DNA from: Thermoanaerobaculia bacterium
GTDB lineage: Bacteria > Acidobacteriota > Thermoanaerobaculia > UBA5066
DNA: 64,000 bases
Assembly: GCA_963816185.1 (NCBI GenBank)
Contig: CAWFJJ010000005.1
Coordinates: forward strand, 96,001-160,000
Direction of reading: 5' to 3'
Of this stretch, positions 1 through 64,000 are shown in pieces; the stretch's first letter is position 1, and each line of letters starts with the position of its first letter. A program made the position numbers and the translations under genes. The notes under the pieces are model-generated. The model had not been told where the DNA came from. It searched no databases and saw only the letters and a list, made by a program, of their open reading frames with translations.

Positions 1-1826
1 GCTGGGAGCGGCGGAAATCCTCGGTCAAGAAGGCCGTGAAAGACATCGCCGACCAGCTCCTGAAGCTCTACGCACGCCGCGCGGCCGCGCCGGGGCATGC
101 GTTCTCGAAGGACTCGTCCTGGCAGAAGGAGTTCGAAGAGGCTTTCGAGTACACGGAGACGCCCGACCAGGCCGCGGCGATCCGCGACGTGAAGCGGGAC
201 ATGGAGTCGGACAAGCCGATGGACCGGCTGCTCTGCGGCGACGTGGGATACGGGAAAACCGAGGTCGCGATGCGGGCGATCTTCAAGTGCGTCCTCGACG
301 GCAAGCAAGCCGCGCTTCTTTCGCCCACGACGATCCTCTCGGACCAGCACTTCCGCACGCTGAAGAGGCGGTTCGCGGCGTTCCCGGTGGCGATCGACAT
401 CCTGACGCGTTTTCGCGGGAAGGATGAGCAGAAGGAGCTGCTCCGGCGCCTTCAGGAGGGAACGCTCGACGTCGTGGTCGGGACGCACCGGCTCTTGAGC
501 AAAGACGTCGCGTTCAAGGACCTCGGCCTTCTCGTCGTGGACGAGGAGCAGCGCTTCGGCGTGGCGCAGAAGGAGCGCATCAAGGACTGGCGCGCGTCGG
601 TGGACGTCCTCGCGATGTCGGCGACTCCGATTCCGCGCTCTCTCCACCTGTCGCTCGCGGGCATCCGCGACCTGTCCGTCATCGAGACGCCGCCGAAGGA
701 TCGCCTCGCGATCGCGACGCACGTCGTGCCGGTGGACGATGCGGTCATCCGCGACGCGATTCGCGCGGAGGTCGACCGCGGAGGGCAGGTTTTTGTCGTC
801 CACAACCGGATCGAGTCGCTCGGCTTCTGGCGCGAGAGGCTCGCGACGCTCGTGCCGGAAGTCCGGGTCGTCACGGCCCACGGGCAGATGTCGGAAGGCG
901 AGCTCGAGCGTGCGATGCGCGCGTTCGTCACACGAGCGGCCGATCTCCTGCTCGCCACGACGATCGTCGAGAACGGCCTCGACATCCCGTCGGCGAACAC
1001 GATGCTCATCGACCGTGCCGAGATGTACGGTCTTTCGCAGCTCTACCAGCTCCGCGGGCGCGTCGGTCGCAGCGACAAGGCCGCGGAGTGCTGGCTCCTC
1101 GTCCCGCCCGGGATCGCGGTCTCGGACGACGCGCGACGGCGCCTCCGCGCGATCCAGGAATTCTCGGATCTCGGCGCGGGATTCCGCATCGCGGCGAAGG
1201 ACCTCGAAATCCGCGGCGCGGGAAATCTCCTCGGCGGGGAGCAGTCCGGGCATATCGAGTCGGTGGGATTCGAGACCTACGTGAACCTCCTCGAGGAGGC
1301 GATGGCCGAGTTGAAGGGCGAGCCGATGCCCGAGACGCGCGACGTGACCATTCAGCTCGGCGTGCCGCTCGCAATTCCTGCGGCGTGGATTCCCGAAGAA
1401 AGCCTGCGCATGGCCCTGTACAAGAGAATCGCCGCGGCGTCCGACGAGGAGACGCTCCGGCTCGAGGCCGCGACCGCGGCCGACCGCTACGGCACGCCCC
1501 CGCCGGCGTTCTCCCGGCTGCTCGACCTCGCACGCCTCCGCCTCCTCGCGCGCGCCCTCGGCGTCAAGGCGCTCCGGCGAAGAGGCGACGAGCTAGCCGC
1601 CTCGCTGGAGAAAGATCACGGCCTCGATCCCGACAAGGTCGTCGCGGTGCTCCGGAAGGGGGATCTCTTCGCATCCGGCCCCGATGCCTTCCGGCTACCG
1701 AGGGCGTTCGCCGGAATTCCGGCCGACGGCGTGGGCGTCCCCGGCCGCGCGGCGCGCGTCCTCCTCGATCTCGCCGGAAAGCATGGCGCGGCTCTGCCTC
1801 TTTCGCTTCTCGCGGAGGCCGTGTGA
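1..1826 (+). CDS. mfd: Transcription-repair coupling factor (5' end outside the window)
   Basis: Motifs DRLLCGDVGYGKTEVA, VVDEEQRFG, MSATPIPR, QLRGRVGRS, DLEIRGAGNLLG; the frame is open to the window edge. Confidence 0.97.
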   Translation, partial: WERRKSSVKKAVKDIADQLLKLYARRAAAPGHAFSKDSSWQKEFEEAFEYTETPDQAAAIRDVKRDMESDKPMDRLLCGDVGYGKTEVAMRAIFKCVLDGKQAALLSPTTILSDQHFRTLKRRFAAFPVAIDILTRFRGKDEQKELLRRLQEGTLDVVVGTHRLLSKDVAFKDLGLLVVDEEQRFGVAQKERIKDWRASVDVLAMSATPIPRSLHLSLAGIRDLSVIETPPKDRLAIATHVVPVDDAVIRDAIRAEVDRGGQVFVVHNRIESLGFWRERLATLVPEVRVVTAHGQMSEGELERAMRAFVTRAADLLLATTIVENGLDIPSANTMLIDRAEMYGLSQLYQLRGRVGRSDKAAECWLLVPPGIAVSDDARRRLRAIQEFSDLGAGFRIAAKDLEIRGAGNLLGGEQSGHIESVGFETYVNLLEEAMAELKGEPMPETRDVTIQLGVPLAIPAAWIPEESLRMALYKRIAAASDEETLRLEAATAADRYGTPPPAFSRLLDLARLRLLARALGVKALRRRGDELAASLEKDHGLDPDKVVAVLRKGDLFASGPDAFRLPRAFAGIPADGVGVPGRAARVLLDLAGKHGAALPLSLLAEAV

Positions 1827-2686
1827 GGCGCCGGCCGGCCCCCCTCGTCTCGGTGCTCGTCGTGCTCTGCGCCGCCGGGGGCTGCGCGAAGAAGGGCGGC
1901 CCCCGCGCCGCGGCCCGGCCGGAGACCGTCGCGATGGTCGGCGAGAGGCCCGTCACGCTCGACGAGTTCATGGCCTGGGCGAAGAAGGCGACGAGCGAGG
2001 ATCTGGTGAACGTCTCGCCGCGCGTCCTCTCGAGCCTCCTCGATCAGTACCTCGAAGAGCAGCTGCTGGCGCGGGCGGTCGAAGCTGCCGAGCCTCCGGT
2101 CCCGGGCGCGAATCCCGCGGAGAAGCGCCGTGCGTTTCTCGCCCGCTCGGCCGGGCTCGAGACGCTTCAGGACTCGGACTTCCGAAGAGAATACGACGCC
2201 CACCCCGAACGCTACAAGAGGCCGGCCCTCGTCCGCGCCTCGCAGCTTCTCTTCCCGACGAAGGAAAGCGCCGACGCCGCCGTGAAACGGCTCGATCTCG
2301 GCGCTGCCTGGCTGGACGTGTCGAAGGAATCCAGTATCGCGCCGAACGCCGCGTCCGGCGGTTCGCTCGGCCTGCTGGCTCGCACGGACCTTCCGCGCGA
2401 GTTCGAAAAAGCCGTGTGGAGCCTTCCCGCGGGTATGAGGAGCCCGGTGGTCGCGACGCCGCACGGCTTCCACGTGTTTCGGATGGACGAGCGGCTGGAC
2501 GCGCGCGACGTGACGTTCGAAGAGGCGCTGCCGGCGCTTCGGGTGGCTGTGGCCGAGGAGCGGAGCTCGAAAGCCGTGGAGGATACGATTGCCGGAGCGC
2601 GCCTCCGCTTCCCCTTGACCGTCATCGAGGATCACTTGCCCTTCCCTTACGTCGGAACGAACGCCCACCACCCGGCCCAGCGGTGA
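1823..2686 (+). CDS. Parvulin/PpiC-type peptidyl-prolyl isomerase, probable lipoprotein
   Basis: GTG overlaps the mfd stop (GTGA); signal peptide with lipobox-like AGGC; rotamase motifs GGSLG, FEKAVWSL, TPHGFHV. Confidence 0.85.
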   Translation: MRRRPAPLVSVLVVLCAAGGCAKKGGPRAAARPETVAMVGERPVTLDEFMAWAKKATSEDLVNVSPRVLSSLLDQYLEEQLLARAVEAAEPPVPGANPAEKRRAFLARSAGLETLQDSDFRREYDAHPERYKRPALVRASQLLFPTKESADAAVKRLDLGAAWLDVSKESSIAPNAASGGSLGLLARTDLPREFEKAVWSLPAGMRSPVVATPHGFHVFRMDERLDARDVTFEEALPALRVAVAEERSSKAVEDTIAGARLRFPLTVIEDHLPFPYVGTNAHHPAQR

Positions 2687-2725
2687 AAGCGGGACCCCGG
2701 CCCGGTTTTCGCTAGACTGCTCCTC

Positions 2726-3769
2726 GTGAAGTCATTCCGGCTCTCTCGCGTCCTTCCCTTCGTCGTGCTGGCCGCGGTCACGTTCGTCTCCGTGCCGCTC
2801 TTGGCCGGCGAGGTCATCAATCGCATCCTCGTCCACGTGAACTCGCGCATCATCACGCAGAGCCAGTTCGACGCGCGCGTCGAGCAGAACATGCGCGAGA
2901 ACGGCCCCCCGCCCGACGCCGCCAGAGGCGAGGAGATGAAGAAGAGCGTGATGCTGGAGCTCGTAAACGAGGCGCTCCTCGAAGACCGCGCCAGGGAGCT
3001 CGACCTCGTCACGACCGACGCCGAGATCGAGGATCAGATCAAGCGGCTCAAGGAGCAGAACAACGTCACGACGGACGAGGACTTTTCGAAGGCCCTCGCC
3101 CAGTCGGGTCTCACGATCGACCGCCTGCGCGACCAGCTCCGCCGTACCGTGACGCTGCAGCGCGTCGTGGGACGCGAGGTGAACAGCAAGGTCGACCTGT
3201 CCGACGACGCCCTGCGCATCATCTACGAGCGTGAGAAAGAGACCTGGCGGGTGCCCGAGAAGGCGCATCTCGCAGAGATCCTCGTGTCGAACAGCGACGA
3301 TCCCGCGCGGGCGGCACGCCGGGCGAAGGAGGCGTCGGACCTCATCAAGGGCGGCGCGAAGTTCGAGGAGGTCGTGAAGGACTATTCCGACGGCGCGACG
3401 AAGAACCGGGGCGGCGACCTCGGACTCGTCACGAAAGGCGAGCTCACCGACGAGATCGACAAGGCCGTGTTCTCGCTGCCCGTCGGCTCGGTGTCGGACC
3501 CGATCGGGACGAAGTTCGGCTGGCACCTCGTGAAGGTGATCGACAAGATCCCGGTTTCCTACAAGCCGTTCGCCGACGTGAAAGCCGAGCTGTTGAAGCG
3601 CGAACAGGACACCCAGTTCCAGAAGAAGCTCGCCGAGTATCTCGACAAGCTCAAGAGCGACGCCGTCATCCGCGTCTCGCCGCAAGGGCAGGCGTATTAC
3701 ACGCCTCCGGCGGGTGTCGCAGTGCCGACGCCGGCACCGGCGCTCACGGGGAAGAAAAAGAAGAAGTAG
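2726..3769 (+). CDS. SurA-like periplasmic chaperone / peptidyl-prolyl isomerase
   Basis: Signal peptide; SurA-type N-terminus (INRILVHVNSRIITQSQF); rotamase motifs GGDLG, KFGWHLVKV. Confidence 0.88.
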   Translation: MKSFRLSRVLPFVVLAAVTFVSVPLLAGEVINRILVHVNSRIITQSQFDARVEQNMRENGPPPDAARGEEMKKSVMLELVNEALLEDRARELDLVTTDAEIEDQIKRLKEQNNVTTDEDFSKALAQSGLTIDRLRDQLRRTVTLQRVVGREVNSKVDLSDDALRIIYEREKETWRVPEKAHLAEILVSNSDDPARAARRAKEASDLIKGGAKFEEVVKDYSDGATKNRGGDLGLVTKGELTDEIDKAVFSLPVGSVSDPIGTKFGWHLVKVIDKIPVSYKPFADVKAELLKREQDTQFQKKLAEYLDKLKSDAVIRVSPQGQAYYTPPAGVAVPTPAPALTGKKKKK

Positions 3770-3777
3770 CCGCCGGC

Positions 3778-4917
3778 TCAGCTCGCGATCAGCTCGGCGC
3801 GCCAGCGGGACAGCCCGCCTTGCTCGACGAGGAGATCCGCCGTGAGACGTCCATTCGCGCGGCGCGCGCGCGCCGCTGCGGTCAGGACCGCACGGGACGC
3901 GAGGATGCCGGGGTCGAGCCCGAGCGTCGCGGCTTTCGCGTCACGTGACTTCTTGAGGGTCTCCACCTCGCGCTCGAGCGCAGGATCGACCTCGATCCGC
4001 TCGCCGCGACGAGCCTTCGGCCATTCGGCCGGTGTGAGAGCGCCGGTGCGCGCGAGAACCTCGTCGAGGGCTCCCGCGAACGAATCCGGCAGCGAGCGCG
4101 GGCCGGGGAACAGCTTTCTCAGATCTCGTTCGCCGCCGGCGGCCGTCTTTGCCGCGAGGAGCAGGCGCTCGTTCGTGAGGACGCGGAACGGGGGCAGGTC
4201 GAGAGCGCGGGAGCGGGTCTCGCGCGCCTGCCACAGGGCGCGCGCGAACGCGCGTTCCTTGTCCGTGAAGGCGTTCGTCCCCTTGATCCGCCAGTCGTTC
4301 TCCGGGTCGGCTTCACGCCCGGCGGGAAAAACCGTCCCGGCCAGCCGGGCGCATTCCTCGGCGTGCCACGCGAGCCGGCCCTTGACCTCGAGGTCCCGCG
4401 TGAGCGACTCCACGAGCGCGGCGAGGTGGAGGACGTCCGCGGCGGCGTAGGCGACCATCGGCGGCGTGAGCGGCCGCGCGCTCCAGTCGGCTCTCTGGTA
4501 CTTCTTGTCGAGACTGACACCCGCGCGGGCGGAGAGGAGCGCCGCCAGGCCGATCTCCTTTTCGCCGACCAGCTGCGCCGCGAGCATCGTGTCGAAGATG
4601 GAGGCCGCGCGAAAGCCGTATCCCCGAAAGAGGAGCCTGAGGTCGTAGTCGGCGCCGTGCATGAGAAGCCGGCGGGGAGCGAGCCGCTCGAGGAGAGCGG
4701 GGAGGTCGAGCGGCGCGAGCGGGTCCACGAGGTAGGCCGTGCCGTTCCAGGCGAGCTGCAGGAGGCAGACTTTCTCGAAGTAGTGGTGGAACGAGTCCGC
4801 CTCCGTGTCTAGCGCGACGTCGGCCTCGGACCGCTCGTCGAGGGCGCCGAGGAGGTGAACGAAAGAGTCCGGGTCGTGCACAAGTCGCGGGGTCGACGGG
4901 GTCGCGGAAGCGGTCAC
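3778..4917 (-). CDS. rnd: Ribonuclease D (DEDDy exonuclease + HRDC)
   Basis: C-terminal part of the 1049-aa track ORF: VALDTEADSFHHY, HGADYD, FDTMLAA, DWSARPL, YAAADV, PPFRVL; start placed at GTG 4917. Confidence 0.88.
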   Translation of the reverse strand: MTASATPSTPRLVHDPDSFVHLLGALDERSEADVALDTEADSFHHYFEKVCLLQLAWNGTAYLVDPLAPLDLPALLERLAPRRLLMHGADYDLRLLFRGYGFRAASIFDTMLAAQLVGEKEIGLAALLSARAGVSLDKKYQRADWSARPLTPPMVAYAAADVLHLAALVESLTRDLEVKGRLAWHAEECARLAGTVFPAGREADPENDWRIKGTNAFTDKERAFARALWQARETRSRALDLPPFRVLTNERLLLAAKTAAGGERDLRKLFPGPRSLPDSFAGALDEVLARTGALTPAEWPKARRGERIEVDPALEREVETLKKSRDAKAATLGLDPGILASRAVLTAAARARRANGRLTADLLVEQGGLSRWRAELIAS

Positions 4918-4978
4918 CTCCGGAGAGGGTACACCGCGGGGGCGCCAGCCGCAACATCTCTCCCGGCAGGGATTTCCC

Positions 4979-5047
4979 TTGACGCCCTGCCTCTTTTCGC
5001 CGGATACTCGCGAGTGGAAAAAAGTGGTTAGTAATGGCGTCTTGTGG
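4979..5047 (+). promoter_or_regulatory. dcw promoter with four MraZ-binding boxes
   Basis: TTGACG (4979) and GATACT (5003), then GTGG/GTGG/ATGG/GTGG at 5014, 5024, 5034 and 5044, an exact 10-bp period typical of MraZ operators. Confidence 0.8.
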
Positions 5048-5100
5048 ATCCGAAGGGATTCTCGCGACGCCAGCCCCGGCTTTTGTCCCAGAGGAACATT

Positions 5101-5547
5101 ATGGACCGGCTTAGAGGCAGCGCGGAAACGACGGTGGACGAGAAGGGCCGCTTCAAGGTCCCGTCCGTCTTCCGCGGGCCGATCGAGGAGACGTTCGGGC
5201 CCGAGTTCTTCCTGACGTCCATTTCCGGTGTCGACGTTCTGATCTTTCCGATGCCCGTCTGGAACGCGCTCGAGGAGAAGCTCGCCGCGATGCCCGCGAT
5301 CCATCGCGCGAAAGCGAAGTTCCAGGAGCGTTTCAACACGTATGGACAGGTCGCGCGGATGGACGCGCAGGGCCGGCTTCTCGTGCCCTCGCTCCTGCGC
5401 GAGGTTTCGGCGCTCGAGGGCGATGCGCTCGTTCTCGGCCAGACCGACCACCTGAAGCTCGTCGATCGCGCAAAGCATCTCAAGAGCCTGCGCTCGGCCA
5501 CGATCACGGATGAGGACTACGACGAACTCGCTCGCCATCTCGTCTGA
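5101..5547 (+). CDS. mraZ: Division/cell-wall cluster transcriptional repressor MraZ
   Basis: Two DxxGR motifs (VDEKGRF, MDAQGRL); first gene of the dcw cluster; SD AGAGGA before ATG 5101. Confidence 0.93.
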   Translation: MDRLRGSAETTVDEKGRFKVPSVFRGPIEETFGPEFFLTSISGVDVLIFPMPVWNALEEKLAAMPAIHRAKAKFQERFNTYGQVARMDAQGRLLVPSLLREVSALEGDALVLGQTDHLKLVDRAKHLKSLRSATITDEDYDELARHLV

Positions 5548-5553
5548 CCCGCC

Positions 5554-6525
5554 ATGGCCGAAGCCGGCATGGCCCACGTCCCGGTCCTGCTCCGGGAGGT
5601 CGTCGCGGCGCTCCGGCCGGAGCGCGGCGGAATCTACGTCGACGCGACGATCGGCCTCGGCGGCCACGCACAGGCGCTCCTCGAAGCCTCTCGCGACGTG
5701 CGTGTCGTCGGGATCGATCGCGATCCCGAAGCCCTGCGCCTCGCGAGAGAGCGGCTCACGGCGTTCGGGACACGCCTCGTCCTCGTGGAAGGTCGCCACG
5801 AGGACCTCGCGGAGCATCTCGATCGCCTCGGCCTCGCGCGGGTCGACGGGGTCCTCGCGGATCTCGGCGTCTCGTCGATGCAGCTCGACCGGGCGGAGCG
5901 AGGGTTTTCGTTCATGAAAGAAGGTCCGCTCGACATGCGCATGGGCGCCGACGGGCCGACGGCCGCCGACCTCGTGGCGACGGCCTCTCGCGAGGAGCTG
6001 ACGCGGATTTTCCGCGAATGGGGGGAGGAGCGCATGGCGGGACCGATCGCCCGTACGGTGGTGGAAGCTCGGAAGACGACTCCGATCCGAACGACCGGCG
6101 AGATGAGGCGGCTCGTGCTGAAGGTGATCAAGCCGCGGCGCGAGAAGCACAAGGATCCCGCGACCCGAGTCTTCCAGGCCCTGCGCATCGCGACGAATCA
6201 CGAGCTCGTCGAGCTCGAGCGGTTTCTCGACGATGCGATCGCACGACTCGCGCTCGGCGCCCGGCTCTCCGTGCTTTCGTATCACTCTCTCGAGGACCGC
6301 ATCGTCAAGCGCGTGTTCCAGCGCCACACGGCGGGCTGCACGTGCCCGCCCTCGTTCCCGGTGTGCGTGTGCTCGCGACGCCGCGTCATGGCCCTTGTCA
6401 CGCGCAAGTCCATTCGGCCCTCGCTGGCCGAGCTCGGCGGGAATCCCCGGGCGCGCTCGGCGCGGATGCGCGTGCTCGAGCGCGTCGCCGAGGACGGCGC
6501 CGGTCCGCTCACGCCTCAAGGTTAG
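5554..6525 (+). CDS. rsmH: 16S rRNA m4C1402 methyltransferase
   Basis: HVPVLL, DATIGLGGH, DLGVSSMQLD, PLDMRM, FQALRIA, SYHSLEDRIVK, NPRARSA. Confidence 0.97.
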   Translation: MAEAGMAHVPVLLREVVAALRPERGGIYVDATIGLGGHAQALLEASRDVRVVGIDRDPEALRLARERLTAFGTRLVLVEGRHEDLAEHLDRLGLARVDGVLADLGVSSMQLDRAERGFSFMKEGPLDMRMGADGPTAADLVATASREELTRIFREWGEERMAGPIARTVVEARKTTPIRTTGEMRRLVLKVIKPRREKHKDPATRVFQALRIATNHELVELERFLDDAIARLALGARLSVLSYHSLEDRIVKRVFQRHTAGCTCPPSFPVCVCSRRRVMALVTRKSIRPSLAELGGNPRARSARMRVLERVAEDGAGPLTPQG

Positions 6526-6534
6526 GCCCAGTCC

Positions 6535-6915
6535 ATGGCCTACGCGGTCCGTCGCCCGGTCGAAAACGTCTATCTCGTGCGGGAACGCGACCGGCGGCGA
6601 ACGCGCGAGCTCGTCGCCCTCGCCCTGGCGGCGGTGCCGCCGGCGATCGTCCTCTTTCTCGCGATCTGGGCGAACCTCGAGACGGTGCGCCTCGGGTACC
6701 AGCTCGCGACGCTCTCGCGCATGCGAGAGACGCTGCTCGAGAGGAGACACCTGCTCGAGATGGACCGCGCGCAGGCTCTGGCGCTTCAACGCGTTGAGCG
6801 AATCGCGCGCGGCACGCTCGGCCTCGTGCCGCCCACTCTCGATCAGGTCATCCTCGTGAAGGACACGGCTCTCGCCCCGCCACCGGCGCCCACGCCGGGA
6901 AAGGCCCTGCCCTGA
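6535..6915 (+). CDS. ftsL: Cell division protein FtsL
   Basis: Single TM helix plus coiled coil, RVERIAR..LGL; located between rsmH and ftsI. Confidence 0.85.
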   Translation: MAYAVRRPVENVYLVRERDRRRTRELVALALAAVPPAIVLFLAIWANLETVRLGYQLATLSRMRETLLERRHLLEMDRAQALALQRVERIARGTLGLVPPTLDQVILVKDTALAPPPAPTPGKALP

Positions 6916-8966
6916 GCGCCGCACCACGTCCGGACCGCCGGGCCCTGCTCCTGCTCGCGGGGGTCGGTCTCTGGATCCTCGTTCTTTTCGTGCGGCTCGT
7001 GGACCTGCAGGTCCTGAGGCGGGACGAGTTCCAGCGCCGCGCCCGAAGGCAGCAGGAACGCACGGTCGAGCTCGCCCCGCGGCGCGGCATCATCCAGGAC
7101 GCGGACGGCACGCTTCTGGCGGTGAACGCGCGCGCCGACTCGGTCTTCGCGATCCCGTCCGACGTGGCCGATGCCGAGAAGGAGGCCGCGCTGCTCGCGC
7201 CGCTCCTCAAGCATCCGGTGAGAGACCTTGCGAAGAAGCTCGCGAGCCCGGATCGTGACTTCATCTGGCTTTCGCGCCGCGTGAGCGACGCCGTGGCGGC
7301 GCGCGTGCGCGGTCTCGTCGCCGAAAAGCGCCTTCCGGGCATCCAGCTCGTGGCCGAGTCGACGCGCCGCTATCCCGAGGGAACGCTCGCGGCGGCCGTA
7401 CTGGGATACGTGGGAACCGACAACCAGGGGCTCGCGGGTCTCGAGTATCGCTTCGACGCCGACGTGCGCGGCAAGCCCGCGCGCGTGACGCTCCTCCGCG
7501 ACGCGGCGCAGCGGCCCTACGCGACCCGGGCTCGCGAAGGCGGCGAGGCGCCGCGCGAGGGCTACGAGGGCGCGCGGCTGACCCTCACGATCCGGACCTC
7601 GATCCAACACGCGGCCGAGCGCGAGCTCGCGAAGGTCATGGCGGAGTTCCATCCGCGCGGGGCCTCCGCAGTCGTCCTCGATCCGGCGTCGGGCGCGATC
7701 CTCGCGCTCGCCTCGTTCCCCACCTTCGATCCGAACCATTACGGCGACGTGGACGCCGAGGCACGGCGCTGCCGGCCGCTCGCGGACGTCTACGAGCCGG
7801 GCTCGACGTTCAAAATCGTGGCCGCCGCGACGGCCTTGGATTCCGGAACGATCTCTCTCGACGACCCGATCGACTGCGGCGGGGGCACGCTCACGATCGG
7901 GACGACCACGATTCACGAGCACGGCGGAATGGGCTGGAGCACTCTGACGATCGGCGACATCCTCGTCCATTCCTCGAACATCGGGATCGCGCACGTCGCA
8001 ATGACGCTCGGCCGCGCTTCGTTCTACAAGGCCGTCCGGGCGTTCGGTTTCGGGGAGAAGACGGGCGTCGAGCTGGAGGGGGAGACCGCGGGGCTGGTCG
8101 AGGAGACGTCGGGCTGGAGCGCGCTCACGCTGCCGACGATGGCGTTCGGCCAGGAGATCGGCGTCACGGTGCTTCAGATGGCGCGTGCGTACGCCGCGAT
8201 CGCGAACGGCGGCGTGCTGCCTCCGATCCATCTCGTGGATTCGATCGGTGACTCGAATCAGAGCCTGGATGCGGCGAATCGAAGAATCGAGCGGCCCGCC
8301 CCGCGGCGCCTCATGAGCGAGGACACGGCACGCCGGCTGCGGATCCTCCTCGCGAGGGTCGTCGAGATGGGAACGGGAAAAGCCGCCGCGATTCCAGGCT
8401 ACACCGCAGCCGGCAAGACGGGCACGGCGCAGAAGGCGGTGCCGGGGGCCGGGTATTCGAAGGACCGCACCGTGGCTTCCTTTATAGGATTCGCGCCCGC
8501 CGAAAAGCCGCGCGTCGTGATCGCGGTCGTCGTGGACGAGCCGAAGGGGAAGACTTACGGCGCCGAGGTCGCGGCGCCGGCCTTCTCGGCGATCGGAGCC
8601 GACGTCCTCAGGATCCTGAGGGAGCCCTCCGCTCCGGTCGACGCCACGCGTCCCTCCCTCCTCACCGCCGACCTCGGCGCGGGAGCTGCGGCCGTCGCGC
8701 TCAGCGCCCGTCTGAATGCCGACGACCTGGTGCCTGCGGCGAACCGGACCGAGAGGGCCGGCGAGAGCGCGGACCGCGTGCCGGACGTCTCCGGCAAGAG
8801 CGCGCGCGACGCCGTGCGGCTCCTCGCATCCCGCGGCCTTTCCGCGCGGCTTTCGGGAGACGGGTTCGTCGTGTCGCAGGAACCTCCCGCGGGGTCACCC
8901 GCCGAACGGGGGGGAGCGTGCGCGCTCCAGCTCGCTCAGCGGATCGCGCCGGGAGAGACGCCATGA
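6912..8966 (+). CDS. ftsI: Class B penicillin-binding protein FtsI with C-terminal PASTA domain
   Basis: RRGIIQD, EPGSTFK (SxxK), HSSNIG (SxN), GKTGTAQK; the TM anchor is only included if translation starts at CTG 6912 (track start is 6990). Confidence 0.92.
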   Translation: MSAAPRPDRRALLLLAGVGLWILVLFVRLVDLQVLRRDEFQRRARRQQERTVELAPRRGIIQDADGTLLAVNARADSVFAIPSDVADAEKEAALLAPLLKHPVRDLAKKLASPDRDFIWLSRRVSDAVAARVRGLVAEKRLPGIQLVAESTRRYPEGTLAAAVLGYVGTDNQGLAGLEYRFDADVRGKPARVTLLRDAAQRPYATRAREGGEAPREGYEGARLTLTIRTSIQHAAERELAKVMAEFHPRGASAVVLDPASGAILALASFPTFDPNHYGDVDAEARRCRPLADVYEPGSTFKIVAAATALDSGTISLDDPIDCGGGTLTIGTTTIHEHGGMGWSTLTIGDILVHSSNIGIAHVAMTLGRASFYKAVRAFGFGEKTGVELEGETAGLVEETSGWSALTLPTMAFGQEIGVTVLQMARAYAAIANGGVLPPIHLVDSIGDSNQSLDAANRRIERPAPRRLMSEDTARRLRILLARVVEMGTGKAAAIPGYTAAGKTGTAQKAVPGAGYSKDRTVASFIGFAPAEKPRVVIAVVVDEPKGKTYGAEVAAPAFSAIGADVLRILREPSAPVDATRPSLLTADLGAGAAAVALSARLNADDLVPAANRTERAGESADRVPDVSGKSARDAVRLLASRGLSARLSGDGFVVSQEPPAGSPAERGGACALQLAQRIAPGETP

Positions 8967-10597
8967 AGCTCTCGACGCTTGCCTCGGATCTCGCGAACCG
9001 GCGCTCCGGCGCCCCCGGGGACCCCGACATCCTCTCCGTCACGCACGACTCGCGCGCCGCGAAGGCCGGATCGCTGTTCGCCGCATTCCCCGGCCTGAAA
9101 TCCGACGGCCGCCTATTCGTGGCCGACGCGGTCTCGCGCGGCGCCGTCGCGGCGCTCGGGCTCGCACCCGCACCCGATGCCACGGCCGTGCCGTACCTCG
9201 AGGTCGAGAACCCCCGGCGCTCGGCGGGTCTCGTGGCTTCGCGGCTCGCGGGCCGGCCGTCGGAGCGGCTCGCGATGGCGGGTGTGACCGGCACGAGCGG
9301 CAAGACGACGACGACGTACCTCCTCGACGGAATTCTCGCTCTCCGCCATCCGAAGCGCGGTTTCTTCGGGACGATCGTCTACCGCGGCGGCGGCTCGGCG
9401 ATTCCGGCGCCGCACACGACGCCGGAGGCCACGGAGCTGCAGCCGATGCTCGCGGCGCTCGTCGCGGAGGGCGGCACGGCCGCGATCCTGGAGTGCTCCT
9501 CGCATGCGCTCGTCCTCGAACGCCTCGCAGGGTGCTCGTTCGACGTCGCGATCTTCCTCAATCTCTCGCGGGATCATCTGGACTTCCACGGCGACATGGA
9601 CGATTACTTCGAGGCGAAGTCCCGCCTCTTCTCGATGCTCAAACCGGAGGGGAAGGCGGTCGTCAACCTCGGAGACGCGTACGGGCGGAAGCTCGCGAGC
9701 CGGCTGGTCGCCAAGGGAACCGTTGGATTTCTCTTAGAAGGTGAAGAGGGGACGGAGCAGACCAGGCCGGCGGCGCTTGCGGGGGCCGTGGCGCTGGCGG
9801 CGGCGGCTGCAGGGGAGACGAGCCTCTTCGCGACGGTTCTCGGCCGCGCGACGCTCGGTCTCGACGGAACGCGGCTCGAGATCGAGGTCAAGACCCCATT
9901 CCCCTTCGAAGAAAAAACAAACGTGACGCAAACCCCACTGAAGCGTGAAAGAACAGCCGAGTCTGGAGCCCTATTGACAATAGATTCCCCTCTTCTTGGA
10001 AGGTCGAATGCCGAGAACCTGCTGGCGGCTGCCGCCGCCGGCGTCGCGCTCGGCCTCTCGCCCGCCGAGATCAAGGCGGGTCTCGAGTCCGTGACGAGCG
10101 TGCCGGGGCGACTCGAGCGAATCGAGAACACGTGCGGATTCACGGTCCTCGTGGACTATGCCCACAAGCCCGCCGCCCTCGAGGGCGTGCTCAAGACGGT
10201 GAGACCGATCGCGGCGGCGGGAGGCGGCCGCCTGATCGCCGTGTTCGGGTGCGGCGGCGACCGCGACAAGGGGAAGCGCCCGGAGATGGGCCGCATTGCG
10301 GCGTTACTCGCCGACGAGGTCGTCGTGACGTCCGACAACCCGCGGTCGGAGGAGCCCGAGGCGATCCTCCGCGACGTGCGCGCGGGCGTCGAGGCGGCCG
10401 GAAAGACTGCGCATTACGTGACGGACCGCCGCGCGGCGATCGCCGCGGCTTTCGCACTTGCGCGGGTGGGGGACGTCGTCCTCGTGGCGGGCAAGGGGCA
10501 CGAGACGAGTCAGATCGCGGGCGGTCTGGAGCTGCCGTTCGACGACCGCCTCGTCGCGAAAGAGCTTCTCGAAAGTCATGAAACGGCGGCGCGATGA
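8963..10597 (+). CDS. murE: UDP-MurNAc-tripeptide synthetase (meso-DAP type)
   Basis: [42 protein letters not shown] (DAP motif), GKGHE. Confidence 0.96.
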
Positions 10598-11679
10598 TCC
10601 TCTGGCTGCTCTACCCGCTGCACGGTCGGCTGCCGCTCTTCAATGTTTTCCGGTACATCACGTTCCGGGCAGCGAACGCGGCTCTCATGGCGCTTCTCCT
10701 GTCGATCTTCCTCGGGCCCGCCCTCATCCGCTGGCTACGCGCGAGGCAGATCGGCCAGTCCATCCGCGAGGACGGACCGAAGGGCCATCAGGTGAAAGCG
10801 GGCACGCCCACGATGGGCGGCGTCCTGATCAATCTGGCGATCGTCGTGCCCACGCTCGTGTTCGCCGACCTTTCGAATCGCTACGTATGGGTCGCCCTCG
10901 GCGCGACCGTCCTCGCCATGCTCATCGGCATCGGCGACGACTGGCGCAAGGTGTCGCGCAAGAACAACCGCGGCCTCTCGGGCCGGCAGAAGCTGGCCCT
11001 GCAAACCGCGATCGGGCTCGGCGTGGCGTGGGCGTCCGTGAAGCTCTTCGAAGCGCGCGCGGACGCCACGCAGATCGCCCTGCCGTTCCTGAAGAACGTC
11101 CACCCCGACCTCGGCCTTCTCTACATCCTCTTCGCGGCGGTCGTCGTCGTGGGCTCGTCGAACGCCGTGAACCTCACGGACGGCCTTGACGGGCTCGCGA
11201 TCGGCGCGACGCTCATCGCATCGGCCACGTTCGCGATCCTCGCGTACATCGCCGGGAACGCGAAGGCCGCGGGCTACCTCCTCGTGCCGTCCGTTCCCGG
11301 AACGGGCGAGCTCGCGGTCTTCTGCGCCGCGATCGTGGGCGCCTCGCTCGGCTTCCTCTGGTTCAACGCGTACCCGGCCGAGGTCTTCATGGGCGACACG
11401 GGCTCGCTCGCGCTCGGGGCCGCGCTCGGAACGGTCGCCGTCCTCATCAAGCAGGAGATCCTGCTCGTCCTCGTGGGCGGGCTCTTCGTCGTCGAAGCCG
11501 CTTCGGTGATCCTGCAGGTCGGCTCTTTCAAGATGCGGGGCAAGCGCATCTTTCGGATGGCGCCCCTCCACCACCACTTCGAGCTCGCCGGATGGCCGGA
11601 GTCGAAGGTCATCATCCGGTTCTGGATCGTGGCGATCCTCTTCGCGCTCTTCGCGCTTTCCACGCTGAAGCTCCGATGA
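10594..11679 (+). CDS. mraY: Phospho-MurNAc-pentapeptide transferase
   Basis: [36 protein letters not shown]. Confidence 0.98.
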
Positions 11680-13079
11680 CGCTCTCGCTCGGACCCGACC
11701 TGCCCGAGATCCGCTCCGCGGCGGTCTTCGGACTCGCTCGCTCGGGCCGTGCCGCGGTGGCGGCGCTCGCCGAGCGCGGAGTCGAGGTGATCGGGACGGA
11801 CGCGAAGGCCGACCTCGAAGGCCTCACCGAATGCCCCGGCGTGAGGTACGTCCTGGGCGGGCATCCCGAGTCGCTCCTCGACGGCATCGACCTCGTCGTC
11901 GTGTCGCCCGGAATTCCGCTGACGCTGCCCGTCTTCGACGCCGCGCGGGCACGCGCGCTTCCCGTCGTGGCGGAGATCGAGCTGGCCTCGCGCCTCTTGC
12001 CAGGCGTGGTCGTCGGCGTCACGGGCACGAACGGAAAGTCCACGACCACGGCGCTCGCCGCCGCGCTCCTGAAGAGTGCCGGCCATTACGCGGTGGCCTG
12101 CGGCAACTTCGGGACGCCATGGATTCACTTCGCGACGAAGGAGGGGGCGAACGGGAATGGCACCGTGCCGCGCACGTGGGTCGTCGAGCTGTCGTCCTTC
12201 CAGCTCGAGGGCATCCGGCGGTTCGCGCCCGACGTGGCGGTTCATCTGAACCTCACCCCCGATCACCTCGACCGTTACCGCTCGATGGACGACTACGGCG
12301 CGGCCAAGGCGCGCATCTTCGAGAATCAGCGCGAGGCTCAGGTCGCCGTCCTGAACGCGGACGACCCGCTCGTCGCACGCGTGAGGCCTCGCGCACGGCG
12401 CCTCGCGTTCTCGCGGCTCTGCTCGCCGGGGATGGGCGCCTGGGTCGCCGACGACCTGTTTCTCGCGGACGTGACGGGCAAGGGCCCGCGGATCGTCGCG
12501 AAGCGATCCGATCTCGCGCTGCCGGGTGCGCACAACGTCGAAAACGCGCTCGCGGCTCTCGCGGCGACACTGCCGCTCGGCGTCACGCCCGAAGCCGCCG
12601 TCGAGACGCTGCGCACGTTCCGGGGCCTGCCTCATCGCACGGCGCTCGTGCGCACGGTGAGCGGCGTCAGCTACTGGAACGACTCGAAGGGCACGAACGT
12701 GGACGCGACGCTGAAGAGCCTCGAGGGATTCGAGGACCACAGGGTACACCTCATCCTCGGCGGGAAGGACAAGGGCGACGACTTCAGGCGACTCGGCCCG
12801 CTCGCGGCGCGGAAGGCCCGGAAGATCCTGGCCATCGGCAAGGCGGCGCCCACGATCGCGCAGGCGCTCGGAAGCCTGCCCGGCGTCGCCCTCGAAGTCG
12901 TCGGGACGCTCGAGAAGGCGATCGAGGACGCCGCGGCCCACGCGGAGCCGGGAGACGCCGTGCTCCTCTCGCCGGCGTGCGCCTCGCTCGACCAGTTCCG
13001 CAACTTCGAGCATCGCGGCGAGGTGTTCGAAGCGCTCGTGAGAGCGCTCCCCGAGCGGGCCGCGGCGGGGAAACGCTGA
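11676..13079 (+). CDS. murD: UDP-MurNAc-L-Ala:D-Glu ligase
   Basis: [38 protein letters not shown]; ATGA overlap with mraY. Confidence 0.96.
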
Positions 13080-14185
13080 TGGCCCGGAAGCTGGCCTTCG
13101 ATCGCCTTCTCTTCGGGTCCGTCGTGCTCCTCGTGTTCCTGGGCCTGCTCATGATCTACAGCGCCTCGGCAATGCAGATCTACCTGCCGACGTCCGCGGC
13201 CCCGGCCGGGGCATATTTCTTCGTGATCAAGCAGACGATCGCCGTCGCCGTCGGCGGGGTCCTCGCATTCCTGGTGATGTCGATCGACTACCGCCGCCTG
13301 AACGACCCGCGCCTCATCGTCGCCCTGCTCGTCCTTCTCACGGGTGCCCTCGTCGCGGTGCTCCTTCGGGCCCCCGTAAACGGCGCGCGGCGTTGGCTGT
13401 CGTTCGGGATCGTCAAATCGATTCAGCCGTCGGAATTCGCGAAGATCGGCCTCGTCATCGCGCTCGCGGCGCTGCTGACGCGGCGGGAGCGGGAGATCAC
13501 GCACCCGACGCGGACCCTGCTTCCGATCCTCGGGCTCGTCTCCCTCTTCGCGGGGCTCGTCCTCCTCGAACCCGACTTCGGCACCGCCCTCACGTACTTC
13601 GTGATCGCCGGTGCGATGCTCTTTTTCGCAGGCTTGCCGCTGAAGTATTTTCTCGGCTCGGCGCTGCTCCTCGTGCCCACGCTCTCGGCGTTCGTGTGGA
13701 CGGCGCAATATCGGCGCGACCGTCTCCTCGCATTCCTGCACCCCGAGGCGGACCCTCTCGGCCGGGGTTTTCACGCGATCCAGTCGCTCATCGCCGTCGG
13801 CACGGGCGGCGTCACGGGTCTCGGCCTCGGGCACGGCAAGCAGAAGCTCTTCTTCCTGCCCTATCCGTACACGGACTTCATCTATGCGATCGTGGGCGAG
13901 GAGCTTGGGCTCATCGGCTGCGCCGCCGTCCTCGCGCTGTTCGGCTTCCTCTTCGCCCGAGGCGTCCGTGCCGCCGCGAATGCCCCCGACTCGTTCGGGA
14001 GGCTTCTGGGGATCGGCTTTTCCGTGATGATCGTCGTGCAGGCGCTCACGAACATCTCCGTCGTCCTTTCGCTCCTGCCCACGAAGGGAATCCCGCTGCC
14101 GTTCCTCTCGTACGGCGGGTCGGCGCTCTTCGCCGACCTCCTCGCGGTCGGGATCCTCCTCAACCTCTCGCAACACGCGTCATGA
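13079..14185 (+). CDS. ftsW: SEDS peptidoglycan polymerase FtsW
   Basis: NGARRW, QPSEFAK, EPDFGT, TDFIYAIVGEELG, PFLSYGGS. Confidence 0.96.
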   Translation: MARKLAFDRLLFGSVVLLVFLGLLMIYSASAMQIYLPTSAAPAGAYFFVIKQTIAVAVGGVLAFLVMSIDYRRLNDPRLIVALLVLLTGALVAVLLRAPVNGARRWLSFGIVKSIQPSEFAKIGLVIALAALLTRREREITHPTRTLLPILGLVSLFAGLVLLEPDFGTALTYFVIAGAMLFFAGLPLKYFLGSALLLVPTLSAFVWTAQYRRDRLLAFLHPEADPLGRGFHAIQSLIAVGTGGVTGLGLGHGKQKLFFLPYPYTDFIYAIVGEELGLIGCAAVLALFGFLFARGVRAAANAPDSFGRLLGIGFSVMIVVQALTNISVVLSLLPTKGIPLPFLSYGGSALFADLLAVGILLNLSQHAS

Positions 14186-15279
14186 CCGAGCGCGGCTTTC
14201 TCATCGCGGGCGGAGGGACGGGCGGGCACGTGTTCCCCGCGCTCGCCCTGGCTGGCGAGATCCGGCGGCGGCGTCCGGGCGCGTCCGTCGTGTTCGTGGG
14301 CACGGCGCGCGGGCTCGAGACGACTCTCGTCCCGAAGGCCGGCTTTCCCCTCGAGCTGATCCGCGCGAAGGGCCTCGTGGGCAAAGGCTGGCGCGCACGC
14401 CTCGACGGGCTCCTCGCGCTGCCTTTGGCGTTCGTCGATTCGCTGCGCCTTCTCGCGCGGCACGCCCCACGCGCCGTCGTGGGCGTCGGAGGCTATGCCT
14501 CGGGCCCGCTCGTGGCCACGGCGTGGGCTCGCCGTGTGCCGACGCTGATTCACGAGCAGAACGCGGTTCCCGGCCTCACGAACCGCCTGCTCGCGCGCGT
14601 GGCGAAACGCGTCGCGGTCGGCAACGCCCGCGGGGCCACCGCGCTGCCCGGAGCGATCGTGACGGGCAATCCGGTCCGAAAGGATTTCTTCGAGATCCCC
14701 TCCCTCGTCTCACGGGAAAGAGATCGCCGTTTCCGGCTTCTCGTCGTCGGCGGCAGCCAGGGCGCACAGATCCTGAATCGCCTCGTGCCGCCCGCGCTCG
14801 CGCGGGTCGCCGCGGCGGGGGTCGCGTTCGACGTCGTGCACCAGGCTGGAAAGGACCGCGCCGGCGAGGTCGTGACGTCGTACGCGAGGCTCGGCCTTCC
14901 GGCCGACCGCACGTTCGTCCACGAGTTTCTCGACGACATGGCCGCCGCGTACGCGGCCGCGGATCTCGTCGTCGCGCGCGCGGGCGCGATGACGATCGCG
15001 GAGATCGCGGCGGCCGGCCGCCCCGCGCTCCTCGTCCCGTTCGCGGCCGCGACGCACGCCCATCAGGAGGCGAACGCCCGCGCGCTCGAGGCGATGGGCG
15101 CGGCCGTGGTTCTCAAGGAGGCCGAAGCGACGGAGGAGGCTCTCGCGGCGGCGCTCGCGGGCCTTCTGGGCGATCCTCTGCGTCTTCTCGAGATGGGCGA
15201 GTCCGCGCGCCGCTCGGCTCATCCGGACGCGGCCTCGCGGCTGTGCGATTTGGTGTTCGAAGTCGAGGCGAAGTCGTGA
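14182..15279 (+). CDS. murG: Lipid II GlcNAc transferase
   Basis: GGGTGGHVFP, GGYASGP, HEQN, GNPVR, GGSQGA, HQEANA. Confidence 0.97.
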   Translation: MTERGFLIAGGGTGGHVFPALALAGEIRRRRPGASVVFVGTARGLETTLVPKAGFPLELIRAKGLVGKGWRARLDGLLALPLAFVDSLRLLARHAPRAVVGVGGYASGPLVATAWARRVPTLIHEQNAVPGLTNRLLARVAKRVAVGNARGATALPGAIVTGNPVRKDFFEIPSLVSRERDRRFRLLVVGGSQGAQILNRLVPPALARVAAAGVAFDVVHQAGKDRAGEVVTSYARLGLPADRTFVHEFLDDMAAAYAAADLVVARAGAMTIAEIAAAGRPALLVPFAAATHAHQEANARALEAMGAAVVLKEAEATEEALAAALAGLLGDPLRLLEMGESARRSAHPDAASRLCDLVFEVEAKS

Positions 15280-16721
15280 ATTTCCTGAGGGTGAAGCGCC
15301 TTCATTTCGTGGGGATCGGCGGCATCGGGATGAGCGGCCTCGCCGAGCTCTTGAAGAGCGTCGGGCTCGAGGTGACCGGGTCGGACCTCTCGCTCGGAGA
15401 GACCACGATGCGTTTGAAGAGCCTCGGCATCCAGGTGCATCAGGGTCACCGCGCGGAAAACACGGCCGGCGCCGACGTCGTCATCTATTCGAGCGCGGTC
15501 AACGAGAGCAACGCGGAGGTCGCCGCCGCGCGGTCCGCCGGCATTCCCGTCATCAAGAGGGCCGAGATGCTCGCGGAAGTCATGCGCGTCAAGAGGGGAA
15601 TCGCGATCTCGGGCGCGCACGGCAAGACGACGACGACGTCCATGACCGGCGCGATCCTGATGGCGGCGGGCCTCGACCCCACGATCATCGTCGGCGGCCG
15701 CATGCGCGAAGTCGGCACGGCCCGGCTCGGACGCGGGGAATACCTCGTGGCCGAAGCCGACGAGTTCGACCGGTCGTTCCTGGCGCTCTCGCCGATGCTC
15801 GCGGTCGTCAACAACATCGACCTCGAGCACCTCGACACCTACCGCGACCTCGCGGACATCCAGGAGACGTTCGCACGCTTCGCGCGAAGCGTGCCGTTCT
15901 TCGGCGCCGCGATCCTCGGCCTGGACGATCCGAACGTGCAGGAGATCCGGCCTCTCATCTCGCGCCGTGTCGTGACGTTCGGCCTGACGCCTCAGGCCGA
16001 CGTGACCGTGCGGGACCTCGCTCTGGAGCGGACGGGCTCGCGGTTCGTCGCGACCGCGGGCCGCGAGTTCATGGGGCCCGTCGCGCTCAAGGTGCCGGGC
16101 CTCCATAACGTGAAGAACGCGCTCGCCGCGCTCGCCGTCGCGCGGGAGCTGTCGATTCCGTTCGGGATCGCCTCCCGCGCGCTCGAGGATTTCGCGGGCG
16201 TGATCCGGCGCTTCGAGAAAAAGGGCGAGACGGGCGGCATCATCGTGGTCGACGACTACGCGCACCACCCGACGGAGGTCGCCGCGACGCTCGCAGCCGC
16301 CCGCCAGTCGTACCCGGACCGGCGCATCGTCGCGCTCTTCCAGCCTCATCTCTATTCCCGTACGAAGGACTTCGCGGCGAACTTCGGGGCGGTATTTCTG
16401 AACGCGGACGTCCTCCTCGTGGCCCCGGTCTACGGCTCGCGGGAGGCGCCGCGCGAGGGTGTGACGGGCGCCCTCGTGGCCGACGCGGCGACGGCGCGCG
16501 GGCATCGGGCCGCGCGCTTCGTCGCCGACCGCGCGGACATCGGACGCGTTCTCGAGGAGGAATTGAAAGAGGGAGATCTTCTGCTCACGATGGGGGCCGG
16601 AGACGTGAATCAGTTCGGTGAAGAATTTCTTAGAAGGAAAGAGAACGCAGGTAACGTCACCGCGCAGCCGGCCGCCGCCGCGCAACCATCACACACCCCT
16701 TCTAAGAAATCCGAACCATGA
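15276..16721 (+). CDS. murC: UDP-MurNAc:L-Ala ligase
   Basis: HFVGIGGIGMSG, GAHGKTTTT, EADEFD, DDYAHHPTE, FQPHLYSRT, TMGAGD; extra C-terminal tail. Confidence 0.97.
   Translation: MNFLRVKRLHFVGIGGIGMSGLAELLKSVGLEVTGSDLSLGETTMRLKSLGIQVHQGHRAENTAGADVVIYSSAVNESNAEVAAARSAGIPVIKRAEMLAEVMRVKRGIAISGAHGKTTTTSMTGAILMAAGLDPTIIVGGRMREVGTARLGRGEYLVAEADEFDRSFLALSPMLAVVNNIDLEHLDTYRDLADIQETFARFARSVPFFGAAILGLDDPNVQEIRPLISRRVVTFGLTPQADVTVRDLALERTGSRFVATAGREFMGPVALKVPGLHNVKNALAALAVARELSIPFGIASRALEDFAGVIRRFEKKGETGGIIVVDDYAHHPTEVAATLAAARQSYPDRRIVALFQPHLYSRTKDFAANFGAVFLNADVLLVAPVYGSREAPREGVTGALVADAATARGHRAARFVADRADIGRVLEEELKEGDLLLTMGAGDVNQFGEEFLRRKENAGNVTAQPAAAAQPSHTPSKKSEP
16625..16710. repeat. 86-bp segment bounded by a perfect 13-bp inverted repeat inside the murC 3' end
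   Basis: ATTTCTTAGAAGG (16625-16637) and CCTTCTAAGAAAT (16698-16710). Confidence 0.75.
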
Positions 16722-17527
16722 GCTCCTTCTACCGCCTCCCCGCCTCCCGCACCGTGCGCCCCATGCGGCGCCGCGCGGGACGGCAACTCCTCGTCCCGGG
16801 CGTGGTTTCGCTCGTCCTCGTGGTCCTCGGTCTTTCCGGCCTTCTCCTCTTGCGGACGCACCCTCGTTTCGCCGTGAATCGCGTCGTCCTCGAGGGCGTG
16901 CCTGAGGCGCGGCGATCCGAGGCGGAGGAGCTGACGGACGGCTGGATCGGACGCCCACTCCTCTTTCTGGATCTGGACGGGCCGGTGGCGGAGCTCTCGA
17001 AGCGCTCGTGGGTCGCGTCGGCGACGGCGCGCCGCATCGTGCCGGACACGATCGCCGTGCACGTCGTAGCGCGGCCGCCCGTCGCGCTCGTGGCGCGCGC
17101 CGACAGGGACGGCGAGCTGTGGACGATCGACCGCGGGGGCAGCTTCATCGGCCCCTATACGGGCCGCGCGCTCTCGAAGAGCGACGACTTCGTGGTCCTC
17201 TCCGGCGCATCCGACGCGGCAGCGCTCGGGCGCGGCGCGAAGTTCCTCGAGGCCCTTCGGAAAGAGGATCCCGAGCTCCTCGCGCGCGTGTCCGGCGTCG
17301 TCCTCGTGCCCGAAGGCTTTGCCGTGACGGACCGCGTCGCCAAGGCCCGCCTCCTGTTCGGGCCCGACGCCGCCGAGCCGCAGCGCGCCGCGCCGCTGTG
17401 GCGCGCGTTCCTCGCGCTTCGTCCCGAGCTCGACCGCAACTCCCTGCCCGCGACCGAGGCGGACCTTCGCTTTTCGGGACGCATCGTATTGAAAGCGCCC
17501 GGCGACACCGGGCACGGGAAGACCTGA
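16718..17527 (+). CDS. ftsQ: Cell division protein FtsQ/DivIB
   Basis: TM helix plus POTRA domain (WVASATARRIVPDTIAVHV), C-terminal DLRF; directly upstream of ftsA. Confidence 0.85.
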   Translation: MSSFYRLPASRTVRPMRRRAGRQLLVPGVVSLVLVVLGLSGLLLLRTHPRFAVNRVVLEGVPEARRSEAEELTDGWIGRPLLFLDLDGPVAELSKRSWVASATARRIVPDTIAVHVVARPPVALVARADRDGELWTIDRGGSFIGPYTGRALSKSDDFVVLSGASDAAALGRGAKFLEALRKEDPELLARVSGVVLVPEGFAVTDRVAKARLLFGPDAAEPQRAAPLWRAFLALRPELDRNSLPATEADLRFSGRIVLKAPGDTGHGKT

Positions 17528-17536
17528 GGGGACTGG

Positions 17537-18784
17537 ATGCCGAAACCCGCTTCGTACCTCGTCAGCCTCGACATCGGATCGACGAAAGTCTGCGCCCTCA
17601 TCGCCGAGCCGGATGCGACGGGGCGCATCGACATCATCGGCAAGGGCACGGCCGCGCACAAGGGCGCGCGCAAGGGCGCCATCATCGACGTGCCCGTCAC
17701 GGTCGACGCGATCAAACGCGCGACGGAGGAAGCCGAGATCATGGCCGGCGCGCAGATCGAGCGTGCGGTCGTGGGCGTCGCCGGGCCGGCCGTCAAGTCG
17801 TTCAACAGCCGTCAGGTCGTCGCCGTGGCCGCGAAGAATCGCGAGATCACGCGCGAGGACATCCAGCGCTCGCTCGACGCGGCGCGCTCGGTGCCGATTC
17901 CCTCGGAGTTCGAGATCCTCCACGTCCTCCCGCGCGAGTTCGTCGTGGACGGCCAGGACGGGGTCGCCGACCCGCTCGGCATGGTGGGCAGCCGGCTCGA
18001 GGCCGACGTCCACGTCGTCACGGTGCCTGTCGCCACGACGCAGAACCTCCTGAACTGCGTGAACCGTGCCGGCGTCGAGGTGATCGAGATGGTGCTCGAG
18101 CCGCTCGCGGCGAGCGAGGCGGTGCTGACGCCGGACGAGCGCGAGCTGGGCGTCGTCCTCGCCGACATCGGTGGCGGGACGACGGAGGTCGCCGTCTGGC
18201 GCCACGGAGCGCTCGCGCACACGTCCGTCCTGCCCGTGGGCGGGGACCACTTCACGAACGACCTCGCGGTCGTCCTGAAGACCCCTGTGCCCGACGCCGA
18301 GCGGCTCAAACGCAAGTTCGGCGCGGCAATGGCCGCGCTCGTCGCAGAAAGCGAGTCGCTCGACGTGCCGCTCACGGGCGGGCGCGGCGTCCATCCCGTC
18401 AAGCGGCGCGAGATCGCCGAGATCCTCCAGCCGCGCGCCGAGGAGCTTCTCACGCTCCTCTGGGAGGAGTCGGTCCGGGAGGTTCCGGCGGGCGAGCTGC
18501 GCGCCGGACTCGTTCTCACGGGGGGCGGCGCCGAGCTGGACGGCCTCCTGGAGGTCGCCGAGCAGGTCCTCGGAGTGGCCGTACGCCGCGGCGTGCCGCG
18601 CGGCCTCGGAGGATTGACGGACGTCATCGCCTCGCCGGAGTGGGCCTGTGCGGCGGGTCTCCTGCTCTATGGCCGCGGCAGCGCCGCCGCGTCGAAGAAG
18701 CGCTCGCGCCCTGCCGGTCCTGGACTTTTCGAGAAGCTCAAAGGCTCCCTCAAGAACTTATTCCCCGCGTCCACCGCTCTGTGA
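17537..18784 (+). CDS. ftsA: Cell division protein FtsA
   Basis: [31 protein letters not shown]-terminal amphipathic helix. Confidence 0.97.
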
Positions 18785-18803
18785 TATCGATGGAGGAAAG
18801 AAC

Positions 18804-20012
18804 ATGATCCTTTTCGACGACGAGCCCCGTCCGTCGCTCCCGATCTCCCTGAACGACGAGGTTCCTCCTCCCGCCAAGATCAAGGTCGTGGGCGTGGGCG
18901 GGGGCGGCGGCAACGCCGTCAACCGCATGATCCAGGCCGGCATCAAGGGGATCGACTTCGTGGCCGCGAATACCGACCTCCAGGTGCTCCGGGTGAACCG
19001 GGCCGCAACGAAGCTGCAGCTCGGCCTCACGACGTCGCGAGGCATGGGCGCGGGATCGAACCCCGACGTCGGCCGCAATGCCGCGCTCGAGGACGCCGAG
19101 AGAATCACGCAAGTCCTCTCGGGCTCGGACATGGTCTTCGTGACGGCGGGCATGGGGGGCGGGACGGGCACAGGGGCGGCTCCGGTCGTGGCGCGGCTCG
19201 CGTCCGAGGCGGGCGCGCTCGTCGTCGCCATCGTGTCGAAGCCGTTCGCCTTCGAAGGGCGGCGGAAGCTGCGCTACGCCGAGGACGGCATCGCCGAGCT
19301 GCGCGAGTACGTCGACACGCTCATCACGATCCCGAACGAGCGACTCTACTCGTTCGTGGAGCGGAACGTGACGACCTGGGAGGCGTTCCGCATCGCGGAC
19401 GACGTGCTCCGGCAGGCCGTGCAGGGCATCAGCGACCTCATCACGGTACCCGGCGTCGTGAACCTCGACTTCGCCGACGTGAAGACGGTCATGGAGAACA
19501 TGGGCATGGCCCTCATGGGCACGGGCACCGCGTCGGGCGAGCACCGGGCCGTCGAGGCCGCGCAGCGCGCGATCTCGAACCCGCTCCTCGAAGAGCAGTC
19601 CATCCAGGGCGCGCGCGCCATCCTCATCAACGTGACCGGCGGCGACGACCTCACGCTCGCCGAGGTGAACGAGGCGTGCGCGATCATCCAGCAGGCGGCG
19701 GACGAGGAGGCGAACGTGATCTTCGGCCTCGTGATGGACAAGGACATGAAGGACGAGGTGAAGATCAGCGTCATCGCGACCGGGTTCGACGCTCCGGCGG
19801 CTCTCGCCTCGCGCCGCGAGGTGTCGCTCCCCGTCACGCCGAGCGGCGCGCGGCCGGCGGCCGAGAGGGAGCGCGAGCGCGAACGCGCGCGCACGGCTCC
19901 GGACACACCGATTCCGGAAGACCAGGGCTACGGCGTGAACCTGATCAACGTGCGCGACCCGCGCGAGGACATCTTCGACATCCCCACGTTCCTCCGCCGT
20001 CAGATGGACTGA
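18804..20012 (+). CDS. ftsZ: Cell division GTPase FtsZ
   Basis: [33 protein letters not shown]-terminal [11 protein letters not shown]; SD GGAGG. Confidence 0.99.
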
Positions 20013-20311
20013 AGCGCCTTCGCCTTGCGCGCTCGTCGGCGCGCCCTCAGCCAGGCGCGCACCTTCAGCCACGTGCGCTCGAACTTCGGGTTGCTCTGGC
20101 GGAAGCGTCTCACCTTGCGCTGCACCCACCGGCTCTCCACGTAGAGGATCGCGGCGCCCGCGACTCCGAAAGGCCAGCCCTGGATCACGGGAAGAAGGCC
20201 TCCGATGATCCCGAGGGAGAGGAGACACCAGCCGAGCGTGAGGAGCGCGACCCGCACGAGCCGGCTGCGCCGCTTCGCGAGGCCGCGCGGCGGGGCCTGT
20301 CGCGTGCTCAT
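20000..20311 (-). CDS. Small membrane protein, PGPGW-like family
   Basis: Two TM segments around LPVIQGWP; basic C-terminal tail; overlaps the stop of the upstream gene. Confidence 0.6.
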
Positions 20312-21140
20312 GCTTTCTTCGGAAAGATGCCCCGGCGCGCGTCGCGGACGATCCGCTTGGCTTCCTCGGAAAAGCTCTTCGAGATCATCCAGTCGAGGAA
20401 CCCCGGATGCTTTTCGGCGACCTCCTCGAGCGTCTTGCCCCGGTGCTCACTGAATGCGAAGACGATCTCGCCGTCCCGCCAGAGAAAGCGTTTGTCGGGG
20501 TCCGCGAACCGGCCCTCCTGGCGGCCTGGAAAGCTCGTGCAGCGCGGCGACGTCGCGGGGAAGGTCCGCATACCGACGGAGCTGCCCGGCGAGGACTTCC
20601 GCCGACGCGAGGGCGTCTGCGAGCGCGGAGTGCGCACCGTGTGTGCTCCCGGCCGGCGAAGAAACGCATGGCCGCGGCGAGGTCGCGCGGCTCCTTCTTG
20701 AAATAGATCGTCTGCATGTCCACGATGCGCCGGTTTTCGACCGGGAAGACCATGCTCGCGAGCTCGAACTCGCGCAGGAGCACGGGCACATCGAAGGAGC
20801 GCACGTTGTAACCCGCGAGGTCCGCGTCGCCGAAGAACTCGAGAACCCGGGCGGCGATCTCGGGAAACGCGGGCGCCCCGGCCACGTCGGCGTCCGAGAT
20901 GCCGTGGATGCGCGTGGATTCGCGCGGGATCTTGACTCCCGGGTTCACGCGGGACTCGAATGCGGCGACCGCGTCCCCCGGGCCGAACCTCAGAGCCGCG
21001 ATTTCCACGATCCGGTCCGTCAGACGGTCGGCGCCGGTCGTCTCGAGGTCGAAGACGACGAGCGGCCGCTCCCCGGAGAGCGCAGCGAGTGCCGCGAGGG
21101 TCTCGGGGGGAAGGGCGAGTTCGGTCACGCCCTGGATCAT
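20308..21140 (-). pseudogene. DEDDh 3'-5' exonuclease (DnaQ/epsilon-like), split by two frameshifts
   Basis: VFDLETTG and GYNVRSFD in frame 1; GAHSALAD (ExoIII) in frame 2; FSEHRGKTL..FLDWM in frame 3; shifts near 20640 and 20520. Confidence 0.8.
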
Positions 21141-21874
21141 GGCCCAGGAAAGGACAACGCGGGGGGCGGCGGCGCTTCCCAGGTCCAGGTCGTGCCTCGA
21201 GGCATTCCGGGAGGATCCGTCCAGACGAGGCGTGCCGCGTGCAGGAGCGGGGGAGGATCGCCGTCGGCCCGCCCGGGGTCGTACGCGGGGTCCCCGAGGA
21301 GCGGCGTACCGAGGGCGAGCAGGTGAATTCGAAGCTGGTGCATCCGACCCGTCTCGGGGACGAGCTCGACGAGAGCCGTCGCGCCGCGCGCCTCGAGCAC
21401 CCGGTAGCGCGTCGCGGCCGGCCGGCCGGCCGGATGAACGGCGGTCCGGCCGGGTGGAGGCAGAGGCGGAATTGCGAGCACGCGCCGGCCCGAAAGGAGG
21501 TGTCCCGCCCGCGAAGAGCCGTACGCCGCCACGACGGCGCGCTTCAGGAGATCCGGCCGCGACGTGCGGTGCTCGAGGAGCGGAGCGTCCACGCGCCCTT
21601 CGGGAGGATCGGGAACGCCTCTCGTGACGGCGACGTAGGTCTTCACGACGTGCGTCGGCCAGGCCGCGTGGGCGGCGCGAAGCGCGTCCGCGTCCCTCGC
21701 GAGGAGAAGGATGCCGGACGTCTCCTTGTCGAGCCTGTGGACGAGAGCGAGGTCCGCGCCGAGCTTCTCGCGGAGGGGGCCGAGAAGACCGCCACGGCCG
21801 TAAACCGCGGTTCCGGGCGGCTTGTCGATCGCGAGATAAGCGTCGGCCCCGGACGGGGACGGAAGGATCGTCAC
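21137..21874 (-). CDS. RluA-family RNA pseudouridine synthase
   Basis: IDKPPG, VHRLDKETSG, ETGRMHQLRIH, LGDPAY, LHA. Confidence 0.92.
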   Translation of the reverse strand: MTILPSPSGADAYLAIDKPPGTAVYGRGGLLGPLREKLGADLALVHRLDKETSGILLLARDADALRAAHAAWPTHVVKTYVAVTRGVPDPPEGRVDAPLLEHRTSRPDLLKRAVVAAYGSSRAGHLLSGRRVLAIPPLPPPGRTAVHPAGRPAATRYRVLEARGATALVELVPETGRMHQLRIHLLALGTPLLGDPAYDPGRADGDPPPLLHAARLVWTDPPGMPRGTTWTWEAPPPPALSFPGP

Positions 21875-22113
21875 GCGGTCTTGCGGAAGCGCAGCGCCGA
21901 GAGGATGACGGCGAGGCTGCCGACGATGTTCGCGGCCATGCCGATCACGATGGGCGCCTGGCGGAAGCGGATCCCGTAGAGGAAGTAGATCACCTGCCCG
22001 CCGAGAAACATCGCATACGTGAGTACGGAGACGTCCTCGGAGCTCCTTCGCCGCCAGATCCGCGCCGCCTGCGGCACGTAGGCCGCGCCGGTGGCGATCC
22101 CCACCACGGACAC
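21871..22113 (-). CDS. SemiSWEET / PQ-loop family transporter (start uncertain)
   Basis: YVPQAARIWRRRSSEDVS PQ-loop; three TM helices; the frame stays open upstream (FDAFLAWA). Confidence 0.8.
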   Translation of the reverse strand: MSVVGIATGAAYVPQAARIWRRRSSEDVSVLTYAMFLGGQVIYFLYGIRFRQAPIVIGMAANIVGSLAVILSALRFRKTA

Positions 22114-22159
22114 GGCCCAGGCGAGGAAGGCGTCGAAACCTCCCGGGCTCTCGATGACT

Positions 22160-22882
22160 CTACCTGCGGTTTCCGAAGAACCTGAGCATCATCAGGAAGA
22201 GGTTTATGAAGTCGAGATAGAGGGCGAGCGCACCCGAGATTGCGCCGCGCCGGCCAGCCTCGGAGGTGCCGTCCATCGCGAGAGCCATCGTCTTGAGCCT
22301 GCGCGTGTCGTAGGCCGTGAGGCCGACGAAGACGATGACGCCCACGCAGCTCACGACGAAGCCGAGCATGTCGGACCTCATGAAGATGTTCACCACGGAC
22401 GCGATGATCACCCCGATGAGGCCCATGAACGCGAAGGAGCCGAGGCCCTCGAGAGTCCGGTGCGTCGTGAGACCGTAAACGCTCATTGCCGCGAACGTGC
22501 CCGCCGCGACGAGGAACGTCGAGGCGATCGAGCCCGCGGTGAACGCGAAGAAGATCGCCGCGAGCGTCACGCCGTTCAGGGCGGAGTAAAGGAGAAAGAC
22601 GGCCGAGGCCGCGGCAGACGAGAGCTTCCCGACCATGCCGGACAGCCAGACAACGAGCCCGAGCTCCGCGAACAGAAGGCCGTAGAAGACGAGTTTGTTC
22701 CCGAAGACCGCGCGAAGCATGGTCTCGTTCGAGACTGTGAAGAGCGCCGCGCCTGCCGTGACGAGAAGACCCGTCGCCATCCAGCCGTAGACGCGGGCGA
22801 GAAAGCCGGGCACCGCGATCGACCCCGACGGGCTGATCGGGCGGGGAGAATCGAACGGTCGCGGCGGAAGCTCGGTGGGCAT
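22160..22882 (-). CDS. Bax inhibitor-1/YccA family membrane protein
   Basis: FLARVYGWM, GLTAYDT, ALALYLDFINLF. Confidence 0.93.
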   Translation of the reverse strand: MPTELPPRPFDSPRPISPSGSIAVPGFLARVYGWMATGLLVTAGAALFTVSNETMLRAVFGNKLVFYGLLFAELGLVVWLSGMVGKLSSAAASAVFLLYSALNGVTLAAIFFAFTAGSIASTFLVAAGTFAAMSVYGLTTHRTLEGLGSFAFMGLIGVIIASVVNIFMRSDMLGFVVSCVGVIVFVGLTAYDTRRLKTMALAMDGTSEAGRRGAISGALALYLDFINLFLMMLRFFGNRR

Positions 22883-22999
22883 GTGGGAATCTCCTCTCGA
22901 ACAGTCATCCTAACGCGCCGGGGTCAAGATCCATTCCCGGGAGGCGCCGCCGGAGGCTTCGGGCGTCAGGCTTCCGCGCGAGCAGCTTCACGCGGGTCG

Positions 23000-23425
23000 T
23001 CAGCCTTTGGCGCGGCGCGGCCAGAAGGCGTAAGCCAGACCAAGAATGCCGATGAACGGCATGATGCCGTCATTGAGCTCGAGCCCAGTCTCCAGGGCTG
23101 AGTTGCGCGGGTCGGCAGGGTTGTAGTGGACCGTCACCCGACTGCCGGGGGTGTATGCAGCGCTGATGCGGCGGGCTTTTGCTTCGGAACTCACGAGATT
23201 CCCACCGGGCCGGTAGCTGTGGCCGCGAAACGTCTGGCTTTGGATAATGTAGGTGTATTGCAACTCCACCCGCCAATTACGCCGGGTGGGCGTGACAGTC
23301 GAATTCTGCACGACTCCATCGATGGTCGGCCAAGAAGTCGAGGCGGCGTCTTCGTAAGCGATCCATGTGCCGACGATGACCCCGACGATTCCAGCAACGA
23401 GCGCCAACGCGCGCAGCTTGAGCAT
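23000..23425 (-). CDS. DUF3592-like membrane protein
   Basis: TM-WPTIDGVV...Y.PG..VTVHYNPADP..SAL-TM pattern; SD AGGAG; lower GC than neighbours. Confidence 0.8.
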   Translation of the reverse strand: MLKLRALALVAGIVGVIVGTWIAYEDAASTSWPTIDGVVQNSTVTPTRRNWRVELQYTYIIQSQTFRGHSYRPGGNLVSSEAKARRISAAYTPGSRVTVHYNPADPRNSALETGLELNDGIMPFIGILGLAYAFWPRRAKG

Positions 23426-23516
23426 CGCTTCTCCTTTTTGGTTCTCAGGATTGGTCGTAGGATGCGCAGCGAACTTGTCAGCACTTCTGACCGGGCAACG
23501 TCGTGCGAGGCGGGCC

Positions 23517-23987
23517 TCAGGCCGGAAGCTCGCTGATCTCGGCCGAGTCGATGAGTTCGATGCACCCCCTCACGCTCATGGCGCCGGGGCACCTCGTGAT
23601 GTACGTCTTGAGCGCCTCGCGCGCCTCGCCGGTCTTTCCCGGCGGGACCGAAAGCGTGTACTTAACGCGGATCCGGGTGATTCTCAGGACGCCGTCGACG
23701 TCCTCGATGTCGCCTTCGACGTCGGCGCGGTAGCGCTCCGAGAACGTGGGGATCTTGCTTCCGGCCAGCACCGTGGCCAGTGTCCCCATCATTCAACCCG
23801 CGACGGCGCCGACGATGTGATCGAGCGTCGCCGCGTGCTCCTTCTCGGGCTCGACCTTGTAGAAATTCTTGATCCCGCCGTGAACGCCGTAAAAGACGGG
23901 CTCCGCGAATCCTTCGATCAGAGCCTTTCGGGTCGGGCCCTTCTCCCGAGTGATGTGGATTCGGGACGTGTGCACGATCCTTCCCAT
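23517..23987 (-). CDS. OsmC/Ohr-family protein with in-frame UGA (probable selenocysteine at residue 65)
   Basis: ORFs 23793-23987 and 23517-23792 are contiguous in frame: VGAVAG-TGA-MMGTL; the UGA falls at the OsmC first-Cys position; second Cys in RCP; hairpin immediately downstream. Confidence 0.85.
23747..23788 (-). promoter_or_regulatory. Candidate bacterial SECIS element
   Basis: Upper stem CUGGCCA/UGGCCGG with loop CGGUGC starting 20 nt after the UGA; lower stem UGGGGA/UCCCCA. Confidence 0.65.
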
Positions 23988-24060
23988 GAGGTCCCTCCCC
24001 CCACGCGCAATGTTCCATACGCGTGGGGCCGAATCATCTCACCGGACCCGCTGGCGTTGG

Positions 24061-26184
24061 CTAGAACCGGAACGCGACCTCTCCCAGGAACCGCCGCGGC
24101 GAGGCCACGTAGAGCTGGCCGTCGCCGATCTCGCTGTCGGTGACGTAGTGGCGGTCGTCGCCGAGGTTGCGGCCGACGAGTGAAACGCGCCCCCACGAGA
24201 GCTCCCACGACACCCCGGCATCCCATTCATAGAAGGCGTCCGTGTAGAAGGTGTTTCGCCGTGTGAGGGGCCGGATGTTCTGGTGGCGCACGGCGCTCCA
24301 GAAGCCGAGGCCGGCCTTCGGCGCGTACGCGAGGCGGGCGTTCCAGAGGTCGCGCGGCACGAGCTCGAGGCGGTTGCCGTCCACGACGCGGAGCTGGCCG
24401 TCGGGCGTGAGGAACGAGAAGCTCACGTACGTCGCGTCGTGGTGGCCGTATCCGGCGGCCAGCGACCAGCCTTCGAGCTTCGGCAGCGCCCAGACGAGCT
24501 CGGCGTCCAGGCCCTGGAATCGCTCCTCGCCCGCGTTCGTAAGCTCGGGATGCCCGCTGGGACCGACCGTCGAGACGACGAGGTTCTCGAATTCCATGTG
24601 GAAGAGCGTGACATCGAAAGACAGCGCGCCCTGAGCCCAGCGCGTCTTGAGCCCGAGCTCGCCGGAGCGCGTGCGCTCAGGCTCCAGAATGCGCGCGCTC
24701 TCGGCCTCGAGGACGTTTGGGGCCGCGGGCTTGAAGTTGCTCTTGGCCGAGACGTAGACGTTCAGCGCGCTCAGGACGGAGGCCTGCGGTCTGTCCACGA
24801 TCCGGACGAGGGCCGCGGCGCCGCCCGACCACGCGCCGTCCGTCCGGCTGTCGGCGGCGACGTCGGGGGCTGCGGCGCCGACCTCAGCCACCGTCGCGTC
24901 GAGCGACTCCGAGGTCCGGTCGTAGCGCGCTCCGAACGTGAGCGTGAGAGCGCGGAGCGGCGTCCACTCGTCGTTCGCGTAGAAGCCCCAGAACGTCCGG
25001 CGGTCCTCCGCGGAGCGGTGATCGCCAACGGGGACCTCGTCGAGGGTCGGCACCACGGGATGCGGGCCGGTCAGGAGCGAGAAATCGAAACCCGTCCCAT
25101 CGAGTGTCGTCCGGCCCGAGGTGTACGCAATCCCGGCGACGAGCTTGTGGCGGCCGCCGGCCGTGAAATCGGCGACGATCCGAGCGTCGTCGAAGAGCGT
25201 CGTCTCGAGCGGCGTGAGCGACGTACCCGTCGCGGTGGCGGTCGTGCCGTCGCTCCCGGTGATGAACGAACGAACGGCGATCTGCTCGTCGCGCGCGAGG
25301 CCGAGCGTATTCTCGAAACGGACGGCGGCCGAGAGCGGCTGCGACACCGTCGAGGCGAGGGAATAGACGCGGTGGTCGAGCCGTCCGCCGCCGATCGCGT
25401 AGTTCCGATCGATCTCGAAGCCGGGCATGGGCTGGCCGGCGTCGACGGGAAGCGGCGACCCGAAGTAGCTCGTGTCACGAACGATGCCGAGCGTGACGTT
25501 CACGGACCCCTCTTTGGTGCGCTGGGTGAAGTCGAGGGAAAGTCGGTCGGCCGAGACGTCCGCCCGATCCTGCCAGCCCTTGTCGCGCGCCATCGAGCCG
25601 AAGAGGCGGATCGTCTCGTCGCCCTGTGAAGCCGTGACCGAGAGGTTGCCGTGCTTGTCCGAGAAGGACCCGCCGCCGAGAGTCAGCGCCCCTCCGGCGC
25701 CCTTCGGATGACGCGTGAAGACCTGGATCATGCCCGCGAACGCGGAGACGCCGTAGAGCGTCCCCTGTGGGCCCTTGACGATCTCGATGCGATCGACGTC
25801 CTCGACGGAAATTTGCGCGAGGGAGGGGTTGAAGGGACCTCCCACGGGGACGCCATCCACGGTGACGAGGAGGGCGTCGAACTCCTTCAGCCCCCACACT
25901 CCGATGTTCGGAAGCCGGCTGCCGGCATCGGACCCGTTGCCGGTGTCGAGGCCCGCGACGTCCTGGAGCGCCTCCGCGACGGTCTTGGCCCCATGCCGCC
26001 TCAGCTCGTCGCCTGAAACGACGGAGACGGGAGCCGCCACGTCGAGCGCGTCCTCTTCGGCCTTCGTCGCCGAGACGACCATCGTCGACGCCGTTCCGGT
26101 GCGCACGGGAACCTGAGCGACAACCGCCGTGTCGAGGGCGAGCGCGGAGCCAATGAACGCGAGCGCGGCGCGTGAAAACGACAT
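24061..26184 (-). CDS. TonB-dependent outer-membrane receptor
   Basis: Signal peptide, TonB box-like TMVVSAT, plug motif VDRIEIVKGPQGTLYG, beta-barrel, C-terminal Phe. Confidence 0.93.
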   Translation of the reverse strand: MSFSRAALAFIGSALALDTAVVAQVPVRTGTASTMVVSATKAEEDALDVAAPVSVVSGDELRRHGAKTVAEALQDVAGLDTGNGSDAGSRLPNIGVWGLKEFDALLVTVDGVPVGGPFNPSLAQISVEDVDRIEIVKGPQGTLYGVSAFAGMIQVFTRHPKGAGGALTLGGGSFSDKHGNLSVTASQGDETIRLFGSMARDKGWQDRADVSADRLSLDFTQRTKEGSVNVTLGIVRDTSYFGSPLPVDAGQPMPGFEIDRNYAIGGGRLDHRVYSLASTVSQPLSAAVRFENTLGLARDEQIAVRSFITGSDGTTATATGTSLTPLETTLFDDARIVADFTAGGRHKLVAGIAYTSGRTTLDGTGFDFSLLTGPHPVVPTLDEVPVGDHRSAEDRRTFWGFYANDEWTPLRALTLTFGARYDRTSESLDATVAEVGAAAPDVAADSRTDGAWSGGAAALVRIVDRPQASVLSALNVYVSAKSNFKPAAPNVLEAESARILEPERTRSGELGLKTRWAQGALSFDVTLFHMEFENLVVSTVGPSGHPELTNAGEERFQGLDAELVWALPKLEGWSLAAGYGHHDATYVSFSFLTPDGQLRVVDGNRLELVPRDLWNARLAYAPKAGLGFWSAVRHQNIRPLTRRNTFYTDAFYEWDAGVSWELSWGRVSLVGRNLGDDRHYVTDSEIGDGQLYVASPRRFLGEVAFRF

Positions 26185-26210
26185 GCGCCCATGTTAACTA
26201 AACTATCGAC
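26185..26210. promoter_or_regulatory. Back-to-back -10 elements (putative bidirectional leaderless promoter)
   Basis: TAAACT (+, 26199-26204) lies 6 nt before GTG 26211; TAACAT (-, 26196-26191) lies 6 nt before ATG 26184; no SD on either side. Confidence 0.6.
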
Positions 26211-27707
26211 GTGAGACTCGGCATCGACTTCGGGACCACGCACACCGTCGTCACGCTCGTGGACCGCGGGAACTATCCCGTCGTCTCGTTCGACGGCGGC
26301 GATTTCGTGCCTTCGCTCGTGGCGCTCCAGGAGAGGACGGGAGAACGGCGCTACGGGTGGGGCGCGTTCGGCGTGCGGCACGAGCCCGGCTGGACGGTCG
26401 TCCGGTCCTTCAAACGTGCGCTCGACGCCGCCGGGCCCCAGGCCCAGATCGCGATCGGCTCCTGGCGTCTGTCTCTTCTCGATCTGCTTTCGGGCTTTTT
26501 CTCCGCGCTCCACCGTGAGCTCGTCGAGCGATCGAACGCAGGGCTTACGGCCGACGAGTCGCTCCACGCGGCCGTATCCGTGCCCGCGAACGCGTCGACG
26601 GCCCAGCGCTTCCTGACGCTCGAGGCTTTCAAGGCCGGCGGCTTTGCGGTGGAGGCGCTCCTCAACGAGCCCTCGGCCGCGGGCTTCGAGTACGCGCACC
26701 GGTATCGGCGCTCGGATCCGAAGCGCGAGTACCTCATCGTCTACGACCTCGGGGGAGGCACGTTCGACGCCTCGCTCCTGAAGATGACAGGAAGGACGAA
26801 CGAGGTCGTCGCCACGAACGGCGTCCGCCGGCTCGGGGGCGACGATTTCGACGAGGCGATCCTCGCGCTCGTTCTGGACCGGGCCGCGGTTGGCGCGCTC
26901 GACGACGCGAACCGCGACGTCGTCCTCGAAGAGTGTGCGCGCCAGAAGGAGAACCTTTCCCCGAACACGCGCCGCGTCCTCGTGGACCTCACGGCGATCG
27001 GGAGAGAGCCGCTCGTCCTGTCCGCCGAGGAGATTTACGCCGCGTGCGCTCCGCTCGTCCAGCGCTCTGTGGAGGCGGTCGCGCCTGTCCTCGCGGGCGC
27101 CGATGGCGAAAAAGCGGTTGCCTGGAGCGAGGTCGCCGGGCTCTACGTCGTCGGCGGCGGCGGGCTTTTCCCGCTCGTGACGCGGGTTCTGAAGGAGCGG
27201 TTCGGCGAGAAGCGCGTTCGTCGCTCGCCGCATCCCTTTGCCGCGACGGCCATGGGGCTCGCGATCTTCCTCGATCGCGAGGCGGGCTGGATGCTCGAAG
27301 ACAGGCTTTCGCGGCACTTCGGCGTTTTCCGTGAGAGCGAGGCGGGGACGGACGTGGCGTTCGACTCGATCTTCCCGAAGGGAACGGCGCTGCCGGCGCC
27401 CGGCGCCGCCCCGCTCTCGGTCACGCGCCGCTACCGCGCCGCGCACAACGTAGGCCACTTCCGGTTTCTCGAATGCACCCGCCTCACGGGTGGCCGGCCG
27501 GACGGAGACGTCACGCCCTGGGACGAAGTGCTGTTCCCGTTCGAGCGCGGACTCAGGGGTCGCTCGCTCTCCACCGCGGACGTGAAGCGCCGCGTCGAAG
27601 GGCCCGAGGTCGTGGAAACCTACGCGCTCGGAAGCGAAGGGGCCGTCTCGATGACGGTCACGGACGCGTCGGACGGTTTCACGCGCACCTTCACGCTCCG
27701 GCGCTGA
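26211..27707 (+). CDS. Atypical Hsp70-family protein
   Basis: GIDFGTT, LLNEPSAA, YDLGGGTFD, LGGDDFD, VVGGG; short divergent C-terminal domain, no helical lid. Confidence 0.9.
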   Translation: MRLGIDFGTTHTVVTLVDRGNYPVVSFDGGDFVPSLVALQERTGERRYGWGAFGVRHEPGWTVVRSFKRALDAAGPQAQIAIGSWRLSLLDLLSGFFSALHRELVERSNAGLTADESLHAAVSVPANASTAQRFLTLEAFKAGGFAVEALLNEPSAAGFEYAHRYRRSDPKREYLIVYDLGGGTFDASLLKMTGRTNEVVATNGVRRLGGDDFDEAILALVLDRAAVGALDDANRDVVLEECARQKENLSPNTRRVLVDLTAIGREPLVLSAEEIYAACAPLVQRSVEAVAPVLAGADGEKAVAWSEVAGLYVVGGGGLFPLVTRVLKERFGEKRVRRSPHPFAATAMGLAIFLDREAGWMLEDRLSRHFGVFRESEAGTDVAFDSIFPKGTALPAPGAAPLSVTRRYRAAHNVGHFRFLECTRLTGGRPDGDVTPWDEVLFPFERGLRGRSLSTADVKRRVEGPEVVETYALGSEGAVSMTVTDASDGFTRTFTLRR

Positions 27708-29725
27708 CGGCGCCCTCGATCCTCAGGACGAGGAGCGTCCGGTCGTCCTCGGTGTCGGGGCGGTTCGTGAAGGCGCTCTGCACACGAAGGATGCGGTCCT
27801 TCAAGGCTGCGGCGCTTTGAGGCGGCTCGGCGCGCAGCACCTCCTCGAGGCGCGTGAACCCCCACGATTCGTCCGATGCCGCAGGCGTGGCCTCCACGAG
27901 TCCGTCCGAGAAGAGGACCCAGCAGTCGCCGGGCACGATCGGGGCCGTGACCGTGTGCCACCCGCCGGAAAGAGCCAGGCCGAGCGGGCGAGCGGGATTC
28001 GCCACGGCCTCGACCGCTCCGTCTCGGCCGATTCGGTACGGATACGGGTGTCCGGCGTTCGTGAAGGCCACCGTGCCGTTTGCAAGGTCGAAGACGAGAT
28101 GTTGGAGCGTGACGAACGTCCGCCGTTCGGTCGTCCGGACGATTTCCTCGTGGAGCAGCTCCATGAGCCTGACGCCGCCCGCTCCCGTCCGGGCCAGCAT
28201 GCCGAGGGACGCTTTCGCGGCCGCCATCACGAGCCCTGTCGGAAGACCGTGCCCCGACACGTCGGCCACACAGACCGTGAGCACCCGCTCCGCGTACGAC
28301 AGGTCGTAGAAGTCGCCGCCGATGGCGGCGGCAGGCGCGAAGTCCACGGCGATCTCGACGTCCGGGCACGCGAAGTCCGCGGGGGGAAGAAGGTGCCGCT
28401 GGAGGTCGCGCGCGACGGTGAGCTCGCGCTCGAGAGCCTCCTTCTCGGCGCGCGCCGCGACGCTCGCCGAGAGGCGCTCGACCATGTGGTTGAAGCTTTC
28501 GACGAGGGCCGCCAGCTGGTCGTGCCCTTTGAGAACGGCGCGGTGCGCGAAGTTGCCCTTCTCGATCTCGGAGAATCCCGCCGAGAGGCGGCGCGTCGCG
28601 CGCGCGATCCGATAGACGAGAATGCCGGCGAGGAGCGAGGCGCCCGCGAAGACGACGACGGTCGCGAATCCGAGCGCGCCCATGACGGCGAGGACGACGC
28701 GGCCCAGCTGGAGGCGCTCTGACCCGGCGATCCTGAGATCTCCGAAGAGCGCCCGCGACTCACGCTGAAGCGACGTTCGTACGAGAATGAGGACGGGGCC
28801 CTCGAGGGGCCGCCCGGTCTCCCAGTCGAGGACGGGCTCGGAGAGAAACAGCGGGAACGCGGTCCAGCGCGCAGACCACGGGCCCGAACCCGCGGGCGGC
28901 GCGGCTGTCTCGCCGGACGAGGCCTCCTCGCCGCCGGAGTCGGGCGCACCCGTGATGCTCGTCGTCGTGCCTTTCTTGCCCGGGTCGAAGGTGAAATGCA
29001 CGCGGCCCCTGGCCCTGTCGCCGGTCTCCTTCTTCACCTTGACGGTGCCGTGGAAGCGAATGACGTTGCCGGTCTCCTTCTCGAGCTCGCGGCGGAGTCC
29101 GGACTGGAGACGCAGGGTGAGGACGAGCGTGCCGGCAGGGCGCGGCTCGACGGCAGCCGCGAAGATGTGCGTTCCCGATTTCACGACGACGGATGTGCGC
29201 GACGTCATCCAGGGTCGTATCTCGAGGTCCGGGGCCGCTTGCGGTGCCGGCCGTCTCGACGGCCCCGCCCTTCGGCTGCCAGGCCATCCCGATCTCGGAC
29301 GACACCGGCGACGAAGCGATGGCTTCCGCGAAGGCACGCGCCCGCGCGCTCGCGTCCCGCGCGACCTCGAGGCGCGGCGCGAGGTCGTGCGTTCGCTCCG
29401 CAAGGGCGGCGCGCCATTTCTCGAGGGCGGTCTCGACGCGGCGCGTTCCGAGCTGCCCCGCGATGACGAGAAGGCCCGCGTAGAAGAAGAAGACCGCGAA
29501 GGCGACCGCCGAGAGGAGGAGGAGATACGAGACGGCGAGCCGGCTTCCGACGCGCCAGAGGAGACCGCGGAGGAGGTGCCGCGTCGCGCTGATCAAGAAG
29601 ACGGGAATTCCGAAGACGCAGAGCACGACGCCGAGCGCCCTGACGCCGTCCCATGGAACGGCGGCGAGGAGGACCCCTCCGAGGACGACGAGCCCGGAGA
29701 GCCGGAACGTCCGGGTCGTCTTCAT
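27691..29725 (-). pseudogene. Membrane HAMP + SpoIIE/PP2C phosphatase (RsbU-like), one frameshift near 29240
   Basis: N-terminal TM region in ORF 28760-29725; TM-HAMP, GGDFYD, ADVSGHG, NAGHP, SDGLVE, DDRT in ORF 27691-29403. Confidence 0.8.
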
Positions 29726-31347
29726 CGCGTGGTCGAGCGGGTCTCCCCGTCCTGCCCGCGATCAAGCGGGTGGACGGCCTGCCCGGCCAAATAGGTCGTC
29801 TGCGACGGGAACGCGAGGGACGTGCCCGCTTTCTCGACGACGTCGAGGAGCACGAGGAGAAGCTCCTCCTGCGCGGCGAGGAACGCCGTGGTGTCGGGCA
29901 CGAGGAGGTACGCGAAGACCTCCACGTCGAGCGAGTACTCGTTGAGCTTCAGGAATCGCACCCGGGCCGTGCGCGCCTCGACGCGCGCGTCGGCGGCGAG
30001 GCGACCTCGACAGCTCTCGAGGGTCGCCTGCATCTGCGCCGCCGTCGTCTCGTACGTGAGGCCGAGGACGTGGCGGAACAGGAACTTGTCGCGGCGGCTG
30101 AGGTTCTCGATCTGGGACGTCAGGAGGGAGCCGTTCGGGATCGAGACGACCGTCCGCTCGGGCGTCCTGAGACGCGTCGCGTAGAGCGTCACGTCCTCGA
30201 TCACGCCCAGGAACGTCCCGATCCGAACGACGTCTCCGACGCGCAGGATCCGGTCGGAGATGACGACGAACCCGCCGAAGAGGTTCTCGAGGCTCTTCTG
30301 GGCCGCGAACGCGACGGCGAGTCCGCCGATCCCGAGGCCGGCGAGCGTCGCCGTCAGGTTGACGCCCAGGGTCCCGAGGGCGACGAGAGCCGCCGCGAGG
30401 ACGATGCCGCCCTGCAGGACGCGCCGTCCGATCGTGAGCGAGGACGCCGCGGTGGCTCCGGACGCGAGGAGCCGCATCGTGGCGCGCGACGTCACGAAGC
30501 CGAGGATATTGATCACCAGCCACGCGACCGCCGCGATGACGACGAGACTGAAGACCCGCCCGTAGCTGTAGCGGCCGAGGAGCGGGAGGCCGATCCGCGA
30601 CACGGCGGCCGCGTGGAGAGGAACGGCCACGAGGAGTGCGAGCGGCCCGCGGAAGCGAACGAGGCCGCTCGCAAGATCTTCCGCAGCGAAGCGGCGCGCG
30701 ACGGCGAGGAGCCCGGCCGCCAGGACGCGCGCGAGGAGCCACGCCAAGGGCATGAGGAGCCAGAACGCGAGCACCTGCCAGAGCCGGAGCGAGCCTGAAA
30801 TCCGGCGGCGGAGGACGTCCGGCATCAGGGCATCGAGCTCGGGCGTCGTAAGCTCGCGGAAAGCCGCCGGGATGTCCCGGAGCGTCTGCGAGGAGACGAG
30901 CCAGACCGGAGGACCCTCGGCCGGCTGCGTACGGACGAGGAGGATGTCGAACGAGTCTTCGCCCCGCTCGATCGAGCCGGCCCGCTCGAGGTCCTCTGAC
31001 AGGCCGTCGTTCACGTCGCCGAGCGGCGAACGGCTCAGCTTCTCGAGGTCTCCGGTGAAGCGCTCGTCGAGGACGGACTTCAGCTCCTTCGCGACCTCGC
31101 CGGGCGGCGTTCGTGCGCTCTTCGGCCACTGGAGGTATTCGGCCGCGACCGTCCAGTTCTCTCGCGCCGCCGCGCGCATGAAGCCGAAGAACGTGCCGTA
31201 GGGGGTTTCGCGGCGGTACGGGTCGCCGGGGGCCTCCGGGGACGGCGTCGGCGTCGGTGAGAGTCCCGGCAGCTGCGCGAGAGCGGGCGATGTCGGCCAC
31301 GCGAGCACGACGGCCGGAAGGAGAGCCCGGAGGAGAGCGCGGCGCAT
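29722..31347 (-). CDS. MscS-family mechanosensitive channel with periplasmic N-terminal domain
   Basis: Signal peptide from ATG 31347; RETPYGT; LAGLGIGGLAVAFAAQ; IPN; AFPSQT. Confidence 0.92.
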   Translation of the reverse strand: MRRALLRALLPAVVLAWPTSPALAQLPGLSPTPTPSPEAPGDPYRRETPYGTFFGFMRAAARENWTVAAEYLQWPKSARTPPGEVAKELKSVLDERFTGDLEKLSRSPLGDVNDGLSEDLERAGSIERGEDSFDILLVRTQPAEGPPVWLVSSQTLRDIPAAFRELTTPELDALMPDVLRRRISGSLRLWQVLAFWLLMPLAWLLARVLAAGLLAVARRFAAEDLASGLVRFRGPLALLVAVPLHAAAVSRIGLPLLGRYSYGRVFSLVVIAAVAWLVINILGFVTSRATMRLLASGATAASSLTIGRRVLQGGIVLAAALVALGTLGVNLTATLAGLGIGGLAVAFAAQKSLENLFGGFVVISDRILRVGDVVRIGTFLGVIEDVTLYATRLRTPERTVVSIPNGSLLTSQIENLSRRDKFLFRHVLGLTYETTAAQMQATLESCRGRLAADARVEARTARVRFLKLNEYSLDVEVFAYLLVPDTTAFLAAQEELLLVLLDVVEKAGTSLAFPSQTTYLAGQAVHPLDRGQDGETRSTTR

Positions 31348-31364
31348 CGCGCGGAGAGCGTATC

Positions 31365-31895
31365 TCACCGCGCCCAGGGAGGCCGCCGGCGGGCGATGCG
31401 GGCCGCGACGGGGCACGACGGGAGATGCGCGCCCTCTAGCCAGCCCGTCGACACGAGGAACTCGTTCACGATCTCTCCTCCGGTGAAACGGAACGTGGCC
31501 CCGAAGAGCTTCACCCATTGATCCTTCGGAAGGGGATGGTGTGCGTCGATCCACGCAGCGAAAGAGCCGTGGCTCTTCCGGAGTGCGAGGAGAACCCCGG
31601 CGTTGTGGATGACGGCCTCGACCTTGAGGCGGTTCCGGATGATCCCGGCGTCCGCGAGCAGCCGTTTCTTCTCCCGGGCACCGTAACGGGCCACGACCTC
31701 AGGATCGAAGCCGGCGAACGCGGCGCGAAAGTTCGCGCGCTTCCGCAGGATCGTCGCCCATGAAAGGCCGGCCTGGTTGATCTCGAGCGCGAGGCGCTCG
31801 AGGAGCTCCGAATCCTTCCTGAGCGGAAACCCGTATTCGCGGTCGTGATACGGCCCGTGGAGGGGATCGCCGGGCGCGACGTCGCAATAAGACAT
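31365..31895 (-). CDS. tag: DNA-3-methyladenine glycosylase I
   Basis: YHDREYG, QAGLSWATIL, IIRNRLK, C-terminal H...C. Confidence 0.92.
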   Translation of the reverse strand: MSYCDVAPGDPLHGPYHDREYGFPLRKDSELLERLALEINQAGLSWATILRKRANFRAAFAGFDPEVVARYGAREKKRLLADAGIIRNRLKVEAVIHNAGVLLALRKSHGSFAAWIDAHHPLPKDQWVKLFGATFRFTGGEIVNEFLVSTGWLEGAHLPSCPVAARIARRRPPWAR

Positions 31896-31957
31896 GAGGC
31901 CGTCATTCTCGCGCGCCTCACGGCGTCCACAAAGACTTCGGCGGGCCGGAGAAATCC

Positions 31958-32968
31958 CTAGATGGCGGCGGGCTCCGTGAGCTTATAGCTCTGGAGGACG
32001 CGCGCGTAGTTCGCCCGCTCGTAGGCCGCGGGGTCCGGGCACGAAATGAGGCTCATGCTGCCCCTCATCTGGGCCAGAGATTCGTACTCGTGCTCCTCCA
32101 GGAACCGCATGACGTCGGCGCGCACCTCGGCGAGCGCCTTCGGACCGCGCAGGAGGAGCGCCGAGACCATCTGAACGGCATCGGCGCCGGCCATGATCGC
32201 CTTGATCGCGTCGCGCGCGTCGTGGACGCCGCCCGTGACGGCGAGGGAAGCCTTCACGCGCCCGGAGAGCATCGCGAGCCACCTCAGGCGGAGGAGCAGC
32301 TCGTCGTGCGTCGAGAGCCGCAGAGAGGGAGTCACGTCCAGCGTCTCGGGATCGATGTCGGGCTGGTAGAAGCGGTTGAAGAGGACGAGCCCGTCCACGG
32401 ACATCCCGTCGAGCTCGGACGCGAACGAGCCGAGCGACGAGAAGAACGGCGACAGCTTCACGGCAATGGGGATCCGCACGGCGGCTTTCACGGACCGCAC
32501 GATCTCGAGAAACCGCCGCTCGAGGGAGAACCCGGGCTCGCCGTCGTGCGCGCCGAGGTCGTAGAGGTTCAGCTCGAGCGCATCGGCTCCGGCCTCGGCG
32601 ATGCGGGTCGCGAACGTGACCCATCCGCCCGGCGTCGCGCCGTTCAGCGACGCGATCACGGGGATGTGCACGGCCTCTTTGAGGCGGCGGACCTGGTCGA
32701 GGTACTTCTCGGGGCCGAGCAGAAATGCCTCCGGCTCCGGGAAATACGTGAGAGCTTCCGGATACGAGCCGGAGACGACCTCCATCTGCCGGATCGTTCC
32801 AACCTCGTCGCGCGTGATCTGCTCCTCGAACAGCGAGTGCATGACGATCGCCGCGGCGCCCGCGTCTTCGAGCCGGCGGACGAGATCCAGATCGTCGACC
32901 ATCGGCGAGGCGCCCGGCATGAACGGGTGGGGGAGCGTCAGGCCGAGATAGCGGGTCGTGAGGTCCAT
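31958..32968 (-). CDS. Dihydroorotate dehydrogenase-like flavoprotein
   Basis: MDLTTRYLGL, SLFEEQI, LELN, VKLSPFFS, LFNRFYQPD, YERANY. Confidence 0.9.
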   Translation of the reverse strand: MDLTTRYLGLTLPHPFMPGASPMVDDLDLVRRLEDAGAAAIVMHSLFEEQITRDEVGTIRQMEVVSGSYPEALTYFPEPEAFLLGPEKYLDQVRRLKEAVHIPVIASLNGATPGGWVTFATRIAEAGADALELNLYDLGAHDGEPGFSLERRFLEIVRSVKAAVRIPIAVKLSPFFSSLGSFASELDGMSVDGLVLFNRFYQPDIDPETLDVTPSLRLSTHDELLLRLRWLAMLSGRVKASLAVTGGVHDARDAIKAIMAGADAVQMVSALLLRGPKALAEVRADVMRFLEEHEYESLAQMRGSMSLISCPDPAAYERANYARVLQSYKLTEPAAI

Positions 32969-32978
32969 CGTCGTCTCC

Positions 32979-35900
32979 TCAGGCCTTCCCGGCCGGCGCC
33001 GGCACGGGCACGGCGGGACTCTTCGCGGGGGCCGGCGGAACGCCTGCCTTGCCGAGCGTCAGCTTCGCGAGATTCTCATACACCTGGAAACGGTTCTTCA
33101 CCTCGCGCTCGGCCTTCGCGAGAAGGCTCGCGAAGCGCGGCGCGTCCTGCTGCTCGACCATCCGGAAGCGCGCCTCGTTCCGCATGAACTGCGCGATCGA
33201 GCCCTTGATCTGCGCCGTGTCCATGAGCAGCGGCATCTCGCCCGTCGCGATGCGGCGGGGGTCGAACCGGTACAACGGCCAGTAGCCCGACTCGGAGGCG
33301 AGCTTCTGCTGCTCGAGGCCGAAGGAGAGGTCGTAGCCGTGCGCGATGCACGGGCTGTAGGCGATGACGATCGACGTGCCCGGATAGCTCTCGGCCTCGA
33401 GGAGGGCCTTCACCGTCTGGGCGTCCTTCGCTCCGAACGCGACGTGTGCGACGTAGACGTTTCCGTACGTCATCGCGAGCATGCCGAGGTCTTTCTTCGG
33501 AGTCGACTTGCCCTTGGCGGCGAACTTCGCGGCCGCGCCGAGGGGCGTCGCCTTGGACTGCTGGCCGCCCGTGTTCGAGTAGACCTCGGTGTCGAGGACG
33601 AGGATGTTGACGTTGCGCCCGGACGCGAGGACGTGGTCGAGGCCGCCGTACCCGATGTCGTAAGCCCAGCCGTCGCCGCCGACGATCCAGACGCTTTTCT
33701 TTACGAGCGAATCGGCGACGAGGAGGAGGCGGCGCGCCTCGGCGGTGTCCACGCCCTTGAGCGCGGTCCTGAGCGCGAGGACTCGCTCGCGCTGGGCGGC
33801 GATCTCGGCCTCCTTGTCCTGCGAGGCCGTCAGGAGCTCGCCGGCGAGCGTCTCGCCGATGCGCGAGGCCAGAGCCTGCACGAGAGTCCGCGCCTGGTCG
33901 TTGAGGGAGTCCAACGCGAGCCGGAAGCCGAAACCGAACTCCGCGTTGTCCTCGAAGAGCGAGTTCGCCCACGCCGGGCCGCGGCCGTCCGCGTTCGTCC
34001 GGTACGGGGTCGTCGGAAGGTTGCCGCCGTAGATCGAGGAGCAGCCCGTGGCGTTCGCGATGAGCGCCCGGTCGCCGAAGAGCTGCGTGAGGAGCTTGAC
34101 GTACGGGGTCTCGCCGCATCCGGAGCAGGCCCCCGAGAATTCGAAGAGCGGCTGGAGGAACTGGGCGCCCTTCACGTCGAGGCGTACCGTCGCGCGATCC
34201 GCTTCGGGCAGGTCGAGGAAGAAGGCGAAGTTGTCGCGCTCGGCGTCGCGCAGCGGCTTCTGGGGCGCCATGTCGAGAGACTTGTGCTTCGGGTTCGCCT
34301 TGTCCTTCGCGGGGCACACGGCGACGCAGAGCGTGCAGCCCGTGCAGTCCTCCGGCGCGATCTGGATCGTGTAGGCCTTCCCCGCGTACTCGGTGCCCTT
34401 GTACGGCATGGACTTGTACGTCTTGGGCGCGCCTTTGAGCACACCCGGGTCGAAGACCTTCGCGCGGATCGCCGCGTGCGGGCACACCATCGCGCACTTG
34501 TTGCACTGGATGCAGATCTTCTCGTCCCACACGGGGATCTCGAGCGCGATGTTCCGTTTCTCCCATTGGGCCGTGGAAAGGGGCCACGTGCCGTCGGGCG
34601 GGAACGCGCTCACGGGCAGAAGGTCGCCCTTTCCCGCGAGCATGACGCCCGAGACGCGCTTCACGAAGTCGGGTGCGGCGTCGGAGACGATGGGAGGACG
34701 CCGGCGCGTCGACGTGATCTTCGTGGGAACGGCCATCTCGGCGAGGTTCTCGAGGGTTCCGTCCACGGCCGCGAAGTTGCGGCGCACGGTCTCCTCGCCT
34801 CTCTTGCCGTACGTCTTCTTGATCGCCTTCTTGATCTGCGTGATCGCCTCGTCGCGGGGCAGGACGCCTGAGATCGCGAAGAAGCAGGTCTGCATGATCG
34901 TGTTGATGCGGCCGCCCATCCCGAGGGCCTTGGCGACCTTGTAGGCGTCGATGACCCAGACTTTGAGGCGCTTCTCGAGGATCTGCTCCTGCACCTCGAG
35001 GGGAAGCTGGTCCCAGGCTTCTTGGGGCCCGTACTGCGTGTTCAGGAGGAAAACGGCGCCCGGGACGGCCGCCTCGAGCATGTCGTAGCGGTCGAGGAAC
35101 TGCTCCTGGTGGCACGCGACGAAATTCGCGCGCTTCACGAGGTACGTCGAGTGAATCGGCTTCGGCCCGAAGCGCAGGTGCGAGACGGTGATGGCGCCGG
35201 ACTTCTTCGAGTCGTATTCGAAGTAGCCCTGCGCGAAGTTGCCCGTCTCCTCGCCGATGATCTTGATCGAGTTCTTGTTCGCGCCCACGGTGCCGTCGGC
35301 GCCCAGGCCGTAGAAGAGGGCGCGCACGGTGTCGTGGGGCTCGATGTCGAACTCCGCGTCCCATGCCAGCGAGGTGTGCGTCACGTCGTCCACGATGCCG
35401 ATCGTGAAGTGGTTCTTCGGCCTCGGCTTCGCGAGCTCGTCCAGGACCGCCTTCACCATGCCCGGCGTGAACTCCTTGGACGAGAGGCCGTAGCGGCCTC
35501 CGATGACGACCGGCTCCGCGGCGAAGGGGAGCGCGTCGCCGCGTCGCGCTTCGACGAGCGCGGTCACGACGTCGAGATAGAGCGGATCGCCGATGGCGCC
35601 CGGCTCCTTCGTCCGGTCGAGGACGGCGAGCGCCTGGACGGTCTTCGGGAGCGCGCCGACGAACGCGGGAATGTCGAACGGCCGGTAGAGCCGGACTTTC
35701 AGGACGCCGACTTTCTCGCCCTTCTGGACGAGATGCTCGACCGTCTCGTGGGCCGTCTCCGCGCCCGAGCCCATGAGGACGACGACGCGTGTCGCCTCGG
35801 GGTGCCCGACGTAATCGAAGAGGTGGTACGAGCGCCCCGTGAGGTTCGCGAAGCGGTTCATCTCCGCCTGCACGTGCCCCGCGCACGCGAGCGAGTACAG

Positions 35901-36599
35901 ATTTCCGGCCTCGCGCGCCTGGAAGAACGCGTCGGGGTTCTGCGCGCTGCCGCGGAGGACCGGGCGTTCCGGCGTGAGGCCGCGGCGCCGGTACTGCGCG
36001 ATCGCCTCCTCGTCCAGCATCGCGAGGAGGTCCTCGTTCGTCAGCTCTTCGATCTTCGCGACCTCGTGGGACGTGCGAAAACCGTCGAAGAAGTGGAGGA
36101 AGGGGATCCGCGACTTCAGGCTCGCGGCCTGCGCGATGATCGCGAAATCGTGCGCTTCCTGGACCGAGTTGGACGCGAAGAGGGCGAAACCCGTCTGGCG
36201 GCAGCCCATGGCGTCGGAGTGGTCGCCGAAGATGGAGAGCGCGTGCGTCGCGAGCGTCCGGGCCGCCACGTGCATGACGAACGGCGTCAGCTCCCCCGCG
36301 ATCTTGTACATGTTCGGAATCATGAGGAGGAGGCCCTGCGACGCCGTGAACGTCGTGGAGAGGGCGCCCGCTTGAATTGCGCCATGAACGGCGCCCGCGG
36401 CGCCGCCCTCGGACTGCATCTCGACGACTTCGGGGACGTTGCCCCAGACGTTCTTCTGGCCCTTCGAGGACCACTCGTCGGCCCATTCGCCCATGTTCGA
36501 GGAGGGCGTGATGGGATAGATCGCGATGACGTCGTTGGTTCGGTGTGCGACCGAGGCCACGGCCTCATTGCCATCCAGTGTGATGAGTCGGCGCGACAT
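32979..36599 (-). CDS. nifJ: Pyruvate:ferredoxin/flavodoxin oxidoreductase (single-chain)
   Basis: YPITPSS, EMQSEGGAAG, two CxxCxxC 4Fe-4S motifs, GACSGCGE, GGDGWAYDIG. Confidence 0.98.
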   Translation of the reverse strand: MSRRLITLDGNEAVASVAHRTNDVIAIYPITPSSNMGEWADEWSSKGQKNVWGNVPEVVEMQSEGGAAGAVHGAIQAGALSTTFTASQGLLLMIPNMYKIAGELTPFVMHVAARTLATHALSIFGDHSDAMGCRQTGFALFASNSVQEAHDFAIIAQAASLKSRIPFLHFFDGFRTSHEVAKIEELTNEDLLAMLDEEAIAQYRRRGLTPERPVLRGSAQNPDAFFQAREAGNLYSLACAGHVQAEMNRFANLTGRSYHLFDYVGHPEATRVVVLMGSGAETAHETVEHLVQKGEKVGVLKVRLYRPFDIPAFVGALPKTVQALAVLDRTKEPGAIGDPLYLDVVTALVEARRGDALPFAAEPVVIGGRYGLSSKEFTPGMVKAVLDELAKPRPKNHFTIGIVDDVTHTSLAWDAEFDIEPHDTVRALFYGLGADGTVGANKNSIKIIGEETGNFAQGYFEYDSKKSGAITVSHLRFGPKPIHSTYLVKRANFVACHQEQFLDRYDMLEAAVPGAVFLLNTQYGPQEAWDQLPLEVQEQILEKRLKVWVIDAYKVAKALGMGGRINTIMQTCFFAISGVLPRDEAITQIKKAIKKTYGKRGEETVRRNFAAVDGTLENLAEMAVPTKITSTRRRPPIVSDAAPDFVKRVSGVMLAGKGDLLPVSAFPPDGTWPLSTAQWEKRNIALEIPVWDEKICIQCNKCAMVCPHAAIRAKVFDPGVLKGAPKTYKSMPYKGTEYAGKAYTIQIAPEDCTGCTLCVAVCPAKDKANPKHKSLDMAPQKPLRDAERDNFAFFLDLPEADRATVRLDVKGAQFLQPLFEFSGACSGCGETPYVKLLTQLFGDRALIANATGCSSIYGGNLPTTPYRTNADGRGPAWANSLFEDNAEFGFGFRLALDSLNDQARTLVQALASRIGETLAGELLTASQDKEAEIAAQRERVLALRTALKGVDTAEARRLLLVADSLVKKSVWIVGGDGWAYDIGYGGLDHVLASGRNVNILVLDTEVYSNTGGQQSKATPLGAAAKFAAKGKSTPKKDLGMLAMTYGNVYVAHVAFGAKDAQTVKALLEAESYPGTSIVIAYSPCIAHGYDLSFGLEQQKLASESGYWPLYRFDPRRIATGEMPLLMDTAQIKGSIAQFMRNEARFRMVEQQDAPRFASLLAKAEREVKNRFQVYENLAKLTLGKAGVPPAPAKSPAVPVPAPAGKA

Positions 36600-36724
36600 G
36601 AGAGCCTCCCTTTTTCGACCCGGCCGGCCGGGGGGCCATCATGGAATTTGGAGGCTGATACCCGGAATGATGCCGATGTATCACATAGTCGAGACAGGGT
36701 TTACCTTACGGCACGTCTTGCGCG

Positions 36725-39460
36725 TCACGGTGCCGCCGGTGCCTTCGTGAAATCACCTGCGCGGACGAGGGTCAGCTTCTTGGGATCGAGGCGCCGGTGC
36801 AGAGCTTCCCGGATCTGCTCCGGCGTCAGAGCGTCCACGTTCTTCTCGAAGTCCGCGTCCCACTGGAGCGTCCGGCCGAGATAGAGTTCGCCTGCGAGCG
36901 TACCCGCGAGCCCTTGGTCGTTCGCGCGTTGCACCTGCCGGCTCTGCAGCCAGCCGGACTTCGCCTCCGAGACCTCCTGATCCGTGAAGCCTCCCTCGAG
37001 GGCGCGGGCGATCTCTTCCCGCAGCGCTTTCTCGAGCTTCCACGTGTTCTGCGGTGCGTGGATCGCAAAGACGACGAAGCTGCCGGAAGAGTCGAGCGCA
37101 CGCGCCGAAAGCTGCGAGCCGACGCCGTAGCTCAGGCCCTCCTTCTGACGGATGCGGACCGCGAGCCGCGAGTTGAGGAAGCCGCCGCCGAGCATGTAGT
37201 TGCCGAGGACGAGGGCCGGATAGTCGGGATCGGAGTCTTTCAGCGAGAGGTTCATTCCAGCCAGGAGGATGGCGTTAGCCTTGTCGGGCGTTTCGAGCTT
37301 CTCGTTTCCGGCCGGCACGTCGTGGAACGGATGCTCGATCCGCGCATACGGCTTCGGCGCCGCCCACCCGTCGAGAAGAGAGCGGACGAGGTCGGACGTT
37401 TCCTTCGCGTCGAAGTCGCCGACGACCGCCAGCTCGCCGTGCGTGGCGCCGAGGAAAGCCGCGTGGAATTCCCTGGCCTGTGCGACCGTCGCCGCCTTGT
37501 ACGCGGCAATGAGCTCGTCGAGCGTCGGCTCGTAGCGAGCGTCGTCCTTCGCGTAAGGCGCCAGGCGCCGCGTGATGGCACGGCTCGCCAGCGCCTGCGG
37601 CTCGCTGCGCTCCTGCTCGAGGGCGGCGAGGTTCTCCTGCCGGAGCTGCTCGAACTGATCGGCAGGGAACGTGGGCCGCCGGAGGGCCTCGGCGAGGAGC
37701 TTCAGCGTCCCGGGCAGATTCTCGCGGACCGTCTCGATTCGGGCGTGAAGGGTGTCGAGGTCCGCCGAGATCGTGAGCCGCGCCTTCAGCTTGTCCAGCT
37801 CGTCGGCGAATTGCTGCCGGGTATGCACCGCGGTGCCGCGCGTGAGCATGTCGACCGCGAGGTCGCTCACGACCCGCTTGCCGCGCAGGCCGGCCTCCGT
37901 CCCGTAATGGAGCGACAGCGATGCGACGACGGTACCGCCGCGCGTCTTCTTCGGCAACAGCGCGAGCTTCAATCCGCCGGGCAGAGTCGAACGCTGCGTG
38001 CGCGCCTCCACGTTCGCAGGCGAAGGATCGAAGACCTCGCCGGCCGCGATCGCCTTGTCTCCGGTGTAACCCTGAAGAAGCGCCGAAGCGTCGGGAGCCT
38101 GAGGCACCTCGGCCCGGTCCGGCTTCGCGGTCGGGAGGAACTCGCCGAGCGTCCGGTTCGAAACCTTCAGGTACTTGAGCGCGACGCGCTGCACGTCCTC
38201 GGCCGTCACCTTACGGATGCGGTCACGGTTGAGGAAGAAGAGCCGCCAGTCGCCTTTCGCGATCCACTCGGAGATCTGGAGCCCCACGACCTCGGACTGG
38301 TTGAGCGCGAGCTCGAAGTCTTTCAACGCTTTCGTGCGTGCGCGCTCCAGCTCTTCCTTGGTGACCGGCGTCGTGGCGAGCGCGTCGATCGTGTCGAGAA
38401 GAGCCTTCTTCGCGTCCTCGAGAGGCTTCTCCTGCCGCACTTCGGCGCCGAAGAACAACAGGCCCGGCTCGCGGAGGTTGAACCCGAACCCGAAAACCGA
38501 GGACGCCTTCTGCGTCTCGACGAGCGCCTTGTGCAGCCGGCCCGCGGGAGTGTTCCCGAGGACGTACGCGAGCATCTGGAGAGGCACCGCGTCCTCGTGC
38601 AGCCCGGACGGCACGTGATAGGCCGCCACGACGAGCTGCTCGTCGCCGACGCGGCGAAGCGTCACCTGTCTCTCGCCGTCCTGCACGGGCTCGACGGTGT
38701 AAGTCGGGATCAGGACGCGCTCTATCTTCGGGATCGGGCCAAACGTCGCCGCCACGAGCGCGAGGACCTTCGCCTGCTCGAACTTGCCGGTGACGGTCAG
38801 GACCGCGTTGTCGGGCTGGTAGTAGCGCTTATAGAACGCCTGCAGGCGCCCGATGGGCGCGTTCTCGATGTCCGAGCGCGCCCCGATCGGCAGGTGGCGG
38901 TAGTTCTGCTCCTGGTAGGCCGCTGCCAGCACGCGCTTGATCAGGACGCCGGACGGGCTGTTCTCGCCGGCCTCGAACTCGTTTCGCACCACCGTCATCT
39001 CGGTGTCGAGGTCCTTCTTCCAGATGTGCGAGTTCACCATCCGGTCGGCCTCCAGCTCGAGCGCCCACTTGAGGTTCTCTTCCGTGGCCTGGAACGTCTC
39101 GAAGTAATTCGTCCGGTCGAATGACGTCGTGCCGTTCGGCCGCGCGCCGTGCGCGGTCAGCTCCTGCGGGATGTTCGGGTGCTTGTCGGTGCCTTTGAAG
39201 ACCATGTGCTCGAGGAGGTGGGCCATGCCGGTCTCGCCGTAGTCCTCGTGGCGCGCGCCGACGAGGTACGTGACGTTCACGGTGATCGTCTGCTTCGTGG
39301 GATCGGGAAAGAGAAGCACATGGAGGCCGTTCGCGAGCCGGTATTCGGTGATGCCTTCGACCGACGTCACGCGCTGCGGCTCGTTTGCGGCGCGTGCCGT
39401 GGCGGGGATGGCGAGGACGGCGACGAGGGCGACCGTGGCGGCGCGGGAGACTCGCGACAT
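36725..39460 (-). CDS. Secreted M16 zinc protease (pitrilysin/PqqL-like)
   Basis: Signal peptide from ATG 39460 with SD GGAGG; HLLEH (HxxEH); RQKEGLSYG. Confidence 0.93.
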   Translation of the reverse strand: MSRVSRAATVALVAVLAIPATARAANEPQRVTSVEGITEYRLANGLHVLLFPDPTKQTITVNVTYLVGARHEDYGETGMAHLLEHMVFKGTDKHPNIPQELTAHGARPNGTTSFDRTNYFETFQATEENLKWALELEADRMVNSHIWKKDLDTEMTVVRNEFEAGENSPSGVLIKRVLAAAYQEQNYRHLPIGARSDIENAPIGRLQAFYKRYYQPDNAVLTVTGKFEQAKVLALVAATFGPIPKIERVLIPTYTVEPVQDGERQVTLRRVGDEQLVVAAYHVPSGLHEDAVPLQMLAYVLGNTPAGRLHKALVETQKASSVFGFGFNLREPGLLFFGAEVRQEKPLEDAKKALLDTIDALATTPVTKEELERARTKALKDFELALNQSEVVGLQISEWIAKGDWRLFFLNRDRIRKVTAEDVQRVALKYLKVSNRTLGEFLPTAKPDRAEVPQAPDASALLQGYTGDKAIAAGEVFDPSPANVEARTQRSTLPGGLKLALLPKKTRGGTVVASLSLHYGTEAGLRGKRVVSDLAVDMLTRGTAVHTRQQFADELDKLKARLTISADLDTLHARIETVRENLPGTLKLLAEALRRPTFPADQFEQLRQENLAALEQERSEPQALASRAITRRLAPYAKDDARYEPTLDELIAAYKAATVAQAREFHAAFLGATHGELAVVGDFDAKETSDLVRSLLDGWAAPKPYARIEHPFHDVPAGNEKLETPDKANAILLAGMNLSLKDSDPDYPALVLGNYMLGGGFLNSRLAVRIRQKEGLSYGVGSQLSARALDSSGSFVVFAIHAPQNTWKLEKALREEIARALEGGFTDQEVSEAKSGWLQSRQVQRANDQGLAGTLAGELYLGRTLQWDADFEKNVDALTPEQIREALHRRLDPKKLTLVRAGDFTKAPAAP

Positions 39461-39485
39461 TTTTCCTCCGGTATGGTGGGGAAGC

Positions 39486-39561
39486 TGGTACCGCGTACGG
39501 GATTTGAACCCGTGATCTCCGCCTTGAGAGGGCGGCGTCCTAACCGCTAGACGAACGCGGC
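39486..39561 (-). tRNA. tRNA-Glu(CTC)
   Basis: Cloverleaf GCCGCGT...ACGCGGT-A-CCA; anticodon arm CCGCC-CTCTCAA-GGCGG; T-loop TTCAAAT. Confidence 0.96.
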
Positions 39562-39640
39562 ACATCCCGATTTCGGGGGGCTCTTCGGCCCGCGGGGAGG
39601 CGAAATCTAGCATGCGGCCGTTCGGAGGCACAATCCCGGC

Positions 39641-40714
39641 ATGGAATTCGGCATCCTCGGGCTCGAGCTCTCCGGCAAGACGACTCTCTTCTCGCTCCTG
39701 ACCGGCCACCAGGCGGCCGCCGCGCCGCACAAGCGCGAGGCGCACGTAGGTATTGCGCACGTCCCCGATCCGCGCCTCGACAAGCTCACGGCGATGTTCA
39801 AGCCGAAGAAGCACACGCCCGCGACGGTCAAGTTCGTGGACGTGCCGGGCGTGACGAAAGGCGGCAGCCAGAGCCTGAACCTTCCCGAGCTCCGGCAGAT
39901 GGACGGCCTCGCGGTCGTCGTGCGGGGCTTCAAGTCCGAAGAAGTGCCGCATCCCGAGGGCTTCGTCGACCCCGCGCGCGACCTCGAGCTCCTCGAGACG
40001 GAGATGCTCCTCGCGGACCTTTCTGTCGTGACGAACCGGCTCGACCGCGTCCTCAAGGACGTCGCGAAGAAGAAGACGCCCGAGCTCGAGCTGGAGAAGA
40101 ACCTCCTGACGCGCTTTCGGGCGGCGCTCGACAAGGGCGAGCCCCTGCGGCCGTTCGAGGTCTCGCCGGACGAGGAGAAGCTCGTGCGCGGCTTCGGCCT
40201 CATGACGCAGAAACCGATGCTCGTGATCCTGAACGCGAGCGAAGACGAAGCCTCGGACCTCGCCGGGGCGCTCGGACGCGCGAAGCTCGACAAGTGGAAG
40301 GGTCAGCCGAAAGTCGCCTTCAGCGCGGTCTCGGCCCCGATCGAGCAGGAGATCGCCGCGATGTCGCCAGAGGACCAGGCCGAATTCCTGAAAGGCCTCG
40401 GCCTTCCGGACCGCGCTCTCGACCGGCTGCTCCACGCCGCGTACGACCTTCTCGGCCTGATCTCGTTCCTGACGGCGGGGGAGGATGAATGCCGGGCCTG
40501 GTCGATCCCGCGCGGCACGCATGCCGTTCAGGCGGCCGGCGTCATCCACACCGACTTCGAGAAGCACTTCATCAGGGCGGAGGTCGTGCCATTCCAGACG
40601 CTCGTCGAAACGGGCTCGCTCGCCCTGTGTCGCACGCACGGCACCCTGCGCCTCGAGGGCCGCGAGTACGTCGTGAAGGACGGCGACGTAATCAACTTTC
40701 GCGTCAGCGCCTGA
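39641..40714 (+). CDS. ychF: YchF/Ola1-family ribosome-associated ATPase
   Basis: GLELSGKTT, VPDPRLD, DVPG, LLGLISFLTAG, AAGVIHTDF..FIRAEV, VKDGDVINF (TGS domain). Confidence 0.9.
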   Translation: MEFGILGLELSGKTTLFSLLTGHQAAAAPHKREAHVGIAHVPDPRLDKLTAMFKPKKHTPATVKFVDVPGVTKGGSQSLNLPELRQMDGLAVVVRGFKSEEVPHPEGFVDPARDLELLETEMLLADLSVVTNRLDRVLKDVAKKKTPELELEKNLLTRFRAALDKGEPLRPFEVSPDEEKLVRGFGLMTQKPMLVILNASEDEASDLAGALGRAKLDKWKGQPKVAFSAVSAPIEQEIAAMSPEDQAEFLKGLGLPDRALDRLLHAAYDLLGLISFLTAGEDECRAWSIPRGTHAVQAAGVIHTDFEKHFIRAEVVPFQTLVETGSLALCRTHGTLRLEGREYVVKDGDVINFRVSA

Positions 40715-40802
40715 ATCTTGCAGCGCTCCCCGGTTGCTGCCGCTGAGGCGCATACTCGGGTCAAACACCTCCGGACATTCAGGCAGTTTTCGCGGAGCGC
40801 CG

Positions 40803-43571
40803 ATGTCTCTCGAGCCGGGCACGCGCATCGGTCCCTTCGAGGTCCTCGCCCTCCTCGGGGCGGGAGGGATGGGTGAGGTCTACCGAGCGAGAGATCCTCG
40901 CCTCGGACGCGACGTCGCGGTAAAGGTGCTGCCGGAAGGATTCTTTGAAGGTGAAGAGAGGAGGCAGCGATTCGAGAGGGAAGCGAAGCTGCTGGCCTCG
41001 CTGAGCCACCCGAACATCGCGGCGATCTACTCATTCGAGGAAATCCCCTCTTCGTCGTCTTCGACGCGCCATCTTCTCGTCATGGAGCTCGTCGAGGGCG
41101 AGGGACTCGACCAGAAGATCGCATCCGGTCCTCTTCCGCTCGAAGAGTCTCTCTCGTACGCCGAGCAAATCGCCGAGGCCCTCGAGGCCGCGCACGAAAG
41201 GGGGATCGTGCACCGGGATCTCAAGCCAGCGAACGTCGCCATCTCGACCGAAGGCAAGGTCAAGCTCCTGGACTTCGGTCTCGCAAAGGCCTTCGAGCGC
41301 GACCCCTCGTCGGCGGAGCTTTCGCAGTCGCCGACACTCACGGCTCGAGGCACGGCCGCGGGCGTCGTACTCGGGACCGCGGCATACATGTCGCCGGAGC
41401 AGGCGCGTGGCCGGCCGCTCGACAGGCGGTCCGACATCTTCTCCTTCGGATGTCTTCTCTACGAGTGTCTCGCGGGCCGAAGGGCGTTCGGGGGCCAGAC
41501 GACCTCGGACATGATGGCGGCCGTCCTGACGGCAGAGCCCGACTGGTCGTCGCTCCGTGCAAACACCTCGCCGCGTCTGGCCGCCCTGCTCCGGCGCTGC
41601 CTGCAGAAGGATCCGGCACGGCGGCTTCGCGACATCGGCGATGCGCGCCTGGAGATCGAGGAGATCCGGTCGGAGGGATCCGCGCCGTTCCGGAGGGCCG
41701 GCTCGGTCGCCGGCGGGGGCGGTCCCGCTGCCGCAAGGCCGCGCGCGCCTCTCGTGTGGGGACTCGCCGGTCTCGTCGCCGGGGCACTCATCGTTCTGGC
41801 CGGCGTGAAGCTCGCGGGCCGTGCGGGAACCCCGTCTGTCGTCCCCTCGATACGCGCCGTCCTACCCCTCCCGGAGGGAAGCAGGATCTGGTTCGGGTTG
41901 TACCCCACCGTCGCGCTTTCGCCGGACGGTACGACGGCCGTTTTTCGGGCCAGCGATGCGGGCGTCGGACGCCTGTACCGGCGCCGGCTGGCCGGGGGAG
42001 AGGCGGAGCCGATTCCGGGCACGGAGGGGGGATGGGGGCCGTTCTTCTCTCCCGACGGCGAGTGGATCGGTTTTGCCACGCTGACGGAGCTGAAGAAGGT
42101 GCCGATGTCGGGCGGAGCGCCGAGCCGGATCGTCGAGCTTCCACCGGTTTCTCACGGGGCGACCTGGATATCCGACGGCTCGGTCGTCGTGGCCCGCGGG
42201 AACAACAACGGTCTCTACCGGATCGCTTCGTCCGGAGGTCCTCTCGAGCTTTTCCTCCCGCTTGATGCGGCTCGCGGCGAGCACGCGCTCCTCTGGCCGC
42301 AGGCGCTTCCTCGCGGCCGGGGCGTTCTCGCCACGATCGTCCGAGGCGAGGACTTCCAGGACATTCCGAGCGCCGAGGCGGCGGTCATCGAGCCCGCCAC
42401 CGGAAGACGCCATGTCCTGATCGAGGGAAGCACGTTCGCTCGTGTGGTGCCTCCCGGCTGGCTCGTCTTCGTGCGGGGCGGTTCGGTGTTCGCGGTCCGG
42501 CTCGATCTCTCGCACCTCCGGATCGAGGGAACTCCCGTCGCCGTCCGCGAACCCTTCGCCGTGGGCGCCTCGGCGGGCACGGCCAGCTTCGACGTCACGA
42601 ACGACGGAACGCTCGTCTTCGTCGAGGGGGGCCTCGTCCCGGAAGCCGTGACGTCCGTCGTTCTTCTCGACCGCGCGGGGCGCGAAACCATCCTGCCCCT
42701 CCCTCCGGGCGAGTACGACGACCCGGTCTTTTCGCCCGACGGCCGCCGCATCGCCGTGCAGAGGTGCGTCCTCATGTCTTGCAAGCTCCATGTCTTCGAC
42801 CGCGATCGCGGGGTCCTCTCGCCCCTCGCAACGGAGCCCGGTCGCTTCTTCGCTCCGGTCTGGTCGCCCGACGGCCGGCAGGTCGCCTTCTCGCACCTGA
42901 TGTCGAACGAGCCGCGAGCCGCGGTGCGGGCCGCCGACGGCAGCGGAGCCATCAGGCCGTTCCCGACGAAGGGCGACGACGCCGAGTTTCCGAACTCGTG
43001 GTCGCCGGACAACCGGTACCTTCTTTACACGGTCGCCTACGACACCGACCGGGGCGAGCTGCGCCGGCGAGGGACGTCCGACCTCTGGCTCCTCCCGCTG
43101 GACGGCTCGGGCCCGGCGCGCCCCTGGTTCGAGAGCCCGGCGCGTGAGGGCTCGGCCGCGATCTCGCCCGATGGGCGGTGGGCGGCGTACGTATCCAACG
43201 AAACGGGGCGCTTCGAGGTCTACGTCCGGCCGTTCCCGGAGGGAATGTCGAAGTTGAAGATCTCGCAGGATGGCGGGATCGAGCCGGCCTGGACGCGGAG
43301 CGGACGCGAGGTCGTGTACCGGGACCGCGATCGCTTCCTCGCCGCGGAGTTCCGTCCCGGCGCGGAGGCCACCGCGGGGACGCCCAAGCTGCTCTTCTCC
43401 GCGCATGTCGCCTCGGGCGGCGGCCGGACGGACACGCCGCGGAACTACGACGTCACGCGGGGGGGCGAGGAGTTCGTCGCGGTCCGGCCGGAGCGCCCCG
43501 AGAAGAAAGAAAACCGGCTCGCGATCGTGACACGTTGGAGCGCTGGTCTCGAGCAGTCCGCCCGAAAGTAA
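40803..43571 (+). CDS. Hanks-type Ser/Thr kinase with TM helix and TolB/PD40 beta-propellers
   Basis: GAGGMGEVY, HRDLKPAN, DFGLAK, YMSPEQ; repeated (F/W)SPDG. Confidence 0.95.
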   Translation: MSLEPGTRIGPFEVLALLGAGGMGEVYRARDPRLGRDVAVKVLPEGFFEGEERRQRFEREAKLLASLSHPNIAAIYSFEEIPSSSSSTRHLLVMELVEGEGLDQKIASGPLPLEESLSYAEQIAEALEAAHERGIVHRDLKPANVAISTEGKVKLLDFGLAKAFERDPSSAELSQSPTLTARGTAAGVVLGTAAYMSPEQARGRPLDRRSDIFSFGCLLYECLAGRRAFGGQTTSDMMAAVLTAEPDWSSLRANTSPRLAALLRRCLQKDPARRLRDIGDARLEIEEIRSEGSAPFRRAGSVAGGGGPAAARPRAPLVWGLAGLVAGALIVLAGVKLAGRAGTPSVVPSIRAVLPLPEGSRIWFGLYPTVALSPDGTTAVFRASDAGVGRLYRRRLAGGEAEPIPGTEGGWGPFFSPDGEWIGFATLTELKKVPMSGGAPSRIVELPPVSHGATWISDGSVVVARGNNNGLYRIASSGGPLELFLPLDAARGEHALLWPQALPRGRGVLATIVRGEDFQDIPSAEAAVIEPATGRRHVLIEGSTFARVVPPGWLVFVRGGSVFAVRLDLSHLRIEGTPVAVREPFAVGASAGTASFDVTNDGTLVFVEGGLVPEAVTSVVLLDRAGRETILPLPPGEYDDPVFSPDGRRIAVQRCVLMSCKLHVFDRDRGVLSPLATEPGRFFAPVWSPDGRQVAFSHLMSNEPRAAVRAADGSGAIRPFPTKGDDAEFPNSWSPDNRYLLYTVAYDTDRGELRRRGTSDLWLLPLDGSGPARPWFESPAREGSAAISPDGRWAAYVSNETGRFEVYVRPFPEGMSKLKISQDGGIEPAWTRSGREVVYRDRDRFLAAEFRPGAEATAGTPKLLFSAHVASGGGRTDTPRNYDVTRGGEEFVAVRPERPEKKENRLAIVTRWSAGLEQSARK

Positions 43572-43688
43572 CGCAGCGTCCGGAACGACGACCGAGGCGT
43601 TGGGCGGACGCTCGCGACGTTCCATGACGCAAATGCCTCATGTACGTCTTCGGCCCGGACCCCACGTTGAAAGCGGGGGACCGAGAAA

Positions 43689-45440
43689 ATGGAAACCTTT
43701 GCGCTCAAATACGAATCCAAAGGTGCGACGACATCAGAGGTGCCGTACCGCGGCACGCGCCTCCTCCGGCATCCCATGTACAACAAAGGAACGTCCTTCA
43801 ACGCGCAGGAACGGAAGGACTTCGGGCTTGAAGGGTTGCTGCCAACCGCCGTGAGCACCATGGAGCAGCAGGAACGGCGGATCTACGCCAATATCTCGCG
43901 GAAGCCGGACCCGTTCGAAAAGTACATCGGCCTGGCGGCCTTGCAAGACCGCAACGAGCATCTCTTCTACCGCCTCCTGATCGACCACGTGGAGGAGTTC
44001 CTGCCCATCGTCTATACGCCCACGGTGGGCCGGGTGTGCCAGGAGTTCAGCCACATCTTCCGGCGCGCCCGCGGGCTCTGGATCACGCCCGCGCACCGCG
44101 GGCGAATCTACGAGGTTCTCGGCAACGCTCCGTTCGACGACGTCCGTCTCATCGTCGTGACCGACAACGAGCGCATCCTCGGGCTCGGCGACCAGGGCGC
44201 CGGGGGCATGGGGATTCCGATCGGCAAGCTCGCGCTCTACACGACGGCCGCGGGTATCCACCCGTCGCACACGCTTCCGATCAGTCTCGACGTCGGTACG
44301 GACAACGAATCGCTCCTCAAGGACGAGCTCTACCTCGGCTGGCGGCTTCCGCGCCTGCGCGGCCCGGAGTACGACTCGTTCGTCGAGGAATTCGTCCAGG
44401 CCGTGAAGAAGCGCTTCCCGAAGGCGCTCCTGCAATGGGAGGACTTCAAGAAGGTCAACGCCTTCCGGCTGCTGGATCGCTACCGGAAGGTGATCACCTG
44501 CTTCAACGACGACATCCAGGGCACCTCCGCCGTGGCCACGGCCGGCATCATGGCGGGCTGCCGGGCGACCGGGATTCCGTTCAAGGACCAGCGCGTCGTC
44601 ATCCTGGGGGCGGGCGCGGCCGGGGTCGGCATCGCCCGGCTGCTGCGCGACACGTTCCGGCGCGCGGGCCTCGAAGGCGAGAGCCTGACTCGCGCGATCG
44701 CGAACCTCGACAGCCGCGGGCTCGTCGTGGACGACACGGAGATCAAGGACGTCCACAAGCGGGACTTCGCATGGCCGGCGGCTCTCGCGGAGAAGATGGG
44801 TCTCAAGAAGGGCTCGCCGCGGGATCTCCTGGCCGTCGTCCGGGCGGTGAAGCCCACGGTCCTGATCGGCACGTCCGCCGAACCGGGCACGTTCACGGAA
44901 GCGATCGTGCGTGAGATGGCGAAACACGTCGAACGGCCCGTCATCTTCCCGATGTCGAACCCGACGAGCAAGAGCGAAGCAAAGCCCGCGGATCTCGTCG
45001 CCTGGACGAACGGACGCGCGCTCATCGCCACCGGAAGCCCGTTCGACCCGGTGCCTTACCAGGGCCGGATGATCACGATCGGCCAGGGCAACAACGTCTT
45101 CATCTTTCCCGGCGTCGGACTCGGCGTCCTCGTGGCCCAGGCGAAGGAGGTCACCGACGGGATGTTCGCCGTGGCCGCGCAGCGGCTCGCCGACGAGGTG
45201 AAACCCTCGGATCTCGCTTCCGGAAGCCTCTTCCCGTCCGCGCACGAGATCAGGCGCATCAGCGCGCGAATCGCCGAGGCGGTCGTGGTCGAGGCGCGGA
45301 ACTCGGGTGTGGGGCGGCCGATCCCCGACGCGGAGATCCCGAAAGCGGTCGCCGCGATGATCTGGGAGCCGGCCTATCTCCCGATGGTGCCGGCGCCCAC
45401 TCACGCGGAGATGCCGAAACTCTCGCCGGTTCTCGTCTGA
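43689..45440 (+). CDS. maeA: NAD-dependent malic enzyme
   Basis: NKGTSF, PIVYTPTVG, RILGLGD, FNDDIQGT, GAGAAG, SNPTS, QGNNVFIFPG. Confidence 0.95.
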   Translation: METFALKYESKGATTSEVPYRGTRLLRHPMYNKGTSFNAQERKDFGLEGLLPTAVSTMEQQERRIYANISRKPDPFEKYIGLAALQDRNEHLFYRLLIDHVEEFLPIVYTPTVGRVCQEFSHIFRRARGLWITPAHRGRIYEVLGNAPFDDVRLIVVTDNERILGLGDQGAGGMGIPIGKLALYTTAAGIHPSHTLPISLDVGTDNESLLKDELYLGWRLPRLRGPEYDSFVEEFVQAVKKRFPKALLQWEDFKKVNAFRLLDRYRKVITCFNDDIQGTSAVATAGIMAGCRATGIPFKDQRVVILGAGAAGVGIARLLRDTFRRAGLEGESLTRAIANLDSRGLVVDDTEIKDVHKRDFAWPAALAEKMGLKKGSPRDLLAVVRAVKPTVLIGTSAEPGTFTEAIVREMAKHVERPVIFPMSNPTSKSEAKPADLVAWTNGRALIATGSPFDPVPYQGRMITIGQGNNVFIFPGVGLGVLVAQAKEVTDGMFAVAAQRLADEVKPSDLASGSLFPSAHEIRRISARIAEAVVVEARNSGVGRPIPDAEIPKAVAAMIWEPAYLPMVPAPTHAEMPKLSPVLV

Positions 45441-45465
45441 AGTCCTCTTCGAAAGGCGCCCCCGC

Positions 45466-45497
45466 GCGCCCGTGCCCGAAAGGCACGGGCGCTTTTT
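45466..45497 (+). terminator. Rho-independent terminator after the malic enzyme gene
   Basis: GCGCCCGTGCC-loop-GGCACGGGCGC followed by TTTTT. Confidence 0.85.
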
Positions 45498-45514
45498 CTC
45501 TCAGGGCGGGCGCG

Positions 45515-46885
45515 TCAGTCTGCCTTCATCGCCCAGCGGAAGATCTCGGGCAGCGTGGGCTTCTTGCCGTACATGAGGATGCCCACGCGGTAGATTCGCC
45601 CCGCGAACCACGCGACGGCGACGATCGTCGCGACGAGAAGCGCGACGGACGTCGCGATCTGCCAGAGCGGCGGCGTCTGGACGGAGATGCGCATGAACAT
45701 CATGAGCGGCGCCGTGAACGGGAAGAAGGAGAGCACCGTCGCGAGCGTGCCGTTCGGCTGGTTGAACGCGAAGAACCACGTCGTCGACGTGAGAATCAAC
45801 ATCATGCCGGGGATCATGACGAACTGCTGCGCCTCCTGCTCCGTGTTGAAGGGCGCCGAGAGCGCGGCGTAGAGCGAGGAGTAGAGGAAGTACCCGAGCA
45901 GGAAGAAGAGGACGAACGCGCCGATCGTCCCGACGGGGATGTGCGGTAAGCCCTCGGTCATGCCGAGAACGGCCACGGCGCCCGGGACGGTGACGGCGAG
46001 TGCGAGACACGCCCAGACCGCGTACTGCGTGAGGCCGACGAGGCCGATCCCGAGGATCTTCCCGAGCATGAGCGTCGTCGGCCTGACCGACGAGACGATC
46101 ACCTCCACGATGCGGTTGTTCTTCTCCTCGAGGACGCCGCGCATGATGTAGGCGCCGTAGATGAAGATCGAGATGTAGATGAGGAAGGTGAACACTCCCG
46201 AGATCGCGAGGTTCATGCCGACGTTCTTGCCGCTCTCGCCGCTCTCGATTTCCTTGGCCTCGTGCGGCTCGAGGTCCACGCGGAGGCGGGCCGCGTCGTA
46301 CAGACTCGGATCGACGCCCCGGTCCTTGAGGCGCTCCTTCGTCGCCGCGCGGGAAATGTAGCTCGCGATCTGCTCGCGCATGACGACCTCGGCCTTGACG
46401 GATTGGGCGCGCCACTCGGCGGCGCCCGTCTCCAGCGTCTGCGGCGTCAGGACGATGTACGCCTTGATGCGCCCCTTCTGGACGTCGTCGTTGAGCTTCT
46501 TGCGCACGGAGGGGAGCGTCTCGGGCGTCGCGTCCACCTTGAAGAGATCGAGCTGCGTCGTGATCTTCGGCTTCTGCGCCTGGGTCGCCTTCTCGAGAGT
46601 CTCGGCATCCGAAAGCTTCTCTTTCTTCTTCGCGTCGGCCTTCTTCGTCTCGTCCTCGTCCCCGGGCCGCGCCTTGTACTCGGCGACGATCCCGTCGTAG
46701 AGCCGGCCGGAGAGATCCACGACGCCGATGCGGCCCTTCGCGACGAGCGTCCTCTGGAGCGCGACCTGCACGAAGATGAAAACGAGGAAGAGCGACGGGA
46801 TCAGGAACGTCGCGATCCAGAATGCCTTCGTCCGGACCTGCTGGAGGTACTCCCGCCTGATGATCGCGAAAAGCTTCGAGCTCAT
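45515..46885 (-). CDS. ABC-2 type exporter permease (NatB/YhaP-like)
   Basis: IIRREYLQQVRTKAF, EEKNNRIVEVIVSS, GKILG, IYRVGILMYGK. Confidence 0.92.
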   Translation of the reverse strand: MSSKLFAIIRREYLQQVRTKAFWIATFLIPSLFLVFIFVQVALQRTLVAKGRIGVVDLSGRLYDGIVAEYKARPGDEDETKKADAKKKEKLSDAETLEKATQAQKPKITTQLDLFKVDATPETLPSVRKKLNDDVQKGRIKAYIVLTPQTLETGAAEWRAQSVKAEVVMREQIASYISRAATKERLKDRGVDPSLYDAARLRVDLEPHEAKEIESGESGKNVGMNLAISGVFTFLIYISIFIYGAYIMRGVLEEKNNRIVEVIVSSVRPTTLMLGKILGIGLVGLTQYAVWACLALAVTVPGAVAVLGMTEGLPHIPVGTIGAFVLFFLLGYFLYSSLYAALSAPFNTEQEAQQFVMIPGMMLILTSTTWFFAFNQPNGTLATVLSFFPFTAPLMMFMRISVQTPPLWQIATSVALLVATIVAVAWFAGRIYRVGILMYGKKPTLPEIFRWAMKAD

Positions 46886-46887
46886 GG

Positions 46888-47673
46888 CTATTTCAGCTCC
46901 TCGGCGGTCGGAGCCTCGAGGCCCGACTCCTGAACGCACTTGATGAAGATCTTCTCCAGCTCCGGCTCGGGCTCGACCGGCGGCGGCAGCGGCACCCTGC
47001 CGAGATATGCATGCTTGATGTCTTTTAAAGTGCCGTCGAGGATCTTCCTGCCGCGGAAGAGAAGCGCGATCGAGCCGCACATCTTCTCGGCCTGCTCGAG
47101 GACGTGCGTCGAGAAGATGACCGTCTTACCCTGCCTCTTGAACTCCGTCAGGAAGTCTTTGACGAGGATCACGTTCATCGGATCGAGACCGGAGAACGGC
47201 TCGTCGAGGATGAGCACCTCCGGGTCGTGCACGAGCGTGCCGAGGAACTGCACCTTCTGCTGCATGCCCTTGCTCAGCTCCTCGGTCTTCTTCTGGAGCC
47301 ACGGCCTGAGGTCCATCGAGTCGATCCAGGGCGAGAGGCGCTTCATCGCCGTGTTCTTGTCCACGCTCTTGATCGAGGCGAAGAAGAGAAGCTGGTCGAC
47401 GACCTTCATCTTCCGGTAGAGGCCGCGCTCCTCGGGCAGGTAGCCGATCCTCTCCTGCAGCGAGTCGCTCATCTTCTCGCCGAGCACGCGGATCTCGCCC
47501 GCATCCGGCTTCGTGATGTTCATGATCATCCGGATCGTGGTCGTCTTGCCGGCGCCGTTCGGGCCGAGGAGTCCGAACGTCGTTCCGTGCGGGATCTCCA
47601 GGTCGAGGCCGTCGACGGCCGCGAATTTGCCGAACCGCTTCACGACACCCTGGAGAGAGATCGCGGCCGACAT
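46888..47673 (-). CDS. ABC exporter ATP-binding protein
   Basis: GPNGAGKTT, YLPEERGLY, LSKGMQQK, LDEPFSGLD. Confidence 0.95.
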   Translation of the reverse strand: MSAAISLQGVVKRFGKFAAVDGLDLEIPHGTTFGLLGPNGAGKTTTIRMIMNITKPDAGEIRVLGEKMSDSLQERIGYLPEERGLYRKMKVVDQLLFFASIKSVDKNTAMKRLSPWIDSMDLRPWLQKKTEELSKGMQQKVQFLGTLVHDPEVLILDEPFSGLDPMNVILVKDFLTEFKRQGKTVIFSTHVLEQAEKMCGSIALLFRGRKILDGTLKDIKHAYLGRVPLPPPVEPEPELEKIFIKCVQESGLEAPTAEELK

Positions 47674-47830
47674 GCGGGTTTTCCTCCTGAATCAGGTTCG
47701 GACGATATACGCGCAGAGCGGGTCGAAGTTTAGGCGACGCGTGACGAGCGCCTCCGACGTGCCGCGAATGCAGGGACTTGCGCCGCCCGCCCCCTTCCGC
47801 TAGTGTCTCCTCTCCGCGCGGTTCTCGCGT

Positions 47831-47908
47831 GCGCCCATAGCTCAACTGGATCAGAGCGTTTGACTACGGATCAAAAGGTTGGGGGTTCGACTCCTCCTGG
47901 GCGCACCA
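47831..47908 (+). tRNA. tRNA-Arg(ACG)
   Basis: GCGCCCA...TGGGCGC-A-CCA; anticodon arm TTTGA-CTACGGA-TCAAA; T-loop TTCGACT. Confidence 0.96.
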
Positions 47909-47914
47909 ACTATC

Positions 47915-47949
47915 CCCTCGCCGTGGAAGAACTTCGAACGCGCGCCGTC
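47915..47949 (+). repeat. Direct repeat copy 1 (CCCTCGCC-N6-GAACTTCGAACGCGCGCCGTC)
   Basis: 8-bp and 21-bp blocks identical to 51405-51439. Confidence 0.85.
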
Positions 47950-48052
47950 TAGCCCATCGAGCGTAACGCTTCATCGAAGGCTATGCATGTGCATCAGGCG
48001 CTCGCGACGCCGATTCGTTTAGCCTCGCGTACGATGAACCCATAAGAGGTCA

Positions 48053-51000
48053 ATGATGCGACAGAGTCGCAAGAGGTCGTCTTGGCCCATTCTGGCAATG
48101 CTGTTGGGAGTCCTCGCGGCATCGCCTGTCAGCGCTCAGTCCTACCAGGTTCTTCATGCCTTCAGCCCCTCTCCGACGAGCCCGCGGACACCGCTCGTGC
48201 AGGGAACCGACGGCAACTTCTACGGGACGACGTCCGACGCGGAGGAGGGCGGCAGCGGCTCGATCTTCAGGATAACGACCGCCGGAGCGGTGACCACGCT
48301 GTACCGCTTCTCAGGGCCGGACGGAACCGCGCCGAACGGCCTCGTCCAGGCTAGCGACGGCAACTTCTATGGAACGACTGCCGGGGGAGGCGCGAACGGC
48401 GGCGGAACGGTCTTCAGGCTGACCCCGATCGGCGCACTGACGACCCTCTACTTCTTCTCCGGCGGCGACGGGTACCATCCGGTCGCCGGTCTGATTCAGG
48501 GGAGCGACGGCAATCTGTACGGGACGACATCCGCCGGCGGTCTCAATGAACAGGGAATCGCGTTCCGGGTTTCACTCTCCGGTGTTTTGACGAGACTCCA
48601 CGACTTCTCGGGAGCGGATGGGGCGTTTCCAAACAGCCTCGTTCAGGGAACCGACGGGTACCTCTACGGGACGACGTCGCTGGGAGGAAGCGGGGACTGC
48701 GGCACCGTCTTTCGGATGACCGCGGCTGGCGCCGTGACGAGCCTCTACTCGTTCTCGTTGCCCCCGCATTACGGCACGATCGGCCCCTCCGATCTCGTTC
48801 AGGGGAGCGACGGCGATTTCTACGGAACGACCTCGGGAGGGGGAGGCGGCGGCGTCGGAATGGTCTACAAGATAACGCCGGCCGGGGCGGTGACGACGCT
48901 GGATTCCTTCTACGCCGGAGGTCCGGAGTATCCGAGCGGCATCATCGTGGGTGCGGACGGGGCGTTCTACGGGACCTCGACGTCGGGCGGCGAAAACGGC
49001 GTCGGGGTGGTCTTCAGGATGAGCCCCTCGGGAGACGTCACGACGTTGTTCTCTTTCTCAGGAGGCGACGGTGGTACGCCCGGTGCGCGCCTTGTCCAGG
49101 GGAACGACGGCAACCTTTACGGAACGACCTCGTCGGGCGGCACGGCCTTCGACGGAACGGTCTTCAGGATCACCCTATCCGGGGTTTTGACCTCGCTCTT
49201 CTCCTTCACGAACGGCGAGGGGTCCGGGCCTTCTGCCGGCCTCGTGCAAGCGAGCGACGGGAGTTTTTACGGCACGACTTTCCGGGGCGGCGTGTTCGGA
49301 TACGGCACCGTTTTCAGTTTGGCTCCGTCAGGCACGTTCGCGACCGTGCACTCGTTTCTGGGTGATGACGGGGCCGGGTCATTCGCCGTCCTCGTGGAGG
49401 GGAGCGCGGGCAATCTGTACGGAACGACACGCGACGGCGGCACGACGGGTTGGGGGACGCTGTTCTCCGTGACGACCGGGGGGGTCCTCTCGAGCCTCCA
49501 TTCCTTTTCGGTCGGCGATGGGTCCGACCCTGTCTCGGGTCTCGCTCAGGGGTCAGACGGGAATTTCTACGGCACCACGTACGACGGCGGCGGAACCAAC
49601 CGGGGCACCGTCTTCCGGATGACGCCCGGAGGAGCAGTCACGACGCTGTACTCCTTCTCGGGAAACGACGGCTCGAATCCGAGTACGAGCCTTGTCCCGG
49701 GGAACGACGGAAACTTCTACGGCACGACGCTCTTCGGCGGTGCGGGCTACGGGACCATTTTCCGGATCACCCCCGCTGGAGGCCTGACGACGCTTCAAGC
49801 GTTCTCAGGAACGAACTCGGCGTTTCCGAACGGTCTCACCTTGGGCCGCGACGGGAACTTCTACGGAACGACCAGGGGACAGTTTTCCCCAGGCTGCGAG
49901 ATCTTCAGGATGACCCCTTCCGGGACCCTCACGACGCTTTATGTGTTTCCGGCGAGCTTCGCTGTCGATTGTCCCGCTGGCCCTCTCCTGCAAGGTGCGA
50001 ACGGAGATTTCTTCGGGACGACGTACGGCGGCGGCACCAACTCTGAGGGGAGCATCTTCGAGATGACCCCGGCGGGGAGCCTGACCACGTTGTACTCGTT
50101 CTTCGGGCCCGAGGGCTCGAGCCCGCTTGCGCCCTTGGCCCAGGGAGCCGACGGTGACCTCTACGGGGCGACGAACCTCGGCGGGCCATCGAACATCGGC
50201 GTCATCTTCCGCTTCAATCCATCGGGACCGCCGACTCCTCAGGCGGTCGTGAGCGGCGGTGGGTCCATCTGTCCGGGACGCTCGACCAGCGTCCAGGCAG
50301 CGCTGACGGGCACTGCACCGTGGAGCCTGACCTGGTCCGACGGGTTCACCCAGACCGGGATCACGGCATCTCCGGCGAGCCGCACAGTGTCTCCCCAATC
50401 GACGATCGTCTACACGCTGTCCGCCATCTCGGATGCGAACGGCCCGGGTCTTTCGTCCGGGTCGGCGACGGTGCTTGTCACACAACCGCTCTCGGCAGTG
50501 ATGATCTCGCCCACGACGCCGGTCCTTCTGTGCGCCGGGTCGTCGGGAACCTCCGCCTCCCTCAACGCGGTTTCCGTCGGAGGGGGAACATCCACCTATC
50601 AGTGGGGCTATCGCACCGTTTCCGGGGGCGCCATCACGCCGATTCAGGGGCTGGTCGGCTACTACGCGTATTTCGGAGGAACCTCTTTCCCGGGACCGGG
50701 TAACTACCTGATGGTTGTAACCGCGACTCCGTCCTGCGGCAGCCCGATGGTCTCGAACGAAGTCCCGGTCACGGTCGTACCGGCTCTCGACAACCCAATC
50801 ATCACGGCTCCTGCCTGGGTCGCGCCGGGCGCCGCGAACCTGACGGCCTCGGTCGCTGCGCAGGCGGGCGTGAGTTATAGCTGGATGATGAGCAATGGAT
50901 TCATCACGGGCGGCGGCGGCACCAATCAGATCACGTTCACCGCGGGCACTACCGGAACCGTGACCCTCTCTGTCGCGGAGTACACGTCAGCATGCTCGAC

Positions 51001-51400
51001 CCCGTGGGTCAACGCGACGATACCAATTACCTCGCCAACCTCCTTCTATACGGCTACCCCTTGCCGCCAGCTCGACACGCGAACCGGCGGCACACCCATC
51101 GCGGCGGGAGGAACGCTGACCGTCCCGCTTGCCGGGGCGCCCTGTTCGATCCCCTCGACCGTGAGGTCCGTCTCGGTCAACGTGACCGTCACCCAGCAGA
51201 CCGCGACGGGAGACCTGACGATTTACCCTGCGGACCAGGGTCAACCGGGCACGACGACCCTCAGCTTCTCGCCGGGCAGGACACGCGCGAACAACGCCAT
51301 CCTCCTTCTCTCGTCGGACGGGCTGGGAGACGTGACGATCTTCAACAACTCGCTCGGGCAGGTTCACCTCATCATCGACGTGAACGGCTACTTCCAGTGA
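48053..51400 (+). CDS. Secreted tandem-repeat (GloVer-type, choice-of-anchor) protein with Ig-like domains
   Basis: Signal peptide; 14 copies of an ~50-aa LVQGxDGNFYGTT..GG..GTVFR repeat; C-terminal PCRxLDTR...IIDVNGYFQ domain. Confidence 0.88.
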   Translation: MMRQSRKRSSWPILAMLLGVLAASPVSAQSYQVLHAFSPSPTSPRTPLVQGTDGNFYGTTSDAEEGGSGSIFRITTAGAVTTLYRFSGPDGTAPNGLVQASDGNFYGTTAGGGANGGGTVFRLTPIGALTTLYFFSGGDGYHPVAGLIQGSDGNLYGTTSAGGLNEQGIAFRVSLSGVLTRLHDFSGADGAFPNSLVQGTDGYLYGTTSLGGSGDCGTVFRMTAAGAVTSLYSFSLPPHYGTIGPSDLVQGSDGDFYGTTSGGGGGGVGMVYKITPAGAVTTLDSFYAGGPEYPSGIIVGADGAFYGTSTSGGENGVGVVFRMSPSGDVTTLFSFSGGDGGTPGARLVQGNDGNLYGTTSSGGTAFDGTVFRITLSGVLTSLFSFTNGEGSGPSAGLVQASDGSFYGTTFRGGVFGYGTVFSLAPSGTFATVHSFLGDDGAGSFAVLVEGSAGNLYGTTRDGGTTGWGTLFSVTTGGVLSSLHSFSVGDGSDPVSGLAQGSDGNFYGTTYDGGGTNRGTVFRMTPGGAVTTLYSFSGNDGSNPSTSLVPGNDGNFYGTTLFGGAGYGTIFRITPAGGLTTLQAFSGTNSAFPNGLTLGRDGNFYGTTRGQFSPGCEIFRMTPSGTLTTLYVFPASFAVDCPAGPLLQGANGDFFGTTYGGGTNSEGSIFEMTPAGSLTTLYSFFGPEGSSPLAPLAQGADGDLYGATNLGGPSNIGVIFRFNPSGPPTPQAVVSGGGSICPGRSTSVQAALTGTAPWSLTWSDGFTQTGITASPASRTVSPQSTIVYTLSAISDANGPGLSSGSATVLVTQPLSAVMISPTTPVLLCAGSSGTSASLNAVSVGGGTSTYQWGYRTVSGGAITPIQGLVGYYAYFGGTSFPGPGNYLMVVTATPSCGSPMVSNEVPVTVVPALDNPIITAPAWVAPGAANLTASVAAQAGVSYSWMMSNGFITGGGGTNQITFTAGTTGTVTLSVAEYTSACSTPWVNATIPITSPTSFYTATPCRQLDTRTGGTPIAAGGTLTVPLAGAPCSIPSTVRSVSVNVTVTQQTATGDLTIYPADQGQPGTTTLSFSPGRTRANNAILLLSSDGLGDVTIFNNSLGQVHLIIDVNGYFQ

Positions 51401-51404
51401 GGGT

Positions 51405-51439
51405 CCCTCGCCACAGAGGAACTTCGAACGCGCGCCGTC
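51405..51439 (+). repeat. Direct repeat copy 2
   Basis: Matches 47915-47949; begins 4 nt after the stop codon at 51400. Confidence 0.85.
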
Positions 51440-51561
51440 CGCTGAGATACGCGAAGCGCACGACGTCAACCTTCTGAGCCTTTGCACTCAGGGGCAGGTC
51501 ACGGGTTTTCCGAGCTGTAACAGGATGGAATACGATTCGCGGAAGGCGCGGAGGCGCTTCA

Positions 51562-52056
51562 ATGGTCACGCGACTCGGCCGGCTCGCAGCGACGGCATTC
51601 GTTGCCATTGTCGCGTCCATGGCAGTCGCCCGGTGTGGCGGGACTCATCTACCGACCGAACCGGCAGCAGTCACCACGACTCCGACCCCGCCGTCCGCTC
51701 CGTCGCCTACGTCCACCCCCTCCTCGCCGACCCCGACACCCGCACCGGGGAATGGTGCGGTTTTCGGATACGTCAGCACGATCTCGGACTTGACGCAGCA
51801 CGCCTTGTCGGGTGTTCGTCTCAGGCTGCATCAGGACGGCACGGCGGATCAGGTCGAGAATTCCGGCAGCTTGGACGGCTATTACGCTTTCTGTTGCCTG
51901 CGCGCTGGCTCGGCTGTCATGACCGCGACGCTCGAGGGCTATCAGACCTTCAAGGCGACGATCACAGTTGGGGAGACCCCGGTTCGATACGACATCCAGA
52001 TGACTCCAAGTTTCGGAGCGCCATTACCTCCCCCGATCCGCTGGCCTGTCGAATAG
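51562..52056 (+). CDS. Putative lipoprotein, Pro/Thr linker + carboxypeptidase-regulatory-like beta-sandwich
   Basis: Signal peptide ending VARC; PTPTP linker; G.V...LSGVRL...DGYY.F...GYQT. Confidence 0.65.
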   Translation: MVTRLGRLAATAFVAIVASMAVARCGGTHLPTEPAAVTTTPTPPSAPSPTSTPSSPTPTPAPGNGAVFGYVSTISDLTQHALSGVRLRLHQDGTADQVENSGSLDGYYAFCCLRAGSAVMTATLEGYQTFKATITVGETPVRYDIQMTPSFGAPLPPPIRWPVE

Positions 52057-52088
52057 TTGGGTGGAGCTCCGGGGCAGGCCGCGCGGAT

Positions 52089-52574
52089 TCAGTTCTTGAA
52101 GGGGACCTGGATGACGATCCAGGTCTTCACCTTGTGACCGTCCTTCGTGGCGGGTTTCCAGCGCCACTGCTCGAGCGCGCTCTTGCTCGCGTCGCCGAGA
52201 CCCACCTTCGGAGCCGTGTCGCGCAGGACATCCACCTTCTCGGGCGTGCCGCTCGCGTCCACGAGGACGCGCAGGAGGACGGTCCCGGAGACGTGAGCCC
52301 GAATCGCGATGCTCGTCGCCTGGGGAGCCACCTGTTTCTGGGCCACCGGGGGCGTGTCGAGGAGCTCCGTATCCACGAAGTCGCCGTCCTTCGTGTCGGA
52401 CGTCGGCGCCACGGCCGAGGCGGCCGAAGACGCAGCGGCGCCCGGCTTTGTCGCCGCCGTCTTTCCTGGATCTGGAGCGGCCTCACATACGAATGCGGCG
52501 GCGAAGAACACGGGAAGAACGCCCGCGATGCAGCGCACGGCGAGGGAGTCAGCGAGCAGGATCTTGTTTCGCAC
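52089..52574 (-). CDS. TonB C-terminal domain protein (start uncertain)
   Basis: GTVLLRVLVDASG...ALEQWRWKPATKDG..VKTW..I.VPF. Confidence 0.8.
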   Translation of the reverse strand: MRNKILLADSLAVRCIAGVLPVFFAAAFVCEAAPDPGKTAATKPGAAASSAASAVAPTSDTKDGDFVDTELLDTPPVAQKQVAPQATSIAIRAHVSGTVLLRVLVDASGTPEKVDVLRDTAPKVGLGDASKSALEQWRWKPATKDGHKVKTWIVIQVPFKN

Positions 52575-52731
52575 GATCTATCGGCCTCCCGAAATCAGTC
52601 TTCGGCAGAGTTACAGCGCACTCTCCGTGCCACAGGAAAGAAGAATCGCCCCGGAGGGACAGGTTCGCCGGAATCAAGGAATTAGCCGTTTCTCACGCTC
52701 GCGGGACTCACCCTCTTCGGAGGGAAAGTGG

Positions 52732-52764
52732 TGTCGGAAATTCCGGCTGCCGGAGAATCAGACA
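52732..52764. promoter_or_regulatory. Tandem imperfect palindromes, candidate enhancer (UAS) for a sigma54 activator
   Basis: TGTCGGAAATTCCGGCT and TGCCGGAGAATCAGACA, consensus TGTCGGA-N3-TCCGACA. Confidence 0.5.
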
Positions 52765-52910
52765 GCGAGTCCCCCTCCTTCGACATTAGTAAGTCTGCTC
52801 GGACCCAACGGCTCGGCACGTCCGCCGTCCGTTTCCGTTCCGTGACACGGATGAGCGGATCCGGTAACGTGTCGATGAGGTTTCGTGCGGGCGCTTGGGC
52901 CGGGGCGGAG

Positions 52911-52926
52911 CGGTATCGACCTTGCG
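52911..52926 (+). promoter_or_regulatory. Candidate sigma54 (-24/-12) promoter
   Basis: CGGTATCGACCTTGCG = GG-N10-GC with TTGC, just upstream of SD AGGAG and ATG 52949. Confidence 0.55.
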
Positions 52927-52948
52927 TCCGGGGGGGTAGGAGCCACGC

Positions 52949-53782
52949 ATGCCGATCGTCACCGTTTCCCGTGGAACCATGAGCGGCGGGACCGCTCTCG
53001 CAGAGTGCGCGGCGAAGGCGTTGGGATCCCCTTGTCTCGCCCGCGAGGTCCTCGTGTCCGCTGCGACCGCGCTGGGAGTGTCCGAGCAGTTCCTCAAGGA
53101 GAGGATCGAGCGTGCGCCTGGCCTCTGGGAGCGCCTCGGAGCCGAGCGAAAGACGTATGTCCTCGCGGTTCAGGCGGCCCTCGCCGAGCACGTGGCAAAA
53201 GGGGACGCCGTCTACCACGGGCTCGCCGGACATCTCCTCCTGAGGGACATCCCGCAGGTGATTCGTCTTCGTCTCATCGCGCCGCTCGAGACCAGGGTCC
53301 GCGCCCTCATGGAGCAGCGCGGGATGACGCGTGACGGGGCGGAGAAGTTCATCGCCCAGGTCGACCAGCAGCGAGCGCGGTGGACCCGTCTCATGTACAA
53401 CGCCGACATCGAGGATCCGCGGCTCTACGACCTCGTGATCAACCTCGACAAGACGTCTCTCGAATCCGCCTGCGCCGTCGTCGTGACGATGGCGCGGCGG
53501 CCCGAGTTCACGATCGACGACGCGGCGCGCGCCGGGATCGCGGATTTCGCTCTCGCGTGCAAGGTCCGCCTGGCCCTCGCCGTTCAGCCGGCCAGCCGGG
53601 GTCTCGAGCTGGAGGTGACCTCTCGATCGGGCGTCGTGACTCTTGCCGGGAAGGTCCCCAAGCCAGACATGCTGACTCACGCGAGCGACCGGTGGATCGG
53701 CGAGCTGCGAAAGGTGGTGGAAGAGGTCCCCGGAGTCAAGAAAGTCGTCCTCGACGTCAACCTCGTCAGCGCATACACCTGA
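52949..53782 (+). CDS. Cytidylate kinase-like family protein with C-terminal BON domain
   Basis: IVTVSRGTMSGG (P-loop lacking Lys), RLIAPLETRV, YDLVIN; BON-like GVVTLAG...VPGVKKV. Confidence 0.85.
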   Translation: MPIVTVSRGTMSGGTALAECAAKALGSPCLAREVLVSAATALGVSEQFLKERIERAPGLWERLGAERKTYVLAVQAALAEHVAKGDAVYHGLAGHLLLRDIPQVIRLRLIAPLETRVRALMEQRGMTRDGAEKFIAQVDQQRARWTRLMYNADIEDPRLYDLVINLDKTSLESACAVVVTMARRPEFTIDDAARAGIADFALACKVRLALAVQPASRGLELEVTSRSGVVTLAGKVPKPDMLTHASDRWIGELRKVVEEVPGVKKVVLDVNLVSAYT

Positions 53783-53796
53783 AGGAGGAACCCGAT

Positions 53797-53985
53797 ATGG
53801 ACTTCCTCGGCTGGCTGCAGGATCTCGGGAAGGACGCGAGCCCGGCGCCGGGATTCCAGGCGCGGCCGCTCTATCTCCTCGTCTCGGTCGCGCTCCCCGT
53901 GACGCTGGGCCTTTTCGTGGGCTTTTCCCTGAGGCTCGTCGAGCGGCTCCTCGGAGTGGAGCTCGGCAAGCGAGCGGGTCACTGA
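53797..53985 (+). CDS. Small (62 aa) single-TM protein
   Basis: Strong SD AAGGAGG, ATG 53797, one hydrophobic helix, stop overlaps the next ATG; hidden at the end of track ORF 53380-53985. Confidence 0.75.
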   Translation: MDFLGWLQDLGKDASPAPGFQARPLYLLVSVALPVTLGLFVGFSLRLVERLLGVELGKRAGH

Positions 53986-54920
53986 TGGATGCCGGCAGCT
54001 TCTCGCTGGGCGCGCACTCCTTTCCGTTTCTCGCTCTCTTCGGCCTCGTGATCGGCGGGCTCGGCGGGTTCTTCGGGGTGGGCGGCGGCTTCCTCATGGT
54101 CCCGATGCTCAACGTCGTCTTCGGCGTTCCGTACAACATCGCCGTCGGGTCGGACCTGGGCCAGATGTGCGGAATGTCCGCCGCCGCGACGGTCCGCCAC
54201 TCGCGGTTTGGCAACATCGACTTCAAGCTCGGCTTCCTGATGATCGTGGGAACCGCAACCGGGGTCGAGCTCGGCGCCCAGGTGCTGGAGGTCCTCAAGA
54301 AGGTCGGCACCCTCTCGGTCTTCGGGCGCGAGATCGACGTGCTGACCGTCGTGATGAGCCTCGTCTACGCGCTCCTCCTCGTGTTTCTCGGTCAGGCGAT
54401 GGTGCGCGAGTCGCTGCGCACGATGCGGCGCGCCGCGGGGCAGGTGCAGCTCGGCGCCGAGGAGCCGGCGCCTTCCGCGGTCGTGAGGCTCCGGACCCTG
54501 AAGCTCTGGCCGATGGTGAGCCTGCCCGCGTCGGGAATCGAGTCGATCTCGCTTTGGATCATCCTCGGCATCGGCTTCGCCACCGGCTTCCTCTCCGGCA
54601 TGCTGGGAGTGGGCGGAGGCTTCATTCGGATGCCGGCGCTCGTCTACATCCTCGGCTGTCCGACCGTCGTGGCGGTCGGGACAGACCTGTTCGAGATCAT
54701 GTTCAGCTCCGGCTACGGCGTCCTGACGCATGCCTTCAAAGGAAACGTGCACCTCGTGCTCGTTCTCGCGCTCCTGATCGGAACCACGGTGGGCGCCCAG
54801 CTCGGGGCCTCGTATACGCGCCGGGCCGGTGGCCCCTGGGTCCGCTTCGGGTTCGGCTGTCTCGCCTTCGTGGGCGTGATCATGGTCGCCATCAAGCTCT
54901 ACGCGAAACTCCTCCGTTAA
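53985..54920 (+). CDS. TSUP (TauE/SafE) family transporter
   Basis: Duplicated GFFGVGGGF..P / GMLGVGGGF..P and AVG(S/T)DL motifs. Confidence 0.93.
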   Translation: MDAGSFSLGAHSFPFLALFGLVIGGLGGFFGVGGGFLMVPMLNVVFGVPYNIAVGSDLGQMCGMSAAATVRHSRFGNIDFKLGFLMIVGTATGVELGAQVLEVLKKVGTLSVFGREIDVLTVVMSLVYALLLVFLGQAMVRESLRTMRRAAGQVQLGAEEPAPSAVVRLRTLKLWPMVSLPASGIESISLWIILGIGFATGFLSGMLGVGGGFIRMPALVYILGCPTVVAVGTDLFEIMFSSGYGVLTHAFKGNVHLVLVLALLIGTTVGAQLGASYTRRAGGPWVRFGFGCLAFVGVIMVAIKLYAKLLR

Positions 54921-54924
54921 GACC

Positions 54925-57498
54925 GTGAGCGGGTTCTGGCCCCGCATCGCCCGCCATCTCACGCCGCGAGGGCGCCGTCTGCTCCCTTCCTCCGCGGCGG
55001 AGAGGTTTACATGCTTGAGGGCGATCGGAGCCGCCAACGACACGTTCCTTTCCGAGCTCGCGCGATGCCAGGAGGCCGCAGAGGGAGAAGCCCCTCTCAG
55101 CCTCGGAGCCGTCGCCGACGCCTACGAGGCCCTCTCGGCCCCTGTCGGCACGATGGTGCGCGCCCTGATGGCCATGAGCGCCGGGCGATATGCCGACCTC
55201 GGCCCGCGCCACGAGGCGCTCGATCGAGAGCTGGCTTTGGAGGCTTTCCAGGCCCGCCCAGTCCAGTTCGGCCCGCTCGTCGTCTGGTCGAACGACCCCG
55301 AAGCTTGCCAACCCAGCGTCGCGGGACCCAAGGCCGCGCGCCTCGCGCAGCTCGTCGCAACCGGCGAGTTCGACATTCCCCCTTTCTTCGCCGTCACCGC
55401 GCACGGCTTCCGCCTCTTCATGGAGGCGAGCGGGGTCCAGGACGTCGTGAACGAGGCCCGCGCGACGACGGACTTGAACGACGCCGCGAGTCTCTCGCGC
55501 TTCTCGGACCGCGCCTTCGCCGCCGTTCTCGCCGCGCCTTTGCCGGCGTCCCTCGAGCGCGAGATCGAGAAAGCCATGCGCGCAATCGGCGAGGAGATCG
55601 GCGGCGAGGTCCGGGTGGCGGTCCGCTCCTCGGCCGTGGTCGAGGACACCACGTCGTCCTTCGCGGGCCAGTTCGAGTCGGTTCTCAACGTTCCTCCGGC
55701 CGGCGTCGCCGCCGCCTACCGGCACGTGATCGCCAGCAAGTTCCAGGTCGAGGCTCTTCGGTACGCCCTCGCGCGCGGCTTCGTCGACGAGCAGGTGACG
55801 ATGCCGGTCCTGTTCATGGCGATGATCATGCCCAAATCGAGCGGCATTGCCTACTCCCGGAACCCCGGCAGCCCGTGGTGCGCCACGATCACGGCAGTTC
55901 CGGGCCTCGCCCAAACGATCGCGGATGGCCGGGGGATCCCCGATGTCTACCAGGTCGTCGACGCGGAGCCGCCCCGCATCGAGGAAGTGGTTCCGGGCTC
56001 GCGGCCGCCGACTCTTCTTTGCGCCGCCGAAGGAGGCCTCGAGGAAGAGCCGGAAGATCGCGGCGCCGGGGCGAGGCTCGCCCTGGACGAGGAGGAAGCG
56101 TGCCGCGTCGCGCGACTCGCCTGGAGCCTGGAGAGACGCTTCGGGGAGCCCCAGGACGTGGAGTGGGCTCTCGACCAATCCGGTCGCCTCTACGTCGTGC
56201 AGACCCGTTCGCTCCGTCTCCCCGCCTCCGTGCCCAGCGGCGAACGAGATCCGATCCCGGCGGGATACCGGGTGCTCATGCGCGGCGGCTCGCGGGCCAG
56301 CGGCGGCGTTGCCGCCGGGCCGGTCGTCAAGCTGGCCGATTCCACCGCTCCGGGGGAGGTCCCCGACGGCTGCATCCTGCTCGTCCCCACGACGTCCCCG
56401 CGCCTGGCAGCCGTCATGGGCTCGGTGGCGGGCGTGATCGCGGGCACGGGAAGCGCGACGGGTCACATGGCGACCGTCGCGCGGGAGTTTGGCGTGCCTT
56501 GCCTCGTGGGAGCCGGAGCTTCCGTCGCGGCGCTCTCCGAAGGGGAGATCGTGACCCTGGATGCCGACGCCAGGATGGTCTTCGAGGGTGTGGTTGCGGA
56601 ACGGATTCGAAAAGAGCCGAGGGGGGCAGCGCCTCGTCGCCGCGACCCGGTCCGCGAGAACGTTCTCCGACTCCTGGGGCGTGTCGCGCCCCTCACCCTG
56701 ACGAACCCGGAGGCGCCCTCCTTCGACCCGGAGCACTGCGTCACCCTCCACGACGTGGCGCGTTTCGTCCACCAGCGCGCGATGGCCGAGATGTTCGCCG
56801 TCGAGGCGCTCACGCCGGCCGAGAGGCGCGCGTGCCGGAGGCTGAGCTGGCCCCGGCCCATGGAGATCCTCGTGCTCGACCTCGGGGGCGCGGTCTCCCG
56901 GGCGGGCCGCACGGTCTCGCTCGAGGCCCTGACCTCGGTGCCGTTCTCGGCCCTCCTGGAAGGGATGATGGACTCGCGGCTGCGGTGGGCCGGACCCGTC
57001 GGGTTCGACCTCAAAGGATTCGTCTCCGTAGTCGTCCGGAGCGCCGCCGACGATCAGCGCTACGGTGAACCAAGCTACGCGCTTTGCTCGGCCGATTACG
57101 TCCACTTCGCGTCCCGCCTCGCGTACCACTTCGCGACCGTGGAGGCCATCTGCGGGGCGTCGCCGAACGAGAACTACGTCCGCTTCCGCTTTCAAGGAGG
57201 CGCGGCCGTGGCGGAGCGGCGCGAATGGCGCGCGAGCTTCCTCGCTTGCGTCCTCAAGGTCAACGGGTTCACCGTGCGCCAGGTGGGCGACCGGGTGGAT
57301 GCGATCCTCCCCAAGCGGCCGAGGGAAGAGCTCGAAGACGCCCTCGTCATGCTGGGGCGGCTGATGGTGGCCTCACGCCATCTCGACATGGTCATCGAAA
57401 GTCCGGCGGTCGCCGCCGCGCTCTCGCAAGCGTTCCTGACGGGCGACTACAGTTTCGAGAAGGTGCGCCGCGAATCCCAGGGGAGATGGCCTTCTTGA
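54925..57498 (+). CDS. PEP-synthase-like dikinase A (ATP-grasp + phospho-His swivel + non-canonical C-terminal domain)
   Basis: GPKAARL, AVRSSAVVED..SFAGQF, PQDVEWA, VQTRSL, GSATGHMATVAREFGVP; no pyruvate-binding TIM barrel. Confidence 0.85.
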   Translation: MSGFWPRIARHLTPRGRRLLPSSAAERFTCLRAIGAANDTFLSELARCQEAAEGEAPLSLGAVADAYEALSAPVGTMVRALMAMSAGRYADLGPRHEALDRELALEAFQARPVQFGPLVVWSNDPEACQPSVAGPKAARLAQLVATGEFDIPPFFAVTAHGFRLFMEASGVQDVVNEARATTDLNDAASLSRFSDRAFAAVLAAPLPASLEREIEKAMRAIGEEIGGEVRVAVRSSAVVEDTTSSFAGQFESVLNVPPAGVAAAYRHVIASKFQVEALRYALARGFVDEQVTMPVLFMAMIMPKSSGIAYSRNPGSPWCATITAVPGLAQTIADGRGIPDVYQVVDAEPPRIEEVVPGSRPPTLLCAAEGGLEEEPEDRGAGARLALDEEEACRVARLAWSLERRFGEPQDVEWALDQSGRLYVVQTRSLRLPASVPSGERDPIPAGYRVLMRGGSRASGGVAAGPVVKLADSTAPGEVPDGCILLVPTTSPRLAAVMGSVAGVIAGTGSATGHMATVAREFGVPCLVGAGASVAALSEGEIVTLDADARMVFEGVVAERIRKEPRGAAPRRRDPVRENVLRLLGRVAPLTLTNPEAPSFDPEHCVTLHDVARFVHQRAMAEMFAVEALTPAERRACRRLSWPRPMEILVLDLGGAVSRAGRTVSLEALTSVPFSALLEGMMDSRLRWAGPVGFDLKGFVSVVVRSAADDQRYGEPSYALCSADYVHFASRLAYHFATVEAICGASPNENYVRFRFQGGAAVAERREWRASFLACVLKVNGFTVRQVGDRVDAILPKRPREELEDALVMLGRLMVASRHLDMVIESPAVAAALSQAFLTGDYSFEKVRRESQGRWPS

Positions 57499-60062
57499 GG
57501 TCGATCTTCAACCTCGGGTCCGGCTCTCCCGGTGAGCTCCTCCGCCGCAAGTACACGAGCTTCCGGCGCCTTCTCGCGACGAACAACGAGATCCTCGAGC
57601 GGATCGCGGACCTCGAGGGAACCCTGGCCGCCGACCAGCCGATCCCCAACGACGAGCTCCTCGCGATCGCCCAGGCCGTCCGGGAGCGTGCCCTCCTGAT
57701 CGTGGAGGATCTCGACGTCATCGCCGAGGGCCGCTATCGCTCCCTGCGGGGGAACGTGGAGCGGATTGCCGCGGGGATCGAAGAGGCGCTCCGAAGCGTA
57801 CAGGGAACCCCGGTGACCGCCGCCTGCCTTCCGCTGGAGGGGCTGGATCGGCGGATGGCCGACGTCGTGGGGGGAAAGACCGCCAACCTCGGAGAGGTTC
57901 GCAACGTCGTCGGGTTGCCTGTTCCTCCTGGCTTCGCGATCACCGCCTTTGCATACCGGTCGTTCGTCTCCGGAGCGGGGATTCAGGAGCGCCTCACCGA
58001 GCTCTGGCGCGGTGTGGACTGGGATGACCTCCGGAACGTCCACAGGGCCGCCGACCAGATGCAGGCGCTCGTCCTCGGAGCCGAGATCCCGCAGGACGTG
58101 CGGGAGTCGATCACTCTTTCGGCACACGACCTCTATCGGCTCTCGTCGGGGCGTCCACGCGTCTCGATGCGCTCCTCCGCGATCGGCGAGGACAGCCGTA
58201 CCTCTTTCGCCGGCCAGTACGCGAGCTTCCTCAACGTCCCCCTCGAGCAGGTTCTCCGCCGCTACAAGGAGACCGTGGCGAGCAAGTTCGGCGCCCGGGC
58301 GCTCTTCTACATGCACTCGAAGGGGCTTCGCGAGGGCGAGATCGCGATGAGCGTGGGCTGCTTTCTGATGATCGAGGCGCGCGCTGCCGGCGTCGGGTAC
58401 ACCGTCGACCCGAACGACCCCGACCGGGACATGATGACGGTCGCGGCCGTGTGGGGCCTCGGCAGGCCCGTCGTGGACGGTACGATGACGCCCGACGTCT
58501 ACCTCGTGCCCCGAAGCTCGCGGAGCGGCGCGGTGCAGCGGCAGGTCGTCGTCAAGCCGCGCCGGATCGTCTGCGGCCCCGACGAGGGAGTCGTGGAAGA
58601 GGACGTGCCGCCGGAGCTGCAGGATCGCCCCTGCCTCGACGACGCGCAGCTCGATCGGCTGGCCGGATACATGCGGGCCCTGGAGGCCCACTACCGCACC
58701 CCTCAGGACGTGGAGTGGGTCCTCGACATGCACGGCCGCTTGTTCATCGTCCAGACGCGCCCTCTCGCTCTCCCCGAGAGTCCGGCGCCCAGGCTTCCCA
58801 ATTCCCCGGAAGTAAATCGCGACTGCTTGCTCTTTTTCAAGGGGGCGACCGCATGCCCCGGGGTCGGCGTGGGACCGGTCGTCCACGCCGAAAGCGACGA
58901 GGAGCTCTCGCAGTTCCCGCTCGGAGGCGTCCTCGTCGCGAGCCAGAATTCGCCCCGATTCGTCAACGTCATGACGCGCGCGGCGGCCATCGTCACCGAC
59001 GTCGGAAGCGTCACAGGGCACATGGCGTCGCTGGCGAGAGAATACGGCGTCCCGACCCTGTGTAACGTCGGCGAGGCGACCCGGCTCCCGCCGGGGTTGG
59101 AAGTGACGGTAGACGCCACGGCCGGCGCCGTCTACAGGGGACGCGTCGAGGAGCTCGTCTCGCGGGGGCGCGTCCAGAGACGGACCCTCAGGAACCTCCC
59201 CTCGGCCGCCGTCCAGGAGCGCGTGACGGCGCGGATCGCACACCTGAACCTGACCGACCCCTCGAAGAACTCGTTTCGGGCCAAGAACTGCACGACGTAT
59301 CACGACGTCGTCCGGTTCTGCCATGAGATGGCAATTTCCGAGATGTTCCACGTCAACGATTACTCGGAGCTCCGCGAGCGGGGGATGGCGTTCCGGCTCG
59401 AGACGGACGTCCCGCTGGGGATCTACGTCATCGACCTCGGAGACGGGCTCACGGCTCCGCCGGGGGCGCGCGGCATCACCCCGGCCCAGATCGTCTCGGT
59501 CCCGATGCGCGCGCTCTGGCGCGGCATCACGGCGCGCGGCGTCCGGTGGGCCGGCGCGCGGCCCATCGACGTGGGAGGCTTCCTTTCCGCCATGGCCAGC
59601 ACCGTCGCGGACGGTGCGCGGGGCGAGCGGGGGCTCGGGGACAACTCGTACGCGATGGTGGGAGCGAACTACGTCAACTTCGGATCGCGCCTCGGCTATC
59701 ACTTCACGACGCTGGAGGCGGTCTGCGGAGAAAGCGTCCATGAGAACTACATCGTCTTTCGCTTCAAAGGGGGAGCCGCCGAGCTCCAGAGGCGCGAGCG
59801 CCGGGTCCGCTTCATCGCGGACGTCCTGTCCCACTACGGCTTCGAGGTGGACCGCCGCCGGGATCTCCTCAATGCCTGGGTGAAGAAGCTCGATCGCCCG
59901 GCCATCGAGACACGCCTCGAGGTCCTCGGGCGCCTGATGGGTTGCGTCCGCCAGCTCGACGTCCTGATGCACGCGGAGACCTCCGTCGGTCAGTGCGTCG
60001 AGGCGTTCCTCGCGGGCCGCTTCGAATTCTTCGACTTCGAAAAGGGCGGCCCGGGCCCATGA
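57486..60062 (+). CDS. PEP-synthase-like dikinase B (paralog of A)
   Basis: VGGKTANLGE, MRSSAIGED..SFAGQY, PQDVEW, VQTRPL, GSVTGHMASLAREYGVP; same C-terminal domain; ATG 57486. Confidence 0.87.
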   Translation: MAFLRSIFNLGSGSPGELLRRKYTSFRRLLATNNEILERIADLEGTLAADQPIPNDELLAIAQAVRERALLIVEDLDVIAEGRYRSLRGNVERIAAGIEEALRSVQGTPVTAACLPLEGLDRRMADVVGGKTANLGEVRNVVGLPVPPGFAITAFAYRSFVSGAGIQERLTELWRGVDWDDLRNVHRAADQMQALVLGAEIPQDVRESITLSAHDLYRLSSGRPRVSMRSSAIGEDSRTSFAGQYASFLNVPLEQVLRRYKETVASKFGARALFYMHSKGLREGEIAMSVGCFLMIEARAAGVGYTVDPNDPDRDMMTVAAVWGLGRPVVDGTMTPDVYLVPRSSRSGAVQRQVVVKPRRIVCGPDEGVVEEDVPPELQDRPCLDDAQLDRLAGYMRALEAHYRTPQDVEWVLDMHGRLFIVQTRPLALPESPAPRLPNSPEVNRDCLLFFKGATACPGVGVGPVVHAESDEELSQFPLGGVLVASQNSPRFVNVMTRAAAIVTDVGSVTGHMASLAREYGVPTLCNVGEATRLPPGLEVTVDATAGAVYRGRVEELVSRGRVQRRTLRNLPSAAVQERVTARIAHLNLTDPSKNSFRAKNCTTYHDVVRFCHEMAISEMFHVNDYSELRERGMAFRLETDVPLGIYVIDLGDGLTAPPGARGITPAQIVSVPMRALWRGITARGVRWAGARPIDVGGFLSAMASTVADGARGERGLGDNSYAMVGANYVNFGSRLGYHFTTLEAVCGESVHENYIVFRFKGGAAELQRRERRVRFIADVLSHYGFEVDRRRDLLNAWVKKLDRPAIETRLEVLGRLMGCVRQLDVLMHAETSVGQCVEAFLAGRFEFFDFEKGGPGP

Positions 60063-60093
60063 ATCGGCCGGCCCGGGGCCGGAAAGCTCTCTG

Positions 60094-60131
60094 AAAAGAA
60101 GGGAGCCCCGCCGAAACCGGCCGGGGCTCCC
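60094..60131 (-). terminator. Rho-independent terminator for hppA (between convergent operons)
   Basis: GGGAGCCCCG/CGGGGCTCCC stem followed by TTCTTTT on the minus strand. Confidence 0.8.
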
Positions 60132-60167
60132 GAGGATCTCTGCTCTTCTTCTCGAGCCGGTGCCGGA

Positions 60168-62408
<2,241 letters not shown>

Positions 62409-62493
62409 AACACTGTCTCTCCTCTCCTCATTCGAACTGGTGGTGTCTGTACCGTGTCACGAACCGGGCGGGTATGGCAATGGTGCGGCTCAA

Positions 62494-63291
62494 TCAGTGT
62501 CCCCCGCGTCCAAAAAGAGTACCCGCGAGCCATCCTGCCGCCACTGCGATGAGCACGGTGAAAGCACCATAGACGAGCGGGCGTCGCTCCGCGAGCCGTG
62601 ACACCCAATCGACCACGCCCTTCTTGCGCACGAAGAGATTGCTGGTCTGAACGCCCAGCATCCGATCGTCGCCGAGAAACGAGGTGGTGACCTGGTATCG
62701 GCCGTCCGGAGCGCAGGCGGGGAGGCTGAACACGTGGTAGAAGGCGCCCCGATCGTTGAGGCGGATCCCGTTGGGCCGGACGCCGTAGAGACCGCGCTGG
62801 CCCTGCAGGTCCCAGAATCCCTCCAACACCCGGCCGCTCTCGCCCTCGTGCATCGGCCCCGAGAGGCTCGAGAGACGGGCGTGCGCGATCAGCGTCTCGC
62901 GACCGGCGGCGAGGTCGAAGGGGGCGAGGAGTCGATTGCTCGCCTCGAGATCATCGGCAGGCAGGCACGGGGCGAAGCCGTTGCACAGGGGGGAGCTCAC
63001 GTTCACGAGGTAGAGCCCCGGCACACCCGAAAGGCGGTATTGACGGACGCCCAGCCAGAACAACGCGACCCGCCCCTTCTCCATGAGACGGACGACGCCG
63101 GCCGAGGGCCCCTCCAGCACGGCCAGCACGCGCCGAGTCCCGGCCGGCGCGGTCCCGTGCAGGAAGAGGTCCAGGCCCGAGAAGGAGTAGGAAACCTCCA
63201 CGCGCTCCACGTCCGATTGCGGGACGACCGCCGAGACCGGGACGGAGACCTCCGGTCTGTTCAGGACGGCGAAGAGGAGGAATGCCAGCAA
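62494..63291 (-). CDS. TIGR02186-like membrane-anchored partner of TSUP transporters
   Basis: FSG..LFLHG, KGRVALFW, F.LP..APDG.YQV, C-terminal TM helix; directly follows a TSUP gene. Confidence 0.75.
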   Translation of the reverse strand: MLAFLLFAVLNRPEVSVPVSAVVPQSDVERVEVSYSFSGLDLFLHGTAPAGTRRVLAVLEGPSAGVVRLMEKGRVALFWLGVRQYRLSGVPGLYLVNVSSPLCNGFAPCLPADDLEASNRLLAPFDLAAGRETLIAHARLSSLSGPMHEGESGRVLEGFWDLQGQRGLYGVRPNGIRLNDRGAFYHVFSLPACAPDGRYQVTTSFLGDDRMLGVQTSNLFVRKKGVVDWVSRLAERRPLVYGAFTVLIAVAAGWLAGTLFGRGGH

Positions 63292-63292
63292 G

Positions 63293-64000
63293 TCAGTGTC
63301 CGCCGCCCGCCCTGGCGAAGTCGATGAGCTGCGCCGGCGGAATGAGGAGCTGTACGAGGAGGATGGCCATCACCACGAGCACGATGAGCGCGAGGAACAC
63401 CCGAATCTGCTCGCCGCGGAGGCGGCGGCTGGCCGCCACGCCGAACTGGGCGCCGATGACGGATCCGGCGAAGAGCGCGACCGCAAGCATGACGTCCACC
63501 GTTTGGTTGGTCAACGACTGCTGCAGTGTCACGTTGGCCGAGGTCAGCACGATCTGGAAAAGGTCCGTCCCCACCGCGACGCGCGTGGGGATGCCGATGA
63601 TGTAGATCATCGTCGGAAGCATGATGAAGCCGCCCCCGACTCCCAGGAAGGCGGCGAGCAGGCCCACGAGGACGCCTGCGCCGACGGGAAGGAGGACCGA
63701 CGTGCGGAGTCCCGACTTCGGGAAATGGACCTGCAGCGGCAGGCGGGAGAACAAAACCGTGAGCGTGCCGCCCGAGGGTTCGCCCGCTCGGGATCGGCCC
63801 CGCCATGCGCGCAAGCCCTCGCGCAGCATGCCGAGGCCGATGAACCCGAGCACGAGGACGTAGACGAGCTTGAGGAAGAAGTCGAAGTTCCCGAGGTTGC
63901 GGAGAACCTTCACGAGATGGACCCCGGCGAACCCGCCGGCCCAGCCCCCGCAGACGATGAACAGCCCCATCTTGAAGTCCACGTTTCCCAGGCGAGAGTG
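63293..64000 (-). CDS. TSUP (TauE/SafE) family transporter (5' end outside the window)
   Basis: HSRLGNVDFKMG, AFLGVGGGFIMLP, AVGTDLFQI. Confidence 0.92.
   Translation of the reverse strand, partial: HSRLGNVDFKMGLFIVCGGWAGGFAGVHLVKVLRNLGNFDFFLKLVYVLVLGFIGLGMLREGLRAWRGRSRAGEPSGGTLTVLFSRLPLQVHFPKSGLRTSVLLPVGAGVLVGLLAAFLGVGGGFIMLPTMIYIIGIPTRVAVGTDLFQIVLTSANVTLQQSLTNQTVDVMLAVALFAGSVIGAQFGVAASRRLRGEQIRVFLALIVLVVMAILLVQLLIPPAQLIDFARAGGGH

What the first reader, a model, noticed from the sequence alone, without database searches (positions are those of the whole stretch)
52732..64000. Candidate uptake-and-phosphorylation system: two TSUP transporters, two orphan dikinases, a CMK-like/BON protein and an H+-PPase
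Seen: two convergent operons. On +: CMK-like/BON, 62-aa TM protein, TSUP, dikinase A, dikinase B, mostly tightly coupled. On -: TSUP, TIGR02186-like, hppA. The two TSUPs are close relatives (both have HSR.GN.DFK.G and AVGTDLF). Known: PPS/PPDK-type enzymes move phosphate from ATP through a swivelling phospho-His and release AMP plus Pi or PPi, and H+-PPases conserve PPi energy as proton-motive force. From memory (unverified), similar TSUP/TIGR02186/PEP-synthase-related clusters occur in anaerobic Desulfobacterota without an assigned function. Inference: a heteromeric transporter is coupled to ATP-dependent phosphorylation of an unknown anion or organic acid, or to a His-phosphorelay controlling transport, with PPi recycled by HppA.
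Basis: partly seen in the sequence, partly recalled or inferred. Interest (0 to 1): 0.82.

Follow-up and report, generated by a model that had tools for sequence, protein, structure and literature searches.

The report
Sulfur-anion permeases with dikinase switch
This is one copy of a widespread but unstudied gene set in sulfate-respiring bacteria, in which membrane permeases for sulfur anions travel with sensor proteins and an ATP-driven enzyme that looks like PEP synthase but carries a new end domain, and it offers a testable lead on how these bacteria take up their respiratory substrate.

Summary
Additions: TSUP2 runs past the window end and is fused to a six-haem cytochrome c. A PhnD-like binding protein, a HAMP/sCache kinase and a sigma-54 regulator lie just upstream.

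Both dikinases keep the ATP-grasp and the phospho-His domain. They lack the PEP/pyruvate barrel and carry instead a ~300-aa domain with no Pfam or PDB match.

That domain defines a family of 1,606 cluster representatives. In 80 loci its neighbours were stand-alone receivers (51), kinases (45), TSUP (39), CMK-like/BON (20) and PF09608 (13). hppA was near in only 3.

The window lies 8-35 kb from dsrMKOP-N-L-BA, aprBA, qmoABC and sat. In 201 genomes of the phylum, all 17 with the dikinase also have dsrA; none of 176 without dsrA has it. Fourteen of the 80 loci carry sat/apr/qmo/dsr genes.

The closest known system is the Desulfovibrio "nitrate cluster" (Korte 2014).

Best reading: a sensor-controlled sulfur-oxyanion uptake module of dissimilatory sulfate reduction, with the dikinases as its ATP-driven switch. 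hppA more likely serves Sat's pyrophosphate. The mechanism is inferred. The scan has noted this kind of system before in other genomes.

The parts
52949..53782 (+). CMK-like/BON protein (277 aa). It has an NMP-kinase fold with a degenerate P-loop (SGGT, no Walker Lys) and a C-terminal BON-like domain.
   Evidence: Pfam PF13189 9e-35; BON 26.9 bits against cut-off 27. TIGR02173 CMP kinase scores only 28.7 bits against 102. AF2 pLDDT 85.4; best PDB matches are 3fdi/3hdt, then NMP kinases. The Walker Lys position varies among 26 homologues.
53797..53985 (+). 62-aa single-pass membrane protein, translationally coupled to TSUP1.
   Evidence: No Pfam hit. Conserved between the CMK-like/BON gene and TSUP in 12 of 80 loci.
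53985..54920 (+). TSUP1 permease (311 aa).
   Evidence: PF01925 TauE 2e-41. 78-93% identical orthologues in syntenic Acidobacteriota loci.
54925..57498 (+). DikA (857 aa): N-terminal helical domain, ATP-grasp, phospho-His swivel domain (ATGHMATVAR) and a new ~300-aa C-domain.
   Evidence: PPDK_N 1.3e-59 and PEP-utilizers 5e-18. No Pfam hit for residues about 550-857 at E<=10. Keeps all family-invariant residues. His motif seen.
57486..60062 (+). DikB (858 aa): a paralogue of DikA with the same four-part architecture. It overlaps the end of dikA by 13 nt.
   Evidence: PPDK_N 1.6e-86 and PEP-utilizers 1.7e-17. Start and RBS. C-domain AF2 pLDDT 82.5, with no PDB match.
60063..60167 (.). 105-nt gap between the convergent stop codons, with a G+C-rich hairpin.
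   Evidence: RNA fold -56.2 kcal/mol, z = -2.1. The consensus terminator scan found none.
60168..62408 (-). Membrane-integral pyrophosphatase HppA (746 aa).
   Evidence: PF03030 853 bits. NCBIfam NF001953 1017 bits against cut-off 783; that model is named sodium-translocating, and ion specificity was not tested here.
62494..63291 (-). PF09608 (Alph_Pro_TM, TIGR02186-like) membrane-anchored accessory protein (265 aa).
   Evidence: PF09608 1.2e-40. TIGR02186 scores 67 bits against cut-off 255. It lies next to a TSUP gene in each of the 13 loci where it was detected, except L075, which ends there.
63293..64000 (-). The TSUP part of a cytochrome c-TSUP fusion (TSUP2). The gene runs on to window-equivalent about 64855-64957, where it encodes six CXXCH motifs.
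   Evidence: TauE 2.6e-43 plus Cytochrome_C7 / Cytochrom_c3_2 on the full ORF L001:11293-12957. Translation. A sigma-54-like -24/-12 element lies upstream.

Best explanation
The region holds one of three copies in this genome of a conserved module that serves dissimilatory sulfur-oxyanion respiration.

Proposed working:
- The TSUP permeases carry a sulfur oxyanion (sulfate, thiosulfate or sulfite) into the cell for the sat-apr-qmo-dsr pathway, which is encoded 8-35 kb downstream. One TSUP comes with a 62-aa TM protein. The other is fused to a six-haem cytochrome c and paired with a PF09608 protein.
- A periplasmic PhnD-like binding protein and an sCache/HAMP histidine kinase sense the anion. 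Here the signal goes through a sigma-54 response regulator; in most relatives it goes through a stand-alone receiver.
- DikA and DikB are not PEP synthases. They take a phosphoryl group from ATP onto the swivelling His and hand it to an unknown acceptor held by a new Cys/His/Arg-rich C-terminal domain.
- By analogy with the Desulfovibrio 'nitrate cluster', this step is needed for the permease to work, so the dikinases act as an ATP-driven on-switch or energiser of transport.
- The CMK-like/BON protein is a pseudokinase that binds a nucleotide or an anion and acts as a regulator at the membrane.
- hppA is in the locus because ATP sulfurylase makes pyrophosphate, not because of the dikinases.

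Shown here: gene content, domain architecture, conservation, and linkage to dsr/apr/sat.
Taken from the literature on relatives: the genetic requirement for permease, receiver and dikinase.
Inferred: the substrate, the direction of transport, the acceptor of the phosphate, and the roles of CMK-like/BON and PF09608.
For: 1. Architecture. PPDK_N plus mobile His domain are present. The PEP_synth models align only to positions about 4-490 of 784-798. The C-domain has no Pfam hit, no PDB sequence hit and no fold match: Foldseek best E 0.07, VIA best Z 6.4. The invariant residues K133, R230-S232, E236, E411, Q424, R426 and the catalytic H515 are kept in all four paralogues of this genome.

2. The C-domain goes with the His domain. 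Split forms on long contigs are His+C proteins of 350-440 aa and C-only proteins of about 285-300 aa.

3. Neighbours within 6 kb in 80 loci: stand-alone REC 51, HK 45, TSUP 39, CMK-like/BON 20, PF09608 13.

4. Synteny. The five-gene plus operon is syntenic in 11 loci. In L006-8 and L012, the orthologous HK and sigma-54 RR (70-82% identical) sit just upstream of it.

5. Three modules in the genome itself. One is HK-TauE-PF09608-dikinase-REC.

6. Link to dissimilatory sulfate reduction:
- dsrA scores 573 bits against cut-off 393, at C5:179871.
- dsrMKOP-like, dsrN, dsrL, dsrB, aprBA, qmoABC and sat lie between module 1 and module 2.
- 14 of 80 loci carry sat/apr/qmo/dsr genes. These include the co-directional array qmoAB-qmoC-sat-CMKBON-TSUP-dikinase-TSUP-PF09608 in L054 and L062.
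- In one sample of 201 genomes of the phylum, 17 of 17 dikinase-positive genomes are dsrA-positive, and 0 of 176 dsrA-negative genomes have the dikinase. Two same-genus genomes lack both.

7. Literature.
- Korte et al. 2014 (PMC4001038; abstract, sections 14 and 17, and passages read). Transposon mutants in the TauE permease, the receiver and the PPDK-like gene become nitrate-resistant. The phosphatase mutant stays sensitive in D. vulgaris. The authors propose a leaky thiosulfate transporter.
- A Desulfovibrionales locus with the same order (SBP-HK-REC-dikinase-DSP phosphatase) holds a member of this C-domain family (E 1e-75).
- PMC13490349 (passages read). The adjacent locus tags 'PEP synthase', 'TM protein co-occurring with TauE' and TauE are all more abundant under thiosulfate disproportionation.

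8. REC-dikinase docking, tested on the paralogous module L084: weak support.
- Score 0.38 (runs 0.38, 0.37, 0.39); best of 3 controls 0.00.
- The mark was reached by 116 of 157 solved complexes and 2 of 215 mismatched pairs. At 0.60 or under it was reached by only 18 of those 157 and by both mismatches that passed.
- The runs agree in at least 95% of contacts; partner pLDDT is at least 81. My own alignments were used, so the counts hold only roughly.
Against: - No experiment bears on this organism, and no transport or kinase assay exists for any member.
- The Desulfovibrio phenotype is nitrate sensitivity. The thiosulfate link rests on unpublished remarks in that paper and on one proteome.
- 18 of 80 loci show none of the partner genes near the dikinase. 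Eleven of these 18 are shorter than 12 kb, but L014, L015, L022 and L081 are full-length. So the enzyme is not tied to a permease everywhere.
- 8 of 25 dsrA-positive genomes lack the dikinase, so it is not essential for the pathway.
- The 80 loci are the best-scoring of 590 and include close relatives, so the counts are not independent.
- This locus has no stand-alone receiver and no DSP phosphatase.
- The complex prediction is only weak support, and for a paralogue.
- TauE-type proteins are best known as exporters.
Confidence: 0.5

Rival explanations
1. Group translocation or trapping. The dikinases phosphorylate the transported anion itself as it enters, releasing AMP plus Pi or PPi, and HppA recycles the PPi.
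For: - The C-domain has an invariant Cys/His/Asp/Arg set (C58, H62, D63, R66, H69, H195, R229, D281) that would suit an anionic substrate.
- Split His+C forms resemble other dikinases whose last domain binds the acceptor.
- The dikinase sits directly after sat in L054 and L062.
- hppA is adjacent here.
Against: - hppA adjacency occurs in only 3 of 80 loci and is absent in the closest syntenic relatives.
- Many family members have no permease nearby but do have HK and REC.
- The Desulfovibrio cluster contains a DSP-type phosphatase whose mutant behaves oppositely to the dikinase mutant in D. vulgaris. This suits a reversible switch better than a metabolic intermediate.
- To my knowledge no phospho-sulfur-oxyanion metabolite is known (recalled, not searched).
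Confidence: 0.14
2. The dikinases are receiver-controlled enzymes of sulfur respiration that do not act on transport. They might act on an enzyme, cofactor or storage compound of the pathway, or run backwards to recycle the AMP made by APS reductase and the PPi made by Sat. The permeases are merely co-regulated.
For: - The most frequent neighbours are HK and stand-alone REC, not TSUP (51 and 45 against 39 of 80).
- Lone dikinases occur.
- The family is expanded to 4-9 copies in Desulfovibrionales genomes.
- The association with dsrA genomes is strict.
Against: - Mutants of the permease, receiver and dikinase share one phenotype in two Desulfovibrio species.
- TSUP, PF09608 and dikinase form compact operons, for example HK-TauE-PF09608-dikinase-REC in this genome.
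- Earlier scan notes report fusions of the accessory protein to the dikinase. These were not verified here.
Confidence: 0.2
3. The TSUPs are exporters, as TauE/SafE are thought to be. They would remove sulfite or another toxic product, and the module would be a stress-controlled efflux system.
For: - The family name and published TauE/SafE roles (cited in PMC5840216, and PMC3949148).
- Sensor control suits a stress response.
Against: - Loss of the permease gives resistance to external nitrate in Desulfovibrio. The authors explain this by blocked entry.
- A periplasmic binding protein and a Cache sensor point to an outside signal.
- The module sits directly after sat, the first enzyme acting on imported sulfate.
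Confidence: 0.08
4. The two enzymes are ordinary PEP synthases used for gluconeogenesis.
For: NCBIfam's best names are PEP synthase models. Public sources label relatives 'pyruvate, water dikinase'.
Against: - Scores of 220-335 bits fall below the cut-offs of 598-740, and the alignments end at about position 490 of about 790.
- There is no PEP-utilizers_C barrel at E<=10.
- The C-terminal fold is different.
Confidence: 0.01

Closest known systems
Desulfovibrio 'nitrate cluster' DVU0251-DVU0245 / Dde_0597-Dde_0605 (Korte et al. 2014, PMC4001038)
   Same: The same parts list:
- TauE-type permease
- a small conserved hypothetical
- PtxB/PhnD-like periplasmic binding protein
- HAMP histidine kinase
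- receiver domain
- a protein with PPDK ATP-grasp and mobile His domain but no PEP barrel

A Desulfovibrionales locus with that gene order holds a member of the same C-domain family.
   Different: This locus has:
- two tandem dikinases
- a CMK-like/BON protein and a 62-aa TM protein
- a second TSUP fused to a six-haem cytochrome, with a PF09608 partner
- a sigma-54 regulator instead of a stand-alone receiver
- no DSP phosphatase
- an adjacent hppA

The Desulfovibrio cluster has only a genetic phenotype; its biochemical function is unknown. DVU0246 was not itself compared here.
PEP synthase (PpsA) and pyruvate phosphate dikinase
   Same: N-terminal ATP-grasp and central swivelling phospho-His domain, with the conserved His and nucleotide-binding residues.
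   Different: The C-terminal PEP/pyruvate TIM barrel is replaced by an unrelated ~300-aa alpha/beta domain, and a ~115-aa helical N-terminal extension is added. The family cut-offs are not reached.
Dikinase relatives with other acceptors: rifampicin phosphotransferase, PigC/RedH, phenylphosphate synthase, and plant glucan water dikinase with its DSP phosphatases SEX4/LSF2 (recalled from knowledge, apart from the NCBIfam names)
   Same: The same ATP-grasp plus His cassette is joined to a family-specific acceptor-binding domain. Split-subunit forms exist. Pairing of a dikinase with a DSP-type phosphatase is seen in the Desulfovibrio cluster and L100.
   Different: There is no sequence or fold similarity of the acceptor domain to any solved structure. 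Scores to the RPH and PigC models (120-217 bits) are far below the cut-offs of 999-1350.
PTS Enzyme I (recalled)
   Same: A phospho-His mobile domain of the same Pfam family couples a phosphoryl donor to membrane transport through a relay.
   Different: The donor here is ATP through an ATP-grasp, not PEP. No HPr or EII proteins are present. The match to TIGR01417 is only marginal (E 8e-5, 21 bits).
TSUP permeases TauE, SafE, TsaS and CysZ of Corynebacterium (as reviewed in PMC5840216; passages read)
   Same: Both permeases are PF01925 members. TSUPs are candidate sulfate or sulfite carriers in sulfate reducers.
   Different: None of the described TSUPs is reported with a dikinase, a CMK-like/BON protein or a fused multihaem cytochrome in the passages I read.

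Membership tests
PEP synthase / PPDK | N-terminal ATP-grasp nucleotide-binding domain | tested here: met
   PF01326 at 1.3e-59 (DikA) and 1.6e-86 (DikB). Invariant K/RSS/E/E-Q-R residues are kept.
PEP synthase / PPDK | Central swivelling domain with catalytic His | tested here: met
   PF00391 at 5e-18 and 1.7e-17. Motifs ATGHMATVAR and VTGHMASLAR. H515 is invariant in 61 sequences.
PEP synthase / PPDK | C-terminal PEP/pyruvate-binding TIM barrel (PEP-utilizers_C) | tested here: not met
   No Pfam family at E<=10 on the last ~310 residues of either protein. The PEP_synth models align only to positions 4-490 and score below their cut-offs. The AF2 model is an alpha/beta sandwich with no PDB match.
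TSUP / TauE-SafE (PF01925) | Pfam model over its gathering score | tested here: met
   TSUP1 142.7 bits and TSUP2 148.8 bits on the full ORF, against cut-off 32.6.
TIGR02186 / PF09608 (Alph_Pro_TM) | Pfam model over its cut-off; NCBIfam hypothetical-equivalog cut-off | tested here: inconclusive
   PF09608 scores 140.2 bits against 24.5 (met). TIGR02186 scores 67.3 bits against 255.25 (not met). It is a PF09608 member outside the alphaproteobacterial equivalog.
Membrane-integral pyrophosphatase | H_PPase model and NCBIfam equivalog cut-off | tested here: met
   PF03030 853 bits; NF001953 1017 bits against 783. H+ versus Na+ specificity was not tested.
(d)CMP kinase | Equivalog score and an intact Walker A Lys | tested here: not met
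   TIGR02173 scores 28.7 bits against 102.1. The motif is SRGTMSGGT, with Thr at the Lys position. That position is K/R/Q/T/E/M among homologues. The protein is a member of PF13189 only.
BON domain | Pfam gathering score | tested here: inconclusive
   26.9 bits against cut-off 27 (E 6e-6) here; 34 bits in the paralogue L084.
Desulfovibrio 'nitrate cluster' type system | TauE permease plus PhnD/PtxB-like binding protein plus HAMP histidine kinase in one locus | tested here: met
   TauE twice. Phosphonate-bd 1.4e-50. HK with HAMP, sCache_3_2, HisKA and HATPase_c.
Desulfovibrio 'nitrate cluster' type system | PPDK_N plus mobile-domain protein without the PEP barrel | tested here: met
   The same family occurs in a Desulfovibrionales locus with the cluster's gene order.
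Desulfovibrio 'nitrate cluster' type system | Stand-alone receiver next to the dikinase | tested here: not met
   There is none in this locus; the regulator is REC + sigma-54 AAA + HTH_8. The feature is met in the paralogous modules L083 and L084 of the same genome and in the close relatives L003-L005.
Desulfovibrio 'nitrate cluster' type system | DSP-type phosphatase after the dikinase | tested here: not met
   No DSPc hit among the ORFs scanned between window positions 52000 and 72000. It is present in L100.

The most novel reading that the evidence does not exclude
DikA and DikB catalyse a new activation chemistry. The swivelling phospho-His passes phosphate to the incoming inorganic sulfur oxyanion, which is held in the Cys/His/Arg pocket of the new C-domain. 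Uptake through TSUP would then be an ATP-driven group translocation of an inorganic anion, feeding or by-passing ATP sulfurylase. Receivers and the CMK-like/BON sensor would gate it.
Probability: 0.08. Interest if true: 0.92.

Novelty: new variant of a known kind. Interest (0 to 1): 0.66.

Why it matters
How sulfate reducers take up sulfate, thiosulfate and sulfite, and how they regulate it, is still unsettled. PMC5840216 lists TSUPs only as candidates.

This analysis ties a specific TSUP, accessory and dikinase module to the dsr/apr/sat genes in several phyla. Within Acidobacteriota the tie is strict: 17 of 17 against 0 of 176. It also connects the module to a cluster with a clear phenotype in two genetically tractable Desulfovibrio strains, so the question becomes directly testable.

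The work also defines a sizeable enzyme family (about 1,600 clusters at 50% identity) that databases label as pyruvate, water dikinase. Its acceptor domain is unknown, and it may be a new kind of output for two-component signalling.

Tried and rejected
- **Fold and sequence identity of the C-domain.** Foldseek against PDB gave a best E of 0.07. The VIA wide search gave a best Z of 6.4 with rmsd 3.5 over 95 residues, within the tool's stated noise. A profile search against PDB sequences gave a best E of 0.053. Pfam at E<=10 found nothing for the C- or N-terminal domains. The ESM Atlas returned only the domain's own family.
- **Fusions of PF09608 to a dikinase** (reported in earlier scan notes). 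A search with a 15-sequence PF09608 alignment for proteins of 497-2000 aa found none. The tool itself calls that weak evidence.
- **Sigma-54 promoter for the plus operon.** Only a poor candidate (CGGTATCGACCTTGCG, 52911-52926) fell below my threshold. Better sites lie upstream of cyt-TSUP here and in L009-L011: 9-10 of 12 positions, against 15 sites scoring 10 or more on both strands of the 316-kb contig.
- **Intrinsic terminator scan** between the operons: none.
- **Literature.** A search for 'TIGR02186' found 0 papers. The searches turned up no paper describing the dikinase family beyond Korte 2014.
- **Ordinary PEP synthase:** rejected (see rivals).
- In some searches my minus-strand references dropped the start codon and kept the stop codon. 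Domain hits are unaffected.
- **Earlier-findings look-ups** by DNA reference returned nothing.

Full report
**What is there**

The window is G000:C5:96001-160000. ORF listing with Pfam and NCBIfam scans confirm two convergent operons.

The plus strand carries five genes:
- CMK-like/BON protein, 52949-53782
- 62-aa single-pass membrane protein, 53797-53985
- TSUP1, 53985-54920
- DikA, 54925-57498
- DikB, 57486-60062

The junctions are a 14-nt gap, a 1-nt overlap, a 4-nt gap and a 13-nt overlap.

The minus strand carries three genes:
- hppA, 60168-62408
- a PF09608 (TIGR02186-like) protein, 62494-63291
- TSUP2, from 63293

Reading on in the genome shows that TSUP2 is the C-terminal half of a fusion. 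Its N-terminal part has six CXXCH haem-binding motifs. Upstream on the same strand lie three more genes:
- a response regulator with REC, sigma-54 AAA+ and HTH_8 domains
- a histidine kinase with sCache_3_2 and HAMP domains
- a PhnD-type periplasmic binding protein

A sigma-54-like -24/-12 element (TGGGACTTGCTTTGCC) precedes the fusion gene. Similar elements precede its orthologues in L009-L011. TSUP1 and TSUP2 are 35% identical.

**The dikinases**

Both have the PPDK ATP-grasp and the mobile phospho-His domain. The PEP synthase models align only to about position 490 of about 790, and the scores (220-335 bits) are far below the cut-offs.

The last ~300 residues match no Pfam family at E<=10 and no PDB sequence. 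A confident AF2 model (pLDDT 82.5, pTM 0.74) matches no solved fold above noise.

The two C-domains are homologous at 38% identity. In 69 family members the invariant residues are C58, H62, D63, R66, H69, G136, H195, G218, G219, R229, G271 and D281. A polar, basic set like this suits an active or binding site.

Across 61 full-length sequences the nucleotide-binding residues and the catalytic His are invariant. This set includes DikA, DikB and the two other paralogues of this genome (His motifs).

The domain also occurs on long contigs in three shorter forms:
- joined only to the His domain (350-440 aa)
- alone (about 285-300 aa)
- with only the N-terminal helical region (about 400-409 aa)

This fits a role as the acceptor half of the reaction. 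A profile search of 1.84 billion representatives found 1,606 proteins at E<=0.001 and 823 at E<=1e-30.

**Neighbourhoods**

A scan of one genome per species found 590 confirmed stretches, and the best 80 were kept. I annotated them with tblastn and with local HMMs built from the window's proteins and their hits.

| Within 6 kb of a family dikinase | Loci of 80 |
|---|---|
| Stand-alone receiver | 51 (27 within 400 bp) |
| Histidine kinase core | 45 |
| TSUP | 39 |
| A second dikinase | 28 |
| CMK-like/BON | 20 |
| PF09608-like | 13 |
| 62-aa TM protein | 12 |
| hppA | 3 |
| None of the partners | 18 (11 of these loci shorter than 12 kb) |

These HMMs can miss distant members, and the loci include close relatives.

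The full five-gene plus operon recurs in 11 Acidobacteriota loci:
- In L009-L011, dikB is followed directly by the convergent PF09608 and cytochrome-TSUP genes, with no hppA.
- In L006-L008 and L012, the orthologues of this window's kinase and sigma-54 regulator (70-82% identical) sit just upstream of the CMK-like/BON gene.
- In L003, a receiver gene follows dikB.

So the two operons of the window and the two-component system belong together, and hppA is an addition.

Other phyla show their own patterns:
- Ignavibacteria-type loci: TSUP x3-5, HK, REC, dikinase.
- Desulfobacterota: typically dCache-HK, REC, dikinase (Pfam check of 12 loci).

**The genome's own copies**

The genome has four family dikinases in three modules:
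- the window's module
- C5:196-212 kb, with receivers, PAS and HAMP kinases, a CMK-like gene, TauE, a 405-aa protein, a dikinase and DUF2270
- C28:344-360 kb, with HK-TauE-PF09608-dikinase-REC on one strand and sigma-54 activator-CMK-like/BON on the other

Four of the nine TauE genes of the genome lie in these modules.

**Link to sulfate respiration**

dsrA lies at C5:179871-181025 (573 bits, over the cut-off). Between module 1 and module 2 lie the following genes:
- sirohaem synthase
- dsrMK(J)OP-like genes (named by domain content; DsrJ was not identified)
- dsrN-like and dsrL-like genes
- dsrB and dsrA
- aprBA
- a fused qmoAB
- qmoC
- sat

Fourteen of the 80 loci carry sat/apr/qmo/dsr genes in their flanks:
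- Nine Ignavibacteria/Kryptonia/Bacteroidota loci, where the dikinase is followed by a qmoC-like gene, then aprAB, sat and qmoAB where the locus reaches that far.
- L054 and L062, with qmoAB-qmoC-sat-CMKBON-TSUP-dikinase-TSUP-PF09608 all on one strand.
- L035, with dsrOP-like genes before the module.
- L056, with dsrMK and sat.
- L026, with only a qmoC-like gene.

In the three loci with hppA, it sits between the qmoC-like gene and aprA.

I ran two searches over one evenly drawn sample of 201 genomes of the phylum:
- 17 genomes have the dikinase domain at E<=1e-10.
- 25 have dsrA over its cut-off.
- All 17 dikinase-positive genomes are dsrA-positive.
- None of the 176 dsrA-negative genomes has the dikinase.
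- 8 dsrA-positive genomes lack it.

The 17 fall in six families, 12 of them in one family. Two same-genus genomes, both 99% complete, lack both features. In 8 of the 17, a dikinase gene and dsrA share a contig at about 10-25 kb. Relatedness inflates such counts, but the pattern is one-sided and repeated.

**Literature**

Korte et al. 2014 (PMC4001038) describe a poorly annotated cluster in D. vulgaris and D. alaskensis. I read the abstract, sections 14 and 17, and passages from the strain table and results. The cluster holds:
- a TauE permease
- a hypothetical protein
- a PtxB-like binding protein
- a PAS/HAMP kinase
- a receiver
- a protein with PPDK ATP-grasp and mobile domain
- a DSP phosphatase

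Insertions in the permease, receiver and dikinase genes give resistance to 100-150 mM nitrate but not to nitrite; an insertion in the hypothetical DVU0250 did so as an isolated mutant. Insertion in the binding-protein gene gave high fitness in the pooled screens. The phosphatase mutant stays sensitive in D. vulgaris. The authors suggest that nitrate enters through a leaky thiosulfate transporter, and they mention unpublished mild thiosulfate defects.

Three Desulfovibrionales genomes hold 4, 7 and 9 matches to the C-domain profile. One of their loci reads Phosphonate-bd, sCache/HAMP/PAS kinase, 118-aa receiver, family dikinase, DSP phosphatase. That is the published order, so DVU0246 very probably belongs to this family. 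I could not align it directly.

Other papers:
- A 2026 proteome of Dissulfuribacter thermophilus (PMC13490349; passages) lists three adjacent locus tags as more abundant under thiosulfate disproportionation: 'PEP synthase', 'TM protein co-occurring with TauE', and TauE. Family membership of that enzyme is unverified.
- Hausmann et al. 2018 (PMC6018796; passages) count hppA with sat in sulfate activation of dsr-bearing Acidobacteria.
- Marietou et al. 2018 (PMC5840216; passages) treat TSUPs as unproven candidate sulfate carriers.

Supplementary tables of these papers were not opened and may hold further fitness or abundance data.

**How it probably works**

Shown:
- the parts and their conservation
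- their control elements
- their tie to dsr/apr/sat

Taken from Desulfovibrio genetics: the permease, receiver and dikinase act in one process, and all are needed for it.

Inferred:
- The binding protein and Cache kinase sense an external sulfur oxyanion.
- The signal reaches a receiver or, here, a sigma-54 regulator.
- The dikinase uses ATP to phosphorylate an acceptor through its His.
- This switches on or energises the TSUP permease.

A docking test of the receiver and dikinase of the genome's third module gave weak support:
- Score 0.38 (runs 0.38, 0.37, 0.39); best of 3 controls 0.00.
- The mark was reached by 116 of 157 solved complexes and 2 of 215 mismatches. At 0.60 or under it was reached by only 18 of those 157 and by both passing mismatches.
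- The runs agree in at least 95% of contacts; partner pLDDT is at least 81. My own alignments were used.

The CMK-like/BON protein has an NMP-kinase fold. Its best PDB matches are the uncharacterised 3fdi and 3hdt, followed by CoaE, CMP, shikimate, APS and adenylate kinases. It lacks a conserved Walker lysine. It also pairs with an unrelated permease elsewhere in the genome (ArsP_1). It is therefore more likely a ligand-sensing regulator of membrane transport than a kinase.

The role of the fused cytochrome is open.

**Comparison and novelty**

The system is a variant of the Desulfovibrio 'nitrate cluster' type. Earlier notes of this scan on other genomes describe the same kind of TSUP, accessory and dikinase sets. 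One names the same closest system, and two report accessory-dikinase fusions that I could not confirm. Those notes are leads, not evidence.

New in this locus:
- the tandem dikinase pair
- the CMK-like/BON and 62-aa proteins
- the cytochrome-fused TSUP
- sigma-54 control
- a position flanking a complete dsr-apr-qmo-sat island

Function and mechanism remain untested in any organism.

Noticed in passing
L097:1229-3445 (-) and L099:7301-9706 (+), Desulfovibrionales genomes G001 and G003: A variant of the dikinase family (737-801 aa) keeps the N-terminal helical domain, only the first half of the ATP-grasp, and the C-domain. No mobile His domain was detected. It follows REC, TauE and an unassigned 241-266-aa protein.
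   Followed up: partly
L083:8987-10204 (+), own genome C5:204987-206204: A 405-aa protein with no Pfam hit sits directly upstream of the module-2 dikinase. It matches the dikinase N-terminal helical domain. Similar proteins of about 400-409 aa, made of that N-domain plus the C-domain without a kinase core, occur on long contigs elsewhere.
   Followed up: partly
L085:6848-8967 (-), own genome C25: A CMK-like paralogue (no BON hit) lies next to an ArsP_1 predicted permease and a DsbD_TM protein. This suggests that the CMK-like family accompanies permeases more generally.
   Followed up: no
G098 and G157 (same genus as the window's genome): Both genomes are 99% complete and lack dsrA as well as the dikinase family. 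The whole sulfur-respiration island with its flanking modules therefore appears to be variable within the genus.
   Followed up: no
window 48053-51400 (+): A 1115-aa ORF with no Pfam family at E<=1e-5, upstream of a TonB_C gene at 52089-52574 (-).
   Followed up: no
L102:8175-11435 (+), own genome C5:188175-191435: One 1086-aa reading frame carries both a Pyr_redox_2 part and an FlpD part, which looks like QmoA and QmoB fused. I did not check whether this is one gene or two.
   Followed up: no
L022:5622-8161 (-): In one deltaproteobacterial locus with no TSUP or receiver nearby, the dikinase is divergent from two GlgC-like nucleotidyl transferases. It is followed by Gate-domain membrane proteins, a metallophosphoesterase and a HIT protein.
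   Followed up: no
window 40734-43571 (+): A 945-aa Ser/Thr protein kinase with C-terminal PD40 beta-propeller repeats. It is unrelated to the finding.
   Followed up: no
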